A stretch of 64,000 nucleotides of DNA from Octopus vulgaris (lineage: Eukaryota). This document shows, piece after piece, positions 1 to 64,000 of this stretch. Positions within the stretch are counted from its first letter, which is position 1. Every line of letters begins with the position of its first letter. The notes under the pieces are model-generated. The model was not told the origin of the DNA. It made no database searches and worked only from the letters and a program-made list of their open reading frames with translations. Location: positions 65,224,001 to 65,288,000 of the forward strand of contig OX597831.1 of assembly GCA_951406725.2 (NCBI GenBank), given 5' to 3'. A program made the translations under genes and the position numbers.

Positions 1-984
1 GTCCAACCCGTGCTAGCGCGGAAAACGGACGTTGATGATGATGAATCTCTTCTACACGCAATGTAATATGTTTCAGCTAAGCAGCTTATATGAAAATACA
101 GTATCATATATGAAAATTTTATGTGAGGGAGAGAGGTTTGGCACAAAAATCTTGCAGCAACAATATCAGCAAATAGTAGTAGAGAAAGACATATTAAAAG
201 GAATGAATTAAAAACATTTTTGAAGACTACTAATTAAAAATGCATATATTAAGTCAGTGTGTAACAAAACATGAGGTCAACTTTGATTGAGCAGACCTAC
301 GACTAATGGCATTCCAGCTGTGACCATCCTGTCTATAAGGGTTACTGAGGACTACATTATTCAATGTGCCCTTCCTGTTTAAGACAATAGGTGTGATTTG
401 AGGGAAAATTTGGCTGTTATTTCTAGCAAGTAAACCAGCTGTAAAGAGGTTCCCTCATAGGCTCAACAACAGCAAAATATTACTGCAAAGGTTATTTTTT
501 AACCTTCTAATCAATGTAATTAAACAATATCAATAATTTATAACTTTATTATCGTTATAATGTACAAATTAAGAACAAAAATACCCAATGTTTATATGAT
601 GCTATTTTATCAAGAATTTCAGACTTGAATCTAGTCCAAGATTTCAGTATTCAATAGTCAAAGAGCTTCTTCACTGATCTCAGAGGTACATGCATTCTTG
701 CCATAGATAATGAACAGTTACAGTTTCATTGTGTGTGGTTTATTCCAAGAACACTTTTACATCTAGATTAACTCTCTGCTTAACTTGTAGCCATTTGCAA
801 CAAAATAAAATAATAGGTTTAAATACTTTGAATACGTGACAACATAACTCTAGATCCATATTGAAAAACCTACAAAAGTCTAGATTTAACAATGTTACTA
901 ACACAACAGCACAAACTATTACTAGCAGCAAGACTGTAAGATGTTTATGTTGGACAGGTACTATTATGGAACCAACTGTCTTAC

Positions 985-1077
985 CCATTAGAATAGTGGT
1001 AGACAGTCTCCTGACTTGAGCCACTGCTGCCACAGCTGGTTTTGCCACCGCCTGGGTTTGGGGAATACCATGTAATG
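985..1077 (-). CDS. ACO1: IRP exon 5 candidate: IRP2-type insertion exon (S-ITWYSPNPGGGKTSCGSSGSSQETVYHYSNG)
   Basis: Acceptor ttatttcattgcag| and donor GG|gtaaga; 93 nt, phase 2 to phase 2, open in frame with exon 4. PNPGGG aligns in register with the IRP2 sequence DFSKCAIQNAPNPGGG. Confidence 0.82.
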
Positions 1078-1298
1078 CTGCAATGAAATAACATGCAACA
1101 GGAATAGGATGGTGAAGCCCATCAAAGAAAAATAAATAAAGATAAAGGATGCATAAGTCTGAAATAAAACAATATTCTTTTGACAGAACTGTAAAAAAAA
1201 ATAACTGACAACCTAAGAAGAAAAAAAGCAGAAAAAGTCAACAGAAGAAAAAAATACTTGAAGTTTTACATGTATTGAAGTATATAGAAATTCTAATA

Positions 1299-1846
1299 CA
1301 GTAATCCCTCACCCATCGCTGGTGTTACGTTCCAAAATAGGTGAAAATCCACGAAGTACTGTACTTTTTTTTAAAACTAATTTTTATAATGAGCACCATC
1401 CGAGCGTGATCGTTGCCAGAGCACCCAACTGGCTTCCGTACCCATGGCACGTAAAAGAGCACCATTCGAGTGTGATCGTTACTAACGTCGCTTCACTGGC
1501 ACCTGTGCCGGTGGCACGTGTAAAAAGATTCGAGCGAGGACGTTGCCAGTGCCGCCTGACTGGCCCCCGTGCCGGTGGCACGTAAAAAGCACCACCCACT
1601 ACTCTCTCGGAGTAGTTGGCGTTAGGAAGGGCATCTAGCTGTAGAAACTCTACCAGATCAAGATTGGAGCCTGGTGCAGCCATCTGGCTCGCAAGCCCTC
1701 AGTCAAAATCGTCCAACCCATGCTAGCATGGAAAGCGGACGTTAAACGATGATGATAATGATATTTATTGTATTATAAATACAAAACACTACCACAGAGG
1801 AATCGATATAAGCCTAAATAAACCATGATGCAGTGAGGGATTACTG
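1299..1846. mobile_element. pogo/Tigger-like MITE interrupted by an RTE-tail repeat
   Basis: TA|cagtaatccctcac ... gtgagggattactg|TA terminal inverted repeats. Confidence 0.75.
1391..1762 (+). mobile_element. RTE-LINE 3'-region copy / RTE-mobilised SINE, (GAT)n tail family
   Basis: Repeated gtgccggtggcacgtaaaaagcacc units and a ...ccaacccatgctagcatggaaagcggacgttaaacgatgatgat tail. Other copies (approximate): 1-45, 2126-2404, 14986-15240(-), 20916-21190(-), 26703-26940(-), 27810-28067(-), 35056-35270(-), 35728-35869, 46911-46999, 52904-53330(-), 62035-62235. Confidence 0.85.
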
Positions 1847-2925
1847 TATACAAGAATTGTGCAGCATCTGAAAGACATAATTGGTATCTATTACCCATTC
1901 CTCTATAGCTGAAACACTAAATATTTCATTCACAAATAATTTACAAGTTCAACAAGTCTCATGCTCTCTCAATGGCAGTTGAAAATTTATATATTTAATT
2001 AGAGATTGATGTCTGTGTGACTCGTGATTTCATTACAGCTCACATTGTCCAATAAAGAATTTTAATCAAACTTCAAAAATTTTCTAACACACATACACAT
2101 CTCTTTTATGTTTACAACTGTAAAAAGCACAATCCGAATGTGGCCGATGCCAGCGCCGGCTTGACTGGCTTCTATGCCGGTGGCACGTAAAAAGCACCAT
2201 CTGATCGTGGCCGCTGCCAGCCTCCCCTGGCATGTAAAAAGCACCCACTACACTCACGGAGTGGTTGACGTTAAGAAGGGCATCCAGCTGTAGAAACACT
2301 GCCAGATCAGACTGGAGCCTGGTGCAGCCTCCTGGCTTCCCAGACCCCGGTCGAACCGTCCAACCCATGCTAGCATGGAAAACGGAAGTTAAACGATGAT
2401 GATGAATTCTCTTCTGTTCACTTTGTAATTAGAACTTAAGACATACATTAAACCAAAAACTAGTTGCATTATCACTGTGATCTTTAAATCGTTTCTAGGA
2501 ACATAAAGGCCATTCTAAATTTTGTACCAATGTACATGATGACAAATAGTGAACATCTTTAATATACTTAGCTTCAATGAGTTTGGGTGTATGATTTTTT
2601 AGTTCCCAGATTTTGCAGATCTTTACTCTGTAACCACAGATACACAAAAGTGAGCACCCATTCAATATTGACAAATTATATCACTTGGAAGGTTCCCTCT
2701 CTCTCTCTCTTTCGGAGAGGCACTAAACAGCTATATGCACATATACACACATCGCAGTAACTTCCGCCTACCGAATTCAATCACAAAGCTTCGGTCGGCT
2801 CGGGGCTATAGTAGAAGACACCTGCCCAAAGTGCCACACAGTGGGACTGAACCCGAAACCATGTAGCTAGGAAGCAAGCTCCCTAACCACACAGCCATGC
2901 CAGCGCCTAAACAGGAGATATATTA

Positions 2926-2958
<33 letters not shown>

Positions 2959-3218
2959 GTGAGTGTGTGTGTGTGTATGTGTGGCAGTTAACAGGCCCAA
3001 AAACCTGCCCTTTTTTGATTAAATCAATTAGCTTAGTCAGCTTCTGCCTGAAAACCCTGGCAATAATATCATGCCGACGGCAGCAAAGGGTGAAAGTTAC
3101 TTGTACAGAGAAATTGTCTTGGAAAAAATGCATAAAATTGAAGGGGGAAAGGGTGATAAGAAACGGCAAATAAAAAAATGAACTGAAAGGTATTTGTACG
3201 TATGTATTGTCTGTATAT

Positions 3219-3626
3219 ACTCTTTACTCTCTCTTTTACTCTTTTACTTGTTTCAGTCATTTTGACTGCGGCCATGCTGGAGCACCGCCTTTAGTCGAGC
3301 AAATCGACCCCGGGACTTATTCTTTGTAAGCCCAGTACTTATTCTATCGGTCTCTTTGCCGAACCGCTAAGTGACGGGGACGTAAACACACCAGCATCGG
3401 TTGTCAAGCAATACTAGGGGGACAAACACACACACACAAACACACACATAAATATACATATATATATACGACAGGCTTCTTTCAGTTTCCGTCTACCAAA
3501 TCCACTCACAAGGCATTGGTCGGCCCGGGGCTATAGCAGAAGACACTTGCCCAAGATGCCACGCAGTGGGACTGAACCCGGAACCACGTGGTTGGTTAGC
3601 AAGCTACTTACCACACAGCCACACCT
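3219..3626 (-). mobile_element. tRNA-derived SINE (family A)
   Basis: Reverse complement of the 8133-8521 copy: tRNA-like head with B-box ggttcagtccc, internal (TA/TG)n, tail gtaaaagag repeats. Confidence 0.9.
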
Positions 3627-3659
3627 GATATATATAGTAGTAAGTATATATATATACTT

Positions 3660-4260
3660 ACTTCACACACCAGCAAAGTCATGGAACAGATAGTCAGAGG
3701 GAAACTAATCGCATTCCTTGAAGAAAATAACTTGCTGAGTGATACCCAGCATGGCTTTCGACCTGGTAGGAGCTGCCTGACCCAGCTCTTACAACATTAT
3801 GACTGGGTGTGGAGGCAGTTACTCAACAACTCAAATGTGGATGTAATATACCTTGATTTTGCAAAAGCTTTTGACAAAGTGGATTATGGTATGATATGCC
3901 ACAAACTGCATGACCTCGGCATAGCTGGAAAACTTGGAGAGTGGTTACATGACTTTCTGAAAGACAGAAGTCAGGCAGTAGTGGCTAATGGAGCCACCTC
4001 TATGAAAACACAAATAGTGTGCGGTGTTCCACAAGGCACTGTCTTGGGACCACTGCTTTTTATAGAGGCCCTCTCAGATATGCCCTCAAGAACCCGGATA
4101 GCCACTCTGGCAAGCTATGCAGATGATACAAAAGTCTTGCAGAAAACGGAGAACCCCAGAAATGTTGCATATCTGCAGCAGGAGTTGGACTCAATTTACA
4201 GATGGGCTGAGGATAATAATATGCACACACACACACACATGCTCTGAAAAATTCCAAGCT
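3660..4260 (+). mobile_element. CR1-clade LINE reverse transcriptase fragment
   Basis: QHGFRPGRSCLTQL, VIYLDFAKAFDKV, GVPQGTVLGPLLF, YADDTK motifs. Confidence 0.92.
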
Positions 4261-4392
4261 TTTAGCCCTGGCATTTGAAGCTCTGAGTTCTCTTATGACA
4301 ACTTGCTGATTGTCTTATACTATATATATAAATTCCTCTATGTTCATAATATCGAGGTTTCGTTCTTTTGTTGCCATTTTATTGTTATTAAT

Positions 4393-4414
4393 TAATATAT
4401 ATATATGTATATAT

Positions 4415-4459
<45 letters not shown>

Positions 4460-4607
4460 GATATATATGTTTATATATATATGTATTTATATATATACAT
4501 GTGTATATAATTATAAAGAGGAATTTATATATACATATACATGAGTATATATGTATGTGTGTGTATATATATATACATACATACACATATACATACATAC
4601 ATGTTTG

Positions 4608-4642
<35 letters not shown>

Positions 4643-4705
4643 GTGTATGTGTGTGTCTATATGTATGTATGAGTATATATATATATATATGTATATATAT
4701 ATGTG
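4393..4705. repeat. Compound (TA)n/(CA)n/(TG)n microsatellite
   Basis: Direct inspection; source of spurious YI/HT-rich ORFs. Confidence 0.95.
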
Positions 4706-5951
4706 CCTTTCGAAACACGTGTAGAATGAAATAAAACGATTTCTGTTCAATCTGCGTTCAGCTCCATTTCTTCAATTCACCAATAATGTTCTAATTTCAA
4801 TTATCCGCACCAACGCACGGTTGCAACACCATATGGTTGTACCTCCAGCCGTGCTGTTTTACTGCTGTGATTTTTGCTACTAAGGTATCGGTTAAACTTT
4901 TGATTAATCTACTACAAGATTATTCATCTTTCTATTTCACATAATATATGTATATATATATATATAGGGAGAGAGAGTGAATGAGAGAGAGACAGACAGA
5001 GGGAGAGGAGCTGCTTGCAAACAGGTAGAGAGGATGGAGGTTGTCTGTAGAGCTAAAGGTCATCATATAAAATACAGGAAAGAACAAAAGAGGAAAAAAA
5101 ATAGAAGACAGAAGGAGAAAGAGACTGAAGAACCGTAGAGACCTTTGTGAATGATAGAGGCAATAGAAAAACAGAGAAAAGAAGAAGGTTGAGTGAGAGA
5201 AAGAGTCATGACAAGAGTGAAGAATACAAAGAGCACACAATTAAGTAATGCACACAAAACTGTGGAAAAAAAGAAAGAAGGAAGTGGTAGAGAAAGTAAG
5301 GGAGGGCGATATGCACACACACACACACATGCTCTTAAATGCAGATACAGAAAAGGTCAAACACTGGAACATGCTCATACAGAGGAGGATAGGAAGGAAA
5401 TTCTAGATGCCAAAGCAGAAATCACAGGGAGACAGGAGATAAAGAGCAGTATTAAAATATCCTTTATTTTTAAGCCAGGGTTAGAGAGGAGATCCCATGT
5501 CAGATAAAAGAGCACTGGCTACGTCTACTGTGAGTGGTGAACAAGATACAGTAGCAGATCAATCTGTAGATAGCAATAGTAATGGAATGAATGATTAGAT
5601 CAATGTCTGTCTACTAGTTTTAAGACATTCCAGCTGTTGTCTCATAAATCAAAACAGTCTCCATAAGTTTGTTCAATAAAGACGTAGACAAGAGATAATA
5701 AATAATACAACTAATCTGACAATGCAAAAAAAGTATCATTAATTATTGATTAATATTTCTTCCTTTTATCATCTTCTATACAATTATATGTTCTGACCAT
5801 TAAGTATGCCATTCACTAAACTATTCTAATTATCCGGTGAATAATATTAATGGGTGATTCATTCGCTAATACTTCCATATGGTGCAGTGATGATGGACTT
5901 GTTCTATCATTTACCATGATCCACTAATATAATTCTATGTTGCAATGGAGT

Positions 5952-6335
5952 GCGCAGGAGTAGCTGTGTGGTAAGTAGCTTGCTAACCAACCACATGGTT
6001 CTGGGTTCAGTCCCACTGCGTGGCATCTTGGACAAGTGTCTTCTGCTATAGCCCCGGGCTGACCAATGCCTTGTGAGTGGATTTGGTAGACGGAAACTGA
6101 AAGAAGCCTGTCGTATATATGTATATATATATGTATGTGTGTGTGTTTGTTCCCCTAGCATTGCTTGACAACCGATGCTGGTGTGTTTACGTCCCTGTCA
6201 CTTAGCGGTTCGGCAAAAAGTCCGATAGAATAAGTACTGGGCTTACAAAAAGAATAAGTCCTGGGGTCGAGTTGCTTGACTAAAGACGGTGCTCCGCAGT
6301 CAAATGACTGAAACAAGTAAAAGAGTAAAGAGTAA
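5952..6335 (+). mobile_element. tRNA-derived SINE (family A)
   Basis: Same head, body and tail as 8133-8521. Confidence 0.9.
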
Positions 6336-6656
6336 TGGTCCTACTTCTAATCAATCGACCATATTTTAACTTTTAGTAAAAATATTAGGTCATTTCCTGT
6401 CCAAATCAGTAAGGCTATTTCTCACCTTAATTACACTATGGATCTGTATTACAAATCTATCTCTCTTACAAAACAATGTCACACATAAATTTTTCTCTGC
6501 ATCAAATCACATTTCTAAAGAATATCTTATTGTGTAACTACCGCAAAAACCAGTTTATTATACATTAACACTTCAGTATATTCAGTAGAGTAGTAGCTAA
6601 CATGTATGTAAATTGTGGTCGTATTGTTCAAACTAAGTAATTTTGGATTTTGTATC

Positions 6657-7001
6657 AGATCTTTTCGGTTTGAACAGCAGTTTTTTCTAGGGTTAGAGGT
6701 GGGGGGAAGGGTATCTTTCTTTCTTCACAAATGTAAATAAACCCAATCGGTTTCTTAAACGAGGGACATATTCATACAGCACAGAATGTTGTTTTTTTTA
6801 CCTCAATGGACGTCATTGATTGGTTGAAATTGCAGAAATTGAAGGAAAAAAACAACAAATATCTTACAAACTATAGAATTTTCTCAATAAAGCCAAGAGA
6901 AAAAGATGTTTTATAAACACATTCTACCAGTATACGAAGTTTAAAATTTTTTAGTTACCTACAAATTATGTTAAAAACTACCATTCAAACCGAAAAGATC
7001 C
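6657..7001. mobile_element. Internally deleted TIR element, same family as 55897-56624
   Basis: TIR gatcttttcggtttgaa ... ttcaaaccgaaaagatcc; TSD tttgtatc at 6649-6656 and 7002-7009. Confidence 0.85.
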
Positions 7002-8132
7002 TTTGTATCAACTGATATCAAAATCAGTTGTGACACCAAAATTTCACTGGCTCCAGTCTGTGTCAAAATAGAAACCTAATATCCACCTTATGTTTCCATT
7101 GCTTCAGCTAAGCTCATCCTTGCAGAACTGACATTCCTTGTAATTAACAAACGTAATTAGTCCCAACACAAATACAGAAGCAGGTTTTCAATGACACTGA
7201 TCAAACTTGAAACCACTTCTACATAACTGTTCTTTACTAACTCATTTATATTTAGTCATGTGTGTGTGTGAGTGCCTGTGCCTGTGTGCATGCATGCAAG
7301 TGTAAAAACCCTGTAAAAATACTTTCTCATAAGACCTGGCTGTAACCAAGCTTAATTTGTCAGTTTTCCATTCGCAAAACTTGATGGCAATATTAACCAT
7401 ATAAGAAAGCCATATTTTTTATCATTGTCTTTTTTTTTTTTTTATATCTTCTTTGGTCACTACTGTCACACATCACAACTTGGACAAAATATATTCCCAA
7501 TACATTAATTTACAATACTGTTACTATTTTCAATAATTCATTGTAAAAAAATTCAAGAACGGTCTGCAATCCCAGCCCACTTTTCTATTGGTTTGCAAAA
7601 GTAATTCTAATAAAAAAGAAACAGAAAATCTTCAACTTAAGAATGTTCTTTTAATACATAAACAGAGAATGTCTATAAATCTTTGAGCAGTTTCAGTTTA
7701 ATCTTTTGTTTTAAATCATAAACATATGTCAACTAATACAATGCATAATGTTCATCACAAGTGTACATTACTTGAAATAATTTCTGTCAAATTTTACTGA
7801 TAAGTATTCTTCACAAGTCAAAACAGGTGACATAAAATTAATTTACATCTATACCTTTAGATAAACTTTTGTAGATTCGGCTGTGAAGGTGAATAATTTT
7901 AAATAATGAAACAAAGCAAATCTAAACAGGTAGAATATTTCAAGTGATTACTTTTACAATTGTGAAAGGTTGGCCAGTTAAACCAATTATGAAAGTAGTT
8001 AGATTAGCAAAGTACAGCAGAATAGACTCGAGTCAGATTTGAACTTGCACTCATTTGATCAGAAGCATAGTGTCTTAACTTCAACCATTGTGTTTCACAT
8101 GATTTTCAGACATTTGCTCAGTTTATATATAA

Positions 8133-8521
8133 GGCGTAGGAGTGGCTGTGTGGTAAGTAGCTTGCTTAACAACCACATGGTTCTGGGTTCATTCCCACTG
8201 CATGGCACTTTGGGCAAGTGTCTTCTACTATAGCCTCAGGCCAACCAAAGCCTTGTGAGTGGATTTGGTAGACGGAAACTGAAAGAGGCCCGTCGTATAT
8301 ATGTATATATATGTGTGTTTGTGTGTCTGTGTTTGTCCCCCCAACATCGCTTGACAACCGATGCTGGTGTGTTTACGTCCCCGTAACTTAGCGGTTCGGC
8401 AAAAGAGACCGATAGAATAAGTACTAGGCTTACAAAGAATAAGTCCTGGGGTCGATTTGCTCAGCAAAAGGCGGTGCTCTAGCATGGCCACAGTCAAATG
8501 ACTGAAACAAGTAAAAGAGTA
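8133..8521 (+). mobile_element. tRNA-derived SINE (family A), near full length
   Basis: ggcgtaggagtggctgtgtggtaag (A-box) ... gggttcattccc (B-box) ... ggcggtgctctagcatggccacagtcaaatgactgaaacaagtaaaagag tail. Further copies (approximate): 2761-2907(-), 23483-23889(-), 30237-30480, 52200-52563, 60237-60385, 62714-63094(-). Confidence 0.92.
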
Positions 8522-8996
8522 AGTGAATACCTATCTAATACTAACAACTGTGAAATTATAGTGGAACCTGTTTGTCAGCCAATCTGATAGAGAAGAAACA
8601 GAGTTGTGTCTTAAGATCCGCATCACAACTCAACTTTGAGGTTTGTGGTCTTTAAATCCTTAACTACTGCACTTCTTACTTAAGCTATGAAAAGAATTCT
8701 TTTAAAAATTATTCAGCCTATATTCTGCTTAGCTGGTAAGTAAATGATAAAAAGTTGCACCAAGCTAAAGCACATTTAATTATAAACTACTCAAGTTTCT
8801 AAATAATACCACTTAGACTAATTAGAAATTTAAAATTTATAGAATATTAGATATTGCTCAAATGAAAGGGATTGTGTAGTATTCTTTTCTTTGAGATAAT
8901 TGAAAAAACAATTATCATTAAATTTTAACAAGAAATCAGAAAAGGTTTTGTGCTCACTTAAAAAAAGAGGATAGATCAGATGAACATTTTACAAAG

Positions 8997-9043
<47 letters not shown>

Positions 9044-9446
9044 AAGAGAGAGAGAGAGATATGAAGGAATTGGTTAATGAAATTTAACAGAGGGATGAAA
9101 TTTCTGGATATATATTCTAACATATAAGGTGTTAAGATCTTGTTAAATCCAGAAAATTAAATAGCAAAATTAAAACAAAACTTTTTTCTTTTTGCATTTT
9201 ATCTGTATTAGAATATAGGGTATCTCACAACGTACATCTAACCACAAACGCAAAGTCTTTACAAACCAACAAGGAAACCTCTTCATGATCACTCAACCTC
9301 CTAGCAATCTTCCTTAAATCAAACTTGACTGTCTTAATAAATGACATGGTGGATAAAGAGAGCCTTGAGACACAGACAAGAGAGCCACAGTTGGAAAGCT
9401 TCTGGTCATAGGACTGGTCAATCCAAGCTGACCTGTGTCTAATAAA

Positions 9447-9666
9447 CACTTTAGCATTTAAACAGACCATATCCAGCCCAAATATTCTAGCTGTTTTATA
9501 TTCAAACCGACCAGATCTGGCCTATCACTCCAACCATACAATGTCACCCTAAAAATAAACAATCACATCATTGAAACCTCAAAGCTACAAGATAATGCAT
9601 GATTAATTCAAAACAATTTGGATTAATAAGCATTGCATTTAACAGAGTAATCTGAACCCTCAAGGG
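9447..9666. mobile_element. piggyBac-like MITE copy 1
   Basis: Homologous to 9889-10108; ends aaggg|TTAA. Confidence 0.75.
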
Positions 9667-9888
9667 TTAAAACAGTTCTAGGACAATTACTAACGATAAA
9701 TTTCGCCATTCAGGAGTCAGGAGACAAAGTTTATAAAATGAGAAACATTCAGACCTAATTATTTAGGCATTGTTGATTCTCTCAATCTGAAATGCTTAAT
9801 TTGATTTTTCATACATACACACATACACACAGCAATACTTAAAATGGAAAAAAAATTTTTAATGTGTTGGTGCAACAGAATGGTTTAA

Positions 9889-10108
9889 CCCTTTAGCATT
9901 TAAACCGGCCATATCCGGCCCAAATTTTCTACTTCTTTTATGTTCAAGCCATCTAGATCTGGCCTCTCACTCATATCCTACAATGACATCCTCAAAATAA
10001 ACCATCACATCATCAAATTCTCAGAGCTACAAGATAATGCAGGATTAATTCAAAACAATGTGAATGAAAAAGCATTATATTTGACAGAGTAATCTGAACA
10101 CTAAACGG
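9889..10108. mobile_element. piggyBac-like MITE copy 2
   Basis: TTAA|ccctttagcattta ... tgaacactaaacgg|TTAA. Confidence 0.8.
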
Positions 10109-10253
10109 TTAAATAAAATAGTTGGAAATTAAAAATTTTAGCAACCTGAGTTCATGTAAAAGATTCTATAAAAAGATTTTTAAAAAAGTGTGAGCAATGT
10201 GACCAATAATTTATTTGTAATTCTATAGGAAGAAAGTGGTAGGATATATTTAC

Positions 10254-10391
10254 CTTCTGGAAACATCCACTTGTACTGAGTGATCAATGACAAGATCAGC
10301 AGGACACACAGGGTTTATTTTAGCTGGATCACCACCCAACCGTTTGACCACATCTCGCATGGCTGCGAAGTCAACAACAGCAGGGACACCA
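10254..10391 (-). CDS. ACO1: IRP/cytosolic aconitase exon 4 ([13 protein letters not shown]...[22 protein letters not shown])
   Basis: ttctag| ... AG|gtaaat, 138 nt; contains the DHS active-site motif; nearly identical to IRP1 in this segment. Confidence 0.97.
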
Positions 10392-10935
10392 CTAGAAAAA
10401 TTATACATATGGTTCAAATGTACAGAAAATAAAAGACAGAGAAAGGTGAGGGAACAATAGGCAGTTGTATTAGTTTGACGCTTGGGAAACACGGAAAAGG
10501 CTTTGCCGTTTAAAGCACATGCTTTTCAACAGAAAGGGACAAGGAAAAAATGAGGAGAGAGAGAAAAAAATGTATTGGGATTGCTGTGTGTGCACGCATC
10601 TGTGCACATGCGCGAAAATTTGCAACTTCTTACTCGTAAATAAAAGTTTCTGATATCTTCAAAAATATTTTTGTAATACATGTTTCAAATAACATCTATA
10701 TATATAAAACTCAACTTGTGTGTCTGTGTTTGTATCTGTGTGTTTATTTTAATTCACCTATACCACTAGTAACATGGGATAGGTCATAAATGCTATTTAT
10801 TTCCTCAAATTACAAAACTATGTTGATCTTTCATCTAGTCAAGAAAGATACCAACATTTAATAAATGATACCTTCAAATGTGTTAAAACTAGAATACTAA
10901 AATTGATAAATGGCAATAAAATATAATGGCCTTAC

Positions 10936-11104
10936 GTGAAATCCTGCAGTAAAACCCTGGCAGGTTTAAAAGGTATTTCAATACTCTCATCTTGGTTCAC
11001 CTCCCAATTCAAGATATTTTCAACATCTTTAGTATGAATGTGAAAATGGTCACAGTTTCTCACACAAGATTCCAATAAAACTCTGATAGAAAAAGGCAAT
11101 CTCT
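10936..11104 (-). CDS. ACO1: IRP/cytosolic aconitase exon 3 ([19 protein letters not shown]...[14 protein letters not shown])
   Basis: tttcag| ... |gtaag, 169 nt, phases consistent with neighbouring exons; hallmark aconitase A/IRP motifs [11 protein letters not shown] and [13 protein letters not shown]. Confidence 0.97.
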
Positions 11105-11507
11105 CTGAAATAGGAAATAAATATTTCATCTGTCAACCTGACATTTCTAGACACAATAAAGTAAACTTATACCTCGATGAATAGATGTTTTTTTTTTTTC
11201 ATATAAGTATCAAATAATAGCAAACAAATTATTACTATAAAATGTTTTTTATGATAAGCAATTTACACAGTCTTAAAATTAGATTTAATTCTTACCTTAT
11301 GAGATAATTTATAAATAAAACAAATTTTAACCAAAAATTTTTATATGTGAATTTCAGGTATTTAACATATGCATTTGTTACACAAAAATACGCAAACTGT
11401 ATATGTTATATAAGTCCCAGATCGACCAACCTATTTTTATTTTCAGACATATCTATGACTACATTAACCAATGTATCCTCCCTTTCGTAACTCTTCCAAT
11501 ATTAATC

Positions 11508-11802
11508 ATCCAACCAAAGTACAAATATATGGGAAACTACCACCTGTATCATCTCTTGTAAAAGGTAGAAGAGTCCAGTTTGCTGGACATTGTTGTAGAG
11601 CAGAAAACGAGGTAATTTCTACTCTTCTCCTCTGGAAGCCATCTACTCGCGATACCAGAGGGCGCACACTCTCCCACCCTGATGTAATCTCCAGGGATAC
11701 AGGCATCCAGCAACAGGACCTCTGTAATGCTATGATGGACTGTGAAGTCTGGCGTAACATAATAAATTCCATTGTCTCGACCACGGTCGAACAATGATGA
11801 TG
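11508..11802 (+). mobile_element. 5'-truncated RTE-clade LINE 3' end
   Basis: ORF end ...VQFAGHC...NSIVSTTVEQ-stop followed by (TGA)n; TSD attaatc at 11501-11507 and 11803-11809; same family as 44100-44506 and 54925-55448. Confidence 0.88.
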
Positions 11803-13004
11803 ATTAATCTGCTTGAAACCAACCTTGCTTCTATGGTGTAAAACCATCTGTTTTAAAGATTTACATTCAAATTTACACCTTTGATAATTTTATGCAAGAA
11901 TCTTAATAACAGAATCTTTATGCAGTACAATAATAGGGAGTTAGATAGTTTAATTAAATCCTTTGAAATTCATAGTTATTTTCTAAATTATATAAAATCC
12001 ATGGGTAGTGTAATTAAGAACATGGTTATAAAGTAATTTCAAGCTGGTGGTTTCAGGTTTATTTAGCTGCTATTTCTATCAGGTCTAATGACAGAAGATG
12101 GAACATGAAAGTTCTCAATACATACATTGGGAGTGTATAGAGATGAATTGATACGTATTTTTTAATTACATATACAATACTACATTACAAATTCTTACAA
12201 CAGCTACATATGACAATTATATAATGCTCTTAAAACCAACATGTCTATTTAAGCATAGAACATGTTTCTAATTAAGAATAAAAATGAAATTCTCAGTTGC
12301 AAAAATAAATTCATACATAAAATAGAAAACTAATCGAATACAACAGGCCAGCTTATTCTGATTGTTTGGAACTAAACATTACATAACCATCAGTGAAAGT
12401 ATCAAATTGCCTAAATAAGCAGAATGGCTATTAATTACAAAAGAAATTACTATACTTGAACTGCTAGCTTCTAAAAAGTGTATACCATTAAAAAAAAAAT
12501 AATAATAATTTCATGAAGAGAATGATCTAAATTATTTCCTTCAGCCATTATCATATATATGTTGGTAATAACAGTAATCAAAGAACAGTATTAAACTGAT
12601 TCTCACTTCTATCTTAAAGCTTCGTCAGCTATGAGAAGTTTTCAGCATTTGTTTAATAATTCATTCTTTTAATATAGCTAGAAATATATTCCAATAAGCA
12701 GCCACAAAGAGAAAAAAAAAGATGGACCATATATTTCGGGATTTTTATTTTATTTTTTTATGCAAAAATTTAAACATCTGTAAAAAATATTTCAAGCTAA
12801 TTAATGACCTCATACAAGATATTAATGAGAAAGCTTTATTATTAGAGTCATATAATGAGAAGGAAATATTTATCCAAGGTTATTAAGTCTACTGGTTAAC
12901 ATACCATGTTAACGTACTAACAAAAGCTAAAATACTTTCAAACATTAAAATTTTCAACAAACTATTTCCTATTAACAAAATAAGAAATTTTAAAACATAC
13001 GTAC

Positions 13005-13100
13005 CATATCTAACATCGTTCAGTTCTGGAAGGCTGAAATAACGATAATTCTCCCCATTTATTGTTGCTGTCTGGATTAAGTGGGCATAAGGATTCTGAT
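13005..13100 (-). CDS. ACO1: IRP/cytosolic aconitase exon 2 (DQNPYAHLIQTATINGENYRYFSLPELNDVRY)
   Basis: tgtag| ... |gtacgt splice sites, 96 nt. The translation matches the IRP1 N-terminus (human MSNPFAHL...FFNLNKLEDSRY). The ORF track shows this region in the wrong frame. Confidence 0.92.
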
Positions 13101-13744
13101 CTACAAAACACGAAAAAGAAAAATAATGAGATAAAAATATATAACAAGTCAGTAAAAAAAAGTATGTAAATTATAAACTCAACATATATAAAAGTTATAA
13201 GAAGAATATAAGCAACAGAATATAGCACAAATAATATAAAATAAAATTATAAATATAACTTGGACATTCTACAAGCAAAAATTTCATGGAATTACATAAT
13301 AAATTAACAAATGGCACGCAATCCTTACTAGAAATATGCTCAAATTGCAAACAGGGTGATGACATGGCATTGATGTTTAATACAAAACTCAAAGCTTCAC
13401 TCTAATGTTAGGCAAGAATAACAAATTGATAAATAACTGTACTTAAGAGATAAAGTTTTAAAGAATGATCAAATTCAATGGAGTTAATGGAGTTAACAGT
13501 TCAGAAATAACAAGTGTCTTATCTGAAAGGTCAACTTCTGACAAAGTACAAAAGTTTGAAAAAACATAAAACCTAGATTATAACTTTATAAAAATGAATG
13601 CTTAAATGGCAGAAAGTATGTTGATCAGATAATGGATAAATTTTAAGTAAAATAACAGGCCTTAATATATGCCCTTCAATTAAAAAAAAAGAATCTCAAG
13701 TTATTATTTGACATGTTTGTAATAACATCACACTGGGCTAAATG

Positions 13745-14110
13745 CTATTTCATTTGCAGTTACATTCTGAGTTCAAATTCTACCAAGGTCGACTTTACCT
13801 TTCATCCTTTTGGGGTCGGTTAAATAAGTATCAGTTATGCACTGGAGTCGATATAATCAACTTAATCCGTTTGTCTGTCCTTGTTTGTCCTCTCTGTGTT
13901 TAGCCCCTTGTGGGTAGTAAAGAGATAGGTATTTCATTTGCCGTTACATTCTGAGTTCAAATTCTACCAAGGTCAACTTTGCATTTCATCCTTTTGGGGT
14001 CGATTAAATAAGTACCAGTTACGCACTGGAGTCGATGTAATTGACCTAATCCCTTTGTCTGTCCTTGTTTGTCTCTTGTATATTTATGCCCATGTGGGGA
14101 ATAAAGAAAT
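13745..14110 (+). mobile_element. SINE family B, tandem partial dimer
   Basis: Two head-to-tail units of ttacattctgagttcaaattc...ggggtcg...taaataagtaccagtt...gtgggtagtaaagagatagg; related copies at 19367-19867(-) and about 59415-59630. Confidence 0.8.
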
Positions 14111-15331
14111 AAATAACATATCCAAGTTTTTAGTAAAATTCTGCACAGTGCATTTGTGTTAGAAAACTACCCACCAATTTGAATATACCTTTGTTTTAGT
14201 CATCATGGAATGAATGCAAATTGTACATATGAATAAAGAGATAATTTGATGTTCGCCAGAAGTCAAAAATAGCACAAGTGTAAAATGTTTTTAGTATTAT
14301 TATATCTTCCTCTCTAATTTAAATATACCGAATTTATAACATTGTTATAGTCTTGTGGTACCATAGAAAAAAGCTAGAGAAACCTTTATATTATTGGTTT
14401 TATGGCTCTACAAGCTGAGTTCAAATGCAGTCAAGGCTGATATTAAGTCTCATCTCTGTAAATACCAATAATATATTGGTATTGATTTAATTGATTATAA
14501 CTTGCCCTAACAATCTGTAACACTGTGCCAATGCGAGAAACAATTACTATGGTCTTTTATCAAAATTTTTTTCATCATTTCACAAGTTAGATGACACATT
14601 TATCTTTATGATTTAGCAAGAAATGGTGTGTACAACAATCACTGTGTTCTTAGACATATAAATTAGGGACAAGATTTCAGTATATTCATCCCTACATTTT
14701 GGTTGACAGATTAACGAAGCTAACTTTTCGATTAATGATGCCCACCTCAGCTTATATATATATATATATATGTAGTTGAAATTTACAAAAAGACAAAACA
14801 AAAGACAAAAACAGGTGGGTTAACAACAAACAGATGTATCAGTTTAATCCTCAGGAAGTGAGAAACTCTTATGTTTCAAGCTTATGCTCTTCAACAGGAA
14901 AGAACACAGAAATAAACAGAGGAAATAAAATATACATACATATATATGTATATGTATGTGTGTGTGTGTGTGTGTGTGCATATATATCATCATCATCATC
15001 ATTTAACGTCCGTTTTCCATGCTAGCATGGGTTGGACAGTTTTGACTGAGGGCTGCACCAGGCTCCAGTCTTGATCTGGCAGAGTTTCTACAGCTTGATG
15101 CCCTTACCCTAATGCTAACCACTCCGAGAGTGTAGTGGGTGCTTTTTACGTGCCACCTGCACGGGGGGCAGTCAGGCAGTACTGACAATGACCTCGCTCG
15201 AATGTTTTTACAGGTGCCAGTGAAGCAACGTTGGTAACGATATATATATAAATACATACATATATATACATGATAGTTGCCAACTCAATTTTAAGTAGAG
15301 CCATTGCATGATTTTTTAATGCCCTAGAATA

Positions 15332-15812
15332 TCATTGATGAACTGCACAAATATGGCTTTTGAGGCCTACCAAAGACTTGCATGGTTTTTGATAATTAGT
15401 GCAAGAAAACTTGGTGATTATACAGTTTACAGCTCCATGAACTTTACTATGCCTTTTCAAACCACTTTTTAATCTGCATACTTTATGAGAGAGCATGCAT
15501 TCGAAATTATCTGTCCATCTATAATCATTGCACAGTTGTGCAATGTGTGATTTCATATGGCGCTTTAGTGCAGCCTAACTAAGACAAATCTTTCCACATT
15601 CATCACGTTCATTAATGCTTGTTAGAACATCATTCCTGTCACTTTTTCTCATCTTTCTTTTGATCTTTGCCTGATCCATTCTCTTCCTTTTAAATTCATT
15701 TTTGCCTTCATACACAACTTTTTTTCCCATTTTTCTTGGCAATGCGCTAAATCTTCCCAGTTGTCAATTGGAACATTTATCTTATTCAATCCTGACTTCT
15801 GACAATCTTTGT
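15332..15812 (-). mobile_element. Degraded RTE-LINE ORF C-terminus with three C2H2 zinc fingers
   Basis: YKDCQKSGLNKINVPIDNWEDLA (RTE C-terminal motif), then xDECGKICLS*AALKRHMKSH, CMLSHKVCRLKSGLKRHSKVH and CTNYQKPCKSLVGLKSHICAVH, with stops and frameshifts. Confidence 0.7.
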
Positions 15813-15919
15813 ATACACATACATACATATGTACACATACATATATATATATACATACTTCCAAAGCTTTCTCAGAACTGGGAAGACATAATATGCACTA
15901 TGAATAAGGGAGGTATAAT

Positions 15920-17370
15920 TCCTAGGAATTATAGACCTGTCTCTCTAACTTCTTATGTGAGCAAAGTCATGGAGTGCATTGTCAAGAAGAAACTCCTTGT
16001 TTTCCTTGAAGATAATGACTTGCTTCCTGACACCCAGCATAGTTTTCGCTCAGGAAGAAGCTGCCTTACACAGCCTTTGCAGTGCCATGACCAAGAGTTG
16101 AAACAATTAATGAATCACTCAAACGTGGATGTGATATATTTTTACTTTGCAAAGGCCTTTGATATGGTTGATCATGGGCGGATATGTCACAAATTGCGGA
16201 GACTGAGCATAACTGGGAAATTTGGAGAGTGGTTCAAGGACTTCTTAAAAAACAGAAGCCAGGCTGTAGCAGCCAACGGAGCCTTCTCCATGGAGAAAGT
16301 AATAGAAAGTAGAGTGCCCCAGTAGAGAGGGACTGTTGCTGTTCATGGCAGCTCTATCGGACATGCCATTAGTTACACAGACAGCCACACTTACTAGCTA
16401 TGCCGATGACACAAAAGTAGTACAAGCAGTCAAGGAACCTGCTGAGGTTAATCTTCTTCAGAAAGACCTGGATGCCATATATAAATGGGCTGAGGACAAT
16501 ATGCAATTTAATGCAGGCAAATTCCCAGCCCTCTGCTACCAGCTAATTGGTGCTCAGAAGTCACAACAATGATACTCTGGACCAAAAGGAGCGGCAATTC
16601 TAGAATCACAAGCGGTGCATGATCTTGGGATTGATATGAGCAACGATGCTTCGTTTCACATGCATATCACCAAGATGGTAACAGTGTGCAGGCGAATGGC
16701 TAGATGGATTCTGAGAACCTTCAGAACAAGGGACCATGAAACTATGCTGATCCAATGGAGACATTTGTCCTCAGCCATCTGGACTACTGCTCTCAAATGT
16801 GGTCACCTTACAGTATAGGATTACTAGCAGAATTTGAGTGATGCTACACGAGGAAGATGGCATCAATGGAACAGCTGAGCTACTGGGGGAAACTGAGAGG
16901 GCCACGACTCTACTCCCCAGAGTGAAGACAGGAGAGATATGCAGTGCTATATGTGTGTAAGATACTGGAGGGCCTGGCACCAAACTTTGGAATTGAGAGT
17001 TATACCAGACCTTGAAAAGGACGTCACTGCACTGTTCCAAAAAGGCCCAGGTGTGTCATCTGAGGTGAGGACCATGTACTGTAATAGCCTGGGATTCAAG
17101 GGCCCACAGCTATTTAACTCCTTGCCAAAACACCTGGTGGATCTCCATGGAGTGGGAGTAGATGTTTTCAAGTAATAGCTTGACTTCTTGCTATCCAAGT
17201 TCCCAGATGAACCAATACCAAGGCAGGAAACTCAAAAGAAGTCAGCCATATTGAACACCCTCCTCCACCAAAAGCAATCGCTTAGAATCGGCCAATTAAA
17301 AGGTAATTACACCGGTGGTGCCCCAGCATGGTCACAGCCTCGGGGCTGAAACATATAAAAGAATAAAAGT
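15920..17370 (+). mobile_element. CR1-clade LINE, 5'-truncated, with intact 3' tail
   Basis: NYRPVSLTS, QHSFRSGRSCLTQ, FAKAFD, YADDTK, MQFNAGK, GPQLFNSLP motifs with frameshifts; 3' tail ggtggtgccccagcatggtcacagcctcggggctgaaac...aaaagaataaaag. Confidence 0.92.
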
Positions 17371-17858
17371 ATACATACATACATATACATACGTACATAC
17401 ATACATATACATACCTATATACATACATACATATATACATACATACATATATACATACATACATATATATACATACATATATACATACATATATACATAC
17501 ATACATATATACATACATATATACATACATACATATATACATATATATATATATACATATATATATATACATATATATATACATACATACATATATATAT
17601 ACATATATATATACATACATACATATATATATACATATATATATACATACATACATATATACATACATATATATATACATATATATATACATACATATAT
17701 ATATACATATATATATACATACATATATAAATACATACATATATATATACATACATATATATATACATACATACATATATAAATACATATATATACATAG
17801 ATATATACATACATATATACATACATATATACATACATATACATACATATGTACATAC

Positions 17859-17891
<33 letters not shown>

Positions 17892-17921
17892 CATTCATAT
17901 ATACATAAATATATATATATA
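17371..17921. repeat. Long (TACA)n/(TA)n microsatellite
   Basis: About 550 bp of compound repeat directly following the LINE tail. Confidence 0.97.
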
Positions 17922-18489
17922 TTGTTATGGCGAAGTCATTGACACCCCTAACAGATTGGAGAATGGACTAGCCAAACTCTTATAAAGAGTAGTAGTTGGA
18001 GAGAGCATTTTGGTAGCCTCACAAAGTACGTCATGTGAACACATTGATTAACCTTCCGCTGCATAATTTATCTATACCCACTTGTGGCAAGATATAAAAT
18101 ATATATACACATACATCCATATACATACATATATTAATATATTTATACATAATATGAAAAATATAAATATGTTTATAATAAAAGCACTAATGAGTAGTGC
18201 CACATGCTATCACTGTTTATTACAGGCTGACTATTTGATAAAATCTTACATAGATTTTATCTTTGATTACAAAGATAAATACAAAATACTTCAACCAAAT
18301 TATTTGCTGCAGAATTATTTTAGTCCTATTCACACATGGCTGAACGAATTGGATTTAGCTATTGTCAACCCAAGGTGCCATGCAGGATGGATTGATGGAC
18401 GGATAGATAGATAGATAGAGGCAAATTGAAAATTAAAAATAAAAACAAAACAACAAAAGTCAAAAGGACATACACATGGTATGTATTAG

Positions 18490-18599
18490 GTCCCCAAAGT
18501 CCATCCCCTCCTCACCGTGGTGGGGACGCTGGCAACGGGTAGTGTCACAGCTATGCCGTCGGGAACTTCGGTTCCTGGTAGGGCCACCCAAGGTGGATT
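18490..18599 (+). ncRNA. Candidate HDV-like self-cleaving ribozyme
   Basis: P1 GUCCCCA(18490-96)/UGGGGAC(18521-27); P2 AGUCCAUC(18498-505)/GGUGGAUU(18592-99); P3 with one mismatch around L3 UCCUCACC(18509-16); P4 base UGGC/GCCA enclosing a C(UUCG)G hairpin; J4/2 CCAA. Folded by eye only. Confidence 0.55.
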
Positions 18600-18893
18600 G
18601 GTCTGACACTGAGTGGTATTAGGGCCACAACCCGGCAGATGGGGCTCTGGTGAAAATCCTCGGAGTGTCTGTTTCTGCAACCGGCGGCTCCTTGGTCGTT
18701 CTGTCCCTGCGTCTGCGGACAATCTGCAGCAAACAGGATGTGTCCACATGTGGGATTGTTGGGGACCGCTTGTGAAATCCACATATTCCCACAAAACTTC
18801 TTCTGCCATGGTTCGAGATGCCTCGAGGGTGGAAGAAGAAGCCGACTCAACCCGCCCAGGGTGAATGTCGCCACAAGTACAAGTAAGTAAGAT
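18490..18893 (+). mobile_element. Non-autonomous RTE-derived retroelement (RTE 5'UTR-like head, AAGT-type tail)
   Basis: 10-bp TSD tatgtattag at 18480-18489 and 18894-18903; head contains gctatgccgt...agggccacccaag, resembling RTE/BovB 5'UTRs; tail acaagtacaagtaagtaag; GC-rich and without a credible ORF. Confidence 0.8.
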
Positions 18894-19366
18894 TATGTAT
18901 TAGTTTGATGCTCAGTATAAAATCGAAAAAAGAGTGGGTGTGTTGCACGCTCACATGAATCTTTTATGTCCTTCCGATGATGATTTGGAGTACTTAATTC
19001 TTGGATTTCCCAACACTGGATTGCACTACCCTTTGAATTCCTCAGAGTATTTTTGTAGTTTTGATGATATATATAATCACGTTCATTCATTGGAACAACA
19101 AGGACCACTCAGTATCTTTAACGATGACTGATGACTATCCTAGCGACTTTATTTAAAGTGAAGAAAAGCTGGCTAACATCAACTTCATTCTCTCTCATCT
19201 GTAACCATCTTTGAATCCAGTGGCAGGACCTTCACACTCTCTCTCTTTCTCCCCCCCCCCCCACCAAACACACACACCATTCTGGATACTTTTTTTCCTA
19301 AAGGTTATTTTTTAAAATTATTTACCTTGGCAAAGATGGTGCATTATAACATTATAATCATCATAC

Positions 19367-19867
19367 CTATTTTCTTTACTACCCACAAGGGGCTACACGC
19401 AGAGCGGACAAACAAAGACACACAAACGGATTAAGTCGATTATATCGACCCCAGTGCATAACTGGTACTTATTTAATCTACCTTGAAAGGATGTAAGGCA
19501 AAGTCGACCTTGGCGGAATTTGAACTCAGAACGTAGCGGCAGATGAAATACCTATTTCTTTACTATCCACAGTGTGCAGGCGAATGGCTAGATGGATTCT
19601 GAAAACCTTCAGAACAAGGGACCATGAAACTATGCTGATCCAATGGAGACATTGGAGACACAATGGAGACACAGAGGGGACAAACAAGGACAAACAGATT
19701 AAGTTGATTATATCGACCCCAGTGCGTAACTGGTACTTATTTAATCTACCCCGAAAGGATGAAAGACAAAGTCGACCTCGGCAGAATTTGAACTCAGAAC
19801 GTAGCAGCAGATGAAATACCGCTAAGTATTTCGCCCAGCGTGCAAACGTTTCTGCCAGCTCGCCGCC
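19367..19867 (-). mobile_element. SINE family B dimer carrying an 85-bp templated insertion
   Basis: Head ggcggcgagctggcagaaacg at 19867; two units; foreign segment at 19569-19653. Confidence 0.85.
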
Positions 19868-20413
19868 ACATTATAATCATAATACCATAGGTAAAATTGC
19901 ACAGCAGTATTTATTCCAGTTCTTTACTCTAAGTTAAAAATTTGCTGAGGGCAACTTTGCCTTTCAAAGTTAATAAATTAAAGTCAAGTACAGGAGAGCA
20001 AAATAATCCACTATACTATCCTCCAGATATATGGCCTCGTGCTCTTGTTAGAAACTATTTATCTTGGCAATGAAGAAATACGAAAACAAAAACTTACCAA
20101 CCCATTACTTTATCATAGAAGGTATTGTCTACAATAAGCATGTCAAGTGTAAATCACTCTGGTACAGAGCAGCTCTCCAGTCAGACATTGTAGATACCAA
20201 GAGTAAGTGAAACGAAATAAGCTCAAGTGGATATTCAAACCTACATTGCATACTTGGATTTCCAGAAAAAGAAGATTGCCACCACCACCATCACTGCATA
20301 GCCCTTAAAAATCATCATATCAAAACAGGATAATGATAAAGTAGCACAGATTTTTGTTAAGTACTAACATAGAACTTATATACAACTGAAGTTTGAGATC
20401 AGTTACTCTAGAT

Positions 20414-20670
20414 TAGCAGTTCTCAACCATTTTTTACCTACGGAGCCCTTTGATTCCTATATTACTCTGGGCGGTAGGGGCTCATAAGTCATTCAATTCT
20501 AATAAGTCCTATTATATTTTTATGATTAAATATTATAAGGAATTGTACAAAAAATGTTTAAATATTTTATGTATCATAGAAATATAACTAGTTTATTGCG
20601 CAATAAATATTAACAGCAAAATCTTATATGGATTTCAAAGAGCCATATGGGCTCCACTTGAGAACCACCA
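20414..20670. mobile_element. hAT (Charlie-like) MITE
   Basis: TIR tagcagttctcaa ... ttgagaaccacca; 8-bp TSD ctctagat / ctccagat, fitting the Charlie target NTCTAGAN. Confidence 0.8.
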
Positions 20671-21313
20671 CTCCAGATTATATAAAAAAGAAAGACTAAT
20701 AAAAATTGATGAAAAAGAAATGTTTTCCTTTTCATTTGTATAGCTATTAATTTTCTGTAGCTAACTATTATTTGATTGGTTTACGCCTATTTTAGCATGG
20801 TTCATTATTGCTTTTGTTGTTGATATTAGGTGAATGAGATGGGTATTTACAAACTTGTTGGAAGTAGATCAGCTAGAATATCTATAAGACAAAGTACCAA
20901 ATCAATATGATTCACCATCATTATCATCATCATCATTTAACGTCCGCTTTCCATGCTATCATGGGTTGGATGATTTTGACTGAGGGCTGGCAAACCAGAT
21001 GGCTGCACCAGGCTCCAATCTTGATCTGGCAGAGTTTCTACAGCTGGATGCCCTTCCTAACGCCAACCACTCCGAGAGTGTAATGGGTGCTTTTTACATG
21101 CCACTGGCACTGGGGCCCAGTCAGGAGGTACTGGCAACGACCTTGCTCGAATCTTTTTACATGTGCCACTGGCACAGGTGCCAGTGAAGTAAAGCTCTAC
21201 AGATGTTTCATTCACATTAGATAAGTTTTTGTTGTAAAGTGGGTTCCTCCTACCGGCGTGATGTGTGACTGCCATTGTATTGTAGTTGCTGTTATACGCT
21301 AGCAGCCAAAATA

Positions 21314-24300
21314 GTTACTAGTCATTGGATACCCCACAACTGCAGTCTGTTTGCCGTGTCGGGATTCCTTTCTTGGATCTGTATATCCTTATTAGAGATC
21401 CATGGTCTGTTTGCAGCCAAAAATATGTCATGACTGAACCTGTGGAATTTTTTCACACCAAATATAATAGCCAACACCCTTTTTTTTAATCTGGCTATGA
21501 CTCTTTTCCACCAGCAATAATGTCCTTGACATGTGAGCTATGAATTTTCTCCTGCCACCATCACCTTGTGTAAGAGCATGGCTCCTATCCCATACTTGCT
21601 AGCATCTGTAGCTAGTATTATCTCTAACTGTGGGTTGAAATGTGTAAGATACAAGTTAACACGTCTTTTAACTTATTAAATACTTTCTGGCATTTCTCTG
21701 TCCAAATCCATTTGGCATTTTTTTTTAAGTAATTCATTAAGTGGTGCCTTTACTATATATACATTTGGGATATGCACTTGGTAATAATTTACCAAGCCTA
21801 GGAATGCTTGTAGCATTGTCACGTTCATCGGGGGAGGCATATTTCATATTGCCATCACCCTTGATGGGTCCAGCCTGTGTCCACTTCATCAATTACTTGA
21901 CTTAAGTATTTTAGTCTTCCATCAAAGTTCGCATTTTACTTCTGTCAGTTTTACCCAGTATTCATTTATTCTCTCGAATACTTTACGTATTTGGCGTGTT
22001 GCACCCAAGAGTTGCTCTTTATCAAATGTCGTCGAGGTATGCAATGGCGAAATCGCAATCACTTAACATTGCATCCATTATTATGTTGGAATACAGCGGG
22101 TGCCACTTTTACTTCAAATGGCAGTCGCTTGAACTTGTACAATCCACGGTGTGTGTTGATTGTTAGTAGATGTGAGCAATCTTCCTCTAACTGAACTTGA
22201 AGGTAGACCTCTGAGAGGTCAAACTTCAAGAAAATTTTCTCTCCGTTTAGTTAAGCAAATACTTCTGGGTTTGGTAGTGGGTAATTGTGTGTGAGTAAAC
22301 AGTCATTTAATCCAGTTGAGAAGTCTGTGCACACTAAGCTTTTTTTTTTTTTTTTTTACGTTGACCGCCAGTGCTGCCCAGTCTGTATGGTCAATCTTTG
22401 CAATTATATTCAGGCTTTCCAACCTTTCTGGTTCTTTATTGACCTTGTCTACTGCTGCAAACGGCACATTCCTTTTGGGTTTGAAAATAGGTGTTGAACT
22501 TTCTTTGATAGCAATTCTTGCTTTTGCTTTCGTGCAACAGCCTAAACCTTCTGAAAAATCTTCTGGGAAAGTTTCTCTTATTTTATTGTCTCAACTCATT
22601 GACCTCGTTCAATCGTTTGACTGTTCTGTTTACGTTACTGCACAAAATGCTTATGGGTGTATCCCATATATTAAATTTCTCCATACAATTTGGTGCCAAA
22701 TAAATTCATGGATTTTTTCTACACATAAACATTCACATTTTTTGGTTCAACCTTTCTGTTCTGTTTGTTGAAGTCACAACTTTTTCTGCTGACAATCTAT
22801 TTATTCTTTCTTGGTTGTTCCATTTTCCTATCAGTCTAGTTTTGCTGTGTAATTTTTATATGTCCTGTAAACCCACAGCGAAAGCACTTTGTTTTTTAAA
22901 TGGACAACCTTTTTTCAGGTACATCCCACCACATACCACACATGGGTCTACATCCCAATATTATTTCTGTTTTTCCTGCTACACTTTGTCTTCTGACTTT
23001 TTTTGCACTTGTCTTATGTGAAAACACTCCCTCCATTGAATTCTTTTATGTCATGCCTTAATTTTATTATTATGTCACACTCTTCCGACAATTTCTGCAA
23101 TGTCAAATCCAGTTTTGCTAGAATCTTCATTTGGATTTCTGCATCCCTTTTATCTGTCAATCCTTGTGTAAAAATCAAACACTTGAAAGAATCTGGAGTA
23201 AGCAAATCCACCCTAAATCTCTTACATTCTTTGTTGACTCTGCCTGTGTAAGAAGTGAAATCTTCATCTTTGCTCTTTTCTATGTTTAAACATTTCCATC
23301 TAGTATTAAACGGTGAGTTCTTTTCACTTATCATTTTGCACAAAATATCAACCGTGTTCGTGAAATTTATGTTGGACACATTTTCTTTTGGCAATATGAT
23401 GTTACTATGCTTTTTATGCTCTGCTGTTGCTAGTTTTCTTAAAACTAGACACGTTTTTATTTAATCTTGTCAATCCTGATGTTCTTTACTCTCTCTCTCT
23501 TTACTCTTTTACTTGTTTCAGTCATTTGACTGCGGCCATGCTGGAGCACCGCCTTTAGTCGATCAGATCAACCCCAGGACTTATTCTTTGTAAGCCTAGT
23601 ACTTATTCTATCGGTCACTTTTACCGAACCGCTAAGTTACGGGGACATAAACACACCAGCATCGGTTGTTAAGCGATGTTGGTCGGACAAAGACAACACA
23701 CACACATATATATATATACAGATATACAACGGGCTTCTTTCAGTTTCCGTCTACCAAATCCACTTACAAGGCTTTGGTCAGCCCAAAGCTATAGTAGAAG
23801 ACACTTGTCCAAGGTGCCACGCAGTGGGACTGAACCCGGAACCATGTGGTTGGTAAGCAAGCTACTTACCACACAGCCACTCCTGCACCTATTAAACATT
23901 TGTTCAAATCTTCGAAAGTAAACCCCAAATGTTACTCCTTCTGCGGGGTCATATTTGAATTCACTTATGGAACTTACTACATGGTCAGTTGAAAATGTAT
24001 TTTCTGGTTAGGTTATCAACATCATAAGTTGTAACATTTGCTGCTGCAATCCTTGTTGTTCTCATTGTTCTTTGAGTTGTTGTTGTTGTTTTTGCAACTC
24101 AACTACCCCAGCTAACAAGTCTTCCATATTTTACAATTTTTATAAGTTTGCACAAAATTTTTGTTTCTTTTTGTTGAGTTAATTTTCCATGTGAATAGGT
24201 TTAAACACTCCGTGTGAATGGGTTTTTTTTTTTTACACTGCATAAATTTGTTTTTCCTTGTCACCACTTTTGTTACTAGTCATTGGATACCATTGTACTT

Positions 24301-24730
24301 TTAACTTCTAACTTACTATTGCTGATAGTGCCACAAGACACCAACGAGAACTGTCAACTCTTTGACTCACGACCCTAACTCGATGACAGGCTACTGGTTT
24401 ATTTATAATGACTGCCTCCTACCACTTTTTACCAGGAGGCGGGTATACAGTTTCACAAAGTAAAGTCTTTGTGAATGAGTTCTGTCATAATGGATACAAG
24501 TTTCCCCAGCAATTTACTTTCCTACTTCAATTAACAGATCTCCTCTCTTATTCTTTTCTAAATAGGAGAGTTCAAAAATTAAGCTTTCAATTTCAGTTTC
24601 TTGCTATTTCTATTTTTCTTATCACCCACATTGGTCTTCTCTCTCTCAGTATCTGATCTACAATGTTACCCACCATACTTCATCCATTGTATTCTATGGC
24701 TGAAATACAACTATCCATCATTACTTAACA
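21314..24730 (-). mobile_element. Degenerate Ty3/Gypsy LTR retrotransposon (gag, RT, RNase H; integrase missing)
   Basis: Minus-strand motifs FKCLIFTQGL (gag), a Cys/His knuckle, LTINTHRGLYKFKRLPF, AIAYLDDI (about 22025-22050), ATDAS and GVKKFH (RNase H). PBS-like tggtgacaagg at 24256-24266 next to the LTR end at 24271. A SINE is inserted at 23483-23889. The right boundary is uncertain. Confidence 0.85.
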
Positions 24731-27700
24731 CTATTCTTGGTCTCTTAGATTCCATAAACTAATGTACCAGAGCAGTGTAAAAGCTAGTCTTCACAAGCAT
24801 CTTTCAGCTTCCACATATTTTTTCTAAAAGGTGTTATTTTAATTTTCTTCCTTACATGTATTGTGTGTAGTATATATTGATTTCTTAATAATAATCTAAC
24901 AAAGAAACATTTGTCTTCATGAACAAGATTCACCGTCCAGCTTACACAAGTGAATTCATGGAAAAGAAGCAGATAATTCAAAATTTGTTGGATCATTGAT
25001 TAGCAATAAAATCATTTTCAAGTGAACAAGGAAGATTGTTTTATACACTTTGTGATGTGAATAACATGAATACAGGTCAGACTGAAACAAACATGTCAAG
25101 GATAAAAGAGAAATTTATTTCAAAATATTTCACTACCCACAAGGGACCTGCTATGTGGTCGCTCAACTTGCTACAAATAGCAGCCAACCATCTTAAACAC
25201 ACACACACACACAGAGTCAATATAGTGCAAAATACACAAGAAGATAGGATGATCATGGCTAAAATGCTTTTAATCATAGCTAGTTCTGCTTAAATAGAGC
25301 TGAAGCTGTCATGAACAACTGGTCCTGGTTAGCAATATCACAGGTGACGGTACAAAAATATCTTAGTTTCATGACTGACAAGTGGGAATAAAGATTTTAA
25401 AATACAAGAATGTTAATTTGACAAATTTGTCAAATTCAGAATATCACAAGAAAACAAACATGTCAAAATACATATTATACAAGTAAATAGTCGAGTTTGC
25501 TTTCCAGTATATCTTGTTTGAGTGAAGTTGAATTAAAGAAAGACATTACATTCATTTTCTTTACATGTTATAGATGTTCAAAACTTTAATTGTAGTCTTC
25601 ACTGTCCTAACTTTAATATTTAAATAGAATTAAGACATATTTCAGTTGTCATTTACCAAGAGATCATATGGTCTTTTCATGCATTTTTACAATATCTAAT
25701 TTTGTTATTCAAAATAAATTATCCCACATGAACTTATTCCCTTAAAATGAACTATTAGGTCTTCTCTTGTGGAGGCATGTCGCCTAGTGGTTAGGGTGTT
25801 GCACTCACAATTGCCAGATTGCGTGTTCAATTCCTAGACCAAGCAATGTTGTGTCCTTGAGCAGAACACTTTATTTCATGTTGCTATTGTGCTCTATGGG
25901 GACTGGTATGCAAAAGGATCAACCCCAACTTTTTTCTCTGCATGTCACATAAGGCAACTAAAAGAAGTTGGGGTAGGATTTGCACCCCAACCTTGTAAGA
26001 CCATCGCCAGCAACGACTACCCAAACAGACCCATGGATTAGAGGGTTGTCGCCTGAGTGGTGCAAGGGTGTCATCTGTCAAGAGTAGGGAATCACCAACA
26101 AATGACATGTAGTAATGCACTGTGATAGTGCATGTTTCCATACTGCAGCTGCCACTGCTGCTATTCTATTGCAAGTGCAACTATTAAGAATTGCAGTGCA
26201 TTTCCCCTAAATTCAAGAATTCTGCATCCCTCTTTTCTAAGATTAAAATGACAGCAATTTTTATTGTTGTCAATAAACAATTTCAATTCTAAGAGTTTTT
26301 TTCAAAAAGAATATTTCATAGACATCGCCAAGAGAAATGTTGAAAATACTAATATGTATTACAGATAATTTAAAATGTTAAGTCAATATCTAGACTGTAA
26401 CTAATTCGGTTGATCATCGCATAAAAATGATTAAATTCCAATATGTTCTAATATGTCTGTAGGGCCAACGTGAGCTTGAACAGTAGAGGAAATGCAAAAT
26501 TATCAAATTACTATCCTGCATTCTACACAATAAAAATAAAATTGCATCTCAAAATGTGCATTGTGCTACTCAAAACAAAGGCATGGAATATCTGGAGTGC
26601 TAGATCTGGAGAAAGTACCTTGACATTTGCCCTTTGTAGGTCAATGCAAGTTGAGTTGATATAAGACTGAGTACAAAATGTGCATTCATTTTGTTTATAT
26701 GCATCACCATCATCATCATCATTTAAAGTCTGTTTCCTATGCTGGTGTGGGTTGGATGGTTTGATCAGAGCTGGTAAGCCAGGGCCCACACTGGACACCA
26801 TTGTCTGTTCTGGAATGGTTTCTATGATTGGATGCTCTTCCTAGTATCAACCACTCCACAGAGTGTACTTGGTACTTTTAACATGGCACCAGTACAAGTG
26901 GTTTTTTATATCTGGCACCAGCACTGGTATCAATTCTGCTGTGGCAGACAGTAACTATTCAGTCAGATATTTACAAGTCCTACTGTAAATTTCAAGCTGA
27001 CTTGCAGAGAGCAAAAACAAAAAAAAAAAAAAGCCCCAAAAAAGAGAATTTAGGTTTTAAACTTCAATTATACATTATTAACACAATCTAAGTATAAAAT
27101 ATACTGCCCTCACATCATTGTCTAATATTACAAAGGATTTAACATGTTTCCCACATTAACAGTCAAACTGTGTTTCTAATTATAATACTTATTGCTTCTT
27201 ATTACATTACAGTCAATACACACACATTAACTGCGATCTCACTATCAAGAATAACCACCTTTTGCACTCTTTTTCTTTTCAAAAATGTAGCAGTGCTTCC
27301 TGTCATGGATTCTCATGATAACAAAAGCTTATACCAGTGTAACAAAAACTTAGACAGTATTTCCCAGACACTGATGCAACCAGAGAAGCTTAATTAACTG
27401 ATACGACATTCTGTGTCCCCTTATGAAAAAAGGAAACTATGTTAAGTGTGTGACCCCTGCAACAAAAGGCCTACTATCAGTTTATGGCTGCTGCAAGTAG
27501 TTTAAGCTTTGATTTGCATGAACTTGCTTGCTTGCATGCGTTCATGTATACATATAAAGACACAAAATTTACTACCCCTTCAAATTTTCTAGTGACAAAT
27601 ATCAGTGCAACATGAGTGCCATTCTTTAAACTTTTGAAAGTGTTAAACTTGCAACAAGCAAGAAAATAAGTCTAGAGACCAGAAAAATGCTGTAAAGGTC

Positions 27701-27768
27701 ATGTCAAAGCATCCTTCTATTTTGTATTGTGTAAATACAAAATATGTTAATACAAATGTATATGCACA

Positions 27769-27809
<41 letters not shown>

Positions 27810-28112
27810 CATCATCATCGTTTAACGTCCGTTTTCCATGCTAGTATGGGTTGGACGGTTCGACCAGGATCTGGGAAGCCAGAAGGCTGCACCAGGCTCC
27901 AGTCTGATCTGGCTGTGTTTCTACAGCTGGATGCCCTTCCTAATGCCAACCACTTCGTGAGTGTAGTGGGTGCTTTTTACGTGCCAGGCAAGGCTGGCAA
28001 CGGCCACGATTGGTTGGTGCTTTTTACGTGCCACCGGCACGGAAGTCAGTCAAGGCTGCGCTGGCATATATATATATATATACATATATATACACACACA
28101 CACATGCATTAA

Positions 28113-28345
28113 GGACTGTTACTATAAGTAAAGCTATATGCTGGAAGGGACGCTAAAGTCAAACTACTTTAGCAAATATACACACAGCGCTGATCATGAA
28201 ATCATTTCGATATGCAACTGAAGTTTTTTTTAAAGAATATTTTCTTTGTTCATTTCTTCAACTTCAGTGCATGTCTATATTTTGATAAAGTAGTTTGATT
28301 TTAGCGTCCCTTTCTAGCATATGGCTTTACTTATAGTAACAGCCC
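28113..28345. mobile_element. Palindromic MITE (PIF/Harbinger- or piggyBac-like target)
   Basis: About 70-bp TIRs ggactgttactataagtaaagc... / ...gctttacttatagtaacagccc, flanked by TTAA on both sides. Confidence 0.85.
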
Positions 28346-28422
28346 TTAATGTAATACTGTATTTTAAAAAATCATATAATTTTTTAACTTAATTGGCTTT
28401 ACATGCTGGCTACTTGATAATA

Positions 28423-28450
28423 TCTCTACATGTATAAATGACAAAATGTC

Positions 28451-28491
<41 letters not shown>

Positions 28492-28817
28492 CCTTTATAC
28501 AAATCCACAATTTTTCAGTTAGAGGGCTCGCACTTTCTATGGTCATTCAAAACCATCCAAGGGTGGTCGTGCACATCTTTACATTTCCCCAGTCACCCCG
28601 CAAAGCCATTAAAAAAATCAATAGAGGTGACTTTTTTGTGAATTTTCTATCCAAAACTTAATCAAAATGCCCGAAACTTGATACGACAATTGAATGTCAG
28701 CTTGCTGTATGTGATTGGTCGGAGTTTTGGACAGTACTCGCGTGTATGTGTGCACGCACACAGCTGTATTTGCATGCACTAGCACTATGACCCGGTGTTG
28801 CCGGGTCATAGCGCTAG
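28423..28817 (+). mobile_element. Non-autonomous Helitron copy 1
   Basis: A|TC 5' end (tctctacatgtataaa), subterminal GC-rich hairpin gacccgg-tgttg-ccgggtc, 3' CTAG|T, no TSD. Confidence 0.85.
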
Positions 28818-29244
28818 TCTTATATAGATTTTATCCTTATATTTAATTCACAGGCACACACTATTGTATGGCTATTCGAGATTTTGTCTTTCACCATGTG
28901 GTGTCCAAAAGTCACCCACCTCACCAAGCAGACTTTGATGAGGCATCAGTTTAGCCACTGATAGTCTGACCATGCAGATGTTGCAACACAGAACATCTTA
29001 CAAGATTACCCACAGCAAGCATGAGGCAGATCTGTTACCTGTATGTTTGCATGCCAGAAGCAAACTGCCTTTTCTAAAAATGCATAGACAACAGCTGTGT
29101 GGTTTAGAAGATTGTTTTGCAGCCCATGTAGCTTCAGAATTTAAAACTGTTGTGTAGTATCTTGGACAAATGTCTTCAAGCATAGCCTTGAAATGACTAA
29201 TGCTTTGTCAGTGAAATTTAGTAGAAAGAAACTTGTGTACAATA

Positions 29245-29638
29245 TCTCTATATCTATAAACGGCAGAATGTCAGTGTATCTCTGTGTCCTCTATACAAAT
29301 CCAGTTTTTCACGTAAAAGGCTCACATTTTCTATGGGCTTTCAAAACTGTCTGAGGGTGGTCATGAAGATCTTTTCATTTCCCCAGCCACCCCCAGAAAG
29401 CCATTAATAAAACCAATAAACCGACCCCTTATGCCCATAAGTTATGGGCATATGGGCACGGTCGAAGTCCAATGAACATTAATTAATTTCATAAAAAGCA
29501 CCAACTAGCTCAAAAACAACAAAACTGGCCTGGGCTGAAATGTGATAAGAAACTTTGCTCTTGATTTAATGAGAAATTTTTACTGCGACGCAACGAACAA
29601 CTAGCAGTAGACCCGGCAACGCTGGGTCATAGTGCCAG
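29245..29638 (+). mobile_element. Non-autonomous Helitron copy 2
   Basis: Same 5' end and first ~180 bp as copy 1; hairpin gacccggcaacgctgggtc; 3' CCAG|T. Confidence 0.8.
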
Positions 29639-30404
29639 TATTTCTTAATATATTTCACTGATGTATAGCAGTGAGATAACTGATGAACCACTTTTTCTGA
29701 ACAAAAATATCAAAAGGTATTTTTAAATACCCACAGTATTTAGTCTACTTGAGTCATACAAATACATTTGTCATTTTCCCAAGTTGCACAGATACTCCCA
29801 CATAATTTTCACTTGCACAGAAATACAGTAATACAATTAACAAGTGATTAAAAAAGCTAATTACAATATTGTTATTCACAAAATGCATGATATAAAAATA
29901 CTTTGAAAATTAGCAAATCTATTAAATAATATTATCATTTACAATCTGAGTATCTTGAAAATTGGTACAATTGACAAGTTATCAACTGTTCCTGTTTATA
30001 AACTATCAGTAGTACTTTAATAAATTAAAATGAACTTTGACTTGTCATATGTGTGTATGATGCAATTAACTGAACAAAAATAGACAAATTAATGATTTCA
30101 ATAGATTCAAACAAAATCAATTGAGATGTAATCTACAGTAAATATTACTCCTATAAAGGAGATTAAGCTGCATGAAGTGGATTCTTGAGTTATTTTCAGG
30201 AAATCTCTTACAATGAATTATAATAAAGAAACTACAGGTACAGGTGGGATTGGCTGTGAGTTTGAGAAGCTTGCTTCCCAATTATGCAGTTTTGGGCTCA
30301 GTCCGACTTAGGCAAGTGCTTTCTACAATAGCCCATGCTAACCAAAGTCTTGTGAATGGATCTGGTGAACAGAAATTGAAAGAAGATCATTGTCTGTATT
30401 TATT

Positions 30405-30459
<55 letters not shown>

Positions 30460-30690
30460 CTTTGTCTTGACATCACACAATGGTTGTAAAGAGCATCACC
30501 AACATACAATTAATGTTGTTCATTTTCAGTCTTCAGCGAAAAAACATGTTGAGCCATGACAAAATTTTTCTTTGTTCGTTAACAGGTAAAGGTTGGCAAA
30601 GGGAAGAGTATGGATGTGTGTGAATAAAGATATAGATAGATATACAAGTGCATCTTCTCCCTGACTATGGTCTCTTAGACAACTCACACA

Positions 30691-30739
<49 letters not shown>

Positions 30740-31273
30740 CATTAAAAGTCAGTTTGAATCTTGCTTTCTTGCTTGCAATGTTACCCAGTCAAACTGGTAC
30801 ATAATGGGAAAATACCCTGAAAATAACAATCCTGAAATTTAAATATTTTAAAGTGAAAATGACTTTGAAAATACGGTAAATATTTTATAAAAGATCCATT
30901 CATAACCTTGGTGTGAAATAGTTCTTCCCTATAGGATTCTTTCCAGTGCATTCAACGTATCTCACCTTGAAAGATTTGGCTGCTATTTCTAGCACGCCCT
31001 GCCCTAGAACCACCACAGGTGGTGGTAACAATAACACTACACATGTCTTTGTGATGTACAACAACAATTCCAGATTCAAGATAAGATTTTCATTTTTTAC
31101 AACCTTATTTCTATGTATCTGTCTATCCATCTAAGTGTTCTTATTTGTTTTAACTTGTATTTCTTCCATTTATTCTGACGTTCTATTTCTCTTTGCCTAC
31201 AACAACCATTTTCATTCCATAGGTTAAGCTGATTTAAAAAAGAATAGTTATTTAGGTATCCTATTCTTACAAA

Positions 31274-33165
31274 ATGTCTCGACAAGGAAGAAGGAAAACG
31301 TCTGGTTGGTCTATAGATAATCCAAAGAGAACGCAGCTAAGCAGGCAACATAATGAATCAGACGCTCAGAGAGCTGAGTGTCTGGCAGAACAGAGAGAAA
31401 GAGACAGAAGCAGGAGACAGCATGAATCAGATGCTCGGACAGCTGAAGGTATGGCAGAACAGAGGGAAAGAGACACAAGCAGAAGAGAGCATGATTCAGA
31501 CATTCACAGACCTGAATGTCTTTCCCGACAAACCATTATGAATATACCATGGACAGTTCAAACAACATGATCTATCTGCTGATGTTGGACAGATGAATAA
31601 GATCTGTGTCTATTGTCATGCAATGCCTTTTCATGGTGAAACTGCTAACTTTTGCTATATGAGTGGAAAAGTAAGGCTGGGGAATCTGCAGCCTTTAGCC
31701 AAGGAACTTCACAATTTATTTAGTACTGATCAACTGTGTTCACTCAGCATCTTCCACAAATATGGAAATTAACAATTCCAGTGCTTATGGGCTCAATTTA
31801 GGAATTTGCTGAGGATTACCTTCAAATCTAAAGAAGGGCTACCAGAAACATTTACCTATTGATCAGCAAGAGACATTATGATCAATGTGTTCTGTATTTT
31901 CAAGACAAACTTAATGACCTGGGTAAAAGACTTACTGACTTTTAACTTACCAATGCCAAATAATATTGTCCCTCATCAGGATACTGGCAATTTGGAATTA
32001 TTGCATGAGTTGCAATACAGCAGAGAAGAGCAGCAATGATTTGTAGAAAAGGGGGAGCATTTATTGAATAGAGAGCAACAAGACATGTACAACTTTGTAA
32101 CAATTTACAGAAGAACACAGAAAATCAATACAGATGCAATGATGTTCCAAGTGGAACAGGAAAGACATTCCTGATCAGCTTAATCCTTTCAAAAGTCAGG
32201 GGAAACAGCGATGTGGCTATTGCTCTGGCATTGCCACAACACTGATGCCTGGTGGAAGAATAGCACATTCTAGGTTCAAAATACCGATGGTAGTGAAAGA
32301 AAATGGTCTATGCACATTGATGAAAACTCAAATACAGCAAAGCTCTTCTGGCATACAAAGCTGATTGTTTGGGATGAGTGTCCGATGATTCGGAGGGAAA
32401 GCTTTGAAGCTAGTGACCTTACGCTATGTGACATTTGTGACAGCAATGAGCCAGTCGGTGGCATTTTGACAATTTGCTGTGGCAATTTCTGTCAGCTCCT
32501 ACCAGTAGTGAAAAGGGGAAATGGCGTGGATGTAGAAAATGCCTGCATTACAAACTCATACTTATGGTGAAGCTTCAAAAATTTCAGTTGAAGACAAACC
32601 TGCGATTGAGTGAGGGAGCAGAGGACTATTCACAGTTTCTATTGGATATTGGAGAAGATCCCCAAAAAAAAAATTAAAATGAAGTTATTTTGCCAAAAGA
32701 AATGGTTCTCCAAGCAACAGCTATGGAAGAATGTATTGACTTCATCTACCCCTCATTTGACAATCCGGGTGAAGCATTTGCGAAAAATTGAATCTTAGTA
32801 CCTGTCATTCAAATGATGAGAAGCATCAATTCCACCTGTATCAGATGCTTCCTCGAAATCATAAAAGAGTACCGATCCTATAATTCTGTGCATGATGGTG
32901 CCAATACCACTCATTTCCCAACTGAATTCATTGATTCGGTTGAACTATCAGGACTACCACCACCTAAGCTGCAACTGAGAAAAACATTGCCCATAATTCT
33001 AAAGAGAAGCCTGAATCCTCCAAGGCTTTGTAATGGGATGCATATGATCGTGGAAGAACTGCACACCAATCTCATAGTAGCAAGAATCAACACTGCTGCT
33101 TTCAGAAATGAAATTGTTATGATACCAAGAATAACAATCTATCCAAAGGTGAGGATATCCTTTTG
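31274..33165 (+). mobile_element. Degraded Helitron RepHel (N-terminal Cys motif plus PIF1 helicase), internally deleted
   Basis: VGQMNKICVYCHAMPFHGETANFCYMSGKVRL; Walker A GTGKTFLI; GGRIAHSRFKIP; LIVWDECPM; GNFCQLLPVV; SGLPPPKLQL...LNPPRLCNG...IPRI; many stops and frameshifts. Confidence 0.9.
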
Positions 33166-33430
33166 AAGCAAAGCCAATTCCCAGTTTTTGATATTCTCCC
33201 AAGGAGCCTGAGGAACCTACACAAAGTGGATGTAGGTGTTTTCAAATCAAAACTGGACCTCTTCCTGTTGAGGGTCCCAGTTAAACCTAGCTCACGGCAA
33301 GAGGTACAAATGAAGGTAACAACACCAAACTCCTTTATTCACCAAATGCCACATATTAGAGGAGGCTCTCAATAACAGTGTAGCAAAACGGCAGTGCCCC
33401 AGCACAACTGTTGAAACTACAGAAAAAAAT
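33166..33430 (+). mobile_element. CR1-clade LINE 3' fragment truncating the Helitron helicase
   Basis: FDILPRSLRNLHKVDVGVFKSKLDLFL, homologous to about 17100-17330; tail ggcagtgccccagca. Confidence 0.8.
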
Positions 33431-33435
33431 ATATG

Positions 33436-33471
<36 letters not shown>

Positions 33472-33477
33472 CGTAAG

Positions 33478-35013
33478 TACATAGGGGTCCACCAAGGTTC
33501 AGTCCTCAGCCTACTCCTATTTTTCATAGTCCTCCAGGCAATAAAAGAGGAATTCAGGTCAGGATGCCCCTATGCTGACGACCTTGCTCTAATTGCTGAG
33601 TTACTATCAGAACTAGCAGAGAAATTTCAGGTGTGGAAACAAGGATTAGAATCAAAGGGCCTTAGAATCAACCTAGCTAAAACCAAAGTCTTAATAAGTG
33701 TAGGAAGGCAGGTAAAATACAAATCCCTTCAGGTAGATGGCCCTGCTTGATCTGTAGAAAAGGCGTAGGTAGAAACTCTATAAGATGTACCCAGTGTAAG
33801 CTATGGACACATAAGAGGTGCAGCAATATCAAAGGAAGGCTAACTGAGAAGACAGTTTTTGTATGTGGCAGATGCTCAGGAGCAATAAACACTGAAAATA
33901 TGCAGAGAACAGCTTCTGGCACATTCCAGGGAGAAAAACTAGAAGTAGTTGATAGCTTCCGTTACCTAGGTGAACAAGTCAGTAGCAGGGGAGGGTGCTC
34001 TGAAAGTGTAGCTGCTAGAATAAGAATAGCCTGGGCAAAGTTCAGAAAGTTCTTACCTCTGCTGGTGACAAAGGGCCTCTTGCTCTGAGTAAAAGGTAGA
34101 CTGTATGATGCATGTGTACAAACAGCCATGTTACATGGCAGTGAAACATGGGCCGTGACTGCTGAGGACATGCGTAGCCTTGCAAGGAATGAAGCCAGTA
34201 TGATCCGACGGATTATACTCGACAGAGTGTAAGTACCTTGAGAGAAAAGTTGGACCTAAGAAGCATCAGATGTGGTGTGCAAGAGAGACGACTGCGGTTG
34301 AGGGAACCTGTGGAAGGGGTAGACCCAAGAAGACCTGGGATGAGGTGGTGAAGCATGACCTTTGAACATTAGGCTTCACCGAGGAAATGACTAGTGACCG
34401 AGACCTTTGGAGATATGCTGTGCTTGAGAAGACACGGCAAGCCAAGTGAGACCATAACCCATGGCCTATGCCAGGGATGTAACTAGCCCACTTATGCATA
34501 CCTTTCCTTCATTGGACACTAAACTCTGCTTGCAAAGACATGTTGAGGCAAGTGAAATCAAAATCAAATTCGTCGACTGGCATTCATACTAGTGGAGCGC
34601 TAAGAGCACCATCCGAGCGTGATCGTTGCCAGAGCAGCTGACTGGCTTCTGTGCCGGTGGCACATAAAAAGCACCATTCGAGCATGATCATTACCAGCGT
34701 CACCTTACTGGCACGTGAAAAAACATTCAAGCGAGGTCGTTGCCAGTGCCGCTGGATTGGCTCCTGTGCAAGTGGCATGTAAAAAACACCATTTGAGTGT
34801 GGTCGTTGCCAGTACCACCTGACTGGCCCTCGTGCTGGTAGCACGTAAAGGCACCCACTACACTCCCGGAGTGATTGGCATTAGGAAGGGCATCCAGCTG
34901 TAGAAACTCTGCCAGATCAGAAGGGAGCCTGCAGCAACCATCTGGTTCGCCAGTCCTCAAATTGTCCAACCCATGTTAGCATAAAAAGCAGATATTAAAC
35001 AATGATGATGATG
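33478..35013 (+). mobile_element. RTE-clade LINE, 5'-truncated, RT plus 3'UTR
   Basis: GVHQGSVLSLLLF, YADDLAL, GLRINLAKTK, Cys-rich insert, LEVVDSFRYLG, MLHGSETW, GRGRPKKTW; followed by the (GAT)n-tail repeat sequence. Confidence 0.9.
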
Positions 35014-35019
35014 ACATAA

Positions 35020-35057
<38 letters not shown>

Positions 35058-37342
35058 TCATTGATTAACGTCCGTTTTCCATGCTGGCATGGGTTACACA
35101 GTTTGACTGGGGTCTGGAGAGCCAGCAGCTGCACCAGGCTCCAATCTGATCTGGATGCCCTTCCAAATGCCAACTACTCTGAGAGTGTAGTGGGTGCCTT
35201 TTACATGCCACCAGCACAGGAGCCAGTCAGGCGGTCCTGGCATCAACCATGTTTGGATGGTGCTTTTTCTCTCTCTTTTTCTTTTACTTCCTCTTCTCCC
35301 ACTATTCTATCCTATTCCTCTGTCACTCTCTCTCCCTCACTCATGTGACCATCAGCCATCTTTCTTCTCCACTTTGGCTGGAACAAGGAAGAAGTGTTCT
35401 TGTTTGTCTCCTGTCAAAGCTTGATATACATGTTCGCCACCACAACCTCATTTAGTCTTAGCAGCCTTTCTCGTTTGTGTTACCAATTTTGACCCTCCAC
35501 AAAAGCCCAATTTTATTTAATTTGCTTTGCGGGAGCAAATGTTTTATCGAAAGCGGATATTGTTGTTAAATGCTCGAAATACGAGAGTAGAAAAACAGCC
35601 AACAACTGATGAAGGGTCATTCTTTATGTTGTTTGTCTTGCTTTCCATTTGTGTCTTTCGTTGTTTGAAAAAATAGTTCATATTCCATGTACTCGTACTT
35701 TGTGTTGTACGTTTTATGACATCCTGTGCCGGCGTTAGGAAGGGCATCCAGCTGTAGAAACACTGCCAGATCAGACTGGAGCCTGGTGCAGCCCCTGGCT
35801 TCCCAGACCCCAGTTGAACCGTCCAACCCATGCTAGCATGGAAAACGGACGTTAAACGATGATGATGATTATATATATATATATTTCCTGAACCTTAAGT
35901 ATAAGACCTATTCTTTTATAAGCTACTAAGCTCATGTTTTGCAGGGAATCCACAGTGTCGGGGGCTGGAGTAGTCATCAGCTTTCTGAAATTCAAAGGTC
36001 AGTTCTGAACCAAGGTTTGTGGAGAGCTGAAGCCTTTACTTGATAAACAGGTTCGTCTCAAGTTAAAAATTCATAAGGACTTGTACCACTGTTTCCATCC
36101 TATCGTGTTGTCACTCAAATGACAAACGTTATTAAATTATGTAAGAGCTGCCATGCAACCTGGTGCCATCGCGCGAGAATTGATAATAGCATCTCCGCGC
36201 ATTACTGGTATAAAAGATTTGCTAATTTGGGCTATTTGCTGAGAAAACCCAACTAAAGTCCCCACTTAATTGTGTTTTGAAATGAACAGTTCCTGTTGTA
36301 GTTTTTTGCCTTTCTTGTGAAGCCGTGCATCGGTCCCTATGGAAGCCATTGCGAAGGGATTAGTCTGTTAAGAATAACTTCTCTGTGTGTGTATACGAAC
36401 ATGACCCACAATCACCACACAACAGCTTAAAAATATTACAAGCTAAATTATGTAATACTGTATACTTTTCTCTTCCTTGGTATCATATAACTTCGTTATT
36501 TCTTTCCTAGTTGAAAAGAGTCTTTGTTCATATTACTTAATTGGAGACACAAATTGAATTATGTGAAAATTCACGTGATTGGGAAGAAATATTAAAAAAT
36601 ATACAAAATATCAAACTAAAAGAGATTATCCAAATTCTATCAAGGAACGACATTTGCTCTGAAGAAATATCATTTGTCACAACACAGTTAATAAAATTCG
36701 CCTACGTTTCACTATAAGAGAACATCATTTAATAAATATATCGAATCAGTTTGGGTGGGTGTTATTTTAATCAGCTCATCTACAAAACAAAAAAGCTAAC
36801 TTTAAATAACAATTATCTAAATGAAATCAAAGATGTAAGGTACAAAAAAAAAATTACTGATGTTCTAATTAATTTCAATTAAAACAACTCCGAATGCTCT
36901 CGAAATTTTAGTAATTAAAACAAAATTAATAATTGGCAAAGGAAAGGTTGCTAAAAACAAACACAAAACAAAATCTAACTTGAGTTAGGATTAAATGTGT
37001 ATTAAAAACAAAATGTAAATTGTTCCATGAACGAATTTCATTAATAAAGTGATCAATAATTTTATTAGATTGTGCAATGTTAAAACAGACAATATCTGTT
37101 TTGCATATTAAATAATATAAAGACGAAAACTGGCTTCCGTTCGTCAAAAAGAATTAATCATAGAATATGAACAAACAACGTAATTAGAGATTTCTGGAGA
37201 TATTCTTGCAGATCTTCTAATAAACCACTTCTGTCGTTATTTAGGTTCAATAATACGAACACAAATAGTGCTTCTTGGACGATTAGACGACGTATAAGAG
37301 TGGAAATGTATGGTTAAGGTGGAGGAGGGGGCTTCAATAACA

Positions 37343-37960
<618 letters not shown>

Positions 37961-38475
37961 TAACTTAGTTTGATTTGAAAACCCCACTAGAATGGGAGAA
38001 AGCGCTAATATATGATCTAAGTTATATGATGTATAAAAACACGTAATATACAAATAAATATATGTAAATATAAAACCATCCGATTTTCTGAGCACCTCAT
38101 TTCTTCTAATTATATATACATATATATATATATATTGCGCGGAGATAATTGCAGTTTAAAGGCGAAGTGATGTCAGTTGCTGTTTTGTTTGATTTCGATT
38201 ATTATTATTTATAAAATTCTGATAAGATAATGATTAACCTTGGCTTTAACTACTACAAACTAGATTTGATTTTCACTCTTCCATGGCTATAAACCCTCGA
38301 TTTGTGTCCATACAGAGAAGCAGCAAAGAGAACAAGGCAGTAAGAGGACACCAGTAAATAGAACGATCACGGCTAAATAATGTCCACGTATCAGTTAATT
38401 ATCCAGATAAACAAAGAGTAATCTAGATACATAAATAAGAATAAAATATTGAGGTAGATAACATTGATAACTTAC

Positions 38476-38503
38476 CCACATGTCCGTCTTTGCTGCTAGC
38501 CAT
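38476..38503 (-). CDS. ACO1: IRP/cytosolic aconitase, candidate coding exon 1 (MASSKDGHV+G)
   Basis: Minus strand reads gaccATGG (strong Kozak) GCT AGC AGC AAA GAC GGA CAT GTG G|gtaagt. The phase-1 donor matches the phase-1 start of the exon at 13100, and the exon sits next to a promoter-like region. It implies a 25.4-kb intron 1. Confidence 0.7.
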
Positions 38504-38539
38504 GGTCACAGATGCTAGCCATGGACTAGAAAGCCGCAG

Positions 38540-38960
38540 TTAATAAAGAACTTATTTCCACAGATATTTCTAAATATTATATAATTGGCTAAAATTAATT
38601 TTTCCCCTCAAAAAAAAAAATTGCATCATACTACTGAACCATAAAACGATTATTTAGATAATTTTTAGATAGAATAAACATCTGGAGTGCGTTATTTCCG
38701 GAAGATAATAGAATCTGACAGATGTCAGAATATTTTTTCCTTAATAGATTTTTTTTTCGATTTAATTAATACTTAAAATTTTAACATTTCTGAATAAAGA
38801 ATTATATTTCGTTTGCGCTTGAATTAGAGATTGCGGGTAAATAATCGCGAAAACGGGTATTTTCCACCGGAAACTCGTGTTTCGGGGTGAGCACAGGTCG
38901 GTGTCACTTGCTGCTAATGGTGTGTCTATTCTTTTATATTTAATTCTCCAGCAGGTTCGA
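38540..38960. promoter_or_regulatory. Putative bidirectional promoter between IRP/ACO1 and SLC25A44
   Basis: Local CpG enrichment, palindromic ETS site TTCCGGAA (38696-38703), second CCGGAA near 38867, palindrome TGACAGATGTCA (38716-38727), E2F-like TTTCGCG on the minus strand near 38846-38852, and a candidate plus-strand donor ggg|gtgagc at 38887. Confidence 0.55.
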
Positions 38961-39041
38961 TTATATATTTACGTTTAACATACACACACATTCATATATA
39001 TACACATACATATACATACATACACACATATATATATACAT

Positions 39042-39077
<36 letters not shown>

Positions 39078-39080
39078 TAC

Positions 39081-39272
39081 TTTATATAATAAGGTTTCAT
39101 CAAAAAATGTACTTTACCACACACCGAACTTTTAGAAATAGCAGCCAAAGAATTTAAGCTATTTCCCCTACTATAAGAAGAAAAAGGGAAATAGCTAAAT
39201 TCTTTGGCTGCTATTTCTAAAATTTCGGTATGTGGTAAAGTAAATTTTTTTGATAAACCCTTATTATATAAA
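39081..39272. repeat. Long imperfect palindrome / MITE-like fold-back
   Basis: Arms of about 88 bp (tttatataataagg...gctatttccc / gggaaatagc...ccttattatataaa) with a spacer of about 17 nt. Confidence 0.9.
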
Positions 39273-42169
39273 ATAATGTTTAAATTCACCATAAATGGTC
39301 CTTTTACATACTGAACACTGCTTGGTAATATTATTAATTACTAATTAATTAATTTTACCCTTATATGTATATATATATATATATGTGTGTGTGTGTATAT
39401 ATATATATGTATATATACACTAACCAAATTTTAGTTCTTCCTTTTTAATAAATAATAAAAATTCCTTAATTTTTTTGAATTAATTTGAATAATTAATTAA
39501 AGGGTGTTTTACAAAATTACTAAACTTTGATACATGAATATGAATAGTATGGTGTTAAAGCCGAAAATATATAAACAATAACCATTTGTTTTATGTTTAC
39601 ATCTTATGTAATTAAAGTGGTTGTGCAACCTTGACAATCACCTGCTTAGTTAGAAATGTGTGTTTATCTCAAACACTGTAAACCTTTTGTTGGATACATT
39701 TACTGGTAAAAAGCTGCTACATTTCTTTCTGTTTACATATATATTTTTTTTCTATCTATTGCTTTATGGCAATTAATTTGTATTCATGAACATAATTTGA
39801 TTTTATTCCCTTATTTTCTGATGGTCATTCATTTTCTAGCACTTGTAGTTATTGCTATTAACGCACTCTTACAATTAACCTGACCAATATTCAGTTGTCT
39901 ACAGCAGTTATTACTTTTAGACATCTATAGAAAGCCTTTAAATAAGTTCTCCTTTTGAATTGTATTCCGAAAGTTTCTCTAAATATATCTAATGTTTGTT
40001 TGCTGGCATTCTTCAATATATACCATTATATAACTATTTATCTCGGATGGATGAATGGTTTAGCCATTTAGTTCAAAAAGTCGTTCGTCGATATTTTGTC
40101 ATGTATGGAATTTTCTTTATTGATAGATACATTTAAAGAAATTTCATGAAAGATGTTGAAAATTTCTACAGGAATATTTGATTTATATTTTAAGACGACG
40201 TTCTAGATTAAGATTATTTAAAGTGCTTAGTTGATTTGCTTGTAACCTTATTAGGTCATTGGGGCACCTCTAATGAAGGAATTTTATAATCACGAAACAG
40301 ACCCTTCGAATATGAACAATCAAGATTCGAGAAAACTTCTAATGGTCAACATCTAGTTATAAGTTTCGGTTAGTAAAAGGAATAAATATCGAAAAATGTT
40401 AGAGTGCTGTGATGTGAGGAAACATCTCTGATTTCAAGCAACAACCGATTATAGATCGATGTTGATCATACTTCCTCACACAACATACTGCTTATTATTA
40501 TTAAAATCATTATCTTTTTTATTAAGTTGACTGTATTTTTGTATATTAGTAGAATTTCAATGAATCCTAGTCATTATATATATTTTATACAGAAATAGTT
40601 CTCATTCCTACTGTAAATTAAATACCTACATGCTGTTGCTACTTCTAGCCTCATACGCCCCAAAGCAGACGATGCTCTTTTCCACTTGTTAGCTATCACA
40701 TACCTACCCACAATATAGATCAATATAGGACCCCCACCTCCTTTCTTAGGACAAAATCCCCAAGGACAAAAAAAAATGAATGTTTAAAATGTCACATAGG
40801 ACAAGAAACCCAGCGATTAAAAAATCCAAAATTCAACAAATACAGTGTAATCAGAATTTAAAAAGAAAAAAAAAACACCCCCAAATATAACCAAAAAAAT
40901 ATTTAAAAAATTAAATGATTAATTTACTAATTATTTTATTTTAGTTTAATATAACCAGTGATATAGCACAACACTAATGTGTTTATTATTGAATACATAT
41001 TCCACTATTTGCTGTATTTTAGAAATAAAATCTCTGAGCGAATGTTTTGTTAATAAAACGTTTAACCAAGGGCTTTATCCTTCTTTACACTTTCATAGGT
41101 GGCATTTTAAAACAGAGTTTTGTCCTAAGATTATTTTTTTGTCTGGATCTCAACCTAGATATCTTATGCCAGACTAGCTGTTTCTATAAGTAGAGAACCT
41201 CAACATGTTGAGGGCACATGATAGCCTCATCTCCTTTACTCCTGCCCTACAAGCTTCTCTATGCAAGCTGCTACATATGCACACACATACACACACACAA
41301 ACATTCTATTGACACCAACACACTGCAACCACTGGTTCACAGATATGCTGTTTATTCTCTCTTTCTCCAACAGCTTTTGCTCCATTGAACTACCCATACT
41401 ACAGACTACTCCTGTCTTTAACTAGTTAATGCATTTGTTGCTCCTCCTTGCACACATGCTGTTTTATACCATATCAGCCCTGATTATGCAGATCTTTCCC
41501 TCTCTCTTTGTTTGGGCATAGTGTATCTACAACTGCATTACACAGTGTGCATACTTTTTTTTATGACTATAGAGTGGGGTTTGTAGCTGATCTCAACCAC
41601 CCACATAGAAATTCCCATGTTTACTCGCATTTTTCTTAGCTGTGCCAAACTCACAGAAGTCATAACTGAAGATCAACCACATCAATTTCACTAGTCTGGG
41701 AGGAGGACCTTTAAAGGTTATGTTCCTTCTTAGTCAATAAAAAAAAATTATATTTGTCCTTTGATGATTAGTTTTAGTTTTGCATGCATTGAATTTCCAA
41801 ACAGTATTTTTGGAACTTGAAGATGAATTAATTGTAATCATAACCATTTTGCCATCTTCTTGCAGCCAGTTGTTACTTAGATTTCAGTCATCTTGAGTAA
41901 ACAGATGATCAATGACATTCCCATCATGACCATTCCATTTTTAGGGTATCTAAAATATTATTAACTAATGTGTCTTTAAGACTTCTTTCTTTTTCAAGCT
42001 ACCACAATAGAGATGTGTCACATAATACTACATCAGGAGTCTGTGTTCTCTCATTAACCTTGGTAAATCCTCACTTTCATGTTATGTGTTTATCAATAAC
42101 ATCAAGAGAATACCCTCCATCAGGCATTTGCCATATTCTGAATGCCTTAATTCCCTGGGCATGGACACA

Positions 42170-42613
42170 TTGAAACTCTGACGTCTGGCAGCTGACTTGG
42201 CAGACACCCATAAAATTATTAACCATCTTACTAACAATAACTCTGAACACCTTTTCAAACTCCACCTGTCTAACACCTGTGGACATGTTTACAAAGTCAG
42301 AAAGCAGCACAGCTCCCATGACTTTCGGAAACATTTTTTCACGCTAAGAGTTGCTGAAGCATGGAACAGACTGCCGGCATCAGTTGTTTGTTGTCGGAGC
42401 ACTGCATCCTTCAAAACTTCCATGCTTCCTGAGATTCGCCAAGCACTACACCTGATTTTCTCCCCTCCATACACACGCAAGCATGCATCTGACTCATACA
42501 CTGTTCACTTTCCAGACATTTGTACATTACTGCATATACTTTATATGCGCTTTTTGACAGGTTGTGGTGCACCTGAGCACTGTATGCAATAATTTCATTA
42601 TTATCATTATTAT
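42170..42613 (+). mobile_element. CR1/L2-type LINE 3' end with (ATT)n tail
   Basis: NTCGHVYKVRKQHSSHDFRKHFFTLRVAEAWNRLPASVV; second copy at about 48752-49120. Confidence 0.88.
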
Positions 42614-43645
42614 CAATGTAGTCACTAAAACATTGTTTTAGATGGTGATGGGATGATTTTAGATGCCTTTGCTTCTGTTTCTAGCAGATTGCGCAACCAC
42701 ATTTAGGTTCCCCAAATTTGTTTCAAATATTTTGTTTCTTTCATTCTTGGTCATTTAACTTTGCATAATCTTTCACCTAACTGGCAATAGTAGCTCACCT
42801 AATGCGAGAAATTGAAGGGAAACTACTCTGGAAGAAAGACTTACGACTTCCTGATAAGATGTGGGTGAGACTGGTCCATGCTTTATCAATATTAGATGAA
42901 TAAAGACATTACAACAAACAAAAAAATAAATAGATAAAAGATTATAACTCAACAATAAACTACTTGTAAACTGTTAGAATGTCATTACACCCAGCATTAG
43001 AAATATCTAGTATCTGCCTACGCAACAACTGTTACATTAACTAATTGTAGGCCTAATGATAGTCTGTCTAATCTGGTTCTTCTAATAATTCAAAAATTAA
43101 TTTTGAAGGTCATGCAGGGTTTTTTTTGTTTTTTACACTTTATATTGTTATATACAATACTTACAAAATTTTGTGTAATCTTTGAAGCTGACTTCTCAGG
43201 TGTGTTTTCTTGTGTTATTAATTAGCTCACTATTGTAACACTTCTGTAATTGTTTCTTTTTCTGTCACAGAGATTCTATCAATTTTATCAAAATTCATAA
43301 CGAAGTGTTTTCTATTTTCTTTAAAGAACTTCTAATTTACACAGTTTCAATGTTTATTAAAACTTTAATTCTTTATATTTTAAATTTGCAATAAGCTTTT
43401 TTTTTTCCTTTCAATTTTCAGGTTCCCCAGAGAAAAGAGCCTTATAATGGTTCCTTAAATATTTATGTAATTATGACTGTCAAATGTCAGCTGATTTCGT
43501 CAGTTTCGTTATAATTAACCAAAATGTACTGATTCAAGATGAGCTGAAAGAAAGCTAGAAGTGAATTCTGGAAGGACCAGGATGGATTTTGAAAATTTGT
43601 AACATACAATATTGCACTGATTTAGAATTGTACGTCTCTTTTGTC

Positions 43646-43865
43646 ATGGCTACTAACGTAAATAATATTAATTTACAAGTGATTGAATTTGAAATGCTGG
43701 ATAAGAGTAAATATTTTCCTTTAACAATGTTGAGTAGCTTCTCTGTAAGAGGAATCTTATATCCATTCTCCTTAATAAAAACTCGATTGCAAATTCAACG
43801 TGGGACAGCTTTATACAAAGGAACAATTGATGCCTTCATCAAAATTACTAGAAATGAAAGTGTCT
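43646..43865 (+). CDS. SLC25A44: SLC25A44-like mitochondrial carrier, first coding exon
   Basis: gtcATGG start; MATNVNNINLQVIEFEMLDKSKYFPL...LYPFSLIKTRLQIQ (carrier signature Px[DE]xx[KR]x[KR], variant form); donor T|gtaagt. The acceptor of this exon is probably ttttcag| at 43421. Confidence 0.93.
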
Positions 43866-44099
43866 GTAAGTAAATTGGATTTTCTTTGATATTGATTCCA
43901 TTTCTTTGCTGGGCCTTTTTAATATTATATTGCTTCAACAATTAGTTGACAGAGTACCAGATTACAAACTTTGGTCTTCTATTTTCAGTGTTCAAATTCC
44001 ATCAATGATTGGTGAAATGAGTAACATTTGTGCATGTAGGTTGATTTAAGCAAATATTCCCCTTCAGAATTGGCCCTTGGCTCTTTTTGACTGTTCGAC

Positions 44100-44506
44100 T
44101 TCTATTATATGGCTCAGGAACCTGGACGTTATTAAAGAAGCTTGAGAGGCGGTTGGATGGAACTTACACTCGCCTCTTTATGAGAGCTCAAAATCTCTCG
44201 TGGAAGCGTCATCCAACCAAAGTCCAAATATATGGGAAATTACCACCTGTATTCTCTTTTGTGAAAGGTAGGAGAGTCGTTTGCTGGATATTGTTGTAGA
44301 GCTGAAAACGAGGCAATTTCTACTCTTCTCCTCTGGAAGCCATCCACTCGCGATACCTGAGGGCGCACACTCTCCTACCCTGATGTAATCTCCAGGGATA
44401 CAGGCATCCAGCAACAGGACCTCCGTAATGCTATGATGGACCGTGAAGTCTGGCGTAGCATAGTAAATTCCATTGTCTCGACCACGGTCGAACAATGATG
44501 ACGATG
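44100..44506 (+). mobile_element. 5'-truncated RTE-clade LINE 3' end
   Basis: LLYGSGTWTL...; same 3' end as 11508-11802. Confidence 0.88.
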
Positions 44507-47098
44507 TCTCTTTTCAAGATATCAGTAATATGTTCCTTTAGGAAAGTAGTAGAGTGTAGAAATTAGCTCCTGATAAACTGAATCTAGAATTTAATTTCAA
44601 TCTTTATTTCGGTTGCATATTTCCAATATGCTTTATGAAAATATGCAAGTTACACTTGCTCTTTCCTGAGAACATGTGAAATATGCATATAATTATTTTT
44701 ATGGGTTAATGAATTTTAATGAATCTGGGGAATGCAAATAATAGTTTCTAAGGTAAGTATAAGGGTGTAAATTTTGTATATGCACAAAATTCTTTTGTAG
44801 GTTGCTATTTCTAGCAGACTGAGTAGCTATGTAGAGGCTCCTGTAATGGATTAGCATAATTTTATTTACTAAATACTCGACTGGCACTTCATTGGTTGCA
44901 ACAATGAGTGTTCCAGTTGATCCAATGAATGGAACAGCCTGCTTGTGAAAGTAACATGCAAGTGGCTGAGTACTCCACAGATACATGTACCTTTATCATA
45001 GTTCTCATGGAGATTCAGCATGACACAGAATGTGACAAGGCTGGCCTTTTGAATTGCAGGTATAACTCACATTTTGCCAGCTAAGTGAACTGGAGCAATG
45101 TGAAATAAAGTTTCTTGCTCAAGGACACAACACAATGCTGGGAATTGAACTCATGATCTTACAATTGTGAACCAAATACCACTAACCACTAAGATATGTA
45201 CCTTCAGATTTTATTGAATAAGTGACGATGTGATGCTGACAAACTCTGATGCATTCAATCTTTAAACACCTATTACTGTAACTTAGAACTTGCTCTGTGT
45301 TTATGTTTCTAAGTACCTTACTCACACCTCATTATGACCCCTAGTGCTTCCCTTTGTGATTCCATTTCAAATAAGAGTAAATGGAATCATATTTCATACA
45401 TATTTCTCCTGTATAACCTTGTCTAGAAATCCTTCAAATTTTCATCCAAAACCAAAATGGCAAAAACCTGTATTTAAAACCCAAGAGAGAAATAAATAAT
45501 TAAATATTATCAGCTGTAATAAGTTTACTACAAGTTCAATACAGGAACTAGCAATTGGCAGGGTTTCAACTCAGTTTGTAAAGCTGTAACTAAATTTTGC
45601 AAAACAGTTTGTTTACTGTTCTTACGATTCTGCCAATTCACTTCCCTAAAAAATTGCATTACTGACACAGTTAATTCCCAGGATTAAAATAATAATAATA
45701 TTAATAATAATAATGATAATAACAATAATAATCTTTTGTTTATTAACCAAAAAGATCAAGGATTGTACAAGACAATACAGTGTGGAATTACAATAACAAA
45801 AAATCATATAAAGAAGGGAAATAACAAAAAAATTCAAAGTAAAATTTCCTAAAATGAGAGAATTCTGAGGGCTACCAGAGGAAACCAAACATAAATCATG
45901 GTTACCCTGACCACTAAAGCTTTCCCATGTGTTTTCCTTCAATCTAATAAGTCCATACTCAGAGCAGGTCTATTCACTCAGACCATGCTTACCACGCTAA
46001 CTTTCTCCTTTAAATGAAAGGTGAAAATGCTGATGAGGGCTTGGCCAAGGAAGATGGTACTTGTCTTCAATCTTTTCAGTCTTGGCCACCTCACAACCTC
46101 TTTTGTCAAGGCCAACAAAGAGATAAAAATTGCCTGTCCTTCCAGGTGGTGGGATAATCTTCGCAGTGGACTAAGCTGATGATAGCTGGATCTGTTTTTC
46201 ATGTGACAGCAGCTGTTCAACATAACATTAAACCATTCTGCATGCACTCATCCAGTGATAAAGCATTGCCATGCATTTTATGAATGCATGTAGAATGGTT
46301 TCATTGCCTGGTGCACATCTTGGACAGTGCACAGCTGTGGACAAGCATTTCCATGGTTCTAGAATTTATCTTAAACCAGCAGTACTGCCCAGTAGCATTA
46401 CCTAGCCAAAGATAGATATATGGAAATCATCCATGGGTTCCAGTTTGAAAGTCCTCTAGAATAGATCCAACAATTGATTTTCATCGACATCCAGAATTTT
46501 CCCGAGAACTTTGTTGCTTTTGCTCTCCTGTTAATCCTCTATAAAATGCCAACATGGAACTTTAACCTACTGCATCACCAAACTAGTAGAGGGCTGTGAG
46601 TACTTGACAACATTCCAGATGACAAGTACCTTGTCTCAAACTTTGCTTCACCTATGACTGAATGATATTGACTCTACCACCTCCTCCACCAAACTTTCTG
46701 ACCCTGTGCTCTCTTAGAAATAATCTTTATTGTTTAAGATAGTAGACTGGCAAAATCTTTATGAAATTAGATCTCTCTACATTAAAATTTGAAATCTCTC
46801 CAAGGTCAACTTTAGTCGTTCCTTTTGAAGTGGGTAAACTGAGGACTAATTTAAAGTACTTATTGGGTTTTAATTTAATCAACTGTACTCTTCTTAGAAT
46901 TTGTGTACTTATGCAGCCATCTGGCTCACCAGTCCTCAGTCAAACCGTCCAACCCATGCCAGCATGGAAAGCGGACATTAAACGATGATGATGATGATGT
47001 TTATCTAGAAGTATGTTTTGTGTTGATATCTTGTTATAAAACAAAAAGCAGATATAAAAAATTAATTATTTATTCTCATATATGCTTTCATTTCATAG

Positions 47099-47542
47099 TT
47101 GGCCTTTATCGTGGATTCTGGATTAATGCGTTACAAGTTTTACCAACAGTTGGATACATTTCAACATATGAAACTACACGGCAATTCCTGAAAGAAAACT
47201 CTGATTTAAGAGAAAGCAAGTTGCGTTCCTTTATTTCTGGGGGTGCTGCTTCATTGGTAGGTCAGACTATGTCGGTACCTATTGATATTGTATCACAACA
47301 CATAATGCTGCTTGGACAGAGAACTTCTAAAAAGACAGATGTTGATCAAAAGTTGATGAAATTACAAACTTTACACATTTCTGAAAAAGCCCGTCTATCC
47401 AATTTTGGTTCTGCACCAGAAATTATTCAACAAATATACATTCGAGATGGATTGAGAGGTTTCTACAGAGGATACTTTGTGTCAATTTTAGTTTTTGCAC
47501 CAAATAGTGCTCTTTGGTGGACATTTTATGATACATACACAT
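47099..47542 (+). CDS. SLC25A44: SLC25A44-like coding exon 2
   Basis: ttcatag| ... T|gtaagt, 444 nt; FGLYRGFWINAL...VPIDIVSQHIM...DGLRGFYRGY...APNSALWWTFY. Confidence 0.95.
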
Positions 47543-47688
47543 GTAAGTTATTGCAGTCTTTCTCCATTTACATATCTACTTTAAAAAATTGTTATTGTAT
47601 TTATTGTAAATCTATAATAATTAATTTTTCTGATGTTCTGGTTGAATGCTTAAAATCTAATATGTTGTTATATTTCATGGCACTGTTT

Positions 47689-47992
47689 GTGGAGGCACAT
47701 GGCCTAGTGGTTAGAGCAGCGGACTCACAGTCGAGGGATCACGGGTTCGAATCTCAGACCAGGTGATGTGTGTGTTTATGAGCGAAACACCTAAGCTCTA
47801 CGCAGCTCCGGCAGAAGGTAATGGTGAAACTTCCGCTGACTCTTTCGCCACAACTTTCTCTCACTCTTTCTTCCTGCATCTTGCAGCTCACCTGCGACGG
47901 ACCGGCGTCCCGTCCAGGTGGGGAACCTATTCGCCAAGAAACCGGGAAACCGACCCTTATGAGCCAGGCATGGCTCGAGAAGGAACAAACAA
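47689..47992 (+). mobile_element. Young tRNA-derived SINE (family C)
   Basis: A-box tggcctagtggttagagc, B-box gggttcgaatct; 13-bp TSD catggcactgttt at 47676-47688 and 47993-48005. Confidence 0.92.
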
Positions 47993-48751
47993 CATGGCAC
48001 TGTTTAGAGAATTTGGGTTCAGTTGAGTTGAATAGACTGAACAAATAACAAGCAACAGAATCGAGCACTGACTGATTTATTAGTTAGATGTTCTCTTTAC
48101 ATCCAGAACTTCTTTTCAACATAAATGTCTCTTGTCATCTTATGTCCATACCAGTACAGTCTTCTTTTGTACACTACATCTGATTTCATCGATGGCCGTT
48201 TTTCCTTTCATCTCACCTGTGCTTCATCATTGTTGCATGCTGATATTATACATCTCACCTGTATGGTTCACCTCACCTGTGCTTCATCATTGTTGCATGC
48301 TGATATTATACATCTTGCTGAATATATGTGCCTAATTTTTCCTATCTTTTGCACCTGCTCTGTATTTAATGTCCATATTTCACTACTGTGCAGCATCACA
48401 TTTTGCACACAAGCATCATATAATTTGCTCTTCTCTCAAAGGCCAATGGAGGTAATAATTTTTCTCAAAGACCAATGGAGGTAATAATTTTTTGACATTT
48501 TTCTATAGTCCTAAATTCTGACAATATCTATCTCCACTGCTGATTACGTCACCTAGAAGCTATCAACTACTTCTAACAAGCCTTCTATGTAACTAAAGAT
48601 TTCATTTCTTGAGTGTTCTTATTCCTAACTATTTGTGTGCTTCTATTACAAATGAAGTCCTCTGTCAACCTGCCTCAGACTATACTGCACCGTTTGTGCA
48701 TCTCAAGTTTGCATTAGGTACACAGTATAGAAATCTTACATTCTCCTTTTA

Positions 48752-49120
48752 ACTCTGAGCACCTTTTCAAACTCCACCCATCTAACACCCGTGGACATGT
48801 TTACAAAGTCAGAAAACAGCACAGCTCCCATGACTTTCGGGAAAAATTTTTCACGCTAAGAGTTGCTGAAGCATGGAGCAAACTGCTGGCATCAGTTGTT
48901 AGTTGTCGGAGCACTGCATCCTTCAAAACTTCCATGCTTCCTGAGATTCGCCAACACTACACCTGATTTTCTCCCCTCCATACACATGCAAGGATGTATC
49001 TGACTCATACACTGTTCGCTTTCCAGACATTTGTACATTACTGCATATGCTTTATACGCACTTTTTGACAAGTTGTGGTGCACCTGAGCACTGTATACAA
49101 TAATTTCATTATATATTATA
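48752..49120 (+). mobile_element. CR1/L2-type LINE 3' end
   Basis: Near-identical to about 42240-42600. Confidence 0.88.
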
Positions 49121-50808
49121 TTCTGGGCATGACTACTTCCCAGATGGAAGAAGAGTTTTAGTTCTTGTTTTTTAAATCTTTTGTCTTTGCTAAGTTTACC
49201 TTTATATCACTTATTTTAGACCTGTGAGCATACATCGGGGTTACCCTGTGTAGTGGTAAATGGAAATTGTAGCTGTGATACCAGTGCTGGTGGCACATAA
49301 GAGAACCGTCCGAACGTGGCCATAGCCAGCGCCGCCCCGACTGGCCTCCGTGCCAGTGGCACGTAAAAAGCACCGTAGTTAGTTGAAGGCAGGATGAAAC
49401 AGCTTAATAACAACATCAGAGAGGAAAGGAATAATATTCACAAATTTATTTGCTGGCAGTGTTTGTAAAATCTACATAGTAGTAATTGACAATAGTAATG
49501 ATGTGCTGGTGGATACTGGTAAGTTGGTAGTGTGTAAGCTGTGCATTCTGCTGAGAGAGAGGAAGACAGGGTGAAGATTACATTGTCCTTTTCTATTCGG
49601 CCAATGTTCCTGGTTAATGACTGACATGAATAGAGATGTGTGTTCTCTATTAGCTGGTTGAACCAAAGAGGGCGAGAGAGAGAGAGAGGGATGATCTCAG
49701 TTATATAGGGTGTCAGATGTTTCTCATTGATCTCTAAGCATGGAGATAAAACACGATGGAATCAGGCAGTCATCTGATAAGCAACAAGTGTGTTGATTCC
49801 GTTTTGAATCTCAGTTAGGTAAGTCTGAGCAAGCCCCTACATCTGTTTCCACAATTTGAACTTTTCTTCTAATTCCTTAACTGGTGTCACAGACAGTCTG
49901 ACTTAAACTTCTCAAGAAGATTATAATGAACTGGGGAGAGCTGAGGACTGAACCCTGATAAACACTTAAAATCCTCACTGAACTTCTTGCTTAATTTCAC
50001 ACCTGTATATGGCTTCCACAAGCCATTTACCTACACTTAATTTCCTTAATGATGATCAGATTACAGGATATAAGTACTCTGTCAAATATGTTATCCAAAT
50101 CCTCAAATGCTTGTTGTTTGCTCTTAGCTAAGAATGTCTTGTAGTTGTCTCATTAAGAAGATGGCATCAATGGTTTCTCTTCCTGGTACAAACATGAACT
50201 GTTTCTTACTTTAATTAATTCACTCCCTGTGCTAGAATTTTCGTTCTACATCAAGCCAATGCCTCTGAAACTACTTCTTTGCTTCATAGCAGTTGATGCT
50301 ATACCAGTCATTGTGGATAAACCTCCCTTGCACTACTTGATTGCCCAGGTAAGGGACTGCTATGTACTCAACTTCACCAGATATTTTCAACGTCTTGGCA
50401 AATGTCCCCGATGATCCCCTACTGCTTACCTTTCCATCATATCTTAAATGGCCATTTGAATCACACAGCAATTAACCTTGATACCTATTACCATCTGTTA
50501 AATCTATTGGTGATAATCCTTTCCTCTCGTACACATTCTCCTCATTCAGGAACCAATTGTTGTTGCATTTTCAATTTTCTCTTTTTCTTGGTCCCAGGAA
50601 GAGTAAGTGTGCCACTATCATTATGGACACATTTTTTCACCAACAACTTCTTGATATACACTAACACACTGTCTTGCATGCCTATACTCCCCTGGCACAG
50701 AACATTGGCCGATGTCTTACTTTGAGCTTCTTGCTAGAAATACTTGGCATCAAGTTACTTGATATAATTTGTTCCATACTTGCCAGCCTTACCTCTTAAC
50801 TTTTATAT

Positions 50809-51111
50809 TGTTTGTTCCTTCTCGAGCCATGCCTGGCTCATAAGGGCCGGTTTCCCAGTTTCTTGGCGTATAGGTTCCCCATCTGGATGGGACGCCGGTC
50901 CGTCGCAGGTGAGCTGCAAAATGCAGGAGTAAAGAGTAAGAGAAAGTTGTGGCGAAAGAGTCAGCAGAAGTTCGCCATTACCTTCTGCCGGAGCCGCATG
51001 GAACTTAGGTGTTTTCGCTCATAAACACACACATTGCCTGGTCTGAGATTCGAACCCGCGATCCCTCGACCGCAAGTCCACTGCTCTAACCACTAGGCCA
51101 TGTGCCTCTAC
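50809..51111 (-). mobile_element. Young tRNA-derived SINE (family C), inverted relative to 47689-47992
   Basis: 12-bp TSD taacttttatat at 50797-50808 and 51112-51123. Confidence 0.92.
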
Positions 51112-53556
51112 TAACTTTTATATACTATTCTATGTCGATCTTCTCTTGGCTAGAACTTAGCTCCATCTACAAATCTGGTCTGTAACTGCTAACAAGTTTT
51201 TAAAAACTCACACTTATGAATTCCCTTCACCTTCTAGTGTAGGCATCACTTAGTATTTCTTGAAAGTTATTACATAGAGTAAAGAGATCTTTCATCTTCC
51301 ATGCCTTTCTTTTCTAGTTTGTTTTCTATATTTGACTCCATCAAGCTCTCATTTTGAGGTCATTCATAATCAATCTCTGTTAACTGGTACATTCTTCCCC
51401 AGAAGAAGACTTACTATTCACAACAAGCTATCTCTCTCATTTTCTGGGGAATATGGATTTTATCTGGCTTGTGTGTTCATTTTAATAGGTAGCTTTCTGA
51501 AATTTTTATTGCAAATTGTTACATTATTTATGTCACTGTATTTTAAGAGCCTTGATCCCTTCTCATTTATCTTTTTATCTAAAAAACATGCAATTTTATA
51601 ATCCTTAACTTTGCTTTCTCCATTCGCAAAATCTTTACAAGTTAGAAAACAATTAACTGAATTTGTAGTCACACAAATATTGTCTTCTTTGTCCAACAAA
51701 TCTTTTATATTTCTCCATTGATAATAACTTCTGTCTTCCAGTGCAGCAAAATAACTCTTTCTGAAAGAAGCTTTTTCTTTAAACTATTATCATCATGATG
51801 CCAGGAAAGCATCCAGCCATAGAAAATCTGCCTCAATGGATTCTGTCTAACCCATGCAAGCATGAAAAAGTGAACATTACAGTAATGATGATGGGGAGGA
51901 GATATGTATCAGTCTTCTCAATATAAACTATTAATATGATTGATTAAACTTCGTTGATTTTGGGTATTTTAAAAAAATTTTTCCTATTTTATTTTAGTGA
52001 AAGTTTTCATCATTTGGAAATAAGTTATACTTTGAGAGAAAGTGTACTTTCATTGGTAACTTCGACCATTCTCATAATAAAAAAAGAGTACAACAGCTTG
52101 CATCTTTTCTCGTCCTTTAATTATTACGACAGCTCAAAAAAACTATGGTATAGCTATAATTGTTTTCCTTAATTCTTATAGATAACAGGAGTTATCTATA
52201 ACTTACCAACCACATGGTTCCGGGTTCAGTCCCACTGCGTGGCACCTTGGGCAAGTGTCTTTTACTATAGCCTCGGGCTGACCAAAGCCTTGTGAGTAGA
52301 TTTGGTAGACAGAAACTGAAAGAAGCCCATCGTATGTATGTATATGTGTATTTGTGTGTTTGTGTTTGTTCCCCCAACATTGCTTGCAACCGATGCATGT
52401 GTGTTTGCGTCACCGTAACTTAGCGGTTCGGCAAAAGAGACCGATAGAATAAGGACTAGGCTTCCAAAGAATAAGTCCTGGGGTCGAGTTGCTCAACTAA
52501 AGGCGGTGCTCCAGCATGGCCACAGTCAAATGACTGAAACAAGTAAAAGAGTAAAAGAGAGTAACAGTGGAAATAATTGTCTGATTTTAAAACTGCATCA
52601 CTAAGAGCCACAGAGAAAAACCTCTACACAGTTGCCCACCCTGCTTGAAATAGCTGCCAAATCTCCCTCAATTCATACTCCTTTGTCTTAAAAAACAACT
52701 GGGAAGGACACATTTGATAATAAAGTCCTGGATGCACGATACCTGAAGTCAAAGTTGGAATGCTTTGGATCAGTTTTGCTCAATCATAGCTAGGACTCAA
52801 CAACAACTTCCTCACTACATTTGTATTCATCAACAAATGCCCTCTCAGTTCCCTATATCATCAGACCCAATGTTTGCTCAAGATAAGTACACTTTCCCTA
52901 ATCTCATCATCATCATCATTATCGTTTAACGTCCGTTTTCCATGCTAGCATGGGCTGGACGGTTCAACTCGGGTCTGGGTAGCCAGAAGGCTGCACCAGG
53001 CTCCAGTCTGATCTGGCAGTGTTTCTACAGCTGGATGCCCTTCCTAATGCCAACCACTCCGTGAGTGTAGTGGGTGCTTTTTACGTGCCACCTGCACAGG
53101 TGCCAGACGAGGCTGGCAAACGGCCACGATCGGATGGTGCTTTTTACGTGCCACCGGCACGGGGGCCAGACAAGGCTGGCAACGGCCACAATCGGATGGT
53201 GCTTTTTACGTGCCACTGGCACGGAGGCCAGTCGGCTATGGCCACGTTCGGCGCTGGCTATGGCCACGTTCGGACGGTTCTCTTATGTGCCACCAGCACT
53301 GGTATCACAGCTACAATTTCCATTGATGTTGTTCAATGAACTGTTAATCATCACTAATCCCATACATTCCCAAACAGATGACACACTCTTCTTATCTATA
53401 TCTTTTAAATACAACATTCTTTGCGTTAATTTCTCTCAAGGCATCCACTATTTTTTCCATCTATGGTATCACTCATACATTAGGCTGGATTAAATGTTCC
53501 TTGGCATTTTATCCATCTATAGCACAATAATTCTAAGAACTTGTTTCCATTTCCAG

Positions 53557-53684
53557 CTATGTTTGCTGCAGCTTCCCCTGACTGGATTCCTCGGTTGACA
53601 CTTCAATGTTTAGCTGCCTGTTTGAGTGGTGTATCTGCTTCCACTATAACCAACCCACTTGATGTAATACGTGCCCGTATTCAG
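53557..53684 (+). CDS. SLC25A44: SLC25A44-like coding exon 3 (not in the ORF track)
   Basis: ttccag| ... CAG|gtcagt, 128 nt; SMFAAASPDWIPRLTLQCLAACLSGVSASTITNPLDVIRARIQ (third carrier signature PLDVIRAR). Confidence 0.95.
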
Positions 53685-54924
53685 GTCAGTATATAGTCGC
53701 CAAGGGCTGGAAAATCCTTCTTGATATTTATTTGATCTCAAGTCAAATTCAAAAGTACTGTTTGAAAATAGATTAATGGATTCTAATTTTAGTATCCATA
53801 TTAATAGAATGTTTAAGTTAAGGGTACACAAAGAGAAATCTCACCAATTCACACCATTAATGAAAGTATGTTCTTCCCATTAAACTTTGCCTAAAACTGT
53901 TTTGTTACCTTGTTGATGTGTATCTGCCAGAAAGAGCCTCTACATGTTCACTTGACATGTTAGAAATAGTAGTCAGATTTCTTCAAACTATACTTTACTA
54001 TTTCAAAAAGAAAAAAAAAAAAAGGACAAATTGATAATCTAGTCCTGGTTGTATTGTCTGAAAATAAGATGGGATGGTCATGGCTGGAATGCTTTGATGA
54101 TAAGTGTGCTTCAGTCATTTTGTTAGGTTTACTATTGTGCAGAGGAAGTGTTCATCAACATGTTTTTATAAAGAAATTAATGTGATAATTTATGAAAAAA
54201 AAAATAGCAGATGGGTTGCGTCACTAGCAGTCTTAGTAAGTCATATGACAACCATCATGTTAGAAGAATGTAACAGGATAGCTGGGAGTGGTGATGGTGT
54301 AATGATATAAAACTATCAAAATAGGATTTTGATGGTGTTTTTTGTTTTTTTTTATTTTCTACAATTTATTTTTGTTTTTCTGTAATTACGTAGATTCAAT
54401 GAATTTGTAGCTGTGATCCCTTCCACACATTGTTTACAGTTAAATACTATTACTTGCACGAATTAGATACAGATTGAAGCAAGAAAATAATGTGATGGTC
54501 AAGAACAGACTGCTTAAATTTGGAATTATTAATTAATGTACATTCACACATTGCGCTGCTTTGTGTAGAAAATATTTTGTCATATCCAGTTGGAAAGTCT
54601 AAGCCAGTACATTACAATAAATCCTTAAAAAGACAGGGGTCTGAAGTGATAAAAATTTATAAGTTAGAATTGCTGAATATAATGTTGTGTTGTTTATATT
54701 AGATTGTTTCAATATCATAAATAAAGACAAATGAATTTTATATATACAAGTTTAGTGTGTAGCTATGTTTTCAACAAGTTTTATATGTGGTAGTTAACAT
54801 TCATTGAAAAATTACAGTTTCTTCAATAGTTTGTTTCATAATTTAGCTTCAGAAACACTTTGAACATTTGAGGACAGGTTGGTTATTGAAAAAATAGATG
54901 AAGAGAAATTTCAGTTCAAGAGTA

Positions 54925-55448
54925 TGACCAGAAAGGGTATGGCCTGGTCAGCCTGTAATGATATGCATAAGATCTGGTCATCAAATCTAAGTAGAGACTT
55001 CAAACTTAAAATCTTCAAAGCCACAGTCGAACCAATTCTACTATATGGCTCAGAAACCTGGACGTTATCAAAGAAGCTTGAGAAGCGGTTGGATGGAACT
55101 TACACTCGCCTCCTTATGAGAGCGCAAAATCTCTTGTGGAGGCGTCATCCAACCAAAGTTCAAATATATGGGAAACTACCACCTGTATCATCTCTTGTGA
55201 AAGGTAGAAGAGTCCAGTTTGCTGGACATTGTTGTAGAGCAGAAAACGAGATAATTTCTACTCTTCTCCTCTGGAAGCAATCTACTCGCGATACCAGAGG
55301 GCGCACACTCTCCTACCCTGATGTAATCTCCAGGGATACAGGCATCCAGCAACAGCACCTCCGTAATGCTATGATGGACCGTGAAGTCTGGCATAGCATA
55401 GTAAATTCCATTGTTTCGACCACGGTCGAACAATGATGATGATGATGA
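54925..55448 (+). mobile_element. 5'-truncated RTE-clade LINE 3' end (longest of three copies)
   Basis: AWSACNDMHKIWSS...FKATVEPILLYGSETWTL...VQFAGHC...VEQ-stop-(TGA)n. Confidence 0.9.
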
Positions 55449-55896
55449 CTAGATCACATATGATAGTGTTTTTCTGCAGCATTATTGTTTATTGAGCTAT
55501 TTTAACAGAGAATACAGCAAAAATGATTTTCTTTAGTTCTTGAATTTTAAATTAATCCTCTAAAATCTATTATATGCATTTGAACTGTTTTCTAAAGGTT
55601 AAAGGAAACGGAGTGCAAAAAACTAGAAAGAATGTGAGTAATTTAAATCCGTGCTCTGCTGTACTTGAAAATGTCTAAAAATAATTAGAGGAACAATGAA
55701 ATATTGTTTATTTTCATAGTTTTGTGTTCTATTTTCTGGTCTCTCTGCACAAACTGTAGATTGAATTAGCATGAACAGATATTTGTAAATCTTTTGCTCC
55801 AATAAAAAATATTCTAATATGCAAAATGCTATCATACCTCAGAAGAGTTACTGTGATGACAATGAAGTCTGTCATATCAGCACAGAAAAGTTGGTG

Positions 55897-56624
55897 GGAT
55901 CTTTTCAGCTTGAACAGCAGTTTTTTAAAATAATTTCTATGTAACTAAAAAATTTTAAACTTCATATACTGATAGAATGTGTTTATAAAACATCTTTTTC
56001 TCTTGGCTTTCTTGAGAAAATTCTATAGTTTGTAAGATACTTGGTCTTTAATTTCTTGCATTTCGGCAATTTCAACTAATCAATGACGTCTATTGAGGTG
56101 AAAACGATTTCTGCCGTAGTGTGTCAACAACATTTATTTCCAGTGTCTTATGAAATTGTCCCTGTTATTTATGAGAAAAAAGATACCCTGTGGCCATAAA
56201 CTGAGGGGTCACTCGTAAACAGAGCTGGATAACAAAACTGTTCCCTCTTTAGTGTCCACCCATAATTATGGCCCTAGTATCGATCTATTGCATTTCAATC
56301 TGTTTTAGGGTTAGGGATTGGGTTAAGGTTAGGGTTAGGGGTGGGGGAAGGGTATCTTTTTTTCTTCAGAAATGTAAATAAACCCAATCTGTTTCTTAAA
56401 CGAGGGACATTTTCATATTTTACGGCAGATAATGTTTTCACCTCAATAGACATCATTGATTGGTTGAAATTGCCAAAATTGAAGAAAATATCTTACAAAT
56501 ATGTTACAAACCATAGAATTTTCTCAAGAAAGCCAAGAGAAAAAGATGTTTTATAAATACATTCTACCAGTATATGAAGTTTAAAAGTGTTTAGTTACAT
56601 CTGCCGTTCAAACCGAAAATATCC
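55897..56624. mobile_element. Long-TIR DNA element with an internal TTAGGG-like tract
   Basis: Termini ggatcttttcagcttgaac / gttcaaaccgaaaatatcc; inverted arms of about 200 bp; 8-bp TSD agttggtg/aattggtg; (TTAGGG)-like repeats at about 56305-56341. Confidence 0.85.
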
Positions 56625-56696
56625 AATTGGTGTTTAGTTATGAGGTTGTCATTTATGTACATTTTTTAAAAAATCATTTTTTTTTTTAATTTTCAG

Positions 56697-56885
56697 GTGG
56701 AAGGTTGCAGTTTTCCAACAACACTTCAAATTTTGTGGCAAGAAGAAGGTGTTAAAATGGCCTTCAAAGGCTTGTCTGCACGTGTAATTCAATCTGTTGT
56801 TTTCTCCTTTTTCATTATTCTTGGCTATGAATCAATCAAACGTTGTAGTTTACTTAAAGAATACCAAAAAGACATCCGATGGTGA
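56697..56885 (+). CDS. SLC25A44: SLC25A44-like last coding exon
   Basis: tttcag|GTG; VEGCSF...EEGVKMAFKGLSARV...GYESIKRCSLL...DIRW-stop, matching the SLC25A44 C-terminus. Spliced CDS totals 981 nt. Confidence 0.95.
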   Translation: MEGCSFPTTLQILWQEEGVKMAFKGLSARVIQSVVFSFFIILGYESIKRCSLLKEYQKDIRW

Positions 56886-57291
56886 TTTGAAACGTCCCCA
56901 CAGTTAACTATATTGTTTAATCAAAAGATATGTAGTTGGCAGTTTTAAATGCAAATTTGTTTATTATTTTCTATCTATTTATTTATATATTTATTTTATT
57001 TGGTTTGTAATTTTGTCATATCATATCCAATCATTGGCAGATTATAATTATAATTTCAATTAGATAAACTTACATTTTACATTTAGTTGTTTTTTTTTTT
57101 TCAGTGAAGTTTAAATTTGTTTTCATAGAATTTCACTGCACCCATTTTTCATCTGTTCTATATATAAATAATTAGAATGTTTAACTGTATAATTAGGAAT
57201 GTAATTAACAATTGTATATCATTTAATTACATTTCTTTATTTTGGAAGTGATTTTTTAAAATTGTCTTTGTTTGCATATATTTTGATTGAA

Positions 57292-57600
57292 GGTGTGTGG
57301 TCTAGTGGTTAGGATATTTGGCTCATGATCGTGAGTTCGAATCCTGGCAGCGCCTTGTGTCCTTGAGCTAAGTACTTTATTTCAATTATTCCAGTCTGCT
57401 CAGCCGGTAAAATGAGTTGTACCTGTATTTCAAAGGGCCAACCTTCTGACATTCTGTGTCATACTGAATTACCCTGAGAACAATTGTCAAGGGTAGGTGT
57501 GTCTGTGGAGTGCTCAGCCACTTGCATGTTAATTTCACAAGCAGGCTGTTCCTGTCATTGAATTAACTGGAACGTTGTAGTAACCGATGGAGGGCCAGGA
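57292..57600 (+). mobile_element. Older tRNA-derived SINE (family D) downstream of the SLC25A44 stop
   Basis: tggtctagtggttagg A-box, gagttcgaatcc B-box, tgtgtccttgagc core; related inverted copy at about 44870-45205 and a head at about 25770-25885. Confidence 0.7.
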
Positions 57601-58381
57601 CATATTCTCTTGCAGATTTCTTTCATTTTCGTAATTTTACAATATGTATAAACATTTCCTTTTGCTGAGGTTAAAAATTCAAAACTTATTTCCAACTCAG
57701 GAATTCAATGTAGTGAAAATTAAATTCACACTTCATCCAGTACTGTGATGATGTCTTTCAATATAGGCAAAGGGACTCTCCTTAAAACCCTAATTCTTGG
57801 CAGAAACAGTTGAGCTTTGTAGTATTTAATTACATCCCTTCCATTCTTACTTCAATGACAATAATCTCAGTACCAATAATATCTTGGGAGTTAATTCAAT
57901 CACCTATACCAGCCTCAAAATGTGTGACCTTGTGCCAAAATTAGAACACTATTATTAATAAACGTGCAGGAGATACAGAAAGCCAGATGAGATACATTGT
58001 TGTTTAATTTTTTTTGTACTTCATGACTTTGGTTTTTCTTCTATTTGAAGTCAATAGAATATTAATGGGTCAGTTTTATTAACCAAGCACCAAGATATGA
58101 CTTCGGTCAAATTGATTCCTTCCAATATATTATCTTTAACACACAAGAAATTGACTAAAACTTTTTCCTTCAAAATTTCCCTGGTTCTTATTCATAAGAA
58201 TTTATGTTTTTTTTTGTTTTTTTAATATAGTGGAAGGCAGGGGTATTGCAGAAATACTAAAGTGTGAAGTTACTGTTATTTCATTCCTGTACAAAAAGTT
58301 CAAGATTTGCATGGGTTAGCTTTACTCTCTATATCAATGAAATAAGTATCAAATTTATTATAATTCTGTTTCTCTCTTTCA

Positions 58382-58600
58382 CCCTTTTGTCACTGTATTT
58401 ATTTTGAGATGCTCTGTGTTTCTTTCAATTACTTTAAATATAACAAAGAATTTAGTAAATAACTTGGTTATCATTAAGCTAGTGTTAGGAACATAAATTG
58501 TAACTAAGGTTTGGTGGTAAATTTTAATTCAAAACTTATGAAAACAAGACATTTGTACTCAGAGCCAGAGCCGGTTTCAGCCGGGTTGGTAATGAAAGGG
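58382..58600. mobile_element. piggyBac-like MITE (second family)
   Basis: cccttttgtcac ... gtaatgaaaggg|TTAA; left TTAA degraded. Confidence 0.55.
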
Positions 58601-60389
58601 TTAAATTCATGAAGACATTGATGGTGTGCATTGTTGATTAATAACTAAGCTTTCAGGAAACTGGTTCTCAAACCAGTTTTGATTTCCTGTTGAAGCTAAT
58701 TGACTTTCCTTGTATTACAGGCAAAATGTTTGACTGTGTGCTTGAATAAAATTTGTATTTAGTTTGGTGAAATATGCAATAGTTAGGTGATAAATTTTCA
58801 ACCATGTTCTAATTTTCAATTGGAACTGCTTTCACTTACTTGGTGAAGGTACAAATACTTGTTCCCTTTTAATTAAAATCCCAAACTGAACATTGGTGTA
58901 AGAAACTTTATTATTTTATTTTGAGAGTCGTCTTATGTGCCTGATCAACAACAAATGCAGTTGTGAGTATATACTAAAGTATTTTGAGATTTTGTGTTAC
59001 ATACATTGATATTAGTATCAGGATGCCAGAATTAGTATTGACATGTATGGGTATTTTTAAAATGCATTCAAAAGATACAAAGAAGAATGTATATTCTGTA
59101 CAAGAATATATAGGATTAGTGATGGTGATAGGTCATTGACGAAGGGGATTAAAAGATTTTGATAAAACACTGAAGTTGATAGATTAGGGGATCGAGAGGA
59201 TGATGATATTTTGTCGATTAGTTTTGAAATTAGATGATTAATTCTGCTTCACTCTTTAAATTTGTCGCTGTCTTTCTTATTTTTTTCTTCTTTCTAATTG
59301 GCCTCCTTGTAATTATGTTTTATATTAGATTATTTTTAATGCTAATCCTATCTCATTTCATGGCAGACACTATGTACTGGTGAAAAAGTCTTCCAATATT
59401 TGTAAGAAATAAGGTGATAAGCTGGCAAAATCATTAACACACCAGGAAAAATGCCTACTGGCAGTTTGTTTGTCTGTACACTCTGAGTTCAATTTCTGCT
59501 GAGGTTGGTTTTGCCTTTCATCTTTTGCGGGGCAATAAAATAAGTACCAGTTGAGCACTGGGGTTGATGTAATTGACATACCCTCTTCCTTGGAATTGCT
59601 GGCATTGTACCAAAATTTGAAACCAATATTTTTGAGAAGTATTTTTCAGTTTCTTTTTGGATTCACTACATGTCGTATCTTCATATTTTCTAACCTTATA
59701 AAAATTATCTGTCACTCTTGATTGGTGAAGGTCTCAATATTTTATCATAAATTTACCTAATAGACCAAGGTAACATCTTGTTTGACATTTTTTCCAGTTA
59801 ATGGTTGATGCAAAATATCATAACTTATATTGTTTTAACTTTTCTACATGGTTGTATAGTGAAGAAGTTACATTGACAGCCATGTGGTTTTCAAAGTAAA
59901 ATTTAGTAGATGTTAGCTACAGTTAGCATCTGTATGGAAATCCCTCATACACACACACACATACGCATGTAAAATTTGACTGGTGATGATTGCTGCTGTC
60001 ATCTTGTGTTTGTTTTTAGTGTAAGAGACAGAGAGAAAATAGGGTTTGTTAAAAAAATAAAAGGGAGAAATTACCCTCAAGGGGAGAGAGTTTTTTTTTT
60101 ATACATACTTATTTTATTATGTTTTTATATAATTCATTTTTATTTGCAAACAAATTCATAGGCACCAAGTGTATCAGTATGCTATAGAAAATAAAGGAAT
60201 TCTCAAATGCAGCCTTTCTGTATTTGAGAATAGACATGTGGTAAGAAGCTTACTTCCCAACCACATTGTTCCAGGTTCACTTCCACTGTGTGGCACCTTG
60301 AGCACAAGTGTCTTCTCCTTTAGCTTTGGGCCAAACAAAGCCTTCTAAGTGGATTTGGTAGGCGGAAACTGAAAGAAGCCTGACGTCAA

Positions 60390-60722
60390 ATTGCAAGACA
60401 GTGTGTGAGAGAAAATTGTGATGTTACAGGAGAGAAATATGTCTGCATGTATGATGGTGCACTTGCTTTTAATGATTCTGCAAAGAAAAAGGCTTGGAGA
60501 TGCCATTATGAAAGGCTGCTGAATGTGGAGAATAAATGGGAGGAGGAGAGCCTGCCAAATGTTGACCCCAGTCGAGGGACCAGCTACCTGAATTGATAGC
60601 ACCCTGGTAGATAAAGCAATTAAAGATATGAAGTCAGGAAAAGCCCCTAGCCCATCAGGAATCACTGCTGAGATGCTTAAAATATCTGGTGGTGTGGGTT
60701 ATGGTCTAGTCACCCATATTGT
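60390..60722 (+). mobile_element. RTE LINE ORF fragment (linker before RT)
   Basis: AWRCHYERLLNVEN...KAIKDMKSGKAPSPSGITAEMLK. Confidence 0.8.
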
Positions 60723-60889
60723 GTAAGTGTACCTTGCACACTACTCTCCTACAGTTTGATTTTCTCTAACACACCTCTTCACAAAGATCTTGTTTGCATT
60801 CACAACTGTTTATTTTATTTTCTGGAGAGGATGTAGTCAATCTCGATTGATATGATCAGGTGGCTGGCTGGTTCCCTCAAATTGCTGTT

Positions 60890-61240
60890 GCTGATGTTGA
60901 GCGAAGCGGTCTTCTGTAGTGAGAGAAGTCCGAAACATGGTCCTTTGCTATTTGTAAGACCCGCAGAAGAGAAAGCAGGTCAACCCCCAACACTGAGAGC
61001 ATCAACGGATGGATGAATGCGCATCCGGGCTCAGCGGTTGCGTAGGAAGTCGGGGACAAGAAACAGGAAGAAATAGTGAGAGAAAGTTGGGGGCGAAAGA
61101 GTACAGCAGGGATCGCCACCATCCCCTGCCGGCACCTCGTGGAGTTTTAGGTGTTTTTGCTCAATGAACACACACAACGCCCAGTCTAGGAATCAAAACC
61201 GCGAGTCCACTGCCCTAACCATGGGGCCATTGTGCCTCCA
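60890..61240 (-). mobile_element. tRNA-derived SINE related to family C
   Basis: Minus-strand head tggaggcacaatggccccatggttagggcagtggactcgcgg; shares cacctaa..ctccacg and caactttctctcact with 47689-47992 but has a different 3' half. Confidence 0.75.
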
Positions 61241-62558
61241 CTGCTGTTGCTCATCATCAATTACTTGCATCGCAGAACCCTCATTTCCTTCTCATTTCTT
61301 GAACCAAAGCTATAACCCCCATTTATACCATGGAATCCATCAGGGTGCTGTTAAGTATATCTATTAAAGTCACCAACTATGATGATAAAGTCATTGCCAT
61401 TCATCGTAGAGGTAATTGCCAAAGAGGCATCATCTGTCAGTCCAAATTTGGGAGTATATGCAGAACCAGCTGTTGCTGTCATATTTTGAAAAACACCACA
61501 AAATCACTAATGCCTACCCAGTATTTATACCTATGTTCCTTACCTGCAAAAAGCCTGGTTGAGGCTCCTCTTCAACTTATTTCTTGCACACAGCACACGT
61601 TTACATACCTCCTCTCTAGCATTTTAACAATCGCATTGGATCTACCTTCCATGGTGCCTACACCAATTGCGACTGCTCTAAAGTTGCTGACATAGGGACA
61701 GTTTACAGTACCTGAACAGAAGAAGGCTTGTGGGAACCTTTACCAGCAGGCAAAGGGAGCTTGTACATGTCTAGTTATTCAAGTATTACTGTTTGATGAA
61801 CTACTATTTCTTTCAGATTCTCACACCATAAGGACCAAGCAAAAAGCAAAAAAAAAATAAAAGTGGGTACAAAGCCAGCAGTGATGAGTTTGTGTACATA
61901 CAATTACCACACACATATACACATATATAGCTTGACATATATACATCAAGCTAAGTAAAACTGTGGCTGCCATATATACACGTATGTCTTCTACATTCCT
62001 CTTTCAGTCTACAGCTCCTTCTCTTCAGAGCTCGAGTGCTGGTGTCACATAATAGTGCCCATGCTGGGGCTGGGAGTGGGGGCATGTAAAAAGTGGTTAG
62101 TATTAGGGAGGTCAACCAGCTGTAGAAACCCTACCAAAATAGAACTTGGGCAGCTCCTCAGCTGGCCAGTTCCTGTCAAATCATCCCATCCATGCCAGCA
62201 TGGAAAACAGACATTGAATAATGATGATAATAATGTATGTATATGTCTTTATATGTATACATATATATATATATGTACATATATATAGCTGAAATTTACA
62301 GAAAAGCACAAGAAAAAGACAGGTGTATGAACAACAAGGGCGTGTATTAGTTTGACTTGTTGGAAAGTGAGAAAGTGGATTTAGTGATCATGCTTGGCGG
62401 CTATGCCAGTATATATATATATATATATATGCCAATATATATGTGTATATATATATAAAATCATTAAAATGAATGAATTTTATCAGTGGCCAGTAAATAA
62501 AAAAAACAACCTTTTAGGTAAAATACATATCTAAAGATATATAATTGTATAAGGTAAA

Positions 62559-62593
<35 letters not shown>

Positions 62594-62610
62594 ATATATA
62601 TATATATATA

Positions 62611-63800
62611 CAAGGTCTGATCAATAAGTATCTGGACTGTTGCCATAGTAATGAAGCTAAATCATGCAGAGTAAAGCCACTAGGTAAAGATTGACCTCAA
62701 ACACTGCTGTATATACTCTTTACTCTTGTTTCAGTCATTTGACTGCGGCCATGCTGCAGCACTGCCTTTAGTCGAGCAATTCGACTCCAAGACTTATTCT
62801 TTGTAAGCCTAGTACTTATGCTATCGGTCTCTTTTGCTGAACCGCTAAGTTACGGGGACATAAACACACCAGCATCGGTTGTCAAGCAATGCTAGGGGGA
62901 CAAACACAACCATACATGCACATATATATATACAACGGGCTTCTTTCAGTTTCCGTCTACCAAATCCACTCACAAGGCTTTGGTCGGCCCAAGGCTATAG
63001 TAGAAGACACTTGCCCAAGCTGCAACGCAGTGGGACTGAACCCGGAACCATGTGGTTGGTAAACAAGCTACTTACCACACAGCCACTCCTGTGCCTGTGC
63101 ACTAAGTTTTAACATTCTAGCTCACTTCCACTGTTTACAGCAGTGCTTGGAAGGAAGGTGTGTTGCATGTAATCGTCACATGACAGAAAGTTGTCAGCTT
63201 GATACCTGCTCAGAGGCCTAGCAAAGTTGCACAAAGTGTATGGAGAGGAATGTATGAGCCACACACAAGTGTACAAGTGGTTCAGACGTTTCCAAGATGG
63301 CTGAAAAAATGTCAATATTGACGAACGTTCTGGGAGAAAAACATTGCAGATATGCATACAGCTGTGAGGGGAAATTATTAAATCACCATCCATGAATTAT
63401 CAGAGGATATGCAGATTTGTTACGGTTCAGTTCAGTCCATTATCACTGAAGATTTCAGTGCCACAACCACTTTCAGCTTGGATTTCAGTTGCATAAGATC
63501 TTGATTGTGTTGGGAATGAAGAAAACTTTTTGAAGTTCTCTGAGCTGGTATAACCAAGTTTTTCATAAAATTTCATGTAGATTCTCTGCTCAGCTTTCAC
63601 TGTCATGGTCATTGTGATGATCACACGCTACACACCTTCCTTCCAAGCACTGCCGTAAACAGCAGAAGTGAGCTAGAATGTTAAAACCTAGTGCGCATAC
63701 ACAGCAGATTTCAAGGTCAATCTGTGCCAAGCAGCTTCACTCTGTGTGCTTTTCACTGCATTACTATGGCAACAGTCCGGATACTTATTGATCAGACCAG
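62611..63800. mobile_element. Rearranged mariner element with a SINE insertion
   Basis: TA|caaggtctgatcaataagtatctggactgttgccatagtaatg ... cattactatggcaacagtccggatacttattgatcagaccag|TA. Transposase HTH fragments lie on both strands (VYGEECMSHTQVYKWFRRF on +, EQRIYMKFYEKLG on -). Confidence 0.88.
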
Positions 63801-64000
63801 TATAAATAGATCTACATATATATATAAATATAGTATTTAATCATATCAAAGGGAAATGGAAATTAATTAAAATTTACATTTCTAGTGGTCTAACATGTAA
63901 AAAAAATTAGTCAAAAAGACTATATATTAGTCATACGATATAGTGTATATTTAAACACATAAGGAATCCCTATAAGTGGATTTCTTATGTGTTTAAATAT

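Follow-up and report, generated by a model that had tools for sequence, protein, structure and literature searches.

HDV-like ribozymes that act from the head of a retrotransposon are already described in the literature, both in RTE, R2 and L1Tc/ingi elements and in relatives with an internal deletion (NARTc, R2 SIDEs). According to the account in PMC5786205, a ribozyme of this type is predicted for RTE LINEs, and the 5' end of the LINE is retained in bipartite elements. The trypanosome versions cleave before C1 and have a P1.1 of a single pair (PMC3185411, PMC4035085). For R2, cleavage at the 5' end goes with microhomology junctions (PMC3774820), and the schistosome RTE Perere-3 has a head of the twister type (PMC8501958). 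Our search of the literature found no HDV-like ribozyme in octopus or any other cephalopod; supplements, Repbase or Dfam may already list the family described here. Two octopus repeat papers (PMC13282606 and PMC9115989) mention RTE, and no ribozyme, in the main-text passages available.

Here the same head mechanism is predicted for octopus. The locus is a short insert in a 64,000-nt stretch of Octopus vulgaris DNA (contig OX597831.1), which we call the window. In our assessment the insert belongs to a family of internally deleted RTE-type derivatives whose ~112-nt head is probably an HDV-like ribozyme, one that would cut the RNA before the first base of the family.

A bipartite RTE-type element antisense to ACO1

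The insert is GC-rich, 404 bp long and set in AT-rich flanks (Table 1). Two exact copies of TATGTATTAG surround it, the perfect 10-bp TSD described in the original prediction; this 10-mer has two occurrences in the whole window, and the chance of such a match is ~1e-3 over ~400 placements. A minus-strand exon in the window is 95% identical to cytoplasmic aconitase of Octopus bimaculoides. Because the ACO1 coding exons lie on the minus strand and a first coding exon is predicted further upstream, the element sits antisense within an ACO1 intron, which agrees with the orientation first proposed. A small ACO1 exon at window 1079-957, also on the minus strand, matches the X2 isoform of O. bimaculoides at residues 144-184, a protein insert region. 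The window further holds decayed pieces of other RT-encoding elements (3744-4235 and 33484-34229) and, upstream of the element at ~17400-17950, a long (TA/CA)-type microsatellite that gave spurious Rfam microRNA matches. No empty site was seen among the public-run contigs, which proves nothing.

Table 1. Positions of the element, its predicted ribozyme parts and the ACO1 exons in the window
Feature	Position	Strand	Remark
5' TSD copy	18480..18489	+	last two bases AG where the family has its first two, GC
Whole element copy	18490..18893	+	95.6% identity to family consensus; first 2 nt missing
3' TSD copy	18894..18903	+	
5' part common to LINE 5' UTR	18498..18801	+	88% to L165:1801-2086
3' part: LINE ORF end, 3' UTR and CAAGTA/AGTA tail	18804..18891	+	96% to L165:5065-5153
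CAAGTA/AGTA tail of window copy	18874-18891	+	
Remnant of P1 5' strand	18490..18494	+	5/7 pairs remain; A·C at pair 1, G·G at pair 2
Predicted P2 5' strand	18498..18508	+	distal AGUCC 18498-18502 and proximal CC 18507-18508, internal loop between; exact register provisional
Predicted P3	18509..18521	+	UCC 18509-11 / GGU 18519-21, two C-G and U·U; register as in RF02682 alignment
L3	18512-18518	+	UCACCGU, 7 nt
P1 3' strand and predicted P1.1 strand	18523..18531	+	P1 3' strand 18523-18529, then UG 18530-31, predicted partner of CA in L3
P4 region including UUCG-capped hairpin	18532..18587	+	stem with two-sided changes in families C and E
Predicted J4/2 and P2 3' strand	18588..18599	+	CCAA (candidate catalytic C18588), then P2 3' strand 18592-18599; placed by family D, where CUAA matches RF02682 J4/2
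ACO1 coding exons	13104-13006, 11105-10935, 10393-10256	-	
ACO1 first coding exon, likely	38503	-	predicted from a weak match; GT donor in right phase
ACO1 (cytoplasmic aconitase/IRP1) likely first coding intron, holding the element antisense	13101..38475	-	upstream exon predicted from weak match and splice phase

A genome search with the element returned 1781 first-look candidates; the 40 that were scored comprise the window copy and 39 others at 91-94% identity. A 29-nt head sequence has 138 exact matches in the genome, against 0 for the control. The window insert is one copy of an abundant octopus family, here called family A. Its members end in CAAGTA/AGTA repeat tails, are flanked by TSDs of 7-22 bp and include 5'-truncated copies, and their median divergence from the family consensus is 3.2% in a sample of 109 best-hit matches that is biased by this choice.

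The element joins ~330 nt from the 5' end of a LINE to ~90 nt from its 3' end, which makes it a non-autonomous derivative of the RTE type, bipartite and internally deleted. At locus L165 of the same genome the element head (at 1801) and tail (at 5153) stand 3.35 kb apart, and the interior between them holds endonuclease (PF03372) and RT (PF00078) frames. In a subfamily of ~510 bp, 103 further bases encode the last stretch of the LINE ORF, and over 45 aa this ORF-end peptide shares 60% identity with the C-terminus of an EN+RT protein of 1035 aa. The 53-aa C-terminal peptide gave no match in a protein search; used in a genome search, the same peptide led to LINE copies. The closest full-length relatives among the matches are EN+RT proteins of 1000-1050 aa on contigs of 3.3-3.9 kb. 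From its length of ~3.3 kb, its single APE+RT ORF, the lack of ORF1 and its motifs, we take the partner LINE to belong to the RTE clade; no named RTE reference is among the matches, and the label RTE-type refers to this architecture and these motifs. The family-A LINE copies examined are broken, with no intact ORF of the partner among them and a longest open frame of 333 aa. The genome also contains younger LINE families, many of whose copies have open frames of 1040-1113 aa (G000:C1:21288625, C1:174387578, C3:74085306 and many more).

A SINE-like family that uses RTE machinery had been proposed from the window alone. The RTE-type partner has now been found, while the SINE label falls away: since the head is the 5' UTR of the LINE itself, the element is better described as an RTE-type LINE, bipartite and internally deleted, than as a SINE with a new head. 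A tRNA-derived SINE was rejected on the same ground and on the result of ARAGORN, which found 0 genes and hence no tRNA-like head. The description of the insert as non-coding is likewise right as to function, but in its 3' part it carries the last stretch of the LINE ORF.

The family boundary and the P1 helix

In the original prediction G18490 was the exact 5' end and the cut lay immediately before it. In the aligned copies two more bases, GC, precede this position, with G in 76/104 and C in 67/104 distinct sampled heads (best hits, window copy included). The next two positions upstream are T in 53/104 and 44/104, and beyond them the sequence is background. Loose contig ends before 18490 were found in 54-55 contigs in each of three public runs, and their consensus ends in GC. 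Both the 104 heads and the loose contig ends place the first base of the family, and with it the predicted cut, 2 nt upstream of G18490. Taken literally, the proposed check of 5' ends against G18490 fails; it is rescued once the site is moved by these 2 nt.

The hard 5' boundary is also seen in the individual insertions. Among 89 copies with both head and tail, the first G is kept in 61, and a TSD is detectable in 44 of the 61. In 33/44 of these intact copies the TSD directly adjoins the first G or overlaps it, and 1-7 extra bases intervene in 11/44. For 58 loci located with 3'-part queries, the start falls at nt 1-3 in 32, at nt 4-12 in 12 and further in for 14. Upstream of the boundary, conservation is at background, the T bias excepted. 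For the window copy itself an alternative start is equally possible, in which G18489 is the first base and the second base has been deleted.

T stands at -1 in 37/69 family-A copies (P ~1e-4), the two bases upstream of the first G being T-biased, and A or T stands at -1 in 30/33 copies whose TSD abuts the start. The bias suggests either target preference or annealing of added bases. A T or TT belonging to the element RNA was rejected because these bases lie mostly inside the TSD. At eight loci (L023, L038, L064, L085, L083, L108, L179 and L182) the head is duplicated in tandem, over a short or a long stretch, just upstream of the first base, a pattern that template jumping at the 5' end would be expected to leave.

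Sister families B, C, E and D were found via the endonuclease domain, which in family D is 32% identical. Families A-E have in common a core of P3, a 7-nt L3 (U-C-A-N-N-G-Y), GGU, a 7-nt P1 3' strand and U; the HDV position labels are those that we take to apply to this core. P1 forms 7, 6, 6, 5 and 6 Watson-Crick pairs in the five family consensuses, which gives 30/35, or 32/35 with G·U, and pair 3 is represented by all four pair types. P1 therefore covaries across the five families, as a check proposed with the original prediction had asked of the family. When the strands were permuted among families, 2/120 arrangements reached 30 pairs around a mean of 21; this figure is not a clean P value because we picked the registers from the consensuses by eye and because the five families are related. 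The family-A consensus is Watson-Crick paired at 7/7 positions and covaries with B and E, and its boundary falls at pair 1. Across the five families the boundary lies at or about the first P1 pair, clearly in A, B, D and E and in blurred form in C.

Pairing was also counted copy by copy, without selection for intactness. In families A, B and E the true register is 82-84% paired, against <=73% in slid registers. In families C and D, which have C/G runs, a slid P1 pairs as well or better (65% vs 77% in C, counted on the 15/23 copies with their own 5' part, and 61% vs 75% in D). The P1 of family D contains two mismatches.

The predicted ribozyme core beyond P1

On the family consensus, P1, P2, P3, P1.1 and P4 can all be drawn in the nested double-pseudoknot order of HDV, with an ambiguous register for P2. 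For P2, P3, P1.1 and P4 we aligned 47 copies selected from the five families (10, 10, 10, 10 and 7). These were drawn from the 79, 26, 10, 15 and 7 copies that passed a filter (intact 5' end and <12% mismatch) out of 104, 40, 23, 25 and 22. In the 47 copies 91% of cells are paired vs 25-46% in slid registers, and a two-sided change is found in 23 cells vs 7.6 in shuffles. Counted by pair, two-sided change affects only 3/20, which is not above shuffles (462/500 reach 3). The P4 stem covaries; P3 and P1.1 show no two-sided change among the octopus families and are invariant, not covarying.

Several positions of the predicted core are strongly kept. In family A the conserved U of L3 is present in 102/104 heads and the conserved G in 98/104, and both are kept in B-E; the conserved L3 U and G form a reverse wobble in HDV-like ribozymes (PMC3774820, section 12). 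P1.1 consists of C-G and A-U in families A-D and of A-U alone in E, and P3 of two C-G and a U·U in A-D and of a full ACC/GGU in E. The C-N-A-A motif is kept in most copies of all five families. In family A, besides this U·U, an additional base stands between P3 and P1, and P2 is interrupted. The UGGC/GCCA helix, first drawn as the closing helix of P4, does not fit that role: it is absent from families B, C and E, and in the minimum-energy fold of the A consensus it competes with P1.1, whose strand it would remove. The head is better conserved than the next 170 nt between A and B (87/81%), A and E (86/72%) and A and D (74/54%), and barely so between A and C (83/82%). The whole predicted core is kept in 35/104 sampled family-A heads, again a best-hit sample. 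A G·U cleavage-site pair between the base upstream and U18530 was considered and discarded, since G is rare at that position and L3 already supplies a partner for U18530.

Six family-C loci (L315, L323, L325, L326, L327 and L329, at ~1500 on the element strand) have one common junction to foreign sequence at the start of P3. The P1 and P2 5' strands are gone, four of the six carry ~150 nt of another repeat, and several have the LINE 3' end inverted upstream. These loci form a rearranged lineage, which spread although its ribozyme core was no longer intact.

We compared the heads with Rfam. For 151 nt taken from an intact family-A copy, the best of 4227 families is RF02682 (HDV ribozyme), at 15.6 bits (E 0.66); the alignment begins at the first G in the same register as ours and stops before the proposed J4/2. 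On a family-D copy the whole model is covered, P4 and J4/2 included, at 19.2 bits (E 0.081). Both scores fall far short of the gathering score, 44, and neither E-value is significant by itself. An Rfam scan of 17500-20000, the 2.5 kb that hold the window copy, gave no HDV or other ribozyme match, just microsatellite-driven microRNAs. A twister-type head was rejected, there being no Rfam twister match on intact copies. At the level of the family, the partner LINE, the P1 covariation and RF02682 together support the original idea of an HDV-like head on a short RTE-dependent element, while the details of its register do not hold.

A covariance model of the octopus heads matched 3/32 metagenome LINE loci (of 80), namely L386, L408 and L333, at rough E-values of 3e-5 to 4e-4, and gave no match in 10 loci of younger octopus LINE families. 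In L333, P1 has seven pairs, two of them G·U, P3 has three pairs, P1.1 has G-C where octopus has A-U, and CCAU stands in place of CCAA; the core of L408 does not fold cleanly. A match of the same model at window 27934-28001 (E 0.003) falls in another common repeat and was taken as chance. With a looser descriptor, 3/14 other upstream regions matched vs 0.3 expected. Two metagenome loci, L353 and L342, have canonical-looking HDV-like cores (7-pair P1, 3-pair P3) upstream of the ORF, and these cores precede distant EN+RT ORFs.

Alternative explanations and known systems

In the reading that we prefer, outside promoters would give a host read-through transcript containing the element, and the HDV-like head would cut this RNA just before the first base of the family. 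The LINE protein would then reverse-transcribe the element RNA in trans via the shared 3' end and tail, and the 5' end would be joined by short microhomology, as proposed for R2 (PMC3774820). The window copy is probably inactive because its first two P1 pairs are lost, and P1 mismatches go with weak or absent cleavage (PMC3774820, section 12; PMC4035085). As it also lies antisense to ACO1, it is probably a dead passenger and likely inert in its present place. Inactivity had been suspected before for another reason, a P3 mismatch and a weak P1.1, both of which follow from an L3 drawn three bases off. In the supported register P1.1 has its full C-G and A-U set, and the remaining U·U of P3 is found throughout families A-D and is no defect of this copy.

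The family-A head may instead be an HDV-derived fold that no longer cleaves and is kept as a stable 5' structure for exonuclease protection, recognition by the LINE protein or translation start, with a boundary that is inherited or set by an RT stop at the end of P1. We regard this as unlikely. Family A is off the canonical core in the U·U of P3, the extra base, the split P2 and the competing helix, and its RF02682 score of 15.6 bits stands against a gathering score of 44, as might be expected of a fold that has lost cleavage; yet all five families retain C-N-A-A together with the U and G of L3, and the covariation of P1 extends as far as the boundary. Precedents come from SIDER heads that are well folded without cleavage (PMC4035085) and from the cap-like protection ascribed to the R2 ribozyme fold (PMC13708176), but a protective or recognised structure leaves the upstream host RNA in place, and something must still remove it, because the copies have no sequence in common upstream.

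An internal RNA polymerase II promoter, with a CGTG downstream element ~30 nt in, could also set the 5' end and make the fold incidental or secondary, an explanation that we consider improbable. CGTG is found at +29, +28, +31 and +31 in families A, C, D and E; at +25 to +28 it is a promoter element in L1Tc (PMC4748587), where a single 77-nt stretch serves as promoter and as ribozyme (PMC3185411). Family B, however, keeps the pairing without CGTG and has >1000 first-look candidates, and a promoter leaves the P1 covariation unexplained. The G that is expected just upstream of the start of capped RNAs is not enriched either (7/69 vs 18.5% background). A dual role as promoter and ribozyme, as in L1Tc, is compatible with the self-cleaving head that we favour.

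Hardly credible is the register of the original prediction, with the cut 5' of G18490, P1 GUCCCCA/UGGGGAC and L3 UCCUCACC: these pairings, like the UUCG hairpin and the CCAA motif, are all in the sequence and can be drawn on the window copy, but the family starts 2 nt earlier, no G stands at the conserved L3 place, three bases separate P1 from P1.1, the 8-bp P2 leans on T18594, private to this copy where the consensus has C, and the RF02682 alignment, with L3 as in Table 1, conflicts with it.

If cleavage is shown, HDV-like ribozymes will have cephalopods among their hosts, and the five related heads, in which P1 covaries, offer a natural series for the tolerance of the core (U·U in P3, split P2, C1 starts). 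Since about one third of the sampled family-A heads keep the predicted core, the genome may hold many cleavage-competent intronic copies. The heads also bear on why RTE LINEs often spawn bipartite elements and on the design of RTE 5' UTRs for gene-writing tools. A wider proposal appears doubtful to us, namely that octopus and distant animal RTEs carry a distinct RTE-borne HDV-like variant (A-U/C-G P1.1, U·U-topped P3, split P2, long P4), active in hundreds of dispersed octopus copies, with sense intronic copies that cut pre-mRNAs co-transcriptionally and shape octopus transcripts.

The RTE-clade LINE ribozymes (Ruminski et al. 2011, via PMC5786205 and PMC6765202) are like the octopus heads in their single-ORF EN+RT partner of the RTE type and in a ribozyme predicted at the exact 5' end, with release from a co-transcript. 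The hosts here are octopus families, and the likeness is drawn from the descriptions in the citing papers. L1TcRz/Pr77 (L1Tc, NARTc, ingi, RIME and SIDER; PMC3185411, PMC4035085, PMC3383444, PMC4748587) is, as in octopus, kept on internally deleted derivatives. It allows C as the first base (as in 4/5 octopus families) and has a P1.1 of 1-2 pairs and a CGTG near +25 to +30. It belongs to another LINE clade and host, measures 77 nt in contrast to ~112 nt with a longer P4 in octopus, and has shown activity where that of the octopus head is predicted.

R2 SIDEs and R2 ribozymes (PMC6765202, PMC3774820) resemble the octopus elements in the HDV-like head on a short, internally deleted element and in the microhomology at 5' junctions, which for octopus is proposed. 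R2 inserts site-specifically into 28S rDNA and uses a restriction-like endonuclease, whereas the octopus elements are dispersed, use an APE endonuclease and have TSDs of 7-22 bp. The bipartite RTEs RTESINE1/2, WALLSI3, MAR4_MD, RTE-N2_Lch and Bov-A (PMC5786205) combine a 5' UTR with a 3' RTE end and lack a small-RNA head, as the octopus elements do; the comparison is one of descriptions, and the passages on these elements in that paper describe no ribozyme fold. RF02682 (HDV-F-prausnitzii) is bacterial, and the L3/J1-4 pair is U-A in its model consensus and A-U in octopus. It nevertheless has the same order and register of P1, P3, the 7-nt L3 and the bases after P1 as the octopus heads, and in family D the likeness extends to P4 and J4/2.
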